Positions 1 to 64,000 of a DNA stretch of 64,000 nucleotides are shown one piece after another. Made by a program: the position numbers and the translations under genes. Where the stretch lies: positions 63,984,001 to 64,048,000 of the forward strand of contig CM060733.1 in the NCBI GenBank assembly GCA_030704615.1, read 5' to 3'. This stretch comes from Takakia lepidozioides. Its lineage: Eukaryota > Plantae > Bryophyta. The notes beneath the pieces were generated by a model, which worked only from the letters and a program-made list of their open reading frames with translations, was not told the origin of the DNA and searched no databases. Each line of letters starts with the position of its first letter. Position 1 is the stretch's first letter.

Positions 1-1254
1 CAGGAAGTGGAGGGGCATAGGCCCATCACACGGGTGATGGTTAGCCCGCCTCCACACTAGACAAGAGCATTCATGCCAGGCTTTTTTTGCCTAGACACAT
101 ACTTGGTGTGCCTGACATCCTACTTTATAAGCCCCTTAATGCCCCATCACTTCCCCCCCTCGCTAGAGGCTCTCTGCAAACAAATCACCCACCCTAGCTG
201 CTCCATCCTATCAACGATTATGAGAATAACACCCCCTTAATGGCCAAAACACCGAAATGGATTAATGCTCCCCCTTGATCCAGTTATCACCACCACTCCC
301 AACTTAAACCAACAACGGCTACCACCCCCACACCACAGCCCCAAAGGCCATACAAAGCACATAGTAAGCCCCTATCCACTGGCAAAGCTTCATCACCATC
401 TGGCACACTGTTCCCTTCCCATTACACACCCCCTCAATTACAAGCCTCACAGCCGCCGCTGAGGCCCAAATAGTTAACGACCCCAATTAATACATCAACA
501 TGCCCCCGCCGTCCGAAGCAACGCAGCCTCCTCCAAATCTTTCCTACATATAGGCTGCTGCTTCAATGTCATACCCACACTCCCTCCCCCACTCCACCTC
601 CAGCAGCTCCTCCCAAATTCGCAACGCCCACTGCTCGCAATCTACCATCCCCTTTCTCTCTTTCACAGTTACCAACTGTCGACTTTCACTCACGCATGAC
701 TAGCTACAAACTAGGTAGTATCCAGAAACGTGCTGGTAGCATACAGAAAAGCCCCCGCCCATCTCCTACCATAGATACCCGTAGTAAGAAGACCTGCTCT
801 TGCTCACTCTCTGCTTCCCACTCCATGGACAAGGACCACGACATGGATTCTCACCTAGAAGAAGGCATGGACGCTAGTGATATGCACCCGTCGGACGAAC
901 TTTTCTTTGCAGTGGAGAAGTCCATTTAAAACGTAGCCAAATTCGGACTGGGTCAAGTCACCCGGACTGTAGTTACACTCCCTTGAGTTCCATGTCACTC
1001 TTAAGAGAGGGTGTGGAAGATTCAATATGCCGCATACCAGCCTACTCTCTTGTTGAAATCACATACATTATCATAGGATTCTCCATTTTATGTGTTGTTT
1101 TGCCTTTTGGTAGTAATAATAAAGTTTTTGGGTGTATTAAAGGTATTGAATCTCCGTGTTTTTATTTCTGGCGAAATTTCTCCTCATCCTCATTCTCAGT
1201 GGCGGACTCAGAGCTATCCGATGAGCCTGATGACTCCGCGCCCTTTGCCAGAGC

Positions 1255-3761
1255 ACCTAAATGAGGAGGTGAGGAATTGGCAATGTGGTCATTGACCAAA
1301 AATTTCCAGCATCCTCTTTCTGGTCCAAGAAAGCGCGGTATCCATTTTCCAAGGATGGCCACTATCTGTATTTCAGGATCCAGCACCCCCAGCCCTCCTT
1401 TTTTTTTTGGTAAACAGATCTGTATCCAAGCTACCTGTGGTCTCTTGTTGTGAACGGAGCATTCTGCTCCCTATATGAAGTTCCGGAGGAGACGTCTGAT
1501 TTCTTGCATCTCTTTAGAGTTTGGGCGCCATGAGGAGGCATAGTACCATAGACCAGCTGAATGAATCTGATTCACAACTAAGGCTCTTCCAACGAGAGAG
1601 AGATGTTTTGACCCCCAGTAGGTCAATTTTCTCTTTAGCTTGGTTAATGTAGAGGCAAAGATTTGCTGGTCTGTGAGGTTAATTCCAAAGGTATATCCTA
1701 ACAAGGTGGTTGTTTCGCCAGGCTAGAGCCAACTGAGACCCTGATCCACCCCCCAAGAGGGTGGTGAGCCTATAGTTGATGCCGTTAGGTCACCAACGAG
1801 CAAGCTAGAAGTTTTGTTCCAATTAATTTTGAATCCCGAGGCTTTGCAAAAGGTACGCAGAGTATGTCCTGCTTGGTCCAAGTTTTTTGACGTCGCTTGC
1901 AGCATTAAAATGGTGTCATCTACGAACATAGAGTCGGTCAGCTAGGTGTACTGGCCCGTGATATAGTTTGAGACCCTAAGGCCTGTTATGAATTGGTTTT
2001 GCTACAACATATATCCTAGGGTATCTGCCACTACCAGAAACAGAAAGGGTGAGAGGGGACATCCCTGTCTAACCGATCGCTGAAGAGGGAAGGAAGAAGA
2101 CAAGTGGCCATTTACAGTAACCCTACTGGATGAAGAAGTAAGAAGAATCTTAACCCACTTGCAAAAAGAATGAGGGAAGCCAAGTTTTACCAGGGCTGCA
2201 AGCAAGTAAAACCATTCCACCCGATCGAAAGCCTTTTCAAAATCCAAGAGAAGAAGGGCAATGGCTTGATTGGTCCTTAGGGCATAGTCTGGGATTTCCT
2301 GTGCAAGGAGGAGGTTGTCCAGAATATACCAGCCTTTAATAAATCCTGTCTGGTTGGGCCGAATAAGGGATGGTAGAAGAGGTTGAAGTCTAAGGGCGAA
2401 AGCCTTGGCTATGATTTTGTAGGCGACATTCAGAAGGGTTATAGGGCGGTAATTCAAAATATTCGTTCTATCCCCCTTTTTGTACAACAAGGTAATTACC
2501 CCTTGAGCCATTGAAGGTGACGTCTGACCTTGCTGAAACAGATGATTGGCCATAGCTGTAAAATCCCCTAAAATCTCTGGCCACAATGCTTTATAAAACT
2601 CAACAGAAATGCCATCTATACCAGGTGATTTGTTGTTCTGCATCTTAGATAGAGCTTCTTCTAATTCCAAGTCAGAGAAGTCTCCCTCAAGCTGCGCGGC
2701 ATATTCAGGAGAAAGCATGGAAGGGGTGTGAATCAAACAGGCTGTCTGGTCATGAGAAGGATCTAGGGAGGTGCTGTCACTGTGGAAAAGGTGCTGGAAA
2801 TGGCCACCATCAAGGGTTGCCATCGATTTAGGTGTTGTGTTTGAGATCCCCGATGGTTGGGCAACAAGTTCAGAGATGGTTTGAGAAGCTCTTCTCAATC
2901 TGGTTTTGTCGAAGAAGTATTTTGTCATCTTTTCCCCTTTTGTTGACCAGTTAACCCCCGCCTGTAACTTCCACTTTCTCTCCTGGATTTTGTGGTGAAT
3001 GTCAAGATTGTTCCTGGCTTGGACATAAGTTTTGTAAGTATCGTCATCGCAACGACTGGATTCCAATGCATATTGGCATACTCTGAGGCATTTAGATAAG
3101 GCCCTAACCTTTTTCTTTCGGACGACTGCTAATTCTCGGCTTATTCTTTGGCTTTTTGTATTGACCGTTTTTAGCCTGGCCAGGAAGAGCTCAGTTGGGT
3201 TTAGGTCTGGGTTTCCAGCTTGAGACCAAGCCTGCAGAAGACCCTGTTTGAAGGAGGGTCATTTGAGGAGGATATTATTCAGCTTGTAGAGGCCTCTGCC
3301 CCGTCTGCATGAATGAGGGATTGAGATAGAAAGGGTGATTGGTGCATGGTCAAATCCCAAAGGAATGGGTTCCTGCGGGGCTCTTTTAGAGAATTGTACC
3401 AAATTGAGGGAAAGGTAAGCTCTGTCAAGACGAGCCATACTAAGGTCGGTGAGGGTTCTATTATTGGACCATGTAAAGGTGATATTGGATGCTTGACCGA
3501 AAACAAGTGCTGCCTCCTTGAGATTATGTGTTTGAGTTGCGCAAAATTGCAATCTGCCAGGTATCCAAATATCTTTTGCTGCGAGAAAGGGCTGTAAAGA
3601 GGGGGATAACAACATCGTTGTCCCCCCTTTGGTGCCTGAAGAGGTTGGTTTCCAAAGAGAGTTTGTTAAAGGCCATAGATAGTTTTGATTCTCAGCCTTT
3701 TGAGAGATGAAGGGTCACATCCAAGGCCCCCGATGTTCCAGGAATGAAGGTTAAAGGTCAT
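1255..3761 (-). pseudogene. L1-like LINE ORF2 (APE endonuclease + reverse transcriptase), disrupted and 3'-truncated
   Basis: Starts MTFNLHSWNIGGLG at 3761; APE C-terminal motifs FTWSN..ARLDRAYL..DHAPI (ORF 3259-3615); RT motifs KSPGIDG, YRPITLLN, LLDFEKAFDRV, RQGCPLSP (2002-3066), FVDD (1723-1929), GGLGVLD (~1390). Stops, frameshifts and an apparent deletion in APE. Confidence 0.93.
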
Positions 3762-4201
3762 TGGTAGGGTATGGAGGGCCTAGACTGGAAGCCAGATTTG
3801 ATAGCCCTTTGGTACAATATACGAATTTTACCCTATGATCCCTAGGTCGCATCGAGTTGACCCAAATGAGGTTGTCTGGGGGTTTGCGGGTTTTGTTGTG
3901 GATGGTTATGAATACACCCCTAGCTCTGCATGGATATTGGATGTCTGGTATTGGTTGAAACTGCTCTGTTGAAACAGTGGAAATAGTAACAGCCTGGGTA
4001 GTGACTCCAGCCGGGAAAAAAGCAGCTGAGAACAGGTGCTGGAGCTCTGGATATCTTTGGAGAAGAGAACCATCCAAAGGAAGATTCCCAGAGGGAATGA
4101 TGTCAAGCAAATTGCATGCCGGTAGGATGTGTCTCCTTTCTTTATTCTGGCTGAGATGCTTACTTTTACCACATAAAATCCAACATCTGTTAGTATTTCC
4201 T

Positions 4202-4359
4202 AATTGAAGCTGGTAAATGAAACAGGGGAGGGTGAGGCGGGCACCTGAATAGGGGAGGGTAGAGGGGTAGGTGTTAAAACCCTAGGTGGAGAGGTGACTT
4301 GCGAGCTGGCCTGAGAGATGAGTTGAGTGGAGACCGGGATTGGTGGGGGCGATATTTGT
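4202..4359 (-). pseudogene. C-terminal Pro/Ser-rich part of LINE ORF1, separated from the rest by the Gypsy insertion
   Basis: Removing 4360-16169 joins ...PAVETLQ in frame to ISPPPIPVSTQLISQ...SFTSFN*. Confidence 0.7.
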
Positions 4360-4718
4360 TGTCAAGTTAAATAAGCACAGTGTGAAAACAGCTAGAATAA
4401 AACTAGTTATTTGTAGTTAACACTTGGATTTAGGTCAAGTGTTAAATCAGGTGTCAAGTTTAGTTTGACACCTGGTCCGTCTTATCTTCACGAGAGCGGC
4501 AGTCGCGCGGCTCATCTTTCTCGAGTTGAGCCTGCGCGACCGAGCTCCTGTGTGCGTTTAGATCTGAGTTTACTCATGATGGGAGTGTAGGTTGTTGTGG
4601 GGTGGAGTCCCCATAGCTTGGGGTGCCCCTGGCTCGACTACTGTTTTAAAGAGTGATGGTTTTGGATTTCACATTGTTTCTTGTGTGGAGAGCAGTGTCA
4701 TTTGTTAGCTTTCTTATC
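4360..4718 (+). repeat. Terminal repeat A1 (359 bp)
   Basis: Matches 15719-16077 with two transitions seen by eye. Confidence 0.97.
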
Positions 4719-4733
4719 ACTCGAGAAAGATGA
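4719..4733 (+). promoter_or_regulatory. Putative self-priming primer binding site
   Basis: ACTCGAGAAAGATGA lies directly after A1 and is the exact reverse complement of 4512-4526; no TGG-type tRNA PBS is present. Confidence 0.75.
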
Positions 4734-6778
4734 CCTCTTACCTGTGAGTGCAAGGTAGGAGTTGAGGGTTAGCACTTGTACGATTACCTGTGTGTAAGTA
4801 GTGCTTAGTTTTAGAAGCTTAGAAGAAAAAAAAAAAAACAAAACAAAATATGCAGGTTTCGATCAGCGTTGGTTCTGGCATGAGGCCGCCGGGCATGATG
4901 GAGCTACACTGCATGGAAGCAGCCTTTGTTTTGGTCGGTGAGGAGACATCATGGAGTAGCAGCGATTGGCCATTGGGAAACTGACCAAGTGCGAGACTTA
5001 AAGGAGGAGCCTGTGATCGAGCAGATGGGTAGAACTCCCGTGCCTGGAGATGGCCGGGCTGCTCGCCTTAGTTCGATGTGCACAGACCAGTGTTAAATTA
5101 GAACCAGGACAGACCAGAAGCGGTCAGGAAAGGCAGCGGAAGAGCAGGTGGAGCTGGTGTAGCGGAGCCAGTTGAAGGAGGAGCTGTAAATCTGCTCCCT
5201 CCAGTAAATGCAGCGCCGGCAGGTAGAGCATGGCGCAGCGAGCTGGTTGAAGGTGCAGGGCCCGAGAGAGAAAGCCTAGCACAAAGCGATGGAGAACGGG
5301 GAGCCCATTGCTGGCATATCATCAACACTGCAAAACCAGGAGTCTCACAAATCTTCATGCTACTTGTGATTGTGGCTGGAAAGCTGCTTTCACCTGGTCG
5401 ATTATCTGCATAAGCAACCAACTTTCTGACAAAAAGGGTTGTTGGGGGCATTGTTGATTTCGGAGAGTGCAAGGTGCAAAGTCGTTTTCGTTTTTTAAGT
5501 GCTTCAGGTTTGTACAAAGCCAAGTAGCTGTTGCTGCCTTGCACCTTGGGTCCACCATTTTGATGTGGAAACTGGTGGAAAGTCGAATGGTGGTTCACAA
5601 CCCAGCTTTCAACTCAGCACACTGCCCGAGTCCAAGATTGTGGCGATACAGGTCAAGGGAGCTCCAGCTCTATTTGTCTCATCATTGAACACTTCCAACT
5701 GATCACTTGCCTCTACTGTCATTTCGGCGTCAAGGGTACTTACTTCTGCACAGGCGAGCAGGGGAGGAAATGCGAAGACTCGTAGCAGGAGAAGCAATGC
5801 TGACGGATGAGGCCAGCGGACGAGAGCTTCCAAGGGTTGATGGAGAGGCGGTTGAAGGAGGCTGCAGATTGAGTTCCACTTTACTGAGGCAATCGCAAAT
5901 TCCTGTAGAGACTTGATAACTATATGATTGTCTCTCTTATACTGGAGCTGATGCAGATGGACCCAGGCCTTGGGTCTACATGCTGAGCATGGTTCACTTT
6001 CTTTTTCCTGGCAGTGAAGTCGTCTGTGCCTTGTGGGGGTGGTGACGGGGCAATCTGGTGCCTGTTGTCGCCGATCCCTGACCTGTAGAATGCACACAAA
6101 AGCAAACACGAGCAGTAACAGGAAGGCGGAAACCATTCTAAGCCAACAATAATCGTTGGCGAGAGATGCGAATTAGACCAAGTTGATGGAACTTCAAGCT
6201 GGTCTTGGCTTTGGATTCCATGCAAAGACGGCCACATCACAGCAGGCCGCCTGTCCATAAGCCATGAAGGTGCTGCGCAGTGCATCTGCTCTTGAAATCG
6301 CCCCAATTCCTGGTTTGTAGTCTCTAGGTCTCGAGGAGGCAGGCCCACGCGCAGAGAAAGCAAATCGTGATACCCCACCCAACTGAGGTCGAGTGTTGGA
6401 ATTAACGAGCTCTTGGTGCCTGGAGAATCCTGGAGGGGAACGACCTCGGGAACTCGTAGATAACCTGGGAACAGGTTGTAATGGCAAAAGCGTTTTGGTG
6501 TTAAAAAAAAAAAAAACTTTTTTTTTTGATCTAATTTAAATGTTTAAAGAGCCTGGTTGGTCATATCTTTGTCAAATGAGCTCCGTTTGACTCAGTTTTT
6601 GAGGGGATATCTGCAGAAAGGGGAAATCTACCTATCTAGACCTGGTTTCTGTTTTTGGGACTCTGCTAAAAATCTATGGAATTTTTAGAGTGTGAGTGTG
6701 CCATGAAAGATCCACAATCCTGTCTCTAGAACCTGTGCTGGTCTATATGAGAGACAAATTGGTGGATGTACTCCTTGC

Positions 6779-7528
6779 ATGGCTGGGGGAAATGAGGACG
6801 TAATTGAAGGGCAGGTCTCTTCTCTTAGTCTGTGCACACAAGGGGACAGGATTTATGTTTCCCAAGGAACTCAGACTGATTTGAGTGGAGAACAGTTGGA
6901 CGAGTTGATTGCATACTGGGAGTCAGGCATTAGCAGTAGACAACAGACTGCTGTAGTTGGCATTGAGGGCCTCAATATCGCCTTGGACAGTCAGAACTCT
7001 GTTGGAGCCAGCAGTTCTGCAGCTGTAGGTGAAATACCAAAGTGGGTGAAAGCTAGGCTTGGAACACAGCCAAAGACAGCCCCGGGGACCAAGGTGTTCA
7101 GTCACAAGGCCGTGGTGTACTGGAGCAGAGGAGCAGGAGCTACACAAGTTTGTGCAATCAGACATGATTGCAGCCGGATACGCTCTGCACAGGGCAACCA
7201 CGAGCGGGGGTTCATCAGCAATGACATGTTTGTTGTGCGTGAAGGAGATGCAGTCATTCGCAATGAGGACACCCGCAACCGTCTCAAAGCTTTCGAGTTG
7301 AGAGACTATCAAACCCTACCTTTGTTTTCTTTAGTGTTCAGTGAGCGGGAGATAGGGGAGTATTGCTTTGTCTCTACCTGGCAGAAAGAGGAGGAGGGTT
7401 GGTTAGAGCGAGCTACTGTAGCTTGGGACAAGGTTAGTGGCAGGTTTCTGGACATAGATATACCTCCTACACCTTACCATCATGCAGAGCGAGGCACTTT
7501 GAGAGAAGTCTGGCAGTTGATAGCATAG
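6779..7528 (+). CDS. Extra ORF upstream of gag, 249 aa, unknown function
   Basis: ATG-initiated uninterrupted ORF inside the element, same strand as gag-pol; no motif recognised. Confidence 0.5.
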   Translation: MAGGNEDVIEGQVSSLSLCTQGDRIYVSQGTQTDLSGEQLDELIAYWESGISSRQQTAVVGIEGLNIALDSQNSVGASSSAAVGEIPKWVKARLGTQPKTAPGTKVFSHKAVVYWSRGAGATQVCAIRHDCSRIRSAQGNHERGFISNDMFVVREGDAVIRNEDTRNRLKAFELRDYQTLPLFSLVFSEREIGEYCFVSTWQKEEEGWLERATVAWDKVSGRFLDIDIPPTPYHHAERGTLREVWQLIA

Positions 7529-8046
7529 ATCAGGATTAGATCTTGCTTGGTCGGGCTTCTATTCTTCCCCTCCATCTCTGTACTATTTTCATTACCTTGT
7601 ACTTGTAGTTGCCAAAGCCTCTCTTGGTGGAGGCCAGTCAGTCCGGGGTTTTGGGCTGGGATATTCTGCAGGATCAGCGTTGCTGCTGGATTTTGGTGTG
7701 GGGGTGTTGATGTTTTGATTTCTTGTGTTTGGATCCCCCCAACACCTGCATGCTTGACTGTGCGCCATGTTGGTTTTGTGTGGGCGCTTGCTTTCATAGG
7801 GATTAGGCCGGATTTGATCACCGGTCAATCCTAGAGTATGCTGTCGGTGGTGAGGCTGGAGTGATGACCAGCAAGACCACCAGTGTTTCTTCTATGGTGA
7901 GGCTGGGTTGATGACCAGCCAACCATAGGAGTTCTTGCGGTGGATGCAGGTGCAGGTGCCCTGAGCCATTGGGATATGACCCTTAGACTGCAACAGGTGC
8001 CCACCCGTGTCACTATTAGATTAGTACTAGAGCCTTATAGTGTCAC

Positions 8047-9879
8047 GTGGAGGAGGTGCACATTGTGAGTGTCATTACGGAGTTACCCAAGGGTTTTGAG
8101 GGGAGTACGGCTACAAGCAGTGACAGTGAGAGTGGGGTCACAAGACGAGGTATTCGGTTCAGACCACCTTCACCGCCACCCTCAACTACTGTAGCGTCAG
8201 ACACAGACTCGGAGGCTTCATCAACAGGTGTGCACTTTCATTCGCCATTGTTGTGGGACGACATGGAGGAGATGTATGGAGCTACCAAGGGGCCTCGTAG
8301 GTACTCTGGAGCTGTGGGCACAATCGAGTTGGATGACTTTATCCAGGAGTTCGACAGCTGGTGTGATTTGCAGCAGATGCGCAATCCACAGCTATTCACC
8401 CCATTCATGGCGTGGAAGGGACTGTTCCAGCATTTGGAAGGCCCGCCTATGGACGATTACCACGAGTTCAGGCGAGGACATGAAGCAGAGATTGAGGAGT
8501 GGAGGATGTATTGGTCACCTGACTACGTCTCCATTACTCGAGGCACGACGCGACCAGTAGCTGCATCAGTACCAATAGCTCCCACTGCCAGCACTAGTAG
8601 TGGAGCAAGTAGTGCTGGTACTTCTGAAGGTGGTACCAGTTCAAAAGGTGCTTCTCCTGCCACGACTACAACACATTTGCCAAGATTCAACCCGGTGGTG
8701 GAGTTCTTCCAGGAGTTGCGGAGGAACTACCAAGGTGTACGGACAGAGAAGCTGCGAAGTTTGCAAGACTTCCAGCGCAAACCCAGTGAGAGCCTGCGAG
8801 AGGCGTACACTCGTATGAGGCGCTTGATAAGTGTGACCCAAGGGGTTACTGAAGCTCAGGCAATCCAGTTTTGGTATGGAATTCTGGACAAGGAGCTCAA
8901 GAGAAGGGTGCGAGACGCAACCCTGTTACAAGCAGCCCAACCCACATTAGCAGATGTGTTTCTGCTGGCTGAGCGGATTGAGCTCAACATGGTGGAGGAG
9001 CGAGTTGTTACAATTGGATTTGGTAAGGACATGCCTGTACGGGGCACAGCTGTCAGCCCACAAGCACAAGGGACTGCCCAACAGCGTGGTCAGGGGGGCA
9101 AGGTTGCCCAGCCCAAGTTCCATGGAGCTTACAGGGGACCTCAGGTGCAGAGGCCCGTGGCATCTTTTGCAGGCCAACAGCAACCAGGGGTGATATGTTG
9201 GACATGTGGAGGACCCCATGTCAAGAGAGATTGCCCAGAGAGTGGCAGAAGGCCGGCACAAGCACAGCCTGCACAGTTGCAGTGTGGGCATTGTGGCAAG
9301 TATGGGCATGGAGATGCCCAGTGTTATGACTTGCATCCTGAGTTGCGCCCAGGCCAGTTCCAAGGGAACAATGGTGGCCGGGGGCGAGGTGGACCAGCCC
9401 AAAGAGGACGAGGTGGTCGGGCACGAGGTGCAGGCCAAGGGCAACCTCCACATGGCCAAGGACGCGGAGGTCAGGGTGTTGACCAAGGCATGGCCAATCG
9501 GCTTCAGCAGCTAGAGCAGAGGCTCGCTGCCATGGCTATAGCTCAGGCGGTACCGGCTCCCAGGCGGGATGGCCCACCTCCTGCTCCTGAGGGAGGAGAT
9601 ATGGGCGGAATGGGATTCATGTGCGGAGCAGCACTACCATTAGAGCAGGTGGAGTCTGCTGCAGCCGTGACTCGAGGAGCAACACGAGTTCCTGAGCCAC
9701 GAGGTGCAGAGGTGGAGTTGGATCCACAACGTGGGGAGGCAAGCCGTCAGGCAAGGCTGCCTCAGTCATTCACCTTGGCGGAGACAGTGTCAACGCCATC
9801 CATGGCACCTAGTTCTCGCCCGACTGTTACCGAGGCGGAGGTTACTATGCCATTGGGAAGAGCTACCGTGCAGCACTGA
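8047..9879 (+). CDS. gag: Gag (capsid-like region, two zinc knuckles, RGG-rich tail)
   Basis: LQDFQRKPSESLREAYTRMRRL resembles the retrotransposon gag motif; CWTCGGPHVKRDC and CGHCGKYGHGDAQC knuckles. Confidence 0.9.
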   Translation: MEEVHIVSVITELPKGFEGSTATSSDSESGVTRRGIRFRPPSPPPSTTVASDTDSEASSTGVHFHSPLLWDDMEEMYGATKGPRRYSGAVGTIELDDFIQEFDSWCDLQQMRNPQLFTPFMAWKGLFQHLEGPPMDDYHEFRRGHEAEIEEWRMYWSPDYVSITRGTTRPVAASVPIAPTASTSSGASSAGTSEGGTSSKGASPATTTTHLPRFNPVVEFFQELRRNYQGVRTEKLRSLQDFQRKPSESLREAYTRMRRLISVTQGVTEAQAIQFWYGILDKELKRRVRDATLLQAAQPTLADVFLLAERIELNMVEERVVTIGFGKDMPVRGTAVSPQAQGTAQQRGQGGKVAQPKFHGAYRGPQVQRPVASFAGQQQPGVICWTCGGPHVKRDCPESGRRPAQAQPAQLQCGHCGKYGHGDAQCYDLHPELRPGQFQGNNGGRGRGGPAQRGRGGRARGAGQGQPPHGQGRGGQGVDQGMANRLQQLEQRLAAMAIAQAVPAPRRDGPPPAPEGGDMGGMGFMCGAALPLEQVESAAAVTRGATRVPEPRGAEVELDPQRGEASRQARLPQSFTLAETVSTPSMAPSSRPTVTEAEVTMPLGRATVQH

Positions 9880-10189
9880 CACCTACTACCAAGGCTAGTG
9901 CAGCCGGTGTGTTATTGGGAGCAGCCACCTCTGTGTGTCAAGCCCCACTGTTCTCGGCGACCATGATTGCGACGCCGGGAGTGAGACCAGCTGCAGTGTT
10001 CAGACTAGCAGCAACACTCTGCGAGAGTGGAGAGGTCACTTCATCTTCTGCGGAGTTAGTGGAAGGTGTAGTGGCAGAGGGATCCTCGGATTTGAGGGTC
10101 AAGACTGCCACGGCAGCGCCCTGGCAAGCTGCAGCTGCCAGATTGACGGAGCTGCCAGCTAGGCCAGCCTTTGAGCGCGCCATGGTGAC

Positions 10190-10600
10190 ACCTGGAGTTG
10201 TCTTGTTAGACAACCAGGGAGGCATTTTCACTTTGAGTGGACCGGCAGGCAAGCAGTACCGGCCACTGCGGGTCTTGTTGGACTCAGGAGCTCAGCCACT
10301 GATGTTGGGCAGAGCTGCTATTGCAGGTTTGGGCCTCATGGAGGCGGATATGGAGCCTTGTCCTTTCCAGATACAGACATCTCTGGGAGGATCAGAGCAG
10401 GCTCGCGGCATGACATGGCATCAGTGGCTATTAGACTGCAGCCGGATCATCCTGTAGATGGCTCAGTGATGCGAGCCAAGGCCATTGTGACAGACGCGGT
10501 CTCTTACGATGTCCTCGTTGGTGGGGCAGTGTTATACCCCATGGGCTTCACCCTGGATTTCTGGGAGGAGTCAGCATCCTACAGGCCTGGATGGCAGTCA
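10190..10600 (+). CDS. Aspartic protease domain of pol (one frameshift near 10420)
   Basis: RVLLDSGAQPLML catalytic motif at ~10281; YDVLVGGAVL C-terminal motif in the next frame. Confidence 0.85.
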
Positions 10601-10990
10601 GGGGATGGTCGCCGTGCACAGCTCCCTGTGACATTCATTGGGGGTATTGCAGCTGCTCAGCGGGGCAAGATGCCAACACTAGCCGCCTTCACAGCTGCAG
10701 TCAGCTGGCCTGGAGAGTTGCTGGAAGGCAATGCCCATGCAGAGGATGTGCCACCTCCAGCAGAGCAGGATGACATGCATGGTACGGCGGAGTTGCCTGC
10801 CATGGTTGCTCACACTCCGTTGTGGGGTACGAGCAAGGATTTGCAGCACGCTGCTGATGGACGGGTGCAACAAGCTTGGGTAGAAGCTTTTGTACCGTCA
10901 GGAGAGGAGGAGAGTGCGGTGATTGTACCAGGGCCACCTCAGTTGTCGCCATTGGACACCACACCTCTTGTGTGGCAGCGACCGGATGAA

Positions 10991-11945
10991 GGCATATGCC
11001 TTCTGGACTTATTTGGCGGGATCAGCACTGGATTGGCTGCAGTGCTGCAGGCAGGTGTACGAGTTCGACGTTACCTGTATGTGGAGAGGGATGAGACTGC
11101 ACGACGCGTCTCACTGCGCCATGTTGCTCAGATGGTGCAGCAGCACCCTGAGTTGTTGCCGGTGTCTGCAGTTCGTGGATATCAGCAGGCCTTGCCAGCA
11201 GACATTGCGTTGCTGGGGGCGCAGGATTTGGAGCAGGTTGGCTCCATTGATCTGGTAGTGGCAGGTTGGCCCTGCCAAGGGCATTCATCAGCCGGGCATG
11301 GCAATGGATTGCGAGACTCGAGGACGGGTCTGTTTTGGGAGATGGTGCGGATTTTGCGCCACTTGCAGCTTCATTAGGCTGTATCTCCGGCATACATCTT
11401 GGAGAATGTGCCACTGATGGGTGATTCTCGGGCCAGGGTGATGGCCAGTGTGCATCAAGTCCGGTCGTGGCTTGGGTCAGCAGTGTTGCTAGATGCAGCT
11501 GCAGTGGGGTCACGGGCTCATCGTCCACGACTATGGTGGACTAACTTGATGCCACCCGCACTGCTCAAGCGTGCATTTGATGGGGTGCAGCGGCCAGCAC
11601 ACCTCACCGTGGATGGCATTTTGGACACAGGAAGGCAGTCTCAACGTGTGAGACACGATGACCGTTCGCCTTTGGCAGTGGTCAACAGGGTGGGTCAACC
11701 ACGAGCAGCATTACCTACACTGCTCAGCTTCCCAGGATCCTATGCTTTTCGGGATGGTGGACCTGGCCTCCTGTGGGATGCTCAGTTGCAGCAGTTAGTG
11801 GAGCCTAATGCCGACGAGCGAGAGCGGGCTATGGGGTTTTCCACTGGGACCACGGCGGTGCCTTCTCTTTCTGAGGCATCACGTCGTCAGGTGTTGGGGC
11901 AAGCAATGGATCTCAATTGCTTGACCTGGATTGTCAGCTTGGCTA
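10991..11945 (+). CDS. DNMT3-like C5 cytosine DNA methyltransferase domain embedded in pol (in-frame TAG at 11375-11377)
   Basis: Motif I LLDLFGGISTG, II YVERD, IV DLVVAGWPCQGHS, V TGLFWEMVRIL, VI YILENV, VIII AHRPRLWWTNL, IX ERERAMGF, X RRQVLGQAM, in canonical order. Confidence 0.93.
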
Positions 11946-12399
11946 TGGCTGAGCAACGTAGAGTGCGGAGTGCACTTCCCTTGACGGTCTCTCTGCCTAC
12001 CGAGACGGTACAGGCAGCGAGTGGGGGCGAGCCGGTGAGGACCACGAGGTGTAGACATCCATGGCACATGTGGGAGGTGCTCGAGGTTCAGAGGGAGTTG
12101 GCAGCGAAGGCAGCTGTGATGGATGAGGTTGGGGATTCTTCTCGGGATGAGAGGTCCTCAATGATGAGATGATGGGGCAGGATGAGGCCTTGTCATTGAC
12201 TGAGCAGGAAGGGGGTACTGTTCAAGAGGTTGCAGCATAGCAACCACGGGACGCGTCCTCTACCTCTAAGCCCACTGGACTTAAGGTTGCAGTTACGGAG
12301 GACAATTGGGAGCCTGATATTGGACCCATTGTCACCGGAGGAGAGAGACGACGTATACGGCGGTTCCTGAGGGCTTATAGGAATTGCTTTGCCTTCAGT

Positions 12400-13190
12400 T
12401 TGAAGGACTTGGGAGCACTGAAGGGTCAAGAGATCCGTATTGAGTTGGCCACTGACACGCCAATCTTTCGGAGACCCTATAGATACAGTGACATGGAGAG
12501 GTCTTTGATTCAGATGAGGACTCAAGATCTCTGGGAGGCAGGTTTGGTGGAGCTCTCTGGTGGAGAGTATGCTTCAGCCACAGTGATGCCAGCTAAGAAG
12601 GATGTCTATGGCAATTGGACGGAGAGACGTATGTGCGGTGATTACCGGCCTGTAAATCGTCAGACCAAGTCCGATAGGTATGCCATGCCAACACCAGAGG
12701 AGATCTTTGATGCCATTGGGCATTCCAAGGTCTTTAGCACGTTGGATTTACGATCCGGATATCACCAGTTGCCGATCAAGGAGGCGGATAAGCAAAAGAC
12801 GGCATTCTGGGGGATCAATGAGCACGGGAAGGATTGCCTATACCAGTGGCGGTTCTTACCATTTGGGCTTAAAAACGCTCCGCTGAGTTTCAAAGAGTCA
12901 TGGACAGGATTCTAGCAGGGGTGGAGTTTGCTCGGTGCTACATAGATGACATCATCATCTTTAGTGCTACGGTGGAGGAGCATGAGAGACACCTTCAGGG
13001 GGTATTTGAGCGCTTGAGGACGCAAGGATTGAAGTTACATCCGGGCAAGTGCAAGTTTTTCCACAACCAGATTGAGTATCTGGGTCACATGATATATCCT
13101 GGAGGATTGGGGGTACAACAGACTAAGGTAGAGTCCATTGCACAGGTTCCACGCCCCACGGATGTGAGCCGAGTTCGAGCTTTCATGGGT
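12400..13190 (+). CDS. Gypsy reverse transcriptase (frameshifted)
   Basis: RMCGDYRPVN, FSTLDLRSGYHQ, KTAF, LPFGLKNAP, CYIDDIIIFS, YLGHMI. Confidence 0.95.
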
Positions 13191-13261
13191 TAGCAAACTA
13201 TTACAGACGGTTTGTTAAGGGATTTAGTGCCATTGCAAAGGCTCTAACCAAGCTGACCAAG

Positions 13262-13740
13262 GTGGACCAGGAGTGGCAGTGGGAAGATGAGCAAGAACAA
13301 GCTTTTCAAGAGCTCAAGGCGAGGTTGACCTCGGCGCCCATCTTGAGACGACCTATCAGGGGGCGTCCTTTTCAGCTGCATACAGATTGGAGCATGCTGG
13401 GGCTTGGAGCGGTGCTCACACAGGTGGATGATGAGGGAAGAGAGTTCGTAGTGGCTTATGCTAGCCGCTCGAACAATGCTGCAGAGTCTAAGTATAGCTC
13501 ATATGAGGGAGAATGCTTAGCTGCAGTGTGGGCCGTGGCACACTTCAGGTGCTATCTATACGGCAATCTCTTCACCCTTGTCACGGATCACCAACCACTC
13601 AAGTGGTTGATGGAGTCAGACAAGCTTACGGGGAAGCTTGCACGGTGGGCACTCATCCTTCAAGAGTATGACTTTCAGGTGGTGCATCGACCGGGTTTGG
13701 TCAATCGAAATGCAGATGGGTTGAGTCGCAATCCATGCAC
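13262..13740 (+). CDS. RNase H domain
   Basis: FQLHTDWS..GLGAVL, VAYASR, ECLAAVW, TDHQPLKW, NADGLSR. Confidence 0.93.
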
Positions 13741-14099
13741 GAGCCAGCAGGATGACACTGGAGCTCGGTGGCATGGTGAGACGGACGAGGAGATGGTGCC
13801 CGGATGGCATGCATCTGCATTTCTGTGTATCTTGGCAGCGGAAGGCCAGGTTGGACCTACAACAGGGATGACTGTAGATCAAGTGTCTGAGGACCCTGAG
13901 GCCAGCAATGAGCAGGGTGGCGCCAAAGATATACATGAGGATTCAGTTGTGTTGGACTACCTCCGCAGTGGAGACACGACAGCCACTATGACTGCCAAGG
14001 AGAGGGATCGGATCCTACAACGAGCCAAGAGGTTCAGGTGGGAGGGGACACACCTGCTTCGAGTGTGGGAGGATGGTCGAGTGAGGATTGTGCCTCACC

Positions 14100-15200
14100 C
14101 AACACAGCGGGCACGGTTAGTGCGGCATGCCCATGAGGAGTTGGGGCATTTTGGGGTGCGACGCACTCATAGTCTACTGCAAGGGCAGTATTGGTGGCGT
14201 GGTATGCACACAGAGGTGCAACAATTTGTGGCTAGGTGCATGGTGTGTGACAGGGTGCGTGCTTCATTCAACGCCCCTACTCCACAATTGCACCCTCTTC
14301 CGATCATGGGATTGGGCTACAGGTGGAGTCTTGACTTCGCAGGGCCGTTGCCACTGACCATGCGCCACAACAAGTACGTGTTGGTGATGGTGGAGCACTT
14401 CTCCAAGTGGATTGAATTGGTTCCATTGCCTGATAAGGCTAGTGAGGGAGCTGCGTATGCATTCCTGGATTGTGTGCTTAGCCGATTCGGTGCTCCAGCT
14501 GAGGTACTCACGGACCAAGGGAGAGAGTTCTTGGGGGAGTTTCAGGCTTTGTGTGACAAGGCCTTGATAGACCACCGCACCACTTCCGGGATCATCCTGA
14601 AGCCGATGGCTTGGCAGAGAGAGTTGTTCAGACAGTAAAGAGGGGTTTGCGCAAGTATGGCTTGCAGAAGGGACACCTAGGGATTGGGACCTTCAATTAT
14701 CCTGGTTAGCCATGGGCTACAGGTTCAGCAAGCAAGCATCACTTGCCTCCTTCTCACCATACTTTCTTCTCTTTGGCCGAGAGCCGGATTTGCCTACATC
14801 CATTCGCAGAGAAGCTGCTACAGTTCTTAACCTTGACGATCCGGACGTGTGGGCACGTGCATGTGAGCAGCGTGCAGAGTTGTTCAAGAGAGTCATGCCC
14901 ATGGCTTTCGAGAACCTTGCCATTGCACAACACCGTGATACGTTGAGGTATGCTACCATACGTGGTGGGGGCTATCGTCCTGGGGTTCGGAGATTCAACC
15001 CTGGTGACTATGTCTATCTGCAGCAGACTGCTCCTACGACCCTGGATGTGACTGCAGGACGTGTTATTTTGAGGGTTCGAGAGGTCTTGCCCTCAGGCGT
15101 CTTGGTCTTGGAGGGTCGGGATGGCATAACTTGGAAGGACCATGTGCGTAATTGTGCGCCATGTCACCTTCCGAATGTCGATGGCAGGATTGACCCAAAC
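14100..15200 (+). CDS. DDE integrase (HHCC zinc finger + catalytic core; two 1-bp frameshifts)
   Basis: HEELGHFG..CMVC; WSLDFAGPLP; VEHFSKW; LTDQGREF; SPYFLLFGR; the frame is confirmed by the sister copy at 24860-25678. Confidence 0.95.
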
Positions 15201-15227
15201 CTGGCAGTGGTATCTGCAGGTTTGAGG

Positions 15228-15371
15228 TGCATGTTGTGTGGGTCTGCTAAAGGGGCAGCCACCATGCTGGTGTGCGATCAATGCTCTAGAGGTTGGCATA
15301 TGGGATGCTTGACTCCACCTCTTGAGATGGTTCCGGATGGGGATTGGTTATGTCCACATTGCATTGGATAG
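15228..15371 (+). CDS. PHD finger at the integrase C-terminus
   Basis: CMLC..MLVCDQCSRGWHMGCLTPPLEMVPDGDWLCPHC is a complete C4HC3 pattern. Confidence 0.95.
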   Translation, partial: CMLCGSAKGAATMLVCDQCSRGWHMGCLTPPLEMVPDGDWLCPHCIG

Positions 15372-15620
15372 TGGGAGTGGATACAACCATGGAAGGCTAA
15401 CAAGAAACGCAAGGCCCAGCTACTAGGAGACCTTGAACACACGAGGTCCTGGCTCAAGTTCACAGATTGCAAGATGACGACTAACGATGGGGCTACTCTT
15501 GTACCCGGCCTCTTGGTCTATAGAGTTTGAGTACAATAGGGACAGTGATAGAGGACTTAGTACGGCTGTGGCTATTACATCTTGTAGCTATCTGGAGGTA
15601 GAGGGACCTATCCACCAGCT

Positions 15621-15629
15621 AGGGGGGCG
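15621..15629 (+). promoter_or_regulatory. Polypurine tract
   Basis: AGGGGGGCG immediately before AT-TGTGG, the start of repeat B1. Confidence 0.75.
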
Positions 15630-15716
15630 ATTGTGGCAGACTACTTTATTGTGCATATATGTGTGGTGTGGTTTGGACAGCGATGTAGTTGTGTAGCGAT
15701 ATGTATGCGCACGACA
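15630..15716 (+). repeat. Terminal repeat B1 (87 bp)
   Basis: Identical by eye to 16079-16165. Confidence 0.97.
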
Positions 15717-15718
15717 GC

Positions 15719-16077
15719 TGTCAAGTTAAATAAGCACAGTGTGAAAACAGCTAGAATAAAACTAGTTATTTGTAGTTAACACTTGGATTTAGGTCAAGTG
15801 TTAAATCAGGTGTCAAGTTTAGTTTGACACCTGGTCCGTCTTATCTTCACGAGAGCGGCAGTCGCGCGGCTCATCTTTCTCGAGTTGAGCCTGCGCGACC
15901 GAGCTCCTGTGTGCGTTTAGATCTGAGTTTACTCATGATGGGAGTGTAGGTTGTTGTGGGGTGGAGTCCCCATAGCTTGGGGTGCCCCTGGCTCGACTAT
16001 TGTTTTAAAGAGTGATGATTTTGGATTTCACATTGTTTCTTGTGTGGAGAGCAGTGTCATTTGTTAGCTTTCTTATC
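15719..16077 (+). repeat. Terminal repeat A2 (359 bp)
   Basis: Copy of 4360-4718; separated from B1 by GC. Confidence 0.97.
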
Positions 16078-16078
16078 T

Positions 16079-16165
16079 ATTGTGGCAGACTACTTTATTG
16101 TGCATATATGTGTGGTGTGGTTTGGACAGCGATGTAGTTGTGTAGCGATATGTATGCGCACGACA
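16079..16165 (+). repeat. Terminal repeat B2 (87 bp), right end of the element
   Basis: Copy of B1; ends GACA and is followed by the TSD TTGT. Confidence 0.97.
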
Positions 16166-16169
16166 TTGT

Positions 16170-18322
16170 AGAGTTTCGACGGCAGGGTTGAAGTTGCTGC
16201 TTTCCTCTTGAGTCGAGGTGTTTGCTGATTCCTCCTGAGAATCCAAGGAATTGCTTGGGGATCCGAATAGCTTGTTCCTGTTGATGTGCTCCCTGGTTCT
16301 TTGCATTTCCATTCTGTAATTGTCGTGGTCAACCTCGGAATCCAGGTGAGCTTCAAGCAGCTGAAATCCACTGACCAATGTGTCCTGATTACGGATTTGC
16401 AATTTATGGCTTCCTCCCGGAGCAGACAAACCATTCTTGGTAAGTCGAAATTGCCTCTATTGGTGGCGGTGCAGAGTAGATTTCTGTATCCTCTACAAGG
16501 GCAAGAATATGGGTTGAAGGCTTGACACTTAGCCCTGGGTGTTCCTCCAAATATGCTCCCCACGAGATTTTTGTAAATGGTGATAGCGAATAGTGGGGCT
16601 ACGACTTGTGGAAGAATTCCTGAATTTTGTATTTGAACAAAATCTGGGAGGGTTTGATTGTAGGAAATGTTTGATGTATGCAGTAGTAATCCAAAGTAAT
16701 TCCACACATTCGAAATCATCTGATGTGATTAGAATAGCTGGGGGTATACTTTTCCGGAATATGAGAGGAGTGACGCAGGAAGCCTTTGGTGTTTCAACCA
16801 TCTCCAATGCTGAGCAACCCTTGAGATCCAGGTGAGGGAATGAGCAGGTTTGGAGACTAGCGTTGGCAAAGGTGGAGTTGCATGCGATGCCGGTGGTAAT
16901 TTTAGGAAAGGAGTTGCTGGTTGGAAGTGTCAATCTGACTGATCTCAGCTGCTGTCCATCCTGTACCTTTGCCTTCCCTTTTGAGGTAGCCACCAGTTGT
17001 TGTTGTGCATTCTGCTTTGCCTTCCCCTTGGAAATTATACCCTCCGTTTGATGATGAGCCAATAATTCTGCCTGCATAGGATCCCTGCTGCTGTCTCCTT
17101 TGGTAGTATTATGTTTCTGAGTTGCCGAGGATCGTTGGGAACCTTTTGAAGGGCCTGGGCAGCTTGAGCGTTTGGTGGAAGCATGGAGCCTACGGTGGGG
17201 TTGCTCATTTCCTGCCTTTGATTCGCAGCCGCTGTTGAGGGTACCCCCTGTGCTGCCGCTGAAGGTTGAGGGGCACAAAAGGCTGATGTCTCTTGCGTTT
17301 GGCTGTGGGGCAGTCGATTTTAAAGTGGCCAAGTTGGCCACAGTTGAAGCAGGCTGCATAGGCAGTGTCTTCTATGAACTGAATCGTGAAATAATTACCA
17401 TCCTCATCTATTGGCAATTTCACAAATTGCAGCAGAACATCCTCATCTGGCATCATCAACACAAACTTGGCACATCTTGTCCATGGAGGCGTGATGCAAT
17501 AGTCACTGATCTCCATGCTGGGTCCTGCCTTAAGATTTGTGTACACATTTGGGGATCAAATACTGCCAAACACCCAAGGTATGATCCAAAATGATTCGCA
17601 ATGTCCGCCAGGTTGACCAGATATTGATCTCGGATGTAAGGAACAGAGACAATGCGTGGGCCCCAAAGTTTACCATTCCTGTTTCCCATCTTGGATGACC
17701 AAGGGAATATGTTAACATTGTATCCCTTTGTGTGAGGGTTGAAAAGCAAGGCCTGGTTTGCTGCTTCTTGGGTTTCAAAAAGGATTGAAAAGAAACCTCG
17801 ACCCTTTTCATGGCAAAACTATTGACGCAGTTCTGCAGGGCCGCCAAGATGTTTGATGGCCCAGTCTCTAACAATAGCTCTATCCACTTTTGTCCCTGGA
17901 AAGTGAATGAGGATGCCAGACTCCTCCATGGTTGTAACTCTTTTTTGTAAATCTGGGATGTTCATATTGATCATTGGGTAGTCCCTGTCCAAATCATCTT
18001 GATTGAGAATGTTTTCTTCCACCCATTCGGCTGGTGGAGTTTCCGAAATGGGTGGGTTTGAGCAGTTTGGAACAGTTTGAGGTGAATCCACCTTGGGGAA
18101 TTTAAGGAAGGGTTGGGGAGGAGAGAGGATTGAAGTGGAAAGGAGGGGGGGGGGGGGGGGGGGTCTTACAGACCCGTTGGTCGTAGCAATCCTGGAACGC
18201 TCTTGATGTGCGAGGTAGAAGCCTGTCCCAGATGAGAGGTTGGCTCTTCTCTGTCCATTTTGGAAACCCCGTCGAGCCTCCATTGATTCCCTGCTGCGAA
18301 ACTGGTTGTTCCCAGGAGCCAT
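16170..18322 (-). pseudogene. L1-like LINE ORF1, 5' portion, frameshifted
   Basis: Chain of minus-strand ORFs; zinc knuckle ACFNCGQLGHFKIDCP (~17300-17355); lies upstream of, and co-oriented with, ORF2 at 1255-3761. Confidence 0.8.
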
Positions 18323-18749
18323 TGCAATAATCAAACTAGGAAGAATACCGTAGCACTGGAAAAAAACCACTGATGAAATGGGGTCCAAAGAACTAATGCG
18401 AGGAATAGGGAAGAAAAGCTGGGAAGGTCTCTGAGAAGGCGACCTCCTTCCAGATTAGGGATGATGCATGTAACTGTGCGAGCGATGAAAGGACGAGGGT
18501 TGACAAGATTTACAGCTGAAGGAACTATTTGTGGAAAAAAATAATGAAAAAACTTAAACAGCATGTCAATGGAAATCTGTGCATGGGGGGAGATGCATAA
18601 TGTGATCTACAGTGGCCACGGGGCTGAGCAGGGCCTAAAACAAGCTCCAAAAAGGACGAGATGACCGTTGGGTGTCGTCTCGCAGCTCCGCCATCGGCCC
18701 GCTCCCCCTCAAAAATAATTCTTATTAAAAAAAACTGAAAAATTGGGAA

Positions 18750-18970
18750 GCCGGAAGTCTGTGCCGACTTCTCATATAATATAATATTTAAAAGTCTGTG
18801 CCGACTCAAAATATAATATAAAACTGAAAATTAGGAAGCCGGAAGTCTGTGTCGACTTCTCAAATAATAATAATAATTCGGAAAATAGGCAGCCCCAAGT
18901 CTGTGCGGACTTCTCCAAAAAAAAAAAAAACGGAAAGTAGGCAACCGGAAGTCTGTGTCGACTTCTCAAA
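18750..18970. repeat. Five copies of a quasi-palindromic motif AAGTC-TGTGYC-GACTTC (TE subterminal-type repeats)
   Basis: Copies near 18754, 18792, 18842, 18897 and 18948, with A-rich spacers. Confidence 0.75.
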
Positions 18971-19229
18971 AAAAAGGTACCGACGCCCAAAAATATGGGG
19001 AATTCCCGAACCTAGCTTTGCATCCGAACCTAACCTGATTGTTCTATGATGAGGGAAAATCGTGCACTTGTAAAACTGAAAAACAGGTTCGGATGGTCGA
19101 AAACCTTGAAATATTTGTAGAAATATGTGAAAAATATTCTGTTTTGGGGTTCTGCTCATGCTTTTTGGTGCTCACTGCTCATAGAAAAACAACCCCCCTG
19201 CAAATAAAGGAATTCAACTGGTAACAGAG

Positions 19230-19800
19230 ACAGGTGAATTTTCGTTACCATACGGGCATGAGCTCCAGCAATCCCGCTGCGGCCACAATGTGATAGCTTC
19301 CCCATGCGTGCCCGTGCGTCCTTCATCGCGCTGGACTTAGCATTGCCACCGAGGGACCCCCAGTACTCAACGAGGGATTCCCAGACACGGGGTTCAATAG
19401 CCAGGGGCCGTTCTCCTATTTTCTCCTAAATATCCTTTAATCTTCTGCGTTCGCCTTTCATTATCTTCCCTATCTGTTTCAGAACGTACTCCACCTTGAC
19501 GGGGATTAGAGTGTACTCGTATGCGCAGTCGATGCTGTCCAAAACAGTCGTCATAGCTGACTTGTCTTGTTGGTTGATGTGTTGCACACTCGTACCTCAA
19601 CGCCAATGACCGCAAATCCCGCTGCCAATGGTCTTTGTCGGCGCAGCCTGCATCGATTTGCCCGTTGTCCAGTACCTCCACCTTGTGCATTTTCATCCCA
19701 TCCGCCACCCTGGCAGCTCCTTCTCCTTCCCACGCCCGTTGAATTTGACGGCGTTCCTTTCTGAGCTGCAAAGCACGGTTGGTGGTGTCGTACATTTCAG
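19230..19800 (-). pseudogene. CACTA (En/Spm) TnpA/Ptta-like transposase fragment
   Basis: VWESLVEYWGSLGGNAKSSAMKDARARMGSYH resembles the Transposase_24 pattern W..LV.YW....KS..K..R....H. Confidence 0.6.
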
Positions 19801-20339
19801 GCTCCTTTGCCTTTCCTGCAGGGGGGGATGACCACGTTCCGCTGGGGGGAGGGGCGTATGAAGGAGTGCGAGGCGGCGCCTACTGGGTTGTGCCCTCGTC
19901 TGCAGCCTCGAGCCACTGCCATTGACCTCGACGAGGTGGTGGAGCCCATGGTGCAGTTTGCGAGGACCACCCGCCAGCAGGGGGTTGCCAGGGCTGTGGA
20001 TTGTACGGTGGTGCCTGTGTGCAACTGGCTGGAAACCCCTGTGTGTACGATGGGGGGGCTGTTGGGTAGGCGGTCGAGTCTCCCAAGGTGGCAACCCAGG
20101 TGCCGCAGTTCGGTCTGCAATGGCTGGCGCTCCCGGAGCCTGCCTCTGCGAGCACGCCCAACAAAAGAGGTCCTTCAGTGCTGCAAACCCAAAAAAACCC
20201 TACAAACCCTACAGACTGTTGCTGCAAACAATACCCTACAAAGCCTACAAACTCATGCGGTCCAAAAAACCCTGCAAACAAACCAATCTTGCCCTGACAA
20301 AGCATTTACATTCCCTGCAGTGACAAACAAAACAAGGAA

Positions 20340-22223
20340 GAAAGTGGGTAAAGCGTTCACGTCATCCATCTTCCCTTGTGGAGACCTGTCAATATTCTTG
20401 CCCATATCAACAAGAAAATCCCACAAACTTTCTTTTCCTTCAAAATCCCCCCTCCTATGTGCATCAACAATATCACGACAAAATTTGAGAACATCTCCTC
20501 TTTCAATTGCCTCAATCCCAGACTCCTTCAAACTCCTACATCGCACAGACAAGGATGCCACTTTGGTCCTGGCCTCCCACAATTTGAACCTCAACTGCCT
20601 CAACTCTTGTCTGTTTTTGTAAACTTGTTTGACAATCTCCGCATTTGCAAGATATGACAACTTTATTCCCTTGCCAGTATCTCTCTCCCCTCTACATTCC
20701 ATGGCACCTCTTTCTCTATATACCCTCATTTTGAAGTCATTTTCCAAGGGAATGGAAGAACATGCTGAACATCTCAAGTTTGGAAATGGCTCCCCATCCA
20801 ATGACACTCTAAAACAATCCGCGTGCCGAAACGTACCAACAACCTTATGCTCTTGATTGTTTAGAGTGATGGTTGCATTTGTCAACGACTCGACATACCA
20901 CTTCTTTCCTCCCTTGCTATCTTGAAGGAATGGTTTCAGACTTATTCTCTGCTAGTTGTACTCCCACCATTCATCCCATAGGCCCCAACACAAACTGTCT
21001 CTTCTTTTGTTGCATTGGGACCTTTGCTGTAGTTGTCAATCCTCGCTCGTTTGTGACAAGGATGCTCCCATTGTTGATGCCACAATTGGATTGTCAAGTG
21101 GTGGGGACGGCAACACAGGTTGACTGACCAAGAAAGAGCTTAGATCCCGTTGCTTTACATCTTTGGCAATCATAGGCTTTGGAGGCCTTCCTCTCTTTTT
21201 GCAAGGTCCTTCACTACTTTCAACCTTCTGGCAAATCTCTGCATCGACATGAGTTTTTCCTTTCACATGCTCTGTCAAAGAAGATTGCAAAGAACCTGTC
21301 CTTGGAAACAAGAGTAGCCACTTCGAATCAAGTGGGCACCTAATCCTTATGGAACCCAACTGCGAATAGTCTCCAATTGTGGCTTCCACAATCTCAAATC
21401 TGTTTCCAGGATTGTCCTCACAAAACCGAGCGACTTCCTCTAATGCCTCCTTCACCTTGTTCTTCTTTGTGTCTAATGCTTCATCTGCATTTACAGGGCT
21501 GATGACACATTGTGATGAACCCTTTCCATGACGCCTCTCATAGGCTATGCGATGCCCCTCACTCCTCAAATGAGATCTCATAAAGTTTTCACATGCATCA
21601 TATGGTTTGTTTTTCCCAGACCGTGCATAAACATCCTCACACTCAACACACCATATGTGGAACATTGCTTGTCCTTGTTGATCCTTTGTCATCAGCTCAA
21701 ACTTGTCACATCGTCCTTCTACAGAGATTTTCCTTTCAACGGCTCTAATATCTTTCTGCCATTTTTGAATATCGTTGGATGTAGCCAACGTGCTGCACAA
21801 TCTACCAGATCTCTGCTGAAGTGCATGCTCATGTGCATGGTCTTCATTTCCACCATCGCCAGCAAAGGGTGTATCAGGGTCCATCCTCATCTTGGTAGAC
21901 ACTGGTGCCGGGTCCTCGCCTGGTCTGTCCTCATGCAAGATCGTAGAACCACTGGAAGATAGAGGTCTTTTCAATCCTTGGTCCCCATCGTTTTGGTCTG
22001 AAATCTTAATGTGTACAGTATCCCCTTTCAGAACCATCCTCTCTTCTTGCTTGGCTGAAAGGACACTACCCCCCATAGAAAAGAAATGAAATTTTGCTGA
22101 GACAAGCTCATCACCTATAATTTCTGCTCGGATGCATTTGTATGTGACACCTTGCATAGTGAACACAGAACCAAGCCTGTTTGGTGATGCATCTCCTCCA
22201 ACGAGCAGGACTTTTACTTCCAA
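20340..22223 (-). pseudogene. Zinc-finger/AT-hook protein, probably the N-terminus of a DNA transposase; two in-frame stops, truncated
   Basis: ORFs 21036-22223 and 20253-20885 share a frame; WCVEC..HLRSEGH and RCPLD..HVKGKTH C2H2-like motifs; KKRGRPPK; RCSACSS; splice-acceptor-like site near 22240. Confidence 0.55.
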
Positions 22224-23044
22224 CTCTTCATGAGTTCACCTGCAAAATGCAATGAAAACATTTCAAATCAGACCTTGATAGACCAATAACCAAGCACCCG
22301 GGTTGGAAGGTTCCAAAGTCCTGTTTTATACAACCCTATAGGCTGTCCAAGCAGGGACTACGTTGATAAGAGGATGAAATGTATACAGAAGCAAGTACCT
22401 GATTGATGAGTTTGACGTTGCTAATTCTTGCTGCTACTATTGACCAAATGTTGCTACTTCCACTGCTGGTAGCCCTCTTGGGTGATCCTGAACCCACAGT
22501 CCATCCTTGCATCAGCGGCTACCCCTCCCTCCACACTAACATATTTAAATACAAAGTTCTGTCAAACTCCCTACGATGTTGCATGAAGAAAGCTCACCTT
22601 GTTGACAATATTGTCCCACCGTTGTGGATCATATTTATAGAACTCCTGCCAGCGCTGTTCCTTGCTCCAAATCTGGCCCTCTTGGATGATTTTGCACCCA
22701 TGATCCTCTCCCTGCATCAACAGCTACCCCTCCCTGTCATGCTGCCACCTCGGCCCTAAACTTGCAAAGTCACTCCAACGCACCGCAAATCCACCCAACG
22801 AGCTAACTTACAGAATTCAATACATATGCTTCAGGGCTAAGGAGGATGAGAGGAAAAACAGGCTGAAACAGGTCAAACCAGAAGGTGCCCTCAGGCTGAA
22901 ATGTGTTGAAGAAGGTACCTTCATCAGCAATGCCTTGCTCTATCAATTGCGCTGTTGCCGCTGCAGTTTCCAGTTGACCATCCACCCACATTGTCCCACC
23001 ATTGACTGGGGGCAGAAAAGTGTCAGATTCCAAAGCTTCTCTTC

Positions 23045-24858
23045 ATGTTTGTGGTGCTATTGCAAGGTGACTCCAATGCGCAAGTGGGCAAAGGGCTCCA
23101 TCAGGACGATATCATTGGGTCTTCTGGTGAGGACGAGCTGAATTCTAATGGCAGACGGTTAATTAACTGTCTGGAAGAGCTTCAGCTTTTGACCTTGAAT
23201 AACAAGACAAGAGGTGACCAAGTGCAGTGGACTCGTGAGAAATCCCAAACTGGGGAACGTTCCATTGTGGACTATATCATAATGGACAAAAATTTGTTCC
23301 CCGAGTGTTTCTCTTCGATGATCGACAGAACTGATATTGGTACCTTTGACCACTTCCTGGTTTGGACTGAGATCAAAAGGTGTTTTCCCAACACCAGAGT
23401 AGAAGAGATTCTCAAGGACCTGGACCTGGATCCGCAAGTCTTGACCCTGCTGGATAAATCCGACTTAGAGGCTGTAGTGTCCAAAGCCATGTCTGTTGCC
23501 ATGAGATTGTCTGATGAAAATGAAGTTAGGCAGAAAACTTCCCTGAACTTGTTTCTAGTCAGTGACATGGGGGAGGACATCTTGGATGACCTCAAGGGTC
23601 CACCCACTCTCGGCACTAGACTGAAATTTAAACTGAGGGAAGGAAGCCTACCTTTGAACAACAAACAGAAGCAGAGAGGAAAGGGGGAGTGCACTTCCCA
23701 TTGTGTGGGCAATCTGAAGACAATACTCATTTTCTGATACACCGTCTGGGGTTCTCTCACCAAATGGGCAAAGCTCTGGGGCTCACTAAATTTTCCACTG
23801 CACAGGGGTCAACTCTGAGGTTAAGAAAACCATGCTTTCTCGCGTTATTAGACCTGCCTTGGAGTACGGATCTGCTATATGGGTTGATAACTCCAACCAG
23901 GCTAAGTCTCTAGAATCCATTCAAGTGGGGGCGCTTAAGGAGTGTATGTCAGCATGCTCCAAAACAGCCAATGTGGCTGTTCGGGGTGAGTTTGGCATTC
24001 CATCATTAAGCTCCCGACGAGATGAAATCAAGGTCAGATGGTGGGGTCAGCTGCAACATATGCCCAACACCAGATATCCTAAGTTAATCGACTCTATATC
24101 TTGGAAACCCTAAACCCTGTCAAACAGGCGAAGTCCTGGCAGAAGAGAGTAGAAAAGATTCTCAAGGACCTTGACCTGGATCCGCAAGTCTTGACCCTGC
24201 TGGATAAATCTGACTTAGAGGCTGTAGTGTCTGAAGCCATGTCTGTTGCCATGAGATTGTCTGATGAAAATGAAGTTAGGTAGAGAACTTCCTTGAACTT
24301 GTTCCAGTCAGTGACATGGGGGTGGACATCTTGGATGACCTCAAGGGTCCACCCACTCTTGGCACTAGACTGAAATTTAAACTCAGGGCAGGAAGCCTAC
24401 CTTTGAACAACAAACAGAAGCAGAGAGGAAAGGGGGAGTGCACTGCCCATTGTGTGGGCAATCTGAAGACAATATTCATTTTCTGATACACTGTCTGGGG
24501 TCTCTCACCAAATGGGCAAAGCTCTGGGGCTCACTAAATTTTCCACTGCACAGGGGTCAACTCTGAGGTTAAGAAAACCATGCTTTCTCGCGTTATTAGA
24601 CCTGCCTTGGAGTACGGATCTGCTATATGGGTTGATAACTCCAACCAGGCTAACCAGGGCAAGAAGCCTACCTTTGAATAGCAAACAGAAGCAGAGAGGA
24701 AAGGGAGAGTGCAATTGTCCATTGCGTGGGCAACCTGAAGACAGTATTCATTTTCTGATACACTGTCCGGGGTTCTCTCACCAAAGAGACGCTCTCTTCA
24801 ATTCTATCAAGGGAATTGTGCCTATACCCCTGTTTACCAACTTTGAAAGTCTCGAGGC
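23045..24858 (+). mobile_element. Scrambled non-LTR retrotransposon fragments (APE C-terminal half and post-RT region) with an internal tandem duplication
   Basis: GDSNAQVG, NSNGRRL, WTR, SIVDYII, FDHFLV; RPALEYGSAIW; CPLC..ED..HFLIHCP; 23397-23905 is repeated at 24147-24653. Confidence 0.85.
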
Positions 24859-24859
24859 T

Positions 24860-25678
24860 GTGTTGGTGATGGTGGAGCACTTCTCCAAGTGGATTGAGTT
24901 GGTTCCATTGCCTGACAAGGCTAGTGAGGGGGCTGCGTATGCATTCTTGGATCGTGTGCTTAGCCGATTTGGTGCTCCAGCTGAGGTACTCACGGACCAA
25001 GGGAGAGAGTTCTTGGGGGAGTTTCATGCTTTGTGTGATAAAGCCTTGATAGACCACCGCACCACTTCTCGGGATCATCCTGAGGCCGATGGCTTGGCAG
25101 AGAGAGTTGTTCAGACGGTGAAGAGGGGTTTGCGCAAGTATGGCTTGCAGAAGGGACACCTAGGAGATTGGGATCTTCAGGTTCCTTGGTTAGCCATGGG
25201 CTACAGGTTCAGCAAACAAGCATCACTTGCCTCCTTCTCACCATATTTCCTTCTCTTTGGCCGAGAGCCGGATTTGCCTGCAGCCATTCGTAGGAACACT
25301 GCTCAAGTCCTTAACCTTGACGATCTGGACGTGTGGGTACGTGCATGTGATCAGCGTGCAGAATTGTTCAAGAAAGTCATGCCCATGGCTTTTGAGAACC
25401 TTGCCATTGCACAACACCGTGATACGTTGAGGTATGCCACTATACGTGGTGGAGGATATCGTCCTGGGGTTCGGAGGTTTACCCCTGGTGACTATGTTTA
25501 TTTGAAACAGACTGCTCCTACGACTCTGGATGTTACTGCAGGGCGTGTTATTCTGAGGGTTCGAGAGGTGTTGCCCTCAGGGGTCCTGATCTTGGAGGGT
25601 CGGGACGGCATGACTTGGAAGGACCATGTGCGTAATTGTGCGCCATGTCACCTTCCCAATGTCGATGGCAGAGTTGAC
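24860..25678 (+). mobile_element. Second, partial copy of the DNMT-Gypsy integrase
   Basis: Near-identical protein to 14378-15194, in one open frame; stops just before the PHD. Confidence 0.95.
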
Positions 25679-26166
25679 ATAGGTGGAGAGGCGCAGAGGA
25701 ACAGAACGAAAGAAAAGCAATCAGTTTGGACATACCTGAATCAAAACCCAAACCCGATGACCAAACTTAGGACCAGCAGGTGCTACCAGACGCCAATGAG
25801 AGATAGCGACCAGGTTTCTCAGGAGCCACAAGATGAACTGAAGCTTCTGTCTCAGCCTCCGGAGCCAGGCCTTGTTGAGTATGCTTAGGCCATGGAAGGG
25901 TGCCACTATTCCGCAAACGCCAAATCTTGGTAGAATGCGATTGTACTTCACAATGGCTGCAGGAAGCTCAAAGATCTTATGGGATAAGAGGAAAAAAGAA
26001 ACAAGAAAGAGAGGGGGTCACAAAGCTCATGGCATGCTAAGACCATGCTGACACGGAAGGGGTGCGGTGGAGGAGGGAAAAGAGAGCCCGTTGGAGACAG
26101 ATCGCGGGGAGAAAAGAAAAAAAAGAAAAGCAAAAAAACATTGCATCGCGATTTGATCCCGCGATG

Positions 26167-26496
26167 TGTCACGCCACATTCTACGCCCTTACCACTAGAC
26201 TACTCCTAAAACTTAGTAACCCCTTCCTGTAAGATTATATTTAAGGTGATATAAACCCCCCTCTATATGTATAATGTTGTACATGGAGGGGTTTAAAATA
26301 CCCCCTCCTGTGCACGCACGTGGCTGGTACATATTGGCTGGAGTGCACCCCCCGGGAGACAATATCCATTTCCTGATTCAGGGTCCGGGAATTTATAGTC
26401 TTGTGCCGAGAGTGGCCCGCCTAACTTGAAGCTCTTCGGACAATTTCAAGAGTGGGTAAACCCCTAAGGTCATTCATGATGTCCTCCCCGTGTCAC
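26167..26496 (-). repeat. Possible LTR of another retrotransposon
   Basis: TG..CA ends with an imperfect inverted repeat (TGTCACG / CGTGTCACA) and a TATAAA on the minus strand; no TSD or partner found. Confidence 0.3.
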
Positions 26497-26499
26497 AAA

Positions 26500-26880
26500 C
26501 TGGAAACAAGTTCAGGGAAGTGGTCTGCCTAACTTCAAATCCTTGAAACCTCTTCCACTCTCTGCCAGGCCTTTGCCTCTTTGACATGGCAACCCTGTCT
26601 CAGAAATTTAGAGCCGCTTACCTTCCGATATATGATGTTGGACATACGTTGCAGCAGACCACACCATGTGACCTTCAATTCATGTGACAGGGAACTTAAG
26701 GAAAACATGCCAAACAGCCACATTGGGAGCATGCTGACATGCACTCCTTAAGCACCCCCACTTCACTGGAATCTACATAATTGAGCCTGCAGGTTGGAGT
26801 TGTGAATCCATACTGCAGATGCGTACTCGCAGGCACTTGGAATAATGCGACAAAGCATGGTTTGTTGGCCTCTCAAAACC
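26500..26880 (-). mobile_element. Degraded inverted fragment of the non-LTR family at 23045-24858
   Basis: Reverse complement resembles 23820-24170 (GCTTAAGGAGTGYATGTCAGCATGCTCC). Confidence 0.7.
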
Positions 26881-27281
26881 CTACTAACCCACATTGCGAA
26901 AGAAAAGCCCACTGGGAAGGAAAGAAAGCCCACTTACCAGTGGAGGTGCACGGGCAGCTACCTTGCGCCGTTTGCCCGTGTCGGGGTTCGGCATTGGAGC
27001 TGGGCCTCTCTTTTCGGCAGAGCTCTCCACCTCCACCTCCTCATCCCTTGCCAATGGCTGGTAGTCGTCGGTGTCCGTATCCCCCGACGACGAGGACGAG
27101 CTGCCCACACTTGGACTTCGCCGCAGGTCCTTCATGGCCAGTCGGGGGGCTCCGACGCACAGAGGTCGTGGGGTCAGCTGCTCTCTTTGCAGGCGAGGGA
27201 GTTGCAACGCCGGTTCTCCGCCCCTCTTTGTCGGCAGACATGGACCACGAGAGGACAAGGCAAGACAGGCAGGGAAGAAAA

Positions 27282-30200
27282 TGTTGGAATTCGACAGAGA
27301 ATAGAGATTAAAGATGAACTGGTTACTGAGAACTCTCCACCCAACCATAGGACCACAACAAGCTGTGTCCACCCTTCGAGCTCTCCCTATTTATACTCAA
27401 AGTCTAATCCAGAAATAGCTGAGATAACTATAGCATAACTGCATGCTTTTACTTAAGATATCTCCATCTGCTATTCTGGTACAATGACTTGAGTCACTAA
27501 TAACTGAAGCTAACTTTAGCTATCTTTTAGCTAACCGAGGCTTATCTCTATTGTTAACTGTGACTTGTTAGTATGTCTGGTTGTAGATATGTTTAATTAC
27601 TTCCAACACTCCCACTCAATTAAACCATATCATTGAGCTACTTCGTTTGTCTTTGGAGAAGAGACACCAAGTAAGGTTGAACACTTCATGTGTTTTGTTT
27701 GTGGTAGACTCTTCGTCAAAACATCCGCAACCATATCTCCTGTAGCACAATAGATCATCTTGATCTCTCCCTTGCATACAACTTCCCGTATGTAGTGTTG
27801 TTGCACTTCAATGTGCTTCGTCCTTGAATATATTTCGGATTCTGACTTAGTGCAATCGCACTTTGATTGTCACAATAGAGAGTCGTAGGTAGTGATTGGA
27901 GATGATCCAAATCTTCAAGCAAATTCCGTAACCAAATAGCCTCATTTGCTGCTTGTGTAATGGACATGTACTCAGCTTCTGTTGATGACAACGCTGTTGC
28001 AACTTGTCGTTTGCTAGACCAAGATACAGCTCCACCTGCTAGGAGAAAACAATGACCTGAAGTTGATTTTCTACTATCAACGTCTCCTGCCCAGTCAGCA
28101 TCAGCAAACCCCAACAAACTTGGATCTTCCACTCTCTTATAGAGTAGACCAGAGGTTGATGTTCCTCTTAGATATCGAAATATCTTCTTCACTGCTTTCC
28201 AATGGGTTTGTCCGGGATTTGAAAGAAATTGTGAGACCACTCCCACTGAGATCTCCTTAGAATTGACACATCTTCAACTTCATCTCTAGAGTCCATATCA
28301 ACAAGTGGTTCACCAACTTCGACTCCTTGATCAACTCTATCAAGTTGAACACCTCCATCATTTGCTTCAGCCATCTCTTGTATTGGCTCCTCATAAGACT
28401 CATCTTGGAAATGGTGTAATGGCTCTAAGCTCATTCCCATGTCATCTTCTCCCACTACCAAAGAGGGTATGAAGCTTTCATCAAACACTACGTCCCTACT
28501 GTGTTTGACAGCCTTAGTTGTCTTATTGAACAACTTATATCCTTTCACACCTTCTGTGTAGCCAATAAAGATGCATCCTTCTGATTTGGAGTCAAATTTC
28601 CTTCGCTTCTGAGTAGAGATATGGACATATGCACGACATCCAAAAATCCTACAATGAGCCACACTAGGCTTCTGACCACTCCATACCTCTTCTGGTGTTT
28701 TTCCCAACACTGATTTGGTAGATATTCTGTTGTGAAGATATGTTGCAGTGCCAACAGCTTCTGCCCAAAAATAATTTGAAAGATTCACTTCTTTCAACAT
28801 ACTCCTTGCAGATTCTTGTAGTGATCTATTCATCCGCTCAGCTACACCATTCTGCTCAGGTGTATATGGAACAGTAAACTGTCGAGCTATTCCATTCTCT
28901 TGACAAAACTGATTGAAAGCCTTTGAGATGTACTCACCACCATTGTCAGATCTCAAAATCTTAAGAGGCTTTCCAGTTTGTTTTTCTGCAAGTACTTTGA
29001 ACTCCTTGAATTTCTCTAGCACTTGACTTTTCTGCCTTAGGAAATTCACCACAACCCTTCTTGACAAATCATCAATGAATGTCACAAAGTACCTTACTCC
29101 TCCAAGTGATGTGGTTTGCATTGGCCCGCACACATCAGAATGTACAATCTCCAATATACTTGTGGCTCTTCGTCCACCATCCTTAGGAAATTGACCTCGA
29201 TGTTGCTTCCCTTCAAAGCAACCTTTGCATAGACGCATATCGCTCATCTCCTTCAATGGTAGTCATTCCACAAGATGGCTTGAGAGTTGCATCTGTCTCA
29301 ACTTCTTAATGCTCACATGACCTAACCTTCTATGCCACAACTCTGTTTCTGACATGACAGTGTAGATCCCAACTGTGGTGAAAATGTGGTAAGAGCACTA
29401 GAGACATGATGTTGTAATCTATACAAGCAATTATCAAGAATAGCTCTTGCTACCACAGCTCCTGAGCTATCTGTGATAGTACAACTCTCATCTTGGAATA
29501 CCACTCTGTATCCCTTTGCAAACAATTTGCCTTACAGACAGCAGGTTCTTTGTTAAAGTAGGGACATGTAGGACATTTTCCACCTCTATGGTTTCCCCTT
29601 CATTGAGCATAAGAGAGACTGAGCCTTCCCCACCAATGACATGCTTGCTATCATCTCCCAAAAAAACATATTGTGTAGGTGAAAGAGATCTATAGGATAA
29701 GCATCTCTGAACTCATATGTTGAGATGCTCCTGAATCAACATACCACACATGCTTCTGTCTAGTAGTGGCTGAGAGAGACACAACAAATAGAATAGCATT
29801 CCTCTGATGAGTAGCTATGTTTCCTTGACTCTCTCTGCTGCGCTCATCTGCAATGCGCTTTCTACAATCCTTGATCATGTGACCAAGTTTCTTGCAATAA
29901 AAGCACCTCATTTTGGCCTTTTTGATCTTTGAGCTAGATTGAGGTTTCTGAAACCTCTGGGACTTCTGAGACATATGTGAAGGGAGTCTTCTATTCAAGA
30001 CTACTCCAGTCTTGCCTGTGAACAAAGCTCTGTCTACCTCTGTAGACGTACCTTGACATTTTCTTCTTGTTTCCTCCTTGAGGAGAAGTCTTATGACAAC
30101 ATCAATGGTTAAGTTGGTTTGTCCTGCTAGAGACACCACAAAACCATCATAGGATTCAAGTAAGGTTGCCAATAACACCACTGCGACGTGTTCATCAGTC

Positions 30201-31051
30201 ACATTAGTTCCCACAGAGACTAGTTGATCTCGCAACACACAAAACAAATTCAAGTGTTGTTCAACTGAGTCTGACTCGGTCATCTTCAGACCATAGAACT
30301 TTTGCGTCGCATACACTTGCGATGTGACATCCTTCGTCTCATATATGCTTGCTAGCTTGTCCCAAACATCCTTAGCATTCTTAGCACTTATAATGAGATG
30401 CAACTGTTTGTCTCTCAAACTTGTGATGATGCTAGCTCTTGCTTTCTAATCTTTCCTATCCCATATGGCTTGGCCAACAATAGTGTCAGGTCTTGGGACT
30501 GATCCATCAACCACTCCCCATAGATCTTTGTCTAGAAGGACCATCTCCATCATAAACTTCCAGGTTTGATAGTTAGCTCCATTGAATCGATCTTCCACTC
30601 TCACATCTAATGTACTCGTCATAGACATAGAAGGAGGATTGCTAGAAGACGACGCTCCAGCCATAATCAAGTTCTCTCATCTCAACTACCAACTCTCACC
30701 TAGAGAAGAATGGCTCTGATACCATGTTGGAATTCGACAGAGAATAGAGATAAAAGATGAACTGATTACTGAGAACTCTCCACCCAACCATAGGACCACA
30801 ACAAGCTGTGTCCACCCTCCGAGCTCTCCCTATTTATACTCAAAGTCTAATCCAGAAATAGCTGAGATAACTATAACATAACTCCATGCTTTTACTTAAG
30901 ATATCTCCACCTGCTATCCCGGTACAATGACTTGAGTCACTAATAACTGAAGCTAACTTTAGCTATCTTTTAGCTAACCGAGGCTTATCTCTATTGTTAA
31001 CTGTGACTTGTCAGTATGTCTGGTTGTAGATTTGTTTAATTACTTCCAACA
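27282..31051 (-). mobile_element. Ty1/Copia element, internally deleted (most of RT missing)
   Basis: 327-bp LTRs at 27282-27608 and 30725-31051 (TGTTGG..CCAACA, about 10 differences); TSD GAAAA; tRNA-iMet PBS TGGTATCAGAGCC at 30712-30724; PPT near 27609-27619; gag CFYCKKLGHMIKDC, protease WYVDSGAS, integrase HSDVCGP/LRSDNGGEY/EQNGVAER, RNase H DADWAG. Confidence 0.97.
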
Positions 31052-32949
31052 GAAAAAGCACAGGGAGGGAAGAGAAAGCAAACGGAAGACGCGCAAGAAA
31101 CCAAAAATACAAGTCGACAGGAGAAGGCAAGACAGGGAGGGAAGAGAAAGAAGGAAAAAACACAAGTCCAAGGAGACGTGGAATGAAAGTCACTGGCGCA
31201 TCCAACCATCCATTTCAATTAAAGTACACGTGTCAATAATCCACAAACCCACAACGGGGTTTAAGTTCATGCCAAGTGCAACTACCAGTTCAAACTAAAC
31301 CAAAAATAGTGGGGCGAGTGACTACAGCAAGTTCTGAAGAACAACTTTATATTAGTCATGAAAAAACTGCACTGCAGTCCAACACACAACTTGGAGTCCA
31401 ACTTCACAACTGCGCAGTTGGACTACCAAGAGCTTCAAAATCATGCCTACATTGAAAATGGACGGTGCCAACCGTCCATGGCAATGGCGACTTGCACCCT
31501 CTGCACCACAATTGAAGGTCGTTCGGCTGAATTTTCGGCCGTTGCTCGCCGGTGCATCTTACTCAGTACTACCATCAGCACGTATTACACCATGGAGTGA
31601 GTGTAGACAAACATAGCAATACGCTCGATTTAACTCCTCGCAATCACACGTGTAGCCACAACAGAAAAGACTGTTACTTGCGAAAGAAGCAATGCACCTC
31701 CAACCCACATGTATTATGTCATATTGAATAAAGCAATGCACGGGTCTAATCCCTTAAATCACCTGTGTCACTGATCTCTCATGCACCAAGTGGACATGGA
31801 AGGCCCAGTATTTTGTCACTGCGTACTCGTACAGCAGTGGGTACTTCTTTCCAACCCGCAGAAGCTTCTTGGTGCAAGCGGCAAGTCGGGCGAATTCGGG
31901 CACCTGCGACGATGCACTCCACTTTGCCCCATCCAATGCAGGAAAATGTAGAGGACCTTCTCATTATGCTTACTAATTCTGCGTTCCTCCTCCCGAAGTA
32001 GTGCAACTTCGGCAGCGAACTCGTTCTTCACTCTCTCCATGTGACGCAGCCTGGCCCGGGTATAAGCGGTCTTCAAATGCCGAGGCATTGTAAAAGAGAA
32101 AGATAGAAGACAGATACACGGAGAAAAGACAAAAGAGAAAAGAGCAAGAGAGGTAAGAGCGAATCGGAGGATGGAGCGGATTCAGACTATACTTAAGCAA
32201 GGATGGTGGCTGCGTGCACCTTCCCGCCATGGGCGCCTGTGAACGGAACGGTGGAACGGTGAGCCGCCATCCAACTCCGTTATGGAGTTCCAGTCTCTGC
32301 CTTTCAAACGAGTCCAATTCACACAATTGCGCCCTCCTCATGCGCTTTCTTGCTTCTTCGGTTCTTTGCCTTTCACAGGATTCCGTTCAGCACTCATTCC
32401 ACACTCATTTACACTCATTCTTTTCATACTCAGGAGTTCAGGATGCAGTTCAGTTTCTCCCCCATGCACATCGGGTGTGGGACGAGAATGAGGAACAAGG
32501 AGTCGAGGGTGAGGTTCTAGAAGGTCGTGGCACAAAGAGGGTGATGTCCCCTCTACTTCATGATGCAGCACATGACTATGTGCTGAACAACACCAAAACC
32601 ACGACAGCTTGGAGACAGTAAGTGACCCCCTCTGTCGTAGCAGCTGCCAGCCGAGTTTTATGGCATATGGAATCACCCATACTGTCCAAAGTCGTTTTGT
32701 TGACTATGTTGAGTCTTTTCATGACTTGGGAGTCGTCTAGCTGAGAACACTGCAGGGTGGTTGTTGACTTGCATGATTCGACTGCGTTACGCAGCTATGT
32801 TTATGTGGCCTGCAAATGTTGTGCTTGTGGTGTGCTGACGGGCTTGGCTTGTTTGGCTGTTTTCCCATTATATTTCCTGGTGAGACAGGAAATATGCAGC
32901 GGAGAAAGAGCGTCGGGCAGCCGAACGCGCCACATTTGCAAGAGCATGG

Positions 32950-33776
32950 CGGAGGGGTCGGAGGGATCGGAGGACACGGGCATCCCCTGTGGAGTATCCC
33001 AACAATGGCAGAGTTGGAGCCGTTCGCAGTATGGGTGAGGGCAGCGATTGCGGCATATCCCTCTGAGAATGAGGTAGAGGACAAAGATATGATATATCTT
33101 TCGTTCCCCCCCCCTTTTGACTGTCACCTCGTACCGGTCAATGAAAGCATATGGGAACCACTACAGGGTGGATGATGAAGATTCTCCTGTCCTCGTGACT
33201 TTTGATAGCGGGGTTGCTGTCGTTTTTACACAGGAGAGCAGGAGCAGTGCACGAGACAGGAATCCTGTCACATCTCCTTTACAATACGTGGGAGTCATAA
33301 AAGAAATTCTGAAACTTGACTATGGCCATGAAGTAGAACCCATTGTGTTCCGGTGTTCTTGGGTGAGATGCAACATGGTGGGAGAAAATGCCACCATGAA
33401 AAGAGATGAATATGGTTTGCTGATGGCTGAATTTGGAAGATTGTTACCCGAGCATGAGGAGCCTTTCACTTTTCCTTCCCAAGTAGAACAAGTGTTCTTT
33501 TCAGATTGCCCACGAGCACCGGGGTGGAAGGCTGTCATCCACAAGGATCCTCGAGCTCGAAGAGTAGTAGCAGATGTGAACGAGGTCGACATTGGGGAGA
33601 ATGCGGACTTTGTGGGTTTAAGGGAACCTCCGAATTTGCTGGATATGGTACAACCAACGTGTTTAGAAGGTGCTGTTGAATTGACGGCTGAAGAGATTGC
33701 CGAGGCACAAAACTGTTCTGCTGGAGTTTTGGAGGACAATACTGTAGGACAGTGGAGCGACTCCGATGGAGACTGA
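32950..33776 (+). pseudogene. CACTA TnpD/Tnp2 C-terminal fragment (DUF4216-like)
   Basis: YVGVIKEILKLDYG..VFRCSWV..RDEYGL..EPFTFPSQVEQVFFSD..GWKAVI. Confidence 0.85.
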
Positions 33777-34779
33777 AAGCACATGAGCAGTAACGTGCTT
33801 TCCCCTACATAATGAAGACAGTTTTTGGGTGAACTCTTCCCTTGGTCCTATGTAATTATCCAGTCTGTTATGGACTTTGCATTTTTAGTCCACTTATGTG
33901 ACAGAATTCCAGATTGGTTCTGTATGCTTTAGATCAAGAATTTCAGATTGGTTCCTTGTGCTTTAAGAGTTGGAGTTGCAGATTGGATCCTTAAGCTCCT
34001 GAGTTTCCTGTCCACCATTTTCATTTTGTAAAATCAAGTTTCTTCACATCCATCACACTACCATAACATTTGAAGGCCGAATCTTTCCAATAGTGGTCAT
34101 GGTGTAAGATGTACAACGTAGTAGCTCCCTCTTAGACAACATTCCGCTGGGATTTCTTTTAAGCTTGACATGGCAGCGTTCAGTTCAGATCCCACACCTC
34201 AAGTCCATGAGCATGAGGGTTCATGACACTCAGATACCAGCCCCTCTCCCAGAAGTACCAGTAGCACACAATCAACTTCGCATAAGGTACTGGCATGGAA
34301 CAAGGTATTCCAATGTTTGCAAACATAAACCTTTCTTTCAAATGTGAGGGGCTCAATGCGACAGAGGGGTTTTACTGAAGTGAGAAATGGATAGTCAAGG
34401 ACCAGACTCCGTTGGTGTGGAAATTACAATATGTAATGTAATCAAGCAAGGAAGAAACAGCATATATATGTACATAGCAAGTCTCAATGGAAGCACACTG
34501 ATCCAGTCAGAACTTTGGAAAGAAAACAACCTTGGATAATTTCTTAGCAAAGCAAATCTTAGGAGGGTATCATGTTGCAGGGAAACAAACAAACGGGTGA
34601 TAACATGAGATGTCTTGATCCATTAGAGGGGTCGGTTGCTGAAATGAGCAGAAGTACAAGTAGCACAGACTGAATTAAGCATATGGTTCTGGCATGGAAC
34701 TAGGTATTCCAATATTTGCAAACCTAAGCCTCACTTTGAAAAGTTTGATGACAAGAGCCACTTACACCCTGGGATGATT

Positions 34780-35862
34780 TTAACAAAGGCCATCGAGTGA
34801 GGTTTGCAGATCATAAATGTGATCCATGTCCTCCCCGTATGTGTCACTTGATGGCCTGCCTAAATAAAAAGGAATGACTAGTCTCATTTTGCAATGCGCA
34901 TTCCTGCTTGGACACCGCAAACTTGGGCATTGTTGCTTACGAGCCTCGGCGTATTTGGCCACCCCCACAGCCACCATGACAGCCCTCACACAGGCCTGTT
35001 CTTTCAGGCCGTTTGGTGCCTCCACATATGCTGGTCGGCTCACCTGCAACCATTTATGTTGCTGCCACCTTGGTGATGAAAGGATCCCTAGGTTCAACTT
35101 TCAGCTTGCTTATGGACATGATGAATTGTTCACATGTCATCTTTAAGCTGTTCTCGAGCTCCTTCTTTGCATCTGTTTGATAGTCCAAAACACCGGATGA
35201 AAATGTGTGAGCCAGGGACTGACTGCTCCATAATGATTGCTGACCTTTGAATATGCGGCGCAAATGCTCCAGCAAGTGTGTGGAATCTATCTCCTTGTGT
35301 GTTACAGAAAAATCTATGTCAAAGGGTGCGATCTGTTCCTGGAGTATCAGCAGATGCTTGATGACAAAAAGTTCTCCATCCATTTGAGAAGATCGCCTCT
35401 CTATCAATTTGCTCACACGTTGAATGGATGCAGAACACATACCAATAGCATCCTGTGCAAGACAGGTAAAAATTGCAGGCTCCAGACAGCGGTACAGCTT
35501 GGAGAGAGCCGATAAAGTTTTCTCCAATGGTGGGTACCAGGTTGCATACAAATCTCTTCCCTCCTCCTCATTCCCAGAGGCTGATGCAGCACTTTGCTCC
35601 AGTTTAGCTGGAAAGTCAAGATCCTCTTCAGATGGAAGGTAGTTGGCAAGCACATCCCGCATGTGTGTCTAGGCAGGAAAGGTGAGCCTTTTTTGGACAT
35701 CCGCAAGGGTTCGTAAGACAGTCGGATGCACCCCTGCCACCCCAAATGCTCATGAAGCACCTCTGCTTTGAGAGTATGTACAACCTCACAAAGTCGATCC
35801 AAGTCTGCCTCATGGATAAACCGTGCAGAGTGTCATAAGGCACTGTACACAGGGGGTCACAT
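34780..35862 (-). pseudogene. COG3: COG3 (Sec34) pseudogene, duplicated C-terminal segment
   Basis: [54 protein letters not shown]; paralogous to 37185-38030. Confidence 0.88.
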
Positions 35863-37185
35863 CTCGTTCAGCCACAGTGTTGAACACTCCCTTCGCATCC
35901 TCGATGCACCCACATTTTGCATACATGTCCACCTGCCTTATTGTTCACAATGACATTTGGTACAATTCCAGCTCTGAAGATGTCGCCGTGGACCTTTCCC
36001 CTTTTCCAGAGCTGCCAGGGCAGTGTTCAGAATGACATCTGGTTCAATTCAGCTTTGATGATATCCCCATGCACCTCTTTGCCCTTGTGCAGGGCTGCCA
36101 GGCTTGCACAAGCATTGCGAATGCACACAAACATGATGTGGCCAGGCTTCACCCCTTCCCCCATCATTTGATCGGAGGTCTCCAAAGCCTCCATCCCACC
36201 ACCCTGCTGTGCATACCCTGCAAGCATCGCACTCCATGACACCACATCTAGTTCAGCATAGCGTTGAACACTCCCTTCGCATCCTCGATGCACCCACCTC
36301 TTGCATACATGTCCACCAGGGTATTGTTCAGAATGTCATTTGGTACATTTCCAGCTCTGAAGGTGTTGCCCTGGACGTCTTTCCCCTTTCCCCAGAGCTG
36401 CCAGGGCAGTGTTCAGAATGACATCTGGTTCAATTCAGCTTTGATGATATCCCCATGCACCTCTTTGCCCTTGTGCAGGGCTGCCAGGCTTGCACAAGCA
36501 TTGCGAATGCACACAAACATGTTGTGGCCAGGCTTCACCCCTTCCCCCATCATTTGATCGGAAGTCTCCAAAGCCTCCATCCCACCACCCTGCTGTGCAT
36601 ACCCTGCAAGCATCGCACTCCACGACACCACAACTAGTTCAGCATAGTGTTGAACACTCCCTTCGCATCCTCGATGAACCCACCTCTTGCATACATGTCC
36701 ACCAGGGTATTGTTCAGAATGTCATTTGGTACATTTCCAGCTCTGAAGATGTTGCCCTGGACGTCTTTCCCCTTTCCCCAGAGCTGCCAGGGCAGTGTCC
36801 AGAATGACATTTGGTACAATTCACGCTTTGATGATATCCCCATGCACCTCTTTGCCCTTGTCGAGGGCTGCCAGGCTTGCACAAGCATTGCAAATGCACA
36901 GAAACATGATGTGGTTGGGCTTCACCCCTTCCCCCATCATTTGATCATAGGTCTCCAAAGCCTCCAACCCACATCCCTGCAAGCATCGTACTCGACAACA
37001 CCATATCCCGTTCAGCCGGAGTGTTGAACACTCCCTTCGCATCCTCGATGCACCCACCTCTTCCATACATGTCCACCAGGGTATTGTTCAGAATGACAAT
37101 TGGTACAATTCCCGCTTTGATGGTATCCCCATGCACCTCTTTGCCCTTGTCCAGGGCTGCCAGGCTTGCAGAAGCATTGCAAATG
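35863..37185 (-). pseudogene. PLS-class PPR fragment in about 3.5 tandem copies of a 374-386-bp unit
   Basis: DVVSWSAMLAGYAQQG (P), MFVCIRNACASLAALHKGKEVH (L), NNTLVDMYARGGCIEDAKGVF (S); unit starts at 35881, 36265, 36651, 37025; frameshifted. Confidence 0.92.
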
Positions 37186-39109
37186 AAAAGGATCCCTAGG
37201 TTCAAGCGTCAGCTTGGTTGTGGCCATGATGAATTGTTCACATGTCATCTTTAAGCTCTTTTCGAGCTCCTTCTTTGCATCTATTTTGATAGTCCAAAAC
37301 ACGGGATGAACAGGTGCGAGCCAGGGACTGAGTGCTCCATAACGATGGCTGACCTCCGAATATGTGGCGCAAATGCTCCAGCAAGTGTGTGAAATGTAAA
37401 TTCTCTTCCAGAGTATATAAAGGAAATTCTCCCCGACATTCGTGACCCCTCTCCAGTGTGCATTCCAGCCACACAATTGCGTTCTGTTCCCGGAGTATCA
37501 GTAGATGCTTGATGACAGACAGTTGTCCGTCCATTTGAGAAGATCGCCTCTCTATCAATTTGCTGGCACGCTGAATGGGTGCAGAACATATACCGATATC
37601 ATCCTAGGCAAGACCAGTAAAAATTGCAGGCTCCAGACAGCGGTATAGCTTGGAGAGAGCCAATAAAGTTTTCTCCAATGGTGGGTACCAGGTTCCATAC
37701 AAATGTCTTCCCTCCTCCTCATTCCCAGAGGCAGATGCAGTACTTTGCTCTAGTTTAGCTGGAAAGTCAAGGTCCTCTGCTGATGGAAGGTAGTGGGCAA
37801 CCTCATCCCGCATGTGTGTCTAGGCAGGAAAGGTGAGCTGTTCTTGGACATCCGCAAGGGTTCATAAGATAGTCGGATGCACCCCTGCCACAGATTCTCG
37901 CCCCCTCCCCAAATGCTCATCAAGCACCTTTGCTTTCAGAATATCTACAACCTCACAAAGTCGATCTACGTCTGCATCATGGAGATGGTGCCTGCCAGAG
38001 TGTCATAGAGCACCGTACACAGGGAGACAACAAGTGGGGCCAGGTTAGAGGGATTCCCAGATGAGACTGGGAAGAAGTGATCAAACAGTTGATGCTCTAG
38101 CTGCCATACCTGCATTAGGTGAGCACAGCCCGATCTGGTCAACGCAGGCAATGGCTCTTCGTTTGCATAGTCACCAATCCGCTGCGACACCACCCCTTGT
38201 ACCAAACCAAGACGCTGCTCACAATACAATGAATAACAATCTGTCAGCACTTGACTGTACTCCTTCCGCGTCGCTCTGCTGTCGATCTCTTCCATCAGCG
38301 CTTTCAGCTCACTTGCAGCAGCTTTGAAGCGCACATGGAGTACAGACGTCTCTGACGCTTCCGCGATGGAGATTCTGCCGTTTCCACCTAAACTGTCTTT
38401 GACAGCCGCCTGGACCTACCAAAGCTGATTCCTATTTCAGAACTGTGAGTACATGTGTCCGCACACTTGCAAGTGCGCGCGATTGAAGTTGTTTGTACTT
38501 GACAGATAGACACTGAAATCTGCATACTGTGGATTGTTGGCTACATAGGCTCGCATGAAATTGCGTCGCTATATTTTCAAGTTCGTCAAAGTAGTTGAGC
38601 TTCCTCCGGAGGGCATCAGCACAGTCGTTCAGCCCCACCTTCTCCATCACCAATCGCTCGCTCGCATCATGCAGCATTCTTGTTTTGGTGGCAACATGCA
38701 GATGTTGGGCTTGCAGATCATCGAACATACCCAGTGTGCCATCCACATGAACCAGAATCTCATCACAAGTCTCCAGATGTCATGTTAAAGTGTTGACATA
38801 CTGGCGGTTCTTCTCTTCAGTCTCTGGCTTCATGGCAGTCTCTAAATCCATGTGCCACTTATAGAATTGATGCCGGCTGATGAGCTGAACGAGGTCAGTT
38901 GCCAGGGATCCGGCGAAGATGTGCTCGTATGTCGATTGAGAAGGCATAGGTCTCTCTACTCGAGCATGAGCGAAGGCCATATTTGCCGCTTGATGTGGCT
39001 CTGCCCGCGATGCGTTCTGTTCCCAAGTGGATGCAAATCTGTACCCTCGAGACACAGCTCCAGAGCATGGCTGCGTTTGGCGTTGAACAAGGCCATTCCT
39101 GCTCGCCAT
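37186..39109 (-). pseudogene. COG3: COG3 (Sec34) intronless pseudogene, N-terminus to near C-terminus
   Basis: SGAVSRGYRFASTWEQNA N-terminus; VATKTRMLHDASERL..KLNYFDELEN; [10 protein letters not shown]; WYPPLEKTL; many frameshifts; no introns seen. Confidence 0.88.
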
Positions 39110-39654
39110 CTCTCTCCAACATTCTCCACAACAATCTAAAAATGCCTCCTTCTAAATTCGTCCGCACACTTTGGAAATTGGGGCTGCGACGATTAGCACC
39201 CTGCTGTTTTGAGTGTTCCCTAGATGGAGGCATATCTGATCGTTTCAATATCTAATCGTGGAGGTGTCCGCCATCGCGGGACTAGTGCCTCGCACTGGTA
39301 GTTACGTGAAACTACCATGCTCGCTTCCTCGACATAAGGGAGTATCGCGTTCTGTATACAAATTCGTTATTATACATAAGAAATAATGCCATATAGGTTA
39401 CAATTAATAAAAATGTTCCCGGGGAATCCAACCAGCAGTCGTCAAAACAACTCCAATTTACCATAATATTAAAAATATTTATTTTCCTATTTTTTGGATA
39501 TGGACGTATAAGTCGGCGCCAAACCCGTAGTGCTCTTGGTGACTTCTGGTCGTCATCCGGCGTGCCGACCTGGCCGAAATTTGCCTCCACAATGTGGTAA
39601 TGTGTATTATTAATTATATATTTTGTATAGTCGTTCTTGTTGAAATTCTTGCTC

Positions 39655-39930
39655 TTCTACGGCGGCGGACCTTCCAGCGGACTGGGCAAACCCTCCAGCA
39701 AACTCTACAGGTGGACTCTACGTGCAGATTGGACTAGATTGCAGAGTGGATCCTCTCCAAGGGACTCTGCAAAGTTGGTGGACCCTTAGGAGACTCTCGA
39801 GAATAGACGAGACTATCCATTTGACCCTCCGGCGGACTAGATGGGCATTGGGCTTATGAGCTGAAGCCATGGGCCGTACTGGCGGGGCCCATAGGCGCAT
39901 TGAAGACGATATTATCTTAAAATGAGAGCC
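39655..39930. mobile_element. Terminal fragment of a non-autonomous TIR/foldback-like repeat family
   Basis: 39840-39928 is the inverted homologue of 45752-45840; 39660-39700 is a direct homologue of 45884-45920. Confidence 0.6.
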
Positions 39931-41399
39931 TTAACCTATTGCTTCATTAATCCAACCAAGTGACGTGGAAACAACAATTGTATTTTTTTATCCTTTTTGT
40001 TATGAAGGTATGCATGTGTGGGTCTTTGCATTCCCATTGACGAGATAGGCTCCTACTTTGATAGGCATAATCTGCTGCCAAGGAATGTGGAATTTAGAGT
40101 AGGTGGAAGAATATTCCTGTACGCATACCACATAGCGTTAGCTTACATAATCAGATTACAATGGTTTTTAAAGCCGTGGATGATCAATGTCATCAACTGC
40201 CCCAATTGATGTGCACTATGAGTCGTTAGATCAGTCGTGGAAATTTCACGGCTCAGCGGAGCTCTCGTCTATTTATCAATGTTTGATGCCCCTCTTAGAA
40301 GCCCAAACGTCAGAGTCTATGCTACTGAGGAAACGCCACTTATAGACGGACCAATCGTTGACCACTTTGCTTCTTCGATCTGAGTCTCCTGTTCATGTTG
40401 TTGGTCGGATATATGTATACCTACATATATAGATATGTTTGTGGTTCGATATGGGTATTCATAGATATATGTTGTTAGTGCGGGGGCTCAAATGCAGTGT
40501 TGATCAACAGACAACCACTAAAGTATGGAATATAGTGTCTTATGCAATGGAGATGAATAGATAAAGAATGGGGTGAAATGCATGTGATGTCAGAAAATGT
40601 GGGTGGAGGGAGGATCATATCGGCAAACATAACAGCTCCAAAACCCGCCTCCGTTCACTGCACAGTTCGTCAAAGGAGAAAGGGAGATGACAATCATCCA
40701 TGGCGGAGCATTTTTGGGGGAAGAGTAAAAGGAGTGGCAGGCATGAAAGATCCGTCTGATGAGAAAGGAAGGTTGGTGGGCCATTTTGATGTGATCCAAA
40801 GCACAATCCCATTACTTCACCCTATGAGGAGTGTAGCTATCCACGTGATGCCTCACATCCAGATTTTCTTTTTAAATTTTTTTAAAGCATCCTCAAATGC
40901 TCAATAAGTAACAATATTTGAACCCAGAGAGAGAATATGTGCGTGAAACTAATTATAAAGAAGGGGGGTCACGACGGTTCACCTCAATAGCCTTTGAAAA
41001 ACGCCAAAACAAAATCTGGCGAAACCAGCTGTAGGGCAAGGGTGGTTGGATGAGAAGTTTAGCCAACGGTTTATCGCCACGCGTCGAATCTAGAAGCATC
41101 CACAAAATGGGGCCGGTTCATAGTTAACCAGGAGTGATGGCAGCCGATACATGCGGAAGGTTTGAACGATGACGGATGATAACTTTCTTTCATCCAAGTA
41201 CCAACTTCATCATTCAGACGCCTACTGGCGTCTGCACAAATCTCACCTTCTATTAACATATACTTGCCATTGGAAGATAATAGGAATAATGTAAGAACTT
41301 AATGCACACATGCAACCTTTGATAGGATGGTTAGAGTTTCCGGCATGTCAAATCTTCCCCACCCTCTCTTGAGAGTGACATGGAATTGAAGGAGTGTCA

Positions 41400-41650
41400 A
41401 CTCCAGTCGGGGTTACACTGGGTTGTACGATGAGGTGTGTAACTCCACCTAGGGTCACATCGGGTTACACGACGAGGTGTGTAACTCCACTCGGGGTTAC
41501 ACAGAATGGAACTCCAATCGGTGTAACCCACATTTAGTCTCGAAATTTGACTAAGTCCAAATGTGGCTAAGTATAAAATGGACTTACATGAGAAAGCGGG
41601 GTTACAAAGGGTTACACCAATTGGAGGATTACATCAACCGGGGTTACACT
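41400..41650. repeat. Short repeat cluster built on GGGTTACAC / GTGTAACT
   Basis: About 46-bp unit repeated at 41400-41500, plus scattered GGTTACA copies in both orientations. Confidence 0.6.
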
Positions 41651-42422
41651 ACAAAACCCTGACATCAAGAATCAAACCCTAAATCTCTCCACCTGCATTG
41701 CCATCACCTAACCATCATAGTACCCACCACAGCTTACACCCCATTCGGATTCTTGAGTATTTATTAGTGAAACTAAGGGTAAGAGGGGGTGGGGAGGATT
41801 TGACAGGGGGGGGGGGGCAGAGGAGCCCGGGTTGTCGGGAATCTGACGAAAGTACTATCAGATCACATGCGTCCATTAAGTTCTTACATTATTCCTATTG
41901 TCTTCCCTTGCCATTGTTTGACTTTTGCGTTCATAGTCAGCCCCAATATTTAGAATTTCCCATGTCTTTTTGAATATGACGGTCACAATTCACTTTTGAA
42001 AAAAAAAGACCTTTTTAAGTAGATAGCAGTATATTAAATTTATCCATAAAATGAGCCTGAGTTTTGGTACCCTGAGTTCCTCATTTCATCCTGTGTTTGA
42101 GTAAATCCGCAAAGTACTGGGCACAAAGTCAGAAAAGAGGGTACCAAATCAAAAACAGGGGATGAGGGCAATGGCTGCTATGGAACAACCAACCTCCGAC
42201 CGTTTCCCTATGTCTTGGCAGTTTGGTCCCCTGTTTTTTTGTAATGGACCCTCACGTCCTCAGTTTTGGGTCTCATGCCCAGTTTTAGCCAAACTCAGGG
42301 TGCTCATGCCGAGTTTGGGACCCTTTATGGATAACTTTATTGTTGACAGTGGGATTTGGTCATTCAGATGTTTCGCCTGTCCACTGACATCCAACTTGCA
42401 CAAAAGCTTTGTTGGATGGAGC

Positions 42423-42964
42423 CAATGTTGGACTGGTATCATATTTTGAACACACCATGCTGGTACTGGTAAATAGGCCTCCGGCCAATTTTGATACCAG
42501 GGAGGTACTGGTATTGGCAAAAATCTGAGATTTGGATACCATGGTGGTATCAATAATACCTTATTGGTGTAGTGTTTTACGGGTATCAATAGCAAGGGTT
42601 TTTAGAAATCGATACCAGGGTATCTGGTCTGGTATAAAAAAAACTCATGATATGTTAAATATTGAAAGGCACACTTCTCATATAAATGTGTACAAGCATG
42701 CTTCTCATTGATTTTGTTCCTCAAAGTATTAATACCTAGGTTTTCCTCACAAATATGGATATGGTACTGGTATCAAGTACCAGATTTTCAACCACCTACC
42801 AGACTGGTAGGGTATCGTCCCCAGTATTAGGAAGTAGATACCAAGCCAATATGGGTTTATGCTAGGTAGTGGCCTGAGGTGATACCATACTGGTCTGGTA
42901 CTTCATACTAGTATACATACTAATATTGATACCAGTTTCTTATCGGTATACCAGTCCAACACTG
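42423..42964. mobile_element. hAT-like MITE
   Basis: TIRs CA(A/G)TGTTGGACTGGTAT; flanks ATGGAGC / ATGGAAC (imperfect TSD); many internal TGGTAT/ATACCA repeats. Confidence 0.75.
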
Positions 42965-45751
42965 ATGGAACATGGGTCTAGGTGAGCAGCCATTCATTGT
43001 GGCAGGAGTACGGAATATCCCGATGGATGCATCTCGGTGGTTCTGGAATCTGGATGCCATCTGCTTGGCCTCTGTGGATGACATCCATCAGAAGCTTACG
43101 TACCACCATGAAAGCGGTCGGCGATCATAACTCCATCACTCCACCTCTAGGCCCCTCCGTATATACGTATTTACGTACGTCTGTACGGTCTGCCCGAAGC
43201 TTGGGATGACACGTTCTCATCCACGGCTCCCTCATTCATCCTCCTGTCCGCGTCATCGCATGGATATTTCGGCCCCACAATCCACCTCAACACATGTCAC
43301 TTGCTCAATCATGTAACAACCCAACTGGTTTTTAGGTCATGCAAATTGGATGGATGACAAGTAAGTAGTACATCGATGTGGGCATTCAACACCTGTCCCT
43401 GCGCTGCTCTATGTGAAGCTTCCACGTTGGTTTTACACTATATATCTGTCTTACTACGGTCGGCCCTCAATTGTTTAACTGCCACGTAGTAATGTAATAC
43501 TCAATTTTTCTTAAATTTTTCCCAATAAAAGAGAACCCTTTAATACTCATCTTGTGAGTGCTTGAAGCTCACCATGACAGCTGACAAGGTTGTTGAAATA
43601 CTTAAATTGGCAAAAGCATTCACAGCGCGGCCTGCCAGGTTTTGGTTTCAATTTTCACTCTTATGGAGAATTATACATGATTATTATCTGATATTTGTGT
43701 CAGATGCTTGAGTAGGTGAGTATTTGATTTTGACAAGATAGCGAACTATTATTATCCAGAATTTGAAAGTCCACTCTTCCGATGATCACTCCGAGATAAC
43801 TTTGTTGGCAGCTGTAGGTAATGCCACATCTTTTTTCCAGCCTGCATGGGCTGACTGTCCTTCAGACTGCATACCCATGGGTCCAACACGGCCACATTGA
43901 TGGCCATCATCCCTGTGTGATCATGCGCTGCATTATGGCGCTCCATTTGCGGTGTGCTGTTCAGATTAGAACAGACTACAGTTACAAAACAACCACTAAA
44001 ATAACTCTAAGTAATGTTTATCCCTGCTTGGAGGGGATGACACCACGATGTTGTGGGCTCAAGTGACGGACATCTTACCAAGTAGACAAATCGTAATATA
44101 CTCTAATCACCAGGCGCCACGTCATTGTCTGATGTGGATAAAGTCGACCCGGGGCTGACTCGCCCGTGCCAATTTGGATGAACATTTTAACGGATGAATC
44201 TGGAGTGCGTGCTTAATTTGCAATGGTGTCTTTTCTTTTAGGTGCCCTATATAAGGTGTCTTATTGCAGTGCTGATGCGCATTTACTTGGTTTGTCGGTT
44301 GAACGGGTGGTTGTTGCAAGTGGAACATGCCGGATGGAAGGGACAATTGCCTAGAGTAATAAGTAATAACTATGTAAGGCATGTCCATTAAATTTTCCTC
44401 GCATTATCTCTTAATATGAATTAAAGGGCCTTACTCCTCTTCTTATTAAAAAAATTAAAAAATAGAATCATGAATGAACACTATGAACATATCATCTTGA
44501 AGAATGCAATTTGACCATGTAAATATTGCTTGGATGTATGAAGCTTTTCAATGACCTCAAATTTATCGTTGAGAAATCTGTAATTGCATCTTGAGAGGTA
44601 AGAAGTAAACAAACATGAAGTACAAATCAACTAGCTTCACAAGATGCCATTCTGCACACCAATAGTCACTTTGTTCAGCTAAAGTCAATGCACCTATCAT
44701 AGTGAGAGATTTAGCGATGCTAGACTGTTGCTTGTACGTCTCACCAATTGGCAACTGCCCAACTTCTATTTTGCCTCATGGCTATCTGGTGGCCAAAGCA
44801 GTATACCACCATACATTGATAAAGCCCTTTGTGAATATTTTCAAACAATTTTGTATATTTGTAAGTATTTTATAAAGTTTTTATTCCATTCCATTCCCTC
44901 TCCACCTTTTGTCTGTTCCAATCATTTTATGATGTATATTTCGGAACCTTTTGCTACATTCTTTCTTCATTAATAAAAACTTAGTGAATTTACTTCCCTC
45001 ACCCCTTCTAATAGCAATTATATCGGCTCTGATATACGCTATGTTAAAATCATAAATCTTATAACTCTTATGTTCTATCTCTCTCCTCCATTCAGCACTC
45101 AGTTATCATTCGTCACTGGTAGTGCGGAGCATCGCGAAGCCCTAGTAAGTAATAACTATATAAGGCATGTCCATTTGGAAGTGGCTTCGTCCACATCGCC
45201 CCTATGAGTTTACGAGTAGAAGGCATGATGTTCCTGAGCTAACGGCAGCACCCATGGGATGTTGTATACAATAATGAAAATAAATAAAGTAAGAGTAGGG
45301 AGGGGCTCCAACAATGAGACAAATTGATGAATGGTTTCTAAGACAGAGAACATATATTATCGGTCATAAGAAAAAAAATCGCCAAGAAATTTCCTTAGTT
45401 AAACTGGTTGCCTTCTCTGTCGTGAAATTTCACCTGAGAAGAGGACGTGCCTTTACGTCAGGGGTAAGACACCTAGGGTCTTTCGGAATTCATAAGGTCA
45501 CGGTTCGGGGGATGGTGGGGGTAGCAATAAGGGGGCAAGTTGGTTTTTTTACGCCGGTGAAGGGCAAGTGATGAGGCCCTTCCCCGGCTTAAGAATGTGA
45601 GAACCTGGTACTCCTATACTTTAGCCTTTAGCCTTCCCCATGGGGATCTTGGTTGTGATATCTTTTTTTATGCTTCGAAATGGCTCCACCATAAGGATTT
45701 TCTCTTAACATTGTCATTTTTTTTGTCTTTTTTTCATAAGGGAGAACCCGC

Positions 45752-46140
45752 CTCTCATTTTTTAATATTAGGGTCTTGAATGCACATATGGGCCCCGCCA
45801 GTACGGCCCATGGGGTGAGCTCATAAGCCCACCGCCCATTCACCGGGTCAGCCAGATTATGAAATTTTTCTAAGTCATCTACCGCGGCGGACCTTCTAGC
45901 GGACTAGGCAGACCCTCTAACAGACTGACTCCAACCTTCTAGCGGACAGACAAACCCTCTAGCAGACCGACAAGCGGACTGACAGACCCTCCAGCAGACC
46001 GATGAGCGGACTGGGCAAACCCTCCTCTAGGAGACCGGCAAACCCTCCAGCAGACCGATGAGCGGACTGGGTAAACCCTCCTCTAGGAGACCGGCAAACC
46101 CTCCAGCAGACCGACAAGCGGACTAGCAGACCCTTCGACA
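45752..46140. mobile_element. Second end of the same repeat family, with GC-rich subterminal tandem repeats
   Basis: About 54-bp unit CAGCAGACCGATGAGCGGACTGGG.AAACCCTC repeated across 45950-46135. Confidence 0.65.
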
Positions 46141-48229
46141 AAATATATATTTAATAACACACATTATTGCCGCAATACAACCTGTCAAGATTTGAACAAC
46201 AAACCTCGTGTTTATTGTTCATTGCTCTTAACCACCTCACTACCCGCCACCTTCTATAAACCCCCACAATAACTAATGCTTTATTATGTATATATTGTGG
46301 GCCCAGCAGAAGCCGGGCAGACCCAGCAGCAGACTGGCCGGGTCCAGGTAGGGGCGCTCCCACCCTCCGCAACCCCTCTGCCACACGCGGCCCCCGCTGC
46401 AGCCACACACTCGGGCATTCAAGACCCTAATATTGTTCAACGAGAAGCGGAGAACCCTCTGTGCGTTGTTCTGCTGGTCTCGTGCAGGACCTTGGGGCAG
46501 CTGACCCGCTTGTACCGCCTTCATGGCACTCACAATTTCTTTTGTTTTATTTTTTTCCTCCAAAAAAGGAAACACCTAGGAGCGACAACTCACAAATCAA
46601 GACCCTTAATAGTGAGAGGAGAAAATAACCTCTTTCACACCATGGAAGCGTATAAGCGAGACACCGTCCAGGGAAGGGGGAGAAGAGAATACCACACCCG
46701 TCAAGTAGCAAGATTTGACCCCCGAATCATCTAGGTGGCACAGAGTGCACTTAACCAACTGAGCTACTGACTGTTGGTCTCACAATTATTTTCTCCTCTC
46801 TTTCAATTCAAGTTCAAGGTTTTTTTTTTTTTTCCCCCTTATGGCTCAGAGTGGTATCTCATTCCTCTGCCTTAGGGTTTGTAAGGTTATTTTTTCCTTA
46901 CCATTTACTAGTAAAGTTACAATCCCCCTATTCCTTTAAAAAAGAGGAAAAAATAACCTCTGCTGAGTGCCATGAAGGCTGATGTCGGTCGAAGACACTG
47001 CTTCATGTCCAAAACCCCCCTTTTTAATAATGATTAGTGTGACCTATGATAGCCCCCCCCTTGAAAAGGGGCAGTAGCCGCAAGGCGAAGTGGCTCTTAG
47101 TTACACCGCATCTCTCTCTGTGACCTATGTTGTTGAGCACGTATTGTAGGTATTGGGTGACGAAAAATGCTTGAAACTCAATATCTCTAACACCGCAGGT
47201 CCAAAGTTGCAAAGTCCAAAGTTAGTCTGCAAAAGTTAGGATGGTTCATTCAAACAACAAAACCTGAAACGGGTCGCGTAGGGAGTTAAGGGTTAACAGA
47301 AAAAACAGGAGAGGGACCACTCATAAATTGCTAATAATATGAATTACGGGGTCTTCCTCTATAGAACCAAATTCTCGCCCATCTGGTTATTCATCTTCAT
47401 TTGCGGGTATTGAGCTAGCACGGGGATGTGAGCTCAGTAAAGCAGGCAAGCGGGATGGGCAAGATCATTTGCAGAGGACTCAAAACGTAACACGTAGTTT
47501 GTCAGCATATCCATTCACACACATTCATCCAGCACATACACTCACGTACACTAGGGATTATCACACTGAACATATATCAGCTGTCTGGCTGCGTGAGCGT
47601 GTGAGCATGTGAGCGCAGTCAGGCTCACGCCACGTCAGCAGTTCTCGCCACGTTGGTTCACGGGTGTCACGGCATGTCAGCAGTCCTCGCTAGCGTGGTT
47701 GACGCCACGTCACATCATGCCATATCATTTCCATAGGCACGGACCTATAACCGTGGACAGAACAGGCGGAAGGGGGGGATAGTGAGCCCAGAGGTGTGAG
47801 GTAGGTGCCTATTTCCGCGGAATGATTTACCCTTTCCAGTCATTGCAGACTACATCTTTAACATCCATCCCACCGCCGGCCCTCGTGTCATAAACTGCGA
47901 TTTGATAAGTGTGCGATTGCCGAAGTGAGACCTTTATCCCTCCCATGAAAGGGAGAATGAGCGTGCTAGTTACAACAAGCTTTTGTATCAGTCGATAACA
48001 AGGTGTAATAGCAGTTCTCAGTGCAGATCCCCAACCCTAAAAGTTAACCGGAGTGGAATTGAGGGTTTCTTACGTAAAAATCGCCCAAATGGAATAGACT
48101 GATTTAGATACGGTCTACATACTAAGCCCTTGCATGTTTGGAAATCGTTGTGTTTGAATGAAACATTCTCTAGGATGGTCGGGAAGAGAGTCAATGTATC
48201 AGTTTGTCTTGACACAAGCGCGATGAGCA

Positions 48230-48535
48230 GTGAGGTGGGTAAGAAAGTCTTCCCATATGACAGGCTCCTCAACCTGAGTCTGTAGCACAGGATATGAAGA
48301 GGTGTGCGGGCCTTGTGACCATACAACAATTCAAATGGTGAAAAATGAGTACTGTCGCTTGTACTGAGGTCTTGTAAGCAAAGATGAGAATGGGCAGAGT
48401 AATGTCTCATTCTTCAGTGAGGGCACCGTTCTTTTCCAACAACTAATACATGGTAAGATTGTGTGTTTTAATTTAGATGTCAAGCATCGCTTGACTGCTC
48501 CCTACAACCCCCAGTGCAATGGGCTTACTGAAAGG
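48230..48535. pseudogene. Rearranged Gypsy integrase scraps on both strands
   Basis: Minus strand FSPFELLYGHKAR; plus strand HRLTAPYNPQCNGLTER. Confidence 0.6.
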
Positions 48536-48949
48536 CAGCTCTCATGGGCCGAACTTGGCATTCCACAGTTCACAGTTGCTGGGGAGGTCTCTGGGGAATG
48601 TGAGAGTTTCCTATCGTCGCATGCCTAGTCCGCATCGCCTGTGGGAGCTGGTGAAAGGTGGTAGTGCTCTTGTCTTGGCCAATTTGACCAAAGAGAAGCT
48701 CATATGCTCCGTTGCCCGAGTAGCCATCTGGCTCAAGGTGGACGAAGACCTCTGGCACTTTTTGGGCGAAGGCGTTTACATGCTACACAAGATTCGGTTC
48801 ATTAGTGGCTATTGTATCAACGACTGGGAGCCAAATTACGGCCTGCACGTCCTCCAGGAAGAATGTAACACCTTTGTTGTTTTGTGAACGGATTGCAATG
48901 CCTGTCACCACTTGGTCTGGGAAGGAGCCCTGGAATGTTTTAGATGACT

Positions 48950-51900
48950 TAGGTTGATGTGCATCTTACTGACAACATCAAGGTTGATGATGATGTGCCT
49001 CCTGAGCCTATGTCCGAAACTTTGTCTCCTGAGGACCAGATGCGTGATGGTAATGCAGTTCCTACCCAAGGGGTTGCTTCAGCTACTGGTAATGTGCCTA
49101 ACCTCAAAGGCATTTGTGATGTTATGGCTACCTTGTCTAGTTGTCCAGCTCTCATGCAGCTCTTTTTGGATAAACAAGTAGGTCCGACCCCAGAGACCAA
49201 GCCCAAGGATGTGCAACGCACCCACAAACGGCCATATCCTGACCCACCATCTTGACTATGAGGTGGGTCAAGACTTTGAAAACTTCCTCAATTTCTTTGA
49301 AATGAGTGTGAAGTTGAATGAACTACCAGCTACCATGATCATTGACTTGTTTCGTTTTTGCCTTAAAGGTGAGGCTCGTGATCTGTTTGAAGCTAACATT
49401 AAGGACCAGGGAGAATTGCGCTGGGAAGTGGCCAAGCAATTGGCACTCAAGTTGTTTCGTGTTACTACACCATGCCTGACAAGCCATATCAACCAGGTGA
49501 AAGCATATGGAAGTATTACACTGACCTCAAAACCACAGTGGTCAAGGCCATCCCAGTCCCTTCTGAACGCACTGTTATCCTAAAGACCTACTTCATTACT
49601 GGTTTACCTGCGTCCGACCAAGTCTATTTGCAAAAACACCCTTACCGTAATAAGAGGCACATGGTTGGAATGATGGATGAGCGATTGCGAAACATGCTAA
49701 GTTAAGTAAGACATGCACTCCCAACCCTCATTCTGCCCTGCAGCATGCTTCCAGATGTTTTCACGGGGTTGTTGTACCTAAGGGAGGATCTACAGAGCTA
49801 CCTTCCACATTACTGGAGGAAATGAAAAGCCTACAGCAAGAGCTCCACACTCAGCTTCAGGCTGTTTGGACTGAAGGCTCCTGGCGGTCATCACCGGCCA
49901 AGTCTTCCGCTTCAGAGTCCCATCGTGGACACACACACACACAGGCACAAGGTATGAGGTCAAAGGTAAACGTATGCCCTGCTTCATCTGTGGCTCACTT
50001 CTGCACATATGCAGATCTCGTTCCGGGCATGATAGAAAAATACAAGAAAGCTTAACGTGAATAGAAAGGGAAACAGCCTTTAAACGAGGCAGATCGTTTG
50101 TGAAGGGGCCGATGATCCCAAAACCCAACACCCTCCTAAAGGTACCTCTGTAGTCTCAGTGATGTTGTCCAATGAATTTAAATTGATGCAATATTGCGAG
50201 GCTAACAGAAAGTTGCACAGAGAAAGAGTTCACCCCTTCATGACCTAATGCCACATAGGGCATCTTTCATTTCCTTACGTTGTGGACACTGGCTGCACCA
50301 TGTCCGTTGTGCCACTGTCAGTTGTTAGACTACCTTGGTTTAAAGCTAACTCCCGCCATGGGTCTGCAGGTGACCATTGCAGATGGCACGCGCTATGAAC
50401 CACTTGGCTTGGTCACCATTCCTGTTAAGGTCAGTTGTAAGTCTGTTACACTGACTTGTATCATTACCATAGGGGAACAGTTGCTTTGGGCTTGGAATGG
50501 ATGTGTGCTGCAGGGGCCAAGATTGATGTGGTAGAGAACATCATGTGGCTTGCCAGTGGAACTTCCCCGCCCCACAAGGTGCAACTTAACTCTGCCTCCT
50601 TATCAGTAGGTTGTGCCACTGCCCATCTCTCTCACATGAGTGCCATTGCTGCTGAGGCCAAAAAACATGCTGGTGAGCAATACAATTGGACAAAGTATTT
50701 TAGCTTTGCCAAGACTACACCTTCTACATTGTATCAGTGGCAGCCACCCTTACCTGGTAAGAAGAGTGAAGCTCCCATTCCAATTCCAGGTAATACCACT
50801 CTTCTTCGTAATCCTGTTGATTTTGTTATTCTTGCATCTTCCCAAAAAACTGTTTCCCTTGGACTCACCTTTCTTTGTCCACAAGGTAGCTATCTTGAGG
50901 TTGAGGGATGGAAGTGCTTGATGCTTTCCAAGCATTGTTTGATTGCATCCGGGGTTTTGGACAAGGGCTTTAGAGGGGAGCTCCGCCTCTTTGTTGCTAA
51001 TCTTGAATGCATACCCATTACCATACTCAAGGGCCAGGTCTTGGCACGCCTCACTGCCACCCCTTTAGCAAATCTGGGGGAAGTCCAGCATGCATTTATA
51101 AGTTTTGCTAACATTGGCCTGTCTGATGACCCTGTAGATCACTTGGCTCTCTTGGCTCAAGCAGTGGTTGCGCCCAAGGTCAGCCCTCTCACCCCTACCC
51201 AATCTACTCATCTTGACCAGGTCTTGTGTGACATTAAAATGGGATCTAGCCTCACTGAAAGTGAAAGGACTCGTCTTTATAATGTCATTCGCGAAAATCT
51301 TGATGTTTTCAGTGCTGGTTCTCATGACTTAGGACGAACTGATGTTCTCAAGCATGACATTGTGACTGAGGGTAGCCATGTCAAGTAGTATGCCTACTGG
51401 GAAAGCGTCAAAGAGAGAGGCATTATGCAGAGTGAACTAACCAAGATGCTTGATGCAGGGGCCATTAAGCCATCTATTTCACCCTGGGCCAGTCCAATTG
51501 TCTTGGTTGCCAAGAAGGATGGCAGCACCCGTTTCTGTGTTGATTTCAGATGTCTCAACGCTTTGACAAAAAGAGATGTCTATCCCTAACCTTGTATCAA
51601 TGATACATTGGATCAACTCAATGGTGCTACTCTATTCTCTTCTTTGGCTTGCTGCGGGCTTTTGGCAGGTCCCTCTCACTGATTCCGCCAAGGAAAAGAC
51701 TGCCTACCTGTAAGATGGGTCTCTTTCAGTTTGAAACCATGCCCTTTGGGTTATGTAATGCCACTGCCACCTTTCAACGTCTCATGGATGTGGTGCTTGG
51801 GAACTTACGATGGGAGTGTACCTTAGTGTATGTTGATGACATCAATGTTTAGCCGACTTTGATTCTCATATGTTGGATTTGAAGCGTGTGTTGTGCAGAC

Positions 51901-53680
51901 TTCGAGGAACTGGCTTGAAAATGAAGGCCAAAAAGTGTGACCTTTGCACGACGGACCTTCACTTTCTTGGCCACCTGTTCTCTGCCAAAGGCATCCGCCC
52001 TGATCCTGCCAAAATCTAGGCAATTTGGGAGTATCCCACCCCTCGTGACAAGAATTGTGTCCGAGCCTTTCTTGGGTTAGCTTCTTACTACCGTCGCTTT
52101 ATCAAACACTTTGCTCACATTGCTGCTGCACTCAATCAGTTATTATGCAAAGACGTTCGGTTTCTGTGGGGGCGATCACAAATCACTGCCTTTGAAAAGC
52201 TCAAGATTGCTCTCATCAGTGCACCCACACTAGTTTTTCCTGATTTTTCCCAGCCATTCATCTTACAAACTGATGCATCTGACCTGGCTGTTTCAGCTAT
52301 TCTCTGTCAAAAGAGAGAAGGCAGGGAGCATGTGGTGGCCTATGCCTCTCGCCGGCTTGACAAGCATGAAAAGAATTATAGCAGTACCTACATGGGTGCC
52401 CCATTTTTGTTCAAACTGACCATCTACCTTTGAAGCTCTCAAGACCCCTCATAAGCTCTCAGGTCGCTTGGCTCGCTGGTCATTGACTCTTCAAATGTTC
52501 GAGTACGACATTCAATACAAGAAGGGCAAGGCCAACAACAATGTTGATGCTCTCACTCGAAGTGAGACTAAGTCTCCTGCCCCTTATGCTTCTTTGGATG
52601 ATCTTGCTAAATGTTTACCCTCTGCTGCCTCATCTTTGCCTTCCTCTGGTCTTGATGGTCCTGATTTGCTAGCCCTGTTGCCACTGTTCCTTGTTGCCAC
52701 TGTTCCTTCTACTCTACCTGATCTCATGTCAGAATGGGATTTATTTTCCTTTGTTGCTGGTTAGAGGACTAATAGAGTATTGCCCTGTTAGTGAGATCAT
52801 CCTCCAGATATGAGCACTCTCTTCCTTCTTTGGTGGCCTGTTGTTTTCTGCCAACTGCCCCTGTTTTGTCATGAATCCTCTCCATAAGGAGTTATGCTTA
52901 TGTGCTTCACTGCTTAGTCTGCATTCCCATGAAGTCACCTTTGCTATCCAGTTGAGCTGAGCCATGCCATGGAGTTCACTGAGGCGGACACTCCCTTGAT
53001 GCTCACACTAACCCAAGGGCTGGCTATGGCGGCTGCAGACATGGAAGATCTACTACACCCCCTTCTCCAGAAGTGTAAGACCAACACTCGTCCGTAGGGC
53101 CTCTCCTCCCGTCTCCTCAGGTAAGTCAACTATCATCCTCCCTCTCATAGGGAGCATGACGGTAAGTTGCTTAAGGTAGCTCATGTTCTTGGGCAGGAGA
53201 GTGATGTGGAGATCCCTACTAGGAGCTTTATGCCTGTGTTGCTCGAGCTTTACCATAGCTCTCTTTATGCTAGTCATCTGGGTATTGACAAAACTGTTAA
53301 ACGACTCCAGGAAAAGTACCATTGGAAGGGGTTAACTAAGGATGTGGCGGATTTCATTGCTAAGTGTGTTCCATGTAAGTCTAAAACCCTGCTGCCTAGG
53401 ACCGTGGCTCCTCTTAACCTTCAACCAATTCCTATAACTAAGATGTTTGCCAGGGTTGGTCTTCATCTTGTCGGTCCTCTCAAAACTACGACCAAGGGCA
53501 ATAGCTATATAGGTGTGGCTACTGACTAGCTGTCCAAGTGGGTTGAGATCTGACCATTGGTTGCTAAGGACAACGACGAGGTGGTTCAATTCTTTTTTGA
53601 TGAAATCTTGTTACGTCATGGTTGACCCCTTGAAATCCTCACTGACCAGGGTACAGAGTTTTGTAACCAGTTGATGGCAC
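48950..53680 (+). mobile_element. Degenerate Ty3/Gypsy internal region with a dUTPase-like domain between protease and RT
   Basis: Gag-like 49200-50050; protease VVDTGCTMSVV (~50280); dUTPase-like 50780-51060; [32 protein letters not shown]; RNase H LQTDASD; integrase HLG..CVPC, LVGPL, LTDQGTEF; many stops; no LTR pair found. Confidence 0.92.
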
Positions 53681-53689
53681 GGAGGCAGA

Positions 53690-54960
53690 GCGTCCCGTGG
53701 CTACCAAGATCTCATTTCATCCATCAACCCGCACTGGTTAGCTATCCTTGGATCAGGCCCTTCCGAACCATTGGACAATACTTGGGCTCTGGCTATCCAC
53801 CAGGGTCAGTTATCCATCCTATTCGTTCAATATGTAGAGCCATAGCAGCTCACTGTCGTCTCCTTTGACATTAACAAAAACACGCTAGTGCTCACTCTAT
53901 CATCCATCCTTCCATAGTTTATTTGGCCCATCCCTTTAACCCCGATTCAAATCTGCTGCTGGACCTCTCTAGATGAAGCCTTCAACCCAGTTCCCCCCTT
54001 GACAATTGTAATTCAAGCCTGGCTGGCCACTAATACATTCGTATGGATTCTTGGAAGGCCCTTGGCAGAACTTGACATTGATCCGGCAGAATGGTCCTGG
54101 AGTTTCACCAGATCGCCAGACCCCTTCTTTACTTACACAACAAAAAGAGGGTACAAGGTTCTTTCAAAAACACAACCTATGAAGGCAAAATGGGATCTGA
54201 AATGGGAAACCCATGGATTTCGAGATGAGAAGTGGTCGGTCATCTGGAGCTCAGTGTGGATCAAGTCTCGCCCAGCCAAGATTTCAGCCTTTCTATGGCA
54301 AGTAGCAAATAGAGTTCTCAAGGTAGGTGAGTGGCTCCAGTTCCAGGCATCTGTCCTGTGTGCATGTTGCTCCACCGTTGTGCAGGAAACCCTGGAGCAC
54401 TGTCTGCTTCACTGCCAAGCACCATCCAAGATATGGCCTCTGGTCGAATCGTTATACCTTAACTGGAACCCCAAAACCCTCTCTGAAACCCACTTGCTCC
54501 TTAACTATGACCAGAATACCAAAAACAAAGCGGTCAGTTGTCTAGTCTTCGAAACCCTCAGAGGATCGATGTTATGGCACCTCTGGAAATCCGTTGTAAG
54601 AACACCTTCTCTGGAAGTACCACCACGGTATCTTCGCTCCTCTCTAGTGTTTTTTACGATCTCCAGACTGAAAAGCTTGGGATAAAACTTGTGCAGATAT
54701 GGACCGAAATTCCCAATGTGCACTTCAGATCCATGCAGCATTCTGCAAGTCATGGGGCCGCCTCGGTATCATCTGCCACTCTCCCACACAAGACGAATGC
54801 TTCTGGACCGAGCTCCCTCCACCAACATGGCGCGACCTTCGAGTCCCCCTCCACATTTTCGTCGGAATTTGAGAGAGATGTCAACTGGAAACATCTCAAA
54901 ACTTCATCCAAGGCCTCAAGGCTCAATTACTCTTAGATCTTTCTGCTTTAGGAAAGATCA
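53690..54960 (+). mobile_element. L1-like LINE 3' fragment (zf-RVT region)
   Basis: KISAFLWQVANRVL..CACC...ETLEHCLLHC; LWHLWK. Confidence 0.85.
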
Positions 54961-56285
54961 ATACAAGATCTATGTTCTCTACTTTTCAGTATATTTACGC
55001 AAGGTCAATGATCTGTTTGTTCATAGGCCACCAGTTTCCTGCTCACATTTAAGGGGTCTTCTCTCTCGGCCCACATTAGTTTCCTCAAAATCCACCTTTG
55101 GGCGGATGCATGGCTCTTATTACACTGATTACGGTGTGTGTGCCTTATGGCTTAATCCGGTGTGTGTGCCTTATGGCTTAATCCGGGGTTTTAATTTTTT
55201 TCCCCATAATAATTTTCAGTAATAAAATTAATCAGAGCTGTTACCCCCTGTTCCTGAAAAAATAATAATAATAATAATAGAGAAAAGGCCGGTTGGAGAT
55301 GGGGCCAGAAAGTTCTAGAAACCGTTGGGGCTGGGATATCCGGGACGGGTGACCCCGCGGAAGGGCCCGCCCGCCTTCTGAACGGGTGCGAGTACAACGG
55401 AACACTGAAATACCGGGATCCCACGTGTTATATCATTCTACCTCCGACCAATGGTCCCTGTAACCGACCTCCGGTCAGTGAAAAAAGAACCGTTGGATTA
55501 GGGGACAGAGAGCAGGGCTGGCAGCCTTCTTCATCTGCCTTCTGTGAGCTCCTCCATAGCTGAGGTTTGCATCCTCTGTGTCCACTATTGACGATCGTTC
55601 TGCGCTACACGTCTCAGAGCTCTATCAAGGTGTTGAATTGTGTAGTATCTGATCCGTTTTCCTTGTCTTCTCGCTCGGCTCCCTCGTTATCACGCTGCTC
55701 TGCTGCTGTGTACGGTTTTTCGGCAGTTGCGGAGTTCGCTGCCACTGGCTGGCCGTCTCTTTGGTTGGGATTTGACGTAGGAAAGTGTTTCGCTTCATAC
55801 TCAATCCCAGTGCATGTGTTTTGCAGCATTCATCTCCAACTCTTTTGGAGAACGTTTTTCTCCTCTTTGCCTCTGCTTAGTCATGCGGAGAGGAATCCTT
55901 CCTGTGCATAGAGAATGAGACGAAATTAGATTTGTGGAGACAAGAACTTTTTGCATCTGTATCACTCATCTCAGTAGCGTTTGATTGGATTTTCATGTGC
56001 AAATAGCACGGAAGCTTAGATCCGCAAATTGTTTGAAATCCAAGTGATGGGAGCAATGGTCTTGCCGGTCTGGTGACTGTTCTGTGTGTCTTTTATGTTG
56101 GCGAAATTGTTCGGCTTGTCTTTACGTTGAGCTTGTGGTTAAGTTTATGGAGGTCATCCTTGGAGGATTAGGGAGCTTCGGACAACTGAGGACTTACCTG
56201 TCACGGGTCGGGTGAGATACACCTAGGTAACAGTGTGAAGCAGGGAGAACGGCTTACAGCGGGCGGAGGGAAAAGCTTGGAATCT

Positions 56286-59098
56286 ATGGTTGGTCCAGCC
56301 TTACAGATTGGGCTTGAGGGCACTTTGGAAAGACAGGACGAGCAGCATGGGGATAAGCATCGGCATCTTACATATCCTCGAGCCACCTCTCAGCAAAGAC
56401 AGCCCGTAAAGCATCAATCGGCAGACGCAGGGAAGAAAGGTAGTGAAAATGCCGGAAAGGCTGTAGATCAGAGTGTCGGGACAGAGGTGTCTGAAAGGTG
56501 CGGCATCGCGCTGGCTTCGCCATCTGGGAGACTATCACATTCCAATCTTGATCGTTTTTTGGAAGTTACAACCCCCACCGTACATCCTCATTATCTACCC
56601 AAGGTATGCCCTACTGGTTTCGCACGGTATTTCAATCTACGCAATGGCATGCGAAAGGTCGGTCTAACGGATGACTCGTGAGGGTAATTGTACTTGATTT
56701 TTAAGGTCATCAACTTGTTGAGACGCAGTATCGCCATCTGTAGAGCCATCCGGGTACTCGGATGGCTGGATCCGTGCTTATTAGCATTTAATCAGCTGCT
56801 ACCAAGGGAGTTCATCTTCTTAGAAACCTCCTCACTCCCGCTGTCTCCGCTTGGAAGTGGTAGGTGTGCTATGCAGTGTTGCCTTGGGCACTTAGCAAAC
56901 ACGAGGAAATCGTCGCCATATCAGATGATGGGAGCAGCCGTAGGCAATGCGCTTCTCTTTCTGAATTGTTTGACTTGATGCTTGTCCAGGAGATGTCTGT
57001 AGAGCTCTTGTCACTAACTATTATCCATCTGGTATTCCTTGACATGCTCCGTTATTATTCTACGTAATCCTTGATGACTTTCTCTGCCAATTACAAATGG
57101 AACTGTCCATGTGCGAGTATAGGAGCATATTGATCTTCTCGGTGCCTTCACATGCAGACTTGTCTGCGAGATGCAGCGCAGAAGAGGTGGTTGCCATGCG
57201 AAGCGGAATCTACGCCCTACTTCTTTCTGGGGGATCTATGGGCCTCCTTTGATGAGTGGAGTGCTTACGGGGCAGGCGTCCCAATCGTTTTGAATGGGAA
57301 CGAGAGTGTAGTTCAGTACTACGTACCATACCTGTCGGCTCTCCAGCTGTACACACGCTCGGAGAGAAGTCCATACGTGCATTTCAGGTAAGCTCCTTGG
57401 AAGTCAAGCTTTTTATGCATAAGATGTCTTTCTTTAGCATATCCATTCTTTTCCCTCTGCAGCTCGTATTTTGTCTGTTCCTGTCAGATCTTGGAAGGGT
57501 GAGGGTTCAGTGCTCTCTCCAGGAACGGTCCTTTGAGTCATTGAGCTCCTATGATTGGTAGTAAGACAGTATGAGATTGTTGTGTATTCCCTCCTTCATC
57601 CAGGCGTTGTGGGGAGGAAAGTGATGCAAGCGATGGTGAGTTCCGGGATACAAGCAGTGAGAACAGCAGTGATGGTGAAAATGAGAGGCCATTGGGGCAT
57701 GGGAGGACTTTTCGATGTCGAGGCCTCAAGGGAACAGATAATTCAAGCTTGTGTAGTTCTTTGGGAAGCAATTCGAGGTTGGATTGTTTGGTCACTGGAT
57801 CCGCAGATCAGAGGGGAGAGTTCATCATTGATGACGACGAATCATCTCAGGAGGGAGAGATGGATCATCTTTTTTACCAGTACTTCGAGGGAGCTCCACC
57901 CTACAGTCGAGTCCCTCTTACAGATAAGGTAGGAATTTGCCAGCTGTGAGGCTGGTTGTCCCTCATGCAGCAATTTGAGATTTTTTTGCACATCCTTGAA
58001 AAGTTGGGAGATGATCTGTACTCTCTATGTATGATTGAAATCCCCTAGTCAGCAGCCTCCAAATATGACTGTGTGTGCACAAGTTCTCAAGTTTTCATGA
58101 GAATTTTGAGTGCGGACTGTTCCTCTGGCTTGACATTCTGTCCGAACCCTGTTGCGCAGCGAATGCTAGATATGTTTCATGACTTTTTTGTTACCTGTTA
58201 GTGGCGCTGTCGTGACGAGTCTTGAATGCTTCTTGCAGATTGCAGATCTGGCCCGAGATAATCCTGAGCTGTTGTCCCTCCGTAGCCTGGATCTTCTGCC
58301 ATCTAGCTGGATGTCCGTGGCTTGGTATGCCCACGTTTTGTCCTTGAAGATTGTGTGCTACCAATCCCTTTCGTGTTTTTGTCTGTTCAATTGAATGTAA
58401 GCAGTTGATGGGGTTTTGTTTTGTAGTATTGCTGACAGTTGGAGTTTACCAGGTACCCTATCTACCGGATTCCCACTGGACCCACATTACGTGACCTAGC
58501 AGCGTGCTTCCTCACATTCCACCATCTATCAACGCCTCTGCAAGGTGCTTCAGGTGAGACCTTTCTGGTGCAACAGTGTTTTGGCATTAGTAATGATTGC
58601 GGGTATGGATTGGCTTGGTGTTCGATTAGATGTCAATTTATCTTGTCTGCATCTCCTTGTCTGTGCACAATTTCAGAGTTACAAATGTATTTTAGAGTGG
58701 CACCTAAACACTCAAAAGGGTATTTCAGAAGTTTTAAGAGCTTGATATTGTCACGACAATTTGAAACTATGCAGCGCCAGGTATGTGTATGTGCTCTGAT
58801 ACTGTCAAAATGGTTTACGGTGACAGATGGTTCTACAGGTGCTTCTCTGAGGCAATTTGCAAATGGCAGTGAAGCTTGTGAGATCCCTGCCATGTGTGTT
58901 CGCAACTCTGAGAAGCTAATGTTGCGTGCCTTTGGGCTTGCTTCTTACAAACTGCGAGGTGCCATTTGGACGTCCAACTCAGAACGTCGATACGCCACGT
59001 CTCTTCAGAACTCTGCGGATGTGTGGCTGAAGCAGCTACATGTGCAGCACCCTGATTTTGATTTCTTCCTTTCTCACAATACCTCCACTCGACGTTGA
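56286..59098 (+). CDS. DUF789 family plant protein; predicted exons 56286-56603, 57158-57387, 57604-57928, 58239-58324, 58453-58553, 58827-59098
   Basis: [104 protein letters not shown]; GT-AG junctions keep the frame. Confidence 0.92.
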
Positions 59099-60054
59099 GT
59101 GTGGGCTACCTTTGTACTAATATGTGTGTACGGTCCTTTGTTACCATGGTCAGAAACAAGCGACCATGCGAGTTGAAAGAACATTACATCCAGCAATATC
59201 TTAATGGCAATTTTACAACGTTGCCATGTTACTTGTGCAAATCCAGTTGCACTTTCTGCACGGCATTTTGAGATGACCGGTTCAGCATGAATTTGATCTG
59301 TTCTTATGTCTTGGAAAACTGAAAAAAGGCAGAAAAGCAGAAAACACTGAAAACATGTAGAGAGTTTGTTCAATGTCAGTTTTTAAGGTAGTGACGGGGT
59401 AGAGGGGAAGTGTCTGCAGCATCTCTCACAGGCTTTTGCAAAGGGCAGAGCTTCGGGATATTTGTAGATCTTTCGGATAGTACTGGTGAATTGCAATTGT
59501 TTGGTAGAGAGTTATTCAGGGAAGCTCAAGAGGAACGGAGCAAATGCCTACAGCAGAGTATCCTTCCTCTTTGTAGCATCATGTTAGACACTTGCAGTTC
59601 AGTCTTTTTTGTAGCTGAGTACTTGGAAGCTTTTTGAATTCCCGAGTACTCAAGACATTTTGGCTCCTCAGAAGTGGGGAAGAAGGATACTTGGTGACTT
59701 TCTGTCATGTCTTGTAAATGTTGAAATCCCATGTCAAGCGGTAGCGGGCTTCTCTACCACACTCAATCTGTTGGTTCTGCTTTAACAGTGGTCATGTTTC
59801 AATTTGTATGTTGTGCTGAGAGTGAATCTCTGTTGTCAGGGTAGGACTCGGATTGAAGTCTTGCTCAAATCTGAAAGTAAATGGGCGCAACTGAATGTTT
59901 GTAGGAATCTGCGAGGTGGGGTAATTGTAGTCACTTATGCAAGTAGTCTAGAAAGATTGCATTTAGTTCTCTTGTTGAGTTACTGTGAAGGTCTGATATT
60001 CTATGTTCATGCTACCACATTTAGTTGTGCATCAATGGCTTGACTTCTCCTGTG

Positions 60055-62110
60055 ATCACTCCGTGAATTTCCTTGATTGCCACTTTATAGTTCCCTCCTT
60101 GCTGTCCCTCAAAATCTGAATTCCAAGTAGGTAGTTCGCGGCTCCAAGATGAACCATCTCAAAGGTATTACTCAACTTTATAGTTCCCTCCTTGTCCCTC
60201 AAAATCTGATTTCCAAGTAGGTAGTTCATGGCTTCAAGATGAACCATCTCGAAGGTATTGCTCAATCCAGGCTCCTGCCTGCGCATGGTATCCTTATTGT
60301 TGCAGTAGCAGGTCATCCACATAGAGTGCTATTATCATGACTCCTGATGTCATGTATAAATGCTTTGATCAGCTGCACTCCTTACAAAACCTTTGCTCAT
60401 CAAGTAGCTATTGATCTTCTCATATTATGTCCTTGAAGCCTGTTTGAGTCCATACAAAGATTTCTTGAGCTGAGACACCTTATCACCTTCTTGGAAGCCT
60501 TCTCGTTGTTTCATGTGGATCTCCTCCTGGAGATCCCTGTTCAAGAATGCAGTCTTCATGTCTATTTGTTCTTCATCCCTCTCATGCTTCGCTGCCAATA
60601 CCAGTAAACATCAGATGGAGGTGTACTTTGCCACCGGGGCAAAAGTCTCATTGTATCAAGTCTTGAAGTCTGTGTGAATCCTTTGGCTACAAGTCTGGCC
60701 TTGTACTGCACTACTTCTTTGTTGGGTCCTCTTTTCACTTTGAAACCCACTTGCTTGCCTTTCTACCTTTAGGGAGCGTTACCAGCTTCCATTTCTGGTT
60801 TTTCTTCAGAGGTTTCATCTCCTCAGTACAACTTCCTCCCACTTACTGACATCATCCCTTGCCAATGTGTCTTTGAGAGTGGCTGGCTCTTCAGCCTCCC
60901 TTGAACCTGCTGCACTGATTTCTTCACCAAGGGCATGGAAATAACTTTCCATCTGCCCTATGTCATCCATAGTCAGGCCAGTAAATTCTTCTGCCACATT
61001 AACTCCAATTTGCTGATCCTTCCTGACCTTGTAGGCCCTGCATCCTTATCCAGTGGATCTTCATCCCGATCTTCGGAATCTTGATCCTTGTCTGGTATCT
61101 TGCCACCTTCTCCCTTTGAGTGTAGATCCTTAGTCTTGTTGTTCCCTTTCTTCTACCCCCACATTGGGGATTGTCAAAGGGACGGACAAATCCTTGGGAG
61201 TTGATTCTTTCCGAAAACTATCCTCACCAAATATGACTCTACTCTAATTGACCTCTTGGTTCTAGGATTGTAGAGCTTGTACCCTTCTTATCCTAGATCG
61301 TACCTGATGAAGAGGCATCTTTCTGACTTGGCATCCAGCTTGCTCCTTTACCCGTCAGGTATCAAAGCATAAGCAGCACAACCAAAAACTCTTAGATGCT
61401 TTCTTCCCACTCCATGCCTCCTCTGGAATCATGTCCTTCAAAGCTCACATGGGACTCAAATTTTTGAGATATGTGGCGGTGTTGATGGCGCTCCCCAGAA
61501 CTCTGGTCCAAGGCGCTTGATGTCTGCATCATACATCTAGCCTTCTCAACCAATGTTCTGCTTATTCTCTCTGCCACTCGATTCTGGGCTGGACTGTCCC
61601 TGGCTGTTACTTTGCTCTTTATGCCTTTCTCAGCAAGATAGCTCTTGAATTCCTGATTTAGGAACTCTCCCCCTCCATCACTCCTAAGAACCTTGACTTT
61701 CAGGTCTCACTGATTTTCCACTTCATACGCAAATTCTTGAAAGTATCCAGCACTTGTCCTTTTTCTCTCAAGACAACATCAATGGGAGGATCTAGGTATT
61801 TTGTCACCTTCACTGCTTACATGAGTAGAAAGAGCTTGTACGTCTTGATGGGGCCACACACATCCGTGTGTATCTCCTTCAGCCCTTCCTTGGCTCTTGT
61901 GTCGGATTCCTTGGGCATGGGTGACTTGTGCTGTTCTCTAGCTCATCCTTCACAGAACTGTAGCTCATGTGACCAGCACACACTTCTGCCCCAATGCCAA
62001 TTCTGGAAGGTCCTTGGACGCAAGGGAAGTAGTCTGTACCCCAGCTGATGTCAAAATGATGTGATTTGATGTATGCAGAGTTGCTTCTTTGATCTGCAAT
62101 AAACAAGGCC
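60055..62110 (-). mobile_element. Heavily degraded Ty1/Copia fragment (integrase and RT)
   Basis: YKARLVAKGFTQ, DMKTAFLN, LKKSLYGLKQ, LRSDGGGEF, VAERISRTLVEKARCM. Confidence 0.88.
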
Positions 62111-62361
62111 ATCTGTGGGTTGGGTGGGTGTGAAGCTAGAGCTGGTGTGAGTTTTGTGCTTTAGTAAATTTTGATTAATGTGCTGTGCTAGTGTCAAAGA
62201 TCTGCAATGAATGGCAGCGCCCGCTCCACAAGAATGCCTTTGGGAGGGTCGGTCACGTATCCATCTCGAGGACGAAGGTGGGGATCATATACTTACTACT
62301 TGATGCAGGGTTGAAAGAAGCAAGCAAAAGCAAATGGTCAGTAGACCTGACGACTTGGGGG

Positions 62362-63800
62362 TTTTTTTTTTTTTTTTTAAAGAAAGGGAGTGGAGCCCTG
62401 TTTCTCAAATTAAAGAACGAGGAAAAATAACCTCATGAAGGGCCATAAGACACAACAGTTGGGGTGGGGTGGGGGACCCTCCCAGAGCACCACGATGGGT
62501 AGCCAAATAACCACTCATGGTTCACTGAAGAAAACACCTGGTAAGAACCAGACACTGTAAAGAACTGCCAGGGCATAAATATAAGAAATTAACTCTGCCA
62601 TCTATGCCTTGTGGCCAAAAGCGAACCTGCAACGAAAGCGAGCTTTGAGGAGAAAGCAGATCTAGAGGACAGGTCTAGAATACAACAAGGAGGAATAGGA
62701 AAGATAACGCTTGGATCTAAGGGCCTCAAAATTGAGGTGGGCCTTAATCTTCGAATTCCTATTCTTCCTATGCTTCCAGTTAATATCTTCTTCAAAGTCA
62801 TGATGAGGAGAGGGCCAGGGGCTGGAGGGGCCACCATTGGTTGGGGACCGCAGGATGGAAAGAGCATTTGTCTCCGCTTCTGGTGCAGATGATGCTTCGC
62901 CAACCCCAGGAGGAATCGAATTCTTGAAGTAACATGGTCCGTTTCTCTTAAGAACATCTGCAAAGAGTTGCAAGCACAACACCCTAAGCCTTTTTCCCCT
63001 CAACCCAAAGATCAAAAAAGATCTTCCTTAGCACCAATTTCAAGCAGGGGAATTCACCGTCATACCACTTAGCACATCGAGCCTTCCATATGTGCCAAAG
63101 AGCTAAAGCACAAATGGTAGACCAGACTTGGAAAGTGAATGGAAAGTGAGTTAGAATTCACAACTTTCCAATGAGCATAGAAAGCTCTAATTTTTGACCA
63201 TACTGTCACAGCAAAATAGCACTGAAAGAGAGCATGCTCCAGGGTTTCCACTTCCTGGGCTGGACACATTTTGCAGCAGAGGGGGGATCAGAAGTATAGG
63301 CTCCAAACGGAAGGATCCTATGGGCAAGTCTCCAAAGAAAGCCCGAGTCTTTTGCTGAGCGGTGTTTTAGCCAGATGTCTTTCCAAACTGCTACCCAGTC
63401 TTGCACCTTTCTGCAAGACAACTTGCCACTTTTGGTCCCATTTCCTAGTCAAAGGATGAGAAGGATGCAACATAGAGTAACCAAGCTTGGCCGTGTAAGC
63501 AAATAATGGATCCTTCTTCCTAGAGATCCACTTCCATTCACCAGGGTCAAAAGGCAAGTCAACCAGCGGTTTACACTCAAACCAGAGAAGGTCACACCTT
63601 TGATAGCCAATCTTTCCATCCTTTCAGCGGGGGCTTTGGATCCACACTGCCCGAGGAAGAGGTCAATCACTCTGATTCGAAACAAGAGGTTTCTTGGAAT
63701 GACAACCAATTCTGGCAGAGGGGAAAGCCTACCCCTCACATGGATTTGGGTTATTATAAACATGGAGGTAAATGCGGTTTGTCCCTGGGATATCAATGAC
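62362..63800 (-). mobile_element. L1-like LINE 3' end with poly(A) tail
   Basis: zf-RVT GFLWRLAHRILP..ETLEHALFQC; T run at 62362-62378; related to the 53690-54960 fragment. Confidence 0.85.
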
Positions 63801-64000
63801 TACACATCATCGTCATCGGAAGAGCAGGAGGGGGTTATGTATGGACATAGTTCCAGCAGCACGAGGTGTCAGTCGGGTTCTGCTACGTAGTAATGGTTTC
63901 AAAGGGCAGATGTGCGCAGGCAGATCCGTTGATCCAATGCAATAATAAACGGAGCACGGCAGGAGAATGTCCTGGGCATCATTGCAGAATTGCTCCAAGC

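Follow-up and report, generated by a model that had tools for sequence, protein, structure and literature searches.

Genomic ends at a palindrome inside the LTR of a Takakia lepidozioides Gypsy retrotransposon with split direct repeats and a DDE integrase

In Takakia lepidozioides, a Gypsy retrotransposon was found whose genomic ends lie at a palindrome inside its reverse-transcribed LTR, and the survey of further copies confirmed that such ends are the rule in the family and not a one-off of the copy studied here. In our reading, to which we give a probability of about 0.7, the DDE integrase of the element cuts at this palindrome and the cDNA ends become joined head to tail. The accepted view is that LTR retrotransposons and retroviruses integrate a linear cDNA via terminal att sites, with circles as by-products, and an end-joined, circle-like cDNA normally counts as a dead end for ordinary retroelements. 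If the att site has indeed been relocated from the cDNA termini to the interior of the LTR, such a cDNA would become the obligatory precursor.

The copy was analysed in a stretch of 64,000 nucleotides (the window), in which the following features were annotated:

2002-18454, reverse strand: host sequence, a decayed LINE-like retroelement and multi-copy repeat
4356-4359, forward strand: left copy of the target site duplication (TSD), TTGT, by sequence comparison
4360-4718, forward strand: A1, left terminus, starting with TGTC, the right half of the palindrome
4512-4526, forward strand: complement of the primer site inside A, predicted 5' end of the self-primer RNA
4719-4733, forward strand: primer-binding site of self-priming type (blastn)
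4734-8040, forward strand: 3.3-kb leader with unassigned ORFs on either strand, none reaching the cut-off for a Pfam family
8041-9879, forward strand: gag-like ORF, 612 aa, CCHC-like motifs
10150-10415, forward strand: protease region (tblastn to P0017 and P0029; weak Asp_protease_2)
10991-11950, forward strand: C5 cytosine methyltransferase domain within pol, interrupted by one stop (PF00145, E=2e-10)
12241-13190, forward strand: reverse transcriptase in two frames (RVT_1)
13280-13669, forward strand: RNase H (domain match)
14099-15227, forward strand: DDE integrase, H2C2 zinc finger plus rve core
15228-15362, forward strand: PHD finger at the integrase end (PF00628, E=4.5e-11)
15621-15629, forward strand: polypurine tract (PPT), G-rich, directly before B1
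15630-15716, forward strand: B1, 87 nt, ending in GACA
15713-15722, no strand: palindrome GACA-GC-TGTC, putative site of integrase cutting, intact at this internal position
15719-16077, forward strand: A2
16078, forward strand: extra T between A2 and B2
16079-16165, forward strand: B2, right terminus, ending in GACA
16166-16169, forward strand: right copy of the TSD, TTGT

The element thus has the order A-int-B-gc-A-B. A1 and A2 differ at 2 of 359 nt, B1 and B2 are identical over all 87 nt, and neither repeat extends by one further matching base on either side. Its termini, TGTC at 4360 and GACA at 16165, have the form TG..CA, lack the central GC of the palindrome and are both flanked by TTGT, giving a 4-bp TSD; the intact GACAGCTGTC occurs only once in the window, at 15713-15722. 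The ends therefore fall inside the unit running from PPT to primer-binding site (PBS), and the element is not bounded by a pair of full LTRs that end where the cDNA ends: B1 probably represents the first 87 nt of the reverse-transcribed LTR, and A1 would contain part of U3, R and U5. The split repeats, the PPT before B1 and the genomic ends at the B|A palindrome had all been proposed in the preliminary description and are borne out. The host LINE-like element has its zinc knuckle to the right and its reverse transcriptase to the left of the insertion, and paralogous contigs resembling the empty site begin at 16166 (records 12 and 13). A likeness of the left flank to the PPT of the element was taken as chance within a LINE.

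The order of gag followed by PR-RT-RH-IN with a DDE integrase is the Ty3/Gypsy (Metaviridae) arrangement, as are the primer site after the 5' repeat, the PPT before the 3' repeat and the TG..CA ends with a 4-bp TSD. The D, D and E motifs of the integrase are all present, with a frame change near 14590, and the gag-like ORF resembles Retrotrans_gag below the cut-off (E=0.0016). No chromodomain was found at the integrase C terminus, where the PHD finger lies instead, and no tyrosine recombinase family was matched at E<=0.1 in the 30 ORFs of at least 90 aa, nor in the 11 scanned first. A primer site does follow A1, as had been noted, yet it is not of the tRNA type, none of which was seen there: 4719-4733 is perfectly complementary to 4512-4526 over 15 nt, the signature of self-priming. 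In the related families an equivalent complementarity exists with different letters, and it is weak or displaced in the old copies L012, L022, L026 and L064. Judged by its sequence, the element in the window is a broken copy of a Gypsy family of self-priming type.

Relatives in other assemblies form two related families, with A or B present in 40 of 84 loci. Of the independent 5' ends, all 16 open with A and have no B in the 400 nt upstream, so the ordinary B-A order, named in the preliminary description as the case that would contradict it, was seen in none. At the other side, 28 3' ends were informative: 23 of them terminate precisely where B ends, and in three more the last B is incomplete. 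By class, these 28 ends comprise 13 B-A-B, 12 lone B, one deleted and two exceptions, namely L040, which stops at A, and L020, which stops after 14 nt of B2, both containing inverted pieces. Lone-B ends may partly be short-read collapses. A 4-bp TSD with at most one mismatch flanks six of eight complete old elements, compared to 7.8% of 464 unrelated pairs, and a length of 4 fits better than 3, 5 or 6. Three products are present in the genomes, A-int-B-A-B, A-int-B and solo A-B, and each of them has its TG..CA limits at the palindrome, so that the start, end, structure and TSDs expected of related copies were recovered. The palindrome also follows the PPT in relatives with 50% (L014) and 34% (L021) identity. 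In 787,580 nt of loci, ACAGCTGT occurs seven times, five of them after a PPT; the matches in L016 and L040 do not lie at a PPT and were set aside, and the available tails of L010, L019, L029 and L074 contain no palindrome.

The contigs of the organism itself, of which sets X1 and X3 derive from one sample and X5 from an independent study, agree with this pattern. Among the contigs listed, 68 (X1; agreement 0.42), 42 (X3; agreement 0.38, median 255 nt) and 5 (X5) run into varied sequence behind the end of B, with 15 (X1) and 13 (X3) more doing so one base further. Those loose at the start of B number 27, 11 and 2 among the contigs listed, and the sequence there is PPT-like in X1 and X5; since agreement at this position among the loose ends listed is only 0.51-0.53 and 74 further loose-end rows lie outside the listing, a minority of ordinary ends is possible in the organism. 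The A|B join is present in seven contigs with a summed depth of 4413, against about 55-75 for single-copy contigs, and likewise in a diverged subfamily; the multi-copy form of the join lacks the extra T of 16078. Elsewhere, an exact search of metagenome_contigs with 21 nt of A gave 0 matches, and viral_contigs gave no match with the PHD-region query and, with the alignment query, four distant loci, none with the split-repeat structure.

We propose that the RNA would start near 4512 and that its first ~15 nt would prime at 4719-4733, after which reverse transcription would yield B-gc-A-int-B-gc-A. The blunt ends of this cDNA, presumably without a usable att site, would be joined A|B anew in each cycle; the joining could precede integration, giving a 2-LTR circle, or occur while an integration intermediate is repaired. 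Integrase would cut GACA^GC-TGTC after CA on each strand, leaving 2-nt 5' overhangs as in ordinary 3' processing, and strand transfer would then create the 4-bp TSD and lose the GC. A-int-B copies could stem from a 1-LTR circle, from cutting of both palindromes or from later B-B recombination, and the 3' copy of R needed for further replication would remain in A-int-B-A-B only.

Several lines of evidence bear on how the A|B join arises. It differs by a few letters between copies, both in the organism's contigs and in the relatives, with additions of T (window copy), CA (own contigs) and G or C (relatives). In old elements C>T/G>A decay dominates, which makes raw distance uninformative (the closest B1 was the element's own in just 3 of 10); private variants other than C>T/G>A were used instead. 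In nine elements (L072, with a short B1, was excluded), B2 shares 29 such variants with its own B1, whereas 10,000 shuffles gave 13 on average and at most 27. The reading put forward in the preliminary description is supported by the palindrome ends across copies, but its putative circle step is incomplete as first stated: a free 2-LTR circle cut at random at either palindrome would yield the mirror product A-B-A-int-B as frequently as A-int-B-A-B, yet the mirror product is absent (0/16, versus 13/28 for A-int-B-A-B, Fisher p=0.0013; 0 versus 7 in elements with both ends, p=0.016), and cutting at random therefore does not suffice as an explanation.

This asymmetry gives weight to a route without a free circle, in which either integrase cuts the linear cDNA at its 5' palindrome and both ends so created are inserted, or a jump of reverse transcriptase connects the end of A with the start of B. 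We hold this to be a serious competitor, at somewhat less than even odds; it shares the internal-palindrome step and differs only in the timing and manner of the A|B join, which would come from host end-joining at the integration site or from the template jump. A one-sided outcome would follow more readily from a preference for one of the palindromes on a linear or half-finished intermediate, or from repair of the other cut to A-int-B through annealing between the longer A repeats; the T, CA, G and C additions fit non-templated addition or end-joining. Nevertheless, this route likewise requires an extra assumption for the bias, and the genomic products are alike for both. Replication as in Ngaro/PAT elements, in which a copy would inherit B2 and the A|B join from its parent and the internal B|A junction would template the new ends, would also explain the missing mirror product; the layout is identical to that of SymbioDIRS-Dnmt3 as far as the legend describes it, and the four F1 copies that show the join agree in it. 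We consider it improbable in view of the variants that B2 shares privately with its own B1, the identity of B1 and B2 in the window, a PBS and PPT placed as ordinary LTR-type reverse transcription requires, the lack of a tyrosine recombinase and the presence of TSDs.

Integration through a head-to-tail joined cDNA cut at the palindrome could also have been a single aberrant 2-LTR circle event in an otherwise ordinary family, to which the two related 3' ends not at B and the possible ordinary ends in the organism would be congenial. This is very unlikely given the counts at related 5' and 3' ends, the dozens of distinct flanks behind B in the organism and the palindrome kept in distant relatives. 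An assembly artefact of the window is hardly credible: no contig among those listed bridges its B2/flank junction or the extra T, and the several pol frame breaks despite near-identical repeats could be assembly indels, but the TSD is exact and the like structure recurs in independent assemblies and families as well as in a published algal element, and at the level of the family an artefact is refuted.

Whether integrase-cut circle junctions are true precursors has been debated mainly on the basis of in vitro foamy virus and HIV work (PMC1180852, PMC1905944); here, genomes record the products of internal-palindrome cutting as the rule across several families. The model predicts three product classes, a conserved 10-bp site and one missing class, and finders requiring paired LTRs plus a TSD would likely miss or miscall the clade. 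In a quick tree (185 columns; L074 dropped for its short match, no Tcn1 reference included), the window element falls in a 37-row clade (SH-aLRT 99) with chlorophyte PHD elements, Closterium elements and two Klebsormidium proteins, which are not sisters. It is an even bet that the att site has moved into the LTR throughout this green-lineage PHD/DNMT Gypsy clade (chlorophytes, charophytes and land plants), with every replication-competent copy necessarily deriving from an end-joined, circle-like cDNA. The lab-active Chlamydomonas Gypsy-7a may belong to this clade, with an 8-bp B, and would then be a ready experimental model.

Ngaro/PAT/TOC-type elements, for which a circular intermediate is presumed, share the A-int-B-A-B layout, but the window element differs from them in its DDE integrase, 4-bp TSD, TG..CA ends, PPT and a B2 recopied from B1. 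The tyrosine-recombinase retrotransposons of the Ngaro, PAT and DIRS groups are not known to have a TSD. The window family has converged on their split-repeat layout with different chemistry. Among Gypsy elements the layout itself is not new: the Fig. 4c legend of de Mendoza et al. (2018) describes KnitGypsy-Dnmt3 of Klebsormidium nitens as having Gypsy domains and repeats as in a DIRS retrotransposon, which the Fig. 1e legend gives as A-coding-B-A-B (PMC5890265). Like the window element, it carries a C5 methyltransferase in a Gypsy pol; identity is about 50% (P0036), the repeats being compared by description only, and termini, TSD, palindrome, priming mode and mechanism go unmentioned in the text consulted (PMC5890265). 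An internal att palindrome or such a mechanism in a Gypsy was not found in a literature search that covered few subscription papers, theses and Repbase reports, so that an earlier description may exist.

In Gypsy-7a_cRei, a PHD-bearing Gypsy of Chlamydomonas reinhardtii, the left LTR stops 8 bp short of the end of the right one according to the legend (PMC9940879), which would match the expected look of A-int-B-A-B with an 8-bp B; the Chlamydomonas protein in our tree, P0114, may be of this family. In Tf1/Sushi and plant Tcn1 elements the primer site is, as here, complementary to an LTR-internal sequence and not to a tRNA (PMC6317226). With the Tcn1 chromoviruses the window element has self-priming in common, by sequence complementarity only, and differs in its PHD finger and missing chromodomain; the Tcn1 elements of that survey were detected by LTR_FINDER and have ordinary LTR pairs (PMC6317226). 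Closest to the proposed chemistry are foamy virus integrase, which in vitro cuts the palindromic LTR-LTR junction after CA on both strands (PMC1180852), and HIV-1 integrase, which likewise cleaves such a junction (PMC1905944), leaving processed-like ends as proposed here. In those viruses the palindrome arises where the two cDNA ends meet, so that cutting it restores an ordinary provirus; in the window family it is located within the LTR, the joined cDNA ends form no palindrome and the product is permuted.

The split-repeat layout A-int-B-A-B, already claimed in the preliminary description of this Takakia Gypsy element, was borne out: A1 and A2 differ at 2 of 359 positions, B1 and B2 show no difference, chance matching lengthens none of the four repeat edges and TTGT is present at both element ends as target site duplication (TSD). 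The palindrome GACAGCTGTC occurs only once in the window, at the B1/A2 boundary, and the element termini are its two halves minus the central GC. The relevant features of the window are:

4360-4718: repeat A1
4719-4733: primer site, directly after A1
15630-15716: repeat B1
15719-16077: repeat A2
16079-16165: repeat B2
24860-25678: truncated second integrase piece of the same family (matches 14378-15194 at 92% DNA identity); PHD end, B and A are absent
27281-31051, minus strand: ordinary LTR element with 328-bp repeats (97% alike, TG..CA) and an apparent 5-bp TSD
51200-53700: further decayed Gypsy pol
18723-18973: repeat array, tandem or dispersed, ~54-bp spacing
23396-24785: repeat array, tandem or dispersed, ~749-bp spacing
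35858-37185: repeat array, tandem or dispersed, ~386-bp spacing
45945-46144: repeat array, tandem or dispersed, ~56-bp spacing

The LTR element at 27281-31051, with a primer site that, judging from its motif, we take to be of tRNA-Met type, offers a conventional contrast to the split-repeat element. The latter has Pfam matches to C5 DNA methylase, reverse transcriptase, RNase H, integrase H2C2, the rve core and a PHD finger, next to weak matches to gag and protease that are supported by tblastn. No tyrosine recombinase family was matched by 30 ORFs of at least 90 aa at E≤0.1, nor by the 11 ORFs scanned first. Pol is broken by stops or frame changes near 10.4, 11.4, 12.2, 12.9, 13.2 and 14.6 kb while the repeats are near-identical, and therefore either this copy moved in trans or the assembly contains indels. 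Both strands of the 3.3-kb leader (4734-8040) hold ORFs of 100-273 aa, with no Pfam family above cut-off; in the related family F1 the leader is much shorter (~1.2 kb from A1 to the first gag match). The insertion's host is a LINE-like element, decayed and minus-strand, in which the left flank (4341-4355) resembles the element's own polypurine tract (PPT; G-run, CGAT), a likeness taken as chance.

Termini of other copies were examined in the best 80 of 333 confirmed loci (alignment query, part of the metagenome collection) and 4 viral-collection loci, of which 40 of 84 contain A or B (7 of family F1, ~70% identity; 33 of family F2, ~40-60%). Among 17 loci with a 5' end (16 independent; L020, inverted, and L081, lacking the A start, were left out), 13 start with TGTCATG and 3 show one decayed letter, and none of the 16 has B within 400 nt upstream of A. 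The 3' ends of 36 loci reduce to 31 independent and, with 3 cut by a contig end, 28 informative ones: 13 read B-gc-A-B (2 with incomplete B2), 12 read PPT-B-flank (1 with incomplete B), one is a deleted copy ending A-B and two are exceptions, L040 ending at A and L020 after 14 nt of B2. An exact stop at the B end is found in 23 of the 28. The 4-bp TSDs of 8 complete, independent elements have 0, 0, 0, 1, 1, 1, 2 and 2 mismatches, one of the exact cases sitting in a T run; 6 of 8 are thus within one mismatch, against 7.8% (0.9% exact) of 464 unrelated pairs. Start at A, stop at B and 4-bp TSD, as anticipated for other copies, hence recur in the relatives. Some lone-B ends may be collapses, because the relatives' assemblies are short-read. 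A solo A-B unit in L080 (6060-6526, minus strand; 4-bp TSD with one mismatch) lies 300 nt from another copy's lone-B end. Inverted A or B pieces within both exceptions (L020 3661-4188, L040 6748-6908) could reflect autointegration or later rearrangement. In L006 (3321-3602) the 3' half of A plus B comes directly after PHD, with PPT, B1 and palindrome deleted, and the copy still ends at the B end.

Public contig sets of Takakia itself (X1, X2 and X3 from one sample; X5, X6 and X7 from other studies) show the family to be very abundant, with summed depth up to ~10^6 versus a few hundred to ~1300 on the flank. Contigs run past the B end into other sequence in X1 (68, +15 one base further), X3 (42, +13) and X5 (5), with agreement of 0.42, 0.38 and 0.65 and median lengths of 72, 255 and 45 nt; this sequence comprises both the gc-A continuation and a large variety of flanks. 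Upstream of the B start, 27, 11 and 2 contigs of the respective sets agree at 0.53, 0.51 and 0.88, the sequence being PPT-like in X1 and X5. None of the 20 loose-end positions listed, 74 more existing, coincides with the TG of B (16081), the terminus expected under ordinary integration. The A/B join without the window copy's extra T (16078) occurs in 7 X1 contigs, whose summed depth is 4413 against 54-75 for single-copy contigs, and in 2 X3 contigs. A variant with +CA is also present, as is a diverged subfamily that shares this join. One single-copy contig reads PPT-B followed by 449 unlike letters; the window copy's own right junction is bridged by no contig among those listed.

At the B/A boundary, F1 and F2 have the same palindrome. 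Loci L014 (50% identity) and L021 (34%) have a version of 10-12 bp some 55 nt beyond the PPT; in 787,580 nt, ACAGCTGT turns up just 7 times, 5 of them at this place. B ranges from ~55 nt (inferred, L014/L021) up to 176 nt. The palindrome is kept among families whose cDNA-end sequences differ, B of F2 beginning with ATAC and not TG. In a quick tree (58 rows, RNase H region), the window element, F1, F2, L014, L021 and proteins of its named relatives (Klebsormidium, Closterium, chlorophytes) form a 37-row clade (SH-aLRT 99), outside which fall L049 and L070, both with ordinary LTR pairs; the pol at 51200-53700 also falls outside. The palindrome is very probably the end-defining site family-wide.

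Since the primer site (4719-4733) can pair with 4512-4526 within A, it appears to mark self-priming. In F1 and F2 this site is still complementary to A with different letters, clearly in L017, L020, L037, L039 and L057 and weakly in others. With a primer that includes 4719, the cDNA would stop at 4718, which would make the A/B join usual in this family a flush join of both cDNA ends. B1/B2 raw distances were uninformative; with C>T and G>A excluded, 21 minority variants in 9 F2 elements gave 29 sharings between an element's own B1 and B2, whereas 10,000 shuffled pairings averaged 13 and never exceeded 27. This sharing and the small variation at the join indicate that B2 is a fresh copy of B1 and that the join forms anew, in line with LTR-type reverse transcription and subsequent end-joining, and speak against separate inheritance of B2.

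Alongside the observed ends at the palindrome, GC loss, 4-bp TSDs, DDE integrase and three product classes, we propose that integrase cuts after CA on both palindrome strands and inserts cDNA whose ends are joined. To this full statement, palindrome-cut ends by DDE integrase plus head-to-tail joined cDNA ends, we assign a probability of roughly 0.7. The preliminary description suggested a circle cut at an internal att palindrome; the ends at the palindrome very probably hold family-wide, but a 2-LTR circle could also be cut at the other palindrome, and the mirror product A-B-A-int-B expected from this is absent (0/16 versus 13/28 F1/F2 ends; Fisher p=0.0013). The 5' palindrome may be preferred, annealing of the A repeats may resolve the other product to A-int-B, or the join may arise from a template jump or in the course of integration; the odds that a closed circle is the true substrate are about even.

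Palindrome-cut integration of joined cDNA ends is testable, and the family as a whole departs from the standard LTR integration rule, as probably does the clade. The layout has been glimpsed once in print, and its mechanism is apparently undescribed: the literature searched, of incomplete coverage, yielded no description, and only a single passing mention of Gypsy-DNMT3 in later work. KnitGypsy-Dnmt3 combines a DIRS-type repeat structure with Gypsy domains (de Mendoza et al. 2018, Fig. 4c legend, PMC5890265), the passages of that paper at hand giving no ends, TSD or mechanism. In the lab-active, PHD-bearing Gypsy-7a_cRei of Chlamydomonas, the left LTR lacks the right LTR's final 8 bp according to a passage of PMC9940879, which would fit an 8-bp B. 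The pairing of the primer site with sequence inside A resembles Tf1/Sushi and Tcn1 elements, for which self-priming is described in passages of PMC6317226. The proposed cut after CA on both strands likewise resembles that made in vitro by foamy virus integrase on its own 2-LTR junction, as related in part of PMC1180852, and by HIV-1 integrase, in part of PMC1905944.

Follow-up and report, generated by a model that had tools for sequence, protein, structure and literature searches.

Probable self-priming and a proposed LTR-internal integrase site in a Ty3/Gypsy element with split terminal repeats from Takakia lepidozioides

The locus described here raises the question of how a retroelement starts reverse transcription and inserts itself when the bases that follow its 5′ repeat are complementary to that same repeat, and when its outer ends fall inside its predicted LTR. 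The window, meaning the whole stretch of DNA that was analyzed, comprises 64,000 nt of Takakia lepidozioides (CM060733.1), and all coordinates without a prefix are window positions. It contains an 11.8-kb Ty3/Gypsy element (4360-16165) encoding gag, protease, cytosine methyltransferase, RT, RNase H, a DDE integrase, and a PHD finger, with broken coding frames between the repeats (Table 1). With a probability of roughly 0.6, we propose that this element primes its own reverse transcription with the first 12–15 bases of its RNA and integrates by cutting end-joined cDNA at a palindrome internal to the LTR.

Table 1. Coordinates of the element's features in the window.
Feature	Position	Strand	Remarks
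Left target-site duplication TTGT	4356..4359	+	Matches 16166-16169; no extension to 5
Repeat A1, inferred downstream U3 + R + U5; element 5′ end TGTC	4360..4718	+	99.4% to 15719-16077
GC-rich hairpin around primer segment	4502..4540	+	Folding vs shuffles
Predicted self-primer; predicted start at or near 4512-4514	4512..4526	+	Exact complement of 4719-4733; arrangement recurs in five other families
Partner of predicted second helix with 4524-4532, spanning predicted cleavage site	4631..4639	+	Minimum-energy fold from 4512/4514
Primer binding site (PBS)	4719..4733	+	Directly 3′ of A1; no TGG
Gag-like frame, stop to stop	8041..9879	+	Retrotrans_gag E 0.0016, under Pfam cut-off; homologous frames in related loci
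Aspartic protease-like frame	9813..10457	+	Weak Pfam match, E 0.057
C5 cytosine methyltransferase region, stop-interrupted	10175..12172	+	PF00145 E 2e-10
Reverse transcriptase, broken frame	12241..12915	+	RVT_1 E 3e-11
RNase H + integrase zinc finger + core (rve, DDE type), broken frame	13127..14638	+	Pfam
Integrase C-terminal part ending in PHD finger	14601..15371	+	PF00628 E 4.5e-11
Polypurine tract (PPT)	15619..15629	+	Directly 5′ of B1; motif common to many related loci
Repeat B1, inferred upstream U3, 87 bp	15630..15716	+	100% to 16079-16165
Palindrome GACA-GC-TGTC at B/A junction, inferred integrase attachment site	15713..15722	.	Halves match element ends
Repeat A2, carrying second hairpin (15861-15899) and primer segment (15871-15885)	15719..16077	+	
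Junction j between A2 and B2, one extra base in window copy	16078..16078	+	Variants in aligned contigs
Repeat B2, 87 bp; element 3′ end GACA	16079..16165	+	Diverse flanks past B end in other copies
Right target-site duplication TTGT	16166..16169	+	Matches 4356-4359

A sequence-only reading of the window had placed the hairpin in a repeat of the element; this repeat, the 359-bp A1 at 4360-4718, is real, but it forms only part of a terminal repeat system whose split layout that reading had missed. The element is arranged as A-coding-B-A-B, and the PPT is followed in order by B1, the two bases GC, A2, a single base, and B2. The element begins with TGTC at 4360 and finishes with GACA at 16165, one half each of the internal GACA-GC-TGTC, and TTGT flanks both ends. 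Matching target duplications of 4 bp were found in four of the five elements for which both ends were recovered, and three of 4 bases matched in the fifth. The palindrome was kept in all seven junctions listed, with an imperfect center in L005, and it persists in relatives at 46-53% protein identity; in L068, which groups with a K. nitens protein, a two-sided change leaves it (4664-4673) perfect.

Ending at the palindrome is a family-wide trait. In run X1, at least 41 of the 5591 contigs aligned on 15480-16105 depart from the reference at 15716, beyond which they carry unrelated flanks (agreement 0.36), and the A ends of other subfamilies likewise join B; in run X6, two contigs exit at 15716 and one enters at 15719. 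A first reading of the locus as a one-off circle insertion was dropped on the basis of these family-wide ends and the layout of related loci. Such loci were recruited from metagenomes (80 kept of 90), and in a second family the order PPT-B-palindrome-A-j-B was present in nine loci, representing six distinct insertions, while PPT-B followed directly by flank, without A-j-B, was present in 14 loci, representing 11 distinct insertions, and one further locus was a fold-back; these counts exclude, from 35 PPT-matching loci, nine in which no B end was found and two cut by contig ends. The three elements of the second form (ending PPT-B) with both ends known were plain A-coding-B. All 10 element 5′ ends begin at A after unique flank, none with B, and the 42 matches to the start of B comprise 29 after the PPT, 11 after an A end, one after an internal deletion, and one loose match. 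Four of the loci (L005, L044, L063, and L068) show B-P-A-PBS in a row, reflecting a tandem arrangement or a collapsed assembly, and their true ends are not visible.

The PBS begins at the first base past A1, and 4719-4733 is an exact 15-nt reverse complement of 4512-4526 with mismatches on both sides, as had been noticed from the letters of the window. A PBS-anchored complement of 15 nt or more arose in none of 2000 dinucleotide shuffles of repeat A (maximum 12). Across six families, which were chosen as those with an inverted match right after the repeat end, the complements measure 15 nt (window), 12 nt (L047), 16 nt (L005), 16 nt (L044), 14 nt (L063), and 19 nt (L068); they differ in letters, and in each case none of 2000 shuffles was as good. 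The primer segments of all six end in GT and their PBSs all begin with AC. In L035, one sequence set, the PBS match extends up to 21 nt. Because the six families keep the match with different letters, the PBS tracks the repeat, and TGG is absent after the repeat end, self-priming, as the sequence-only reading had inferred, is supported, and the element very probably primes its own reverse transcription without a tRNA. TATA-like boxes lie at -31 (L047), -26 (L005), and -28 (L068) relative to the primer segment; a canonical TATA box is absent in the window and in L044, the window having only TTATC at -30.

Between the six families the PBS changes with the repeat; within the window's family, a compensatory change predicted from a repeat variant was not found. 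The major repeat variant at 15877 (equivalent to 4518) accounts for 81% of the summed depth in run X1, and no compensatory PBS change at 4727 was present among the aligned contigs, a set that would lack any subfamily diverged on the two flanks of the PBS; nor did the aligned contigs hold any PBS variant at a share of 1% or more. With the 4518 variant and an unchanged PBS, 14 of the 15 pairs remain. At 11 ends of decayed second-family copies, the exact complement within the same A measures 12, 12, 12, 11, 10, 10, 7, 5, 5, 5, and 4 nt, so that only 4-10 exact bases are left in seven. A single deletion junction (L018 and L074, one insertion) falls a few bases before the predicted start of R, which is too weak to serve as evidence.

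Folding recovered the hairpin around the primer segment as first described, its minimum-energy form having a stem of 4502-4514 and 4527-4540 with one bulged base and a loop of 4515-4526. The region 4490-4550 folds at -32.5 kcal/mol (z -3.24; 0/200 shuffles as good), and 4487-4541 gives z -2.86 (2/200 shuffles as good). With upstream bases included, a stable stem forms in four of the six families (z -2.9 to -4.0); it is weak in L068, and L063 has no hairpin (z +1.7). In the context of A2, the outer stem pairs with a probability of 0.97-1.0. Because forming the hairpin takes bases that precede the predicted start, and an RNA starting at the primer would carry the upstream arm only in its 3′ copy, the hairpin likely forms in that copy and in plus-strand DNA. 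A role in masking the second primer segment, and thereby limiting fold-back, is a tentative suggestion to which we give slightly less than even odds. Locus L032 (3361-3878) carries A2, then the PBS, then the inverted first part of A, stopping at an inverted palindrome half; this looks like the product of fold-back followed by an internal cut, the kind of error that masking of the second primer would limit, and a library or assembly artifact is possible. The 5′ repeats of L011 (3874-4200) and L009 (3801-4125) lack one hairpin arm, and PBS-like letters take the place of the loop in L011. The predicted second helix was matched by eight of 500 shuffles in the window, where it was seen first; when the other families were tested afterwards, it was present in five of the six overall (6-19 of 500 shuffles each), and it was unsupported in L063 (484/500 shuffles as good).

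If reverse transcription ran in the ordinary way from the PBS and PPT, each cDNA end would carry B-GC-A. The observed ends therefore call for a cut inside the LTR, and the terminal B after A2 means that the two cDNA ends must be joined. We consider it highly likely that the integrase attachment site is internal to the LTR, at the palindrome. Junction j is precise in most copies; in the window's family, aligned contigs show variants with a base lost or two bases added, L001 has extra bases, and L010/L012 contain a 19-base insert partly copied from nearby. Some of these variants look as if they hold PBS- or PPT-derived bases, and the A/B junction appears to vary as an end-joined junction would. 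Precise junctions would also be explained by inheritance. On balance, the A/B join would be made anew in each cycle, a reading that we favor with moderate confidence.

These observations suggest a cycle in which the RNA would start near 4512-4514, pair with the PBS, and be cleaved past ∼4526, much as in Tf1, where the RNA 5′ end pairs with the PBS and is cleaved to free the primer. The second helix (4524-4532 with 4631-4639) may frame this cut, resembling the extra helices that lie near the cut in Tf1. Synthesis primed from the PBS and PPT would then produce linear cDNA with a full LTR of B-GC-A, and its two ends would be joined to form junction j, either through end-joining by the host or because the reverse transcriptase jumps from one end to the other. 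By established integrase chemistry, cutting after CA on both strands of GACA-GC-TGTC would give two-base overhangs like those of processed retroviral ends, and the DDE integrase is proposed to cut the palindrome in this way and to insert the element with a 4-bp duplication. Since the repeated R needed for strand transfer occurs only in A-coding-B-A-B copies, the joined form would be obligatory. The masking role suggested above for the hairpin would then keep fold-back in check. A symmetric circle also predicts a mirror form, A-j-B-A-coding-B, which was found at none of the 10 5′ ends; this form could turn into A-coding-B by short-read collapse or by recombination between the two close A copies. 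Reverse transcriptases can jump end to end, and such a jump could give asymmetric forms; A-coding-B could also arise from two cuts on linear cDNA.

Two other accounts of priming were weighed. Priming by a tRNA or tRNA fragment, with an incidental match to the repeat, is very improbable: TGG is missing past the repeat end, the PBS differs among the six families and tracks the repeat each time, Rfam gave no match at 4300-4900, and ARAGORN found no tRNA within the 64-kb window. The sequence-only reading had suggested that the RNA starts upstream of 4502 and that a switch between hairpin and PBS pairing at its 5′ end gates priming. Besides the stable hairpin in four of six families (weak in a fifth), this suggestion gains from the effect of adding 40 upstream bases, which lowers predicted primer:PBS pairing from 0.75-0.98 to 0.00-0.31 in the four stable-stem families, and from the L035 match of up to 21 nt, which could mean an earlier start. 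Against this, L063 and L068 show no such suppression, window RNAs starting at 4490 or 4502 still favor the duplex (0.74-0.76), and the outcome of duplex versus hairpin in the window fold flips with the assumed start. The position of the loop is not conserved either, since the primer segment lies in the loop only in the window's family and in the stem in three others. The TATA spacing in three relatives sets the start at the primer segment and thus puts the upstream arm of the hairpin before the predicted start, so a switch at the RNA 5′ end was not established and is doubtful, and the account built on it is rather unlikely.

As to the split layout, A-j-B could be inherited as such, with RNA reading through into B2 and template switches rebuilding both ends without a fresh join, in which case self-priming and the internal site would still hold; rebuilding of both ends by template switching is the model proposed for PAT/Ngaro. 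The layout is identical to the A1-B1-A2-B2 of those elements (PMC4157794), most junctions are precise, and the mirror form is missing from all 10 5′ ends. However, the PBS and PPT are kept at ordinary LTR positions, B begins right after the PPT, junction variants include apparent PBS- or PPT-derived bases and a templated insert, and a Pfam scan of frames from the element, among them five leader frames of at least 130 aa at E 0.5, found no tyrosine recombinase. Inheritance of the join is therefore judged unlikely. The reading that the split layout arose only once, when an ordinary LTR element was rearranged or misassembled, has a negligible chance of being correct; the related loci do come from metagenome assemblies, in which repeats can collapse, and this may explain some of the A-coding-B forms, but the reading is refuted by the recurrence of the layout in the second family, the family-wide ends at the palindrome, and the matching duplications. 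Six insertions were recovered twice, could be read at the 3′ end, and carried no other rearrangement, and in all six the two recoveries have one form; A-coding-B-A-B has been reported in Klebsormidium as well (PMC5890265).

The Pol domains follow the Pfam order RVT_1, RT_RNaseH, Integrase_H2C2, rve, and the C-terminal part of the integrase had no Pfam match to a chromodomain, with a PHD finger there instead; among the matches listed, PF00385 (chromodomain) was carried by none of 120 homologs. The C5 methyltransferase (PF00145) sits between protease and RT, a position identical in related loci. Its best named matches among solved structures were DNMT3A/3B and DRM2, which were weak (21-27 bits), with HhaI close behind, and its second part had no match among the solved structures searched. 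For the RNase H-integrase frame, the best named relatives among the matches listed were Calypogeia and Riccia (76-77%), then Klebsormidium and Closterium; the K. nitens retrotransposon proteins match it at 43-50% and are not tied to the published KnitGypsy-Dnmt3 copies. A tree was built from the window together with 18 of the 80 loci and 21 of the 120 proteins, including those from K. nitens, 40 hand-chosen rows in all. The window grouped there with liverwort proteins and one metagenome family in a clade of 16 rows (100/100); long branches were flagged, and the tree, having no outgroup, does not place the lineage relative to Tf1/Tcn1. Many hypothetical-protein gene models of Marchantia polymorpha (P0122-P0139) match the methyltransferase region at 42-67% and probably represent copies of the element's lineage. 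A scan of viral contigs found no relative of the element.

The closest published likeness is KnitGypsy-Dnmt3 of Klebsormidium nitens, which combines Gypsy domains with a Dnmt3-like methyltransferase in Pol and has repeats arranged as in DIRS elements, A-coding-B-A-B, according to the legend of Fig. 4c (de Mendoza et al., 2018; PMC5890265). The window element shares the repeat arrangement and has a C5 methyltransferase in Pol, whereas it groups in a clade with liverwort proteins. The available text of PMC5890265 gives no PBS, self-primer, palindrome, target duplication, PHD, or mechanism for KnitGypsy-Dnmt3, and the text of three of its supplements makes no mention of PBS, primer binding, or integrase. 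Self-priming has been proposed for Tj1 (PMC4600332), and a prediction across plant elements assigns it to 12% of them, mainly Tcn1 and TAR (PMC6317226). As in Tf1, Tj1, and Tcn1, the 5′ repeat of the window element is directly followed by a PBS that is complementary to a stretch within this repeat; its 15 nt exceed the 10 bp used as a criterion in PMC6317226. The window element differs from all three in having a methyltransferase in Pol and ends inside the LTR, and from Tcn1, in which a C-terminal integrase chromodomain and a 5-bp target duplication each occur at 100% (PMC6317226), in having a PHD finger and no chromodomain, and in that elements of its type have a 4-bp duplication (four of five). 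It shares the 4-bp duplication with Phygy/Selgy, whose PBS matches tRNA-Trp or tRNA-Ala (PMC6317226), in contrast to the window, where the repeat is not followed by TGG.

PAT, Toc, Kangaroo, Ngaro, and VIPER are tyrosine-recombinase retroelements with split direct repeats A1-B1-A2-B2 (PMC4157794). The window element resembles the PAT/Ngaro group in its split direct repeats and internal B/A junction, but it has a DDE integrase, a PBS, a PPT, and a 4-bp duplication, with no recombinase found, and the central GC of its junction is lost on insertion. A retroviral integrase can cut the palindromic junction of a 2-LTR circle (PMC4372172), and those of HIV and foamy virus can cut circle junctions as a back-up (PMC4372172; PMC1905944; PMC1180852). 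The proposed cut resembles this in that an integrase of the same fold would act on a palindrome in circular cDNA; the retroviral cut, however, is a back-up made at the joined ends, whereas the palindrome here is separate, inherited, and LTR-internal, the joined ends would stay uncut, and the cut is proposed as the main route. By the features tested, the element resembles Tf1 in its priming and PAT/Ngaro in its layout yet falls outside both groups, and it fits elements of the KnitGypsy-Dnmt3 type. The chances are about even that a Gypsy lineage extending from streptophyte algae to liverworts has uncoupled its integrase site from its cDNA ends, self-priming and passing through an obligatory 2-LTR circle cut at an LTR-internal palindrome. 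In the parts available, a 2026 preprint on adenine methyltransferases and a 2025 review contain no description of this integration route, and the literature covered, which included subscription papers and repeat-database reports only thinly, holds no account of self-priming, palindrome, or integration mechanism for the lineage.

The 2-LTR circle has long been considered a dead end or at most a back-up substrate (PMC4372172). If the proposed cycle is correct, an integrase of the retroviral type would be able to sustain an entire life cycle by acting at an internal palindrome, with circles as an obligatory intermediate, and the element would be the DDE-integrase counterpart of PAT/Ngaro elements, representing a second origin of split repeats without a recombinase and explaining the DIRS-like layout of KnitGypsy-Dnmt3. 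Self-priming would also reach a lineage that has no chromodomain. Tools built around TG...CA LTR pairs flanked by duplications would probably miss or mis-bound such elements, and the Marchantia polymorpha relatives open the start site, the junctions, and the circles to direct study in a model plant.

Several further features of the window were noted. The 3.3-kb leader of the element, compared with only ∼1 kb in the second family, contains a 273-aa frame (6707-7528) with no Pfam match and no tblastn match among the loci listed. A second, truncated copy of the integrase region (24860-25678) is 92% identical to 14378-15194 and has no PPT, B, or A downstream, and just upstream of it lies a 510-bp direct repeat (23396-23905 and 24146-24653). 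A separate reverse transcriptase frame (2002-3258, minus strand) lies upstream of the element, and a Copia-type element with 328-bp repeats at 97% occupies 27281-31051 on the minus strand. A frame at 50441-51388 matches dUTPase just above the Pfam cut-off. Tandem units of ∼386 bp are found at 35079-38024, inside a larger duplication spaced at 2.1 kb, and several nested inverted repeats of 15-48 nt, in a MITE-like arrangement, lie at 45748-46979 and 41265-41913.

What the first reader, a model, noticed from the sequence alone, without database searches (positions are those of the whole stretch)
10991..11945. Retrotransposon-encoded DNMT3-like cytosine methyltransferase inside pol
Seen: a full set of C5-MTase motifs with intact catalytic PCQ and ENV between protease and RT; one in-frame TAG (plausibly from CAG). 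Motifs VIII-X (AHRPRLWWTNL, ERAMGF, RQVLG) resemble DNMT3 rather than MET1/CMT, and the order is not permuted as in DRM. Known: DNMT-carrying retrotransposons are reported from dinoflagellates and charophyte algae. Inference: this window appears to be a land plant, which may extend that range. As a pol cleavage product the enzyme could be packaged and methylate the new cDNA or the insertion site.
Basis: partly seen in the sequence, partly recalled or inferred. Interest (0 to 1): 0.88.

Follow-up and report, generated by a model that had tools for sequence, protein, structure and literature searches.

The report
Moss retrotransposon packing its own methyltransferase
A young but broken copy of a moss jumping gene encodes a DNMT3-type DNA-methylating enzyme at the end of its coat-protein gene, so the enzyme is likely packed in bulk into the element's particles to mark new DNA copies, and its oddly arranged end repeats suggest it likely inserts from a circular copy.

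Summary
Confirmed: 10994-11950 is a DNMT3-like C5 methyltransferase (PF00145; best PDB and fold hits DNMT3A) with all motifs and one rare in-frame stop. It lies in an 11.8-kb Ty3/Gypsy element (4360-16165, TG..CA, 4-bp TSD) in a moss. Its DNMT groups with a Klebsormidium Gag-protease-DNMT protein, so this is the KnitGypsy-Dnmt3 kind, with relatives in Sphagnum, liverworts, Closterium and Mesostigma. The scan already found this family (8 listed notes) and its split repeats on other DNA.

Corrections and additions:
(1) The DNMT is not inside Pol. It ends a Gag-protease-DNMT frame, followed by a conserved in-frame stop in a UAG-CAR-YYA-type readthrough context (CAR in 46 of 47 loci), so it is likely made at capsid level.
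(2) The repeats are A...B-A-B, not two LTRs. The B|A junction is a conserved palindrome, which fits integrase opening an end-joined 2-LTR circle.
(3) The primer site pairs with the repeat itself, with compensatory changes, suggesting Tf1-type self-priming.

The domain is under purifying selection, and unbroken ORF1 proteins are annotated in Marchantia polymorpha. Activity, target and role are untested; the Klebsormidium enzyme gave no signal in yeast.

The parts
4356..4359 (+). left 4-bp target-site duplication
   Evidence: identical to 16166-16169; joint 4355->16166 without the element in contigs of runs X1 and X5
4360..4718 (+). repeat A1, left end of the element, begins TGTC
   Evidence: 99.4% to A2, 2 differences in 359
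4512..4526 (+). predicted self-primer (likely 5' end of the transcript)
   Evidence: 15-nt perfect complement of 4719-4733; 1000 shuffles reach at most 11; fold z -4.2
4719..4733 (+). predicted primer-binding site directly after A1 (not a tRNA-type TGG start)
   Evidence: different sequence with matching complement in peat-moss-like relatives
6707..7528 (+). 273-codon open frame in the 5' region, unknown
   Evidence: high depth in X1; no Pfam, PDB or convincing Atlas hit; no match in related loci
8134..9876 (+). Gag (capsid, Cys/His knuckles, Gly/Arg-rich region); first part of ORF1
   Evidence: PF03732 E 0.0016; 51% to P0219 and P0244, which run on as one frame
9900..10660 (+). aspartic protease (DSG at 10275); frame breaks near 9860-9900 and 10420 in this copy
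   Evidence: insertion row at 10424
10994..11950 (+). DNMT3-like C5 cytosine methyltransferase domain, in-frame stop at 11375-11377
12238..12246 (+). conserved in-frame stop with CAR-YYA context, predicted readthrough site between ORF1 and Pol (this copy has a frame break near 12150 before it)
   Evidence: 28 loose ends at 12151 in X1; P0017 crosses into this frame
12241..13740 (+). reverse transcriptase and RNase H; frame breaks near 12880 and 13190
   Evidence: PF00078, PF17917, PF17919
14060..15200 (+). DDE integrase (H2C2 finger, rve core); frame breaks near 14590 and 14680
   Evidence: PF17921, PF00665
15225..15368 (+). PHD finger at the integrase C-terminus
   Evidence: PF00628 E 4.5e-11; nearest solved PHDs CHD4, PHF12, KDM5A/B, DPF3, ATXR5, PHF21A
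15617..15629 (+). polypurine tract
   Evidence: conserved directly before B1 in the window and 4 aligned relatives
15630..15716 (+). repeat B1 (ends GACA)
   Evidence: 100% to B2
15713..15722 (+). internal palindrome GACA-GC-TGTC joining right-end and left-end sequences, predicted att site
15719..16077 (+). repeat A2
16079..16165 (+). repeat B2, right end of the element (ends GACA); one extra base at the A2|B2 joint
16166..16169 (+). right 4-bp target-site duplication

Best explanation
This is a young, broken copy of a moss Ty3/Gypsy retrotransposon whose Gag-protease frame ends in a DNMT3-like methyltransferase, which is likely co-assembled into the particle at capsid level and likely methylates the new cDNA before it inserts.

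Step 1 (sequence shown, translation inferred, about 0.8): ribosomes make Gag-PR-DNMT and mostly stop at a conserved UAG. Occasional readthrough in the CAR-YYA context would give the long RT-RH-IN-PHD product.

Step 2 (inferred, about 0.8): the RNA starts inside repeat A, and its 5' end pairs with the site just after A1 to prime reverse transcription, as in Tf1.

Step 3 (inferred, about 0.6): this gives an ordinary cDNA with two LTRs of the form B-GC-A. The two ends are joined into a 2-LTR circle. The DDE integrase cuts the palindrome GACA/GC/TGTC inside the upstream LTR, which leaves CA-3' ends with 2-nt overhangs. Insertion with a 4-bp duplication then gives A...B-A-B.

Step 4 (inferred, about 0.5): protease-released DNMT puts 5mC on the cDNA or circle, so the copy lands already marked like host heterochromatin. 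The PHD finger, which resembles readers of unmethylated H3K4 (recalled), would steer insertion there.
For: DNMT identity and motifs. Catalytic motifs in 217 full-length relatives: [PE]CQ 187, EN[VT] 179.

Selection: window against 42 de-duplicated loci, median dN 0.24 against saturated dS about 2, similar to gag (0.26/3.1) and RT (0.19/2.2); one unsaturated pair L032/L034 dN 0.032, dS 0.256.

ORF1 end: nine Marchantia proteins (P0125, P0126, P0130, P0131, P0135, P0244, P0245, P0251, P0252) stop 72-74 aa after the DNMT, and a distant clade 82-128 aa after it. DNMT and RT are in frame in 36 of 47 loci. An in-frame stop 16-24 codons before the first conserved Pol motif is followed by CAR in 46 of 47 loci where the anchor was found (62 examined), against 16 of 504 decay stops. 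Perfect CARYYA occurs in 6 of 47, from three other subfamilies, and in the window, while the encoded residue changes (QP, QL, QS). The first in-frame Met in the window is 85 codons downstream, past conserved Pol sequence. CARYYA promotes readthrough (PMC4132726, passages).

Self-priming: 15-nt complement, shuffles at most 11. Peat-moss-like relatives use a different site, 8 of 15 positions changed, with a matching partner: 13-17 of 17 Watson-Crick pairs in 11 of 14 loci tested.

Ends: exact 4-bp TSD in 9 of 10 elements with both ends (window plus 8 of 9 loci). The B|nn|A junction CA-nn-TG is kept in 8 of 8 loci listed, allowing decay, and in distant L032. The A|B joint is precise in 6 of 8 distinct insertions, but carries 10 nt of primer-site sequence in L039/L040 and a filler in L031, as end-joined circles would. 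Retroviral integrases can cut a palindromic circle junction (PMC1905944 and PMC1180852, abstracts only).
Against: No activity was measured. The K. nitens TE enzyme did not methylate DNA in yeast. CpG observed/expected in the element (0.46-0.58) is not lower than in the flanks (0.40-0.49), so no self-methylation footprint shows. Within the decayed peat-moss-like family dN/dS is 0.62 for DNMT, the highest of five domains (RT 0.47, IN 0.55). The dominant family has CAA-CCC, one base off the consensus, followed by an ATG, so reinitiation is possible there; 11 of 47 have TAA. The 47 loci are not independent: most are one family and some are the same insertion. A circle with two equal att sites should also give A-B-A...B, but 0 of 18 distinct left ends have B upstream; this asymmetry is unexplained. 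The primer-site remnant comes from one rearranged insertion. Several algal-type relatives have DNMT and RT in one open frame (P0167, P0383, P0240, Closterium P0513), so capsid-level DNMT is not universal.
Confidence: 0.55

Rival explanations
1. The DNMT is made with Gag but acts in the nucleus on chromatin rather than on cDNA: it methylates the element's own or rival elements' promoters, or the insertion site, and so limits burst size.
For: Gag-level expression would supply far more enzyme than one cDNA needs (inference). De Mendoza 2018 lists host-benefit and insertion-site effects as options.
Against: Position inside a protease-processed polyprotein favours packaging. A second clade keeps the DNMT between RNase H and integrase, also inside the particle polyprotein.
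Confidence: 0.2
2. Pol is made by reinitiation at a downstream AUG or from a spliced RNA, as in Ogre-type elements (recalled), and the stop is a plain terminator.
For: The dominant peat-moss-like family has an ATG two codons after the stop and CAA-CCC rather than CARYYA.
Against: No such ATG in the window (first Met at codon 85), L005/L063 or L032. The nucleotide context is kept while the residue changes, and the frame is kept across the stop in 36 of 47 loci.
Confidence: 0.15
3. The A...B-A-B ends are made by reverse transcriptase itself: an extra end-to-end template jump copies B onto the right end (as proposed for PAT/Ngaro elements, recalled), and integrase processes a linear or nicked molecule. 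No ligated circle is needed.
For: Explains why only one arrangement is seen; 6 of 8 A|B joints are precise.
Against: Filler and primer-site remnants at 2 of 8 joints fit end joining. The left end still needs an internal cut at the palindrome.
Confidence: 0.3
4. The domain is kept as a DNA- or RNA-binding module, or as an RNA m5C enzyme, and does not methylate DNA.
For: Negative yeast test for the Klebsormidium enzyme; no CpG footprint; some algal-type relatives have ECQ in place of PCQ.
Against: Catalytic Cys, ENV and RxR are kept from mosses to chlorophytes. Human DNMT3B also failed in that yeast test, and the related SymbioDIRS DNMT3s were active on CG.
Confidence: 0.12

Closest known systems
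KnitGypsy-Dnmt3 of Klebsormidium nitens (de Mendoza et al. 2018, PMC5890265; I read the abstract, passages, sections 9-11 and searched the supplements held; the figures and the main supplementary file were not seen)
   Same: Intronless, unpermuted DNMT3 in a Gypsy element; purifying selection; the Fig. 4c legend says the repeats are arranged as in DIRS elements. K. nitens KFL_013780020 (zinc knuckle, protease, DNMT) is 39% identical, E 1e-61, and in the same 49-row clade, support 99.
   Different: Host is a moss. The paper places the DNMT in the Pol ORF with RT and RNase H, whereas here it ends ORF1 before a leaky-type stop. Priming, att palindrome, circle route and PHD are not described in the text I read.
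PAT/TOC1, Ngaro and VIPER tyrosine-recombinase retrotransposons (PMC4157794, passages)
   Same: A1-B1-A2-B2 split direct repeats; PAT elements also carry a methyltransferase.
   Different: Here the integrase is DDE (rve) with TG..CA ends and a 4-bp TSD, no tyrosine recombinase was found, and the methyltransferase is C5, not adenine type.
Tf1/sushi/Tcn1 and Tj1 self-priming Ty3 elements (PMC4600332 and PMC6317226, passages)
   Same: Primer site complementary to a stretch of the 5' repeat; Tj1 also needs a stop before Pol.
   Different: Those have normal LTRs and the stop lies before the protease; this element has no chromodomain hit, and has a PHD finger and a DNMT.
SymbioDIRS-Dnmt3 and EpiLTRs (PMC5890265; bioRxiv 10.64898/2026.05.21.726589, passages)
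   Same: Retrotransposon-borne cytosine methyltransferase.
   Different: Independent captures: DIRS backbone, or DNMT4-related enzyme with DAM and chromodomain.
Foamy virus and HIV-1 integrase cleavage of 2-LTR circle junctions (PMC1180852, PMC1905944; abstracts only)
   Same: A DDE integrase cutting a palindromic CA..TG junction.
   Different: There the palindrome is the end-to-end joint and the route is a side path. Here it would be an inherited site inside the LTR and the main route.

Membership tests
C5 DNA methyltransferase, DNMT3 type | PF00145 match with motifs I-X in unpermuted order | tested here: met
C5 DNA methyltransferase, DNMT3 type | closer to DNMT3 than to DRM, DNMT1/MET1/CMT or bacterial enzymes | tested here: met
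   sequence and fold searches rank DNMT3A/B first; identity is only about 21%, and no tree with host DNMT3/DRM/MET1/CMT was built
C5 DNA methyltransferase, DNMT3 type | de novo DNA methylation activity | not testable with these tools
   this copy is broken; K. nitens relative negative in yeast
Ty3/Gypsy (Metaviridae) | order Gag-PR-RT-RH-IN, DDE integrase, PPT, TG..CA ends, 4-6 bp TSD | tested here: met
Ty3/Gypsy (Metaviridae) | two identical LTRs at the ends | tested here: not met
   ends are different repeats, A...B-A-B
KnitGypsy-Dnmt3 lineage | DNMT groups with the K. nitens retrotransposon DNMT | tested here: met
   FastTree clade of 49 rows, support 99, midpoint root, no host DNMT outgroup; P0448 is K. 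nitens. That this protein is one of the paper's copies is assumed, not checked
KnitGypsy-Dnmt3 lineage | DIRS-like repeat layout with Gypsy domains | tested here: met
   window and L024, L031, L047, L059; legend, figure not seen
KnitGypsy-Dnmt3 lineage | DNMT in the same ORF as RT and RNase H | tested here: not met
   same frame but separated by a conserved stop; the one K. nitens protein retrieved, marked partial, also ends 12 aa after the DNMT
KnitGypsy-Dnmt3 lineage | purifying selection on the DNMT | tested here: met
   between families about 0.12; 0.62 among decayed copies of one family
DIRS/PAT/Ngaro | tyrosine recombinase instead of DDE integrase | tested here: not met
   rve and H2C2 found, no recombinase family among the element frames scanned; 4-bp TSD
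Troyka | CG..CG ends, 3-bp TSD, animals only | tested here: not met
   PMC12440569 parts 1-3 of 5
UAG-CARYYA readthrough | in-frame stop with CARYYA and measurable readthrough | tested here: inconclusive
   context met in the window and 6 of 47 loci, CARYYN in 46 of 47; readthrough itself not measurable here
Tf1-type self-priming | transcript 5' end complementary to the primer site | tested here: inconclusive
   complement and compensatory change shown; transcription start not mapped

The most novel reading that the evidence does not exclude
An ancient lineage of PHD-bearing Ty3 retrotransposons, spread across green algae, liverworts and mosses, loads its particles with a DNMT3 at capsid stoichiometry, primes itself, and integrates by a route not shown for any LTR element. 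Its DDE integrase opens an end-joined 2-LTR circle at an inherited palindrome inside the LTR, so each new copy arrives pre-methylated. The DNMT might even mark which of the two att sites is cut, since a CG next to the cut is kept in most copies (speculation). The family has unbroken ORF1 proteins in the model liverwort Marchantia, where this can be tested.
Probability: 0.3. Interest if true: 0.88.

Novelty: new variant of a known kind. Interest (0 to 1): 0.66.

Why it matters
Why transposons carry the enzyme that silences them has been open since 2018, and the only plant-lineage example was inactive in yeast. If the DNMT is made with Gag, it is a bulk particle component, which points to cDNA as the substrate and makes a direct test possible. 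A family with unbroken ORF1 proteins sits in Marchantia polymorpha, where the proteins found are labelled hypothetical and no searched paper names them. Bryophyte DNMT3 counts and methylation mutants may need re-reading if TE-borne enzymes are expressed. The split repeats, if they come from circle integration, would show a DDE integrase using as its main route what retrovirology treats as a dead end. Such elements would also be missed by tools that look for two equal LTRs.

Tried and rejected
No whole genome is held for this window, so copy number, dN/dS among this host's own copies and TSD spectra could not be measured directly.

Two normal LTRs: rejected, the ends are different repeats. Troyka: rejected. 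tRNA priming: no TGG-type site after A1; no tRNA library was searched.

A...B copies as proof of 1-LTR-circle insertion: rejected. L021 (A...B) and L060/L062 (A...B-A-B) share one insertion site, so B x B recombination after insertion, or assembly collapse, explains that form. P0159/P0240 as a readthrough pair: rejected, they differ by frame breaks.

Insertion polymorphism: not shown. The empty-site contig differs from the window at several flank sites and may be another copy of the LINE that was hit. Depth ratios (about 1,500-fold in X1, 200-fold in X5 over the flank) are not copy numbers; they only say the family is abundant. No RNA holder is on record, and X7 is only guessed to be RNA, so nothing is concluded on expression. 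A closer look at sister copies over the ORF1/Pol joint was not obtained, so the frame break near 12150 rests on loose ends, one 91-95% identical protein and relatives.

Viral contigs: 92 pattern matches, 0 relatives. CpG depletion test: uninformative. RNA structure after the stop: weak, z -2.4, 4 of 200 shuffles as good. Bacterial promoter scan: irrelevant. RNase H tree with one outgroup: separates the two DNMT positions (89) but cannot test one origin. The careful DNMT tree did not finish; quick and FastTree trees were used. Atlas: generic DNA methylase clusters only; nothing convincing for the 5' open frame.

Full report
Observation. The stretch 10994-11950 encodes a full C5 methyltransferase domain, motifs I to X in normal order, with one in-frame stop at 11375. 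Pfam gives PF00145 at 2.1e-10 for the first half and 1.5e-13 read through with X. Solved-structure searches rank DNMT3A and DNMT3B first by sequence (4e-11, 3e-8; DRM2 1.5e-4) and by fold (model pTM 0.81; best E 4.8e-14, all 38 listed rows DNMT3). The stop is rare in the family: about 99.7% of summed contig depth in run X1, and all depth in X5 and X13, shows another letter. This copy also has frame breaks near 9860-9900, 10420, 12150, 12880, 13190, 14590 and 14680, so it cannot move by itself. Some of these single-base breaks could be assembly errors.

Host. An intronless, decayed COG3 copy at 35057-39151 groups with Physcomitrium and one unnamed protein at 100/99; another piece gives only a weak moss-liverwort group. 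A moss is likely. No genome is held.

The element. It spans 4360-16165, begins TGTC, ends GACA and has a 4-bp duplication; contigs in X1 and X5 join 4355 to 16166 without it. It sits in a minus-strand element with an RT at 2002-3258, probably a LINE. Domains run Gag, protease, DNMT, RT, RNase H, integrase, PHD. The repeats are 99.4% and 100% identical, so the insertion is young. Depth over the element is hundreds to thousands of times that of the flank, which shows abundance but is no copy number.

Relatives. Two searches gave 207 and 95 hits. Named ones come from Marchantia polymorpha (many), M. paleacea, Riccia, Calypogeia, Sphagnum, Closterium and Chromochloris; cluster look-ups added Hariotina, Mesostigma and Klebsormidium nitens (30 proteins looked up, most unnamed). 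A profile search found 463 clusters at E up to 1e-30. A FastTree of 150 DNMT domains splits two clades, each at 99: one with DNMT after the protease (window, liverworts, Sphagnum, Closterium, Mesostigma, Klebsormidium) and one with DNMT between RNase H and integrase (Hariotina, Chromochloris and many unnamed). The root is a midpoint and no host DNMT was included. The K. nitens protein is 39% identical. I therefore file the element with KnitGypsy-Dnmt3 (PMC5890265, sections 9-11), at about 0.85.

Selection. Window against 42 de-duplicated loci: median dN 0.24, dS about 2 and saturated. One unsaturated pair gives 0.032/0.256. Among decayed copies of the dominant, peat-moss-like family the ratio is 0.62 for DNMT, 0.47 for RT and 0.55 for integrase. 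Of 217 full-length domains, 187 keep [PE]CQ and 179 EN[VT].

The DNMT belongs to ORF1. Nine Marchantia proteins end 72-74 residues after the DNMT, and a distant clade 82-128 after it. In 72 fetched loci, DNMT and RT are in frame in 36 of the 47 that hold both. Of 62 loci with the DNMT end, 47 had the Pol anchor motif; all 47 have an in-frame stop 16-24 codons before it, followed by CAR in 46 and by full CARYYA in 6, against CAR after 16 of 504 decay stops. These loci fall into four subfamilies and are not independent. The window has TAG CAA CCA at 12238; the others have CAA CTA or CAA CCA, CAG TTA, CAA TCA, and CAA CCC in the dominant family. The nucleotide pattern is kept while the residue changes. 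CARYYA is the tobacco mosaic virus readthrough context (PMC4132726, passages), and a leaky stop before Pol is known but rare in retrotransposons (PMC3441728, PMC4600332, passages). Against: the dominant family has an ATG just after the stop, and several algal-type relatives have no stop. Inference: in the land-plant clade the DNMT is made in Gag amounts, and RT and integrase in small amounts.

The ends. The layout is A1 (4360-4718), internal region, PPT, B1 (15630-15716), two bases, A2 (15719-16077), one base, B2 (16079-16165). The same layout appears in L024, L031, L047 and L059, and its 3' half in L011, L026 and L062. TSDs are exact 4-mers in 9 of 10 elements with both ends. The B1|A2 joint is the palindrome GACA-GC-TGTC in the window; CA-nn-TG is kept in the 8 loci listed, allowing decay, and in distant L032. 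Because the PPT lies before B1, ordinary reverse transcription would give LTRs of the form B-GC-A. Joining the two cDNA ends gives an A|B joint, and cutting the upstream palindrome gives exactly A...B-A-B. The A|B joint is precise in 6 of 8 insertions, has 10 nt of primer-site sequence in L039/L040 and a filler in L031. Retroviral integrases can cut such palindromes (PMC1905944, PMC1180852, abstracts). Unexplained: the mirror product A-B-A...B was seen in 0 of 18 distinct left ends. The A...B form (4 loci) can arise after insertion, since L021 and L060/L062 share a site. De Mendoza 2018 notes the DIRS-like layout in a legend only.

Priming. The 15 bases after A1 are a perfect complement of 4512-4526 inside A; 1000 shuffles reach at most 11 and 107 control 30-mers at most 8; fold z -4.2. 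The peat-moss-like family has a different site, 8 of 15 positions changed, with a matching partner in 11 of 14 loci tested. This fits Tf1-type self-priming (PMC4600332, PMC6317226, passages). The transcription start is not mapped.

Function. I commit to the DNMT being packaged and methylating the cDNA or circle (about 0.5). This is the hypothesis of de Mendoza 2018, made more likely here by Gag-level expression. The PHD is nearest to CHD4, KDM5, ATXR5 and PHF21A fingers, and 67 of 76 relatives have Gly where H3K4me3 readers have Trp (the meaning of that position is recalled), so targeting of H3K4-unmethylated chromatin is a guess. Against: no yeast activity for the Klebsormidium enzyme, called inconclusive by the authors, and no extra CpG loss in the element.

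Novelty. Ten literature searches found no paper describing these elements in land plants, naming the five Marchantia loci searched, or giving the readthrough, priming or circle route. I saw most of the listed papers only as search listings. Two later papers say only 'streptophytes' (PMC12344493 and bioRxiv 10.64898/2026.05.21.726589, passages). Repbase, subscription journals, the 2018 main supplement and the preprint's supplements were not seen and may bear on this. The scan has noted the family in other genomes (8 notes listed) and the split repeats with a circle idea; my reading was recorded before I looked. Verdict: real, a new variant of a known kind, interest 0.66.

Noticed in passing
window 6707-7528 (+): 273-codon open frame in the element's 5' region, abundant in the family by depth, without Pfam, PDB or Atlas match and absent from related loci; a possible accessory gene.
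   Followed up: partly
window about 4850-6500: Part of the 5' region with about 100-fold lower depth than the rest of the element, bounded by A/T runs and holding three minus-strand open frames without Pfam hits; perhaps a captured or nested piece.
   Followed up: partly
window 24860-25678 (+): Second, truncated copy of the element's integrase region, 92.6% identical, without PHD or end repeats.
   Followed up: partly
window 35057-39151 (-): Intronless, decayed COG3 copy, partly duplicated, interleaved with four PPR-like repeats (about 35990-37190); used to place the host among mosses.
   Followed up: yes
window 50441-53529 (+): Another decayed Ty3-like element with a dUTPase domain (PF00692, E 1.6e-5) upstream of its RT/RNase H region.
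   Followed up: no
proteins P0163-P0204, P0382-P0501: A large second clade, with the chlorophytes Hariotina and Chromochloris as named members, carries the same DNMT between RNase H and integrase, with the same C-terminal PHD; the domain seems to have changed position once.
   Followed up: partly
L021 and L060/L062: Same insertion site with A...B in one contig and A...B-A-B in the other, the equivalent of solo-LTR-type recombination for this layout, or an assembly collapse.
   Followed up: yes
window 4343-4359 and 15620-15633: The target flank (GGGGGCGAT then TTGT) resembles the element's own PPT-B1 border; left flanks of related loci do not show this, so probably chance.
   Followed up: partly
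window 28189-30445 (-), 33093-33776 (+), 56190-59098 (+): Copia remnant (gag, rve, SH3), a DUF4216 transposon piece and an intron-containing DUF789 gene.
   Followed up: no
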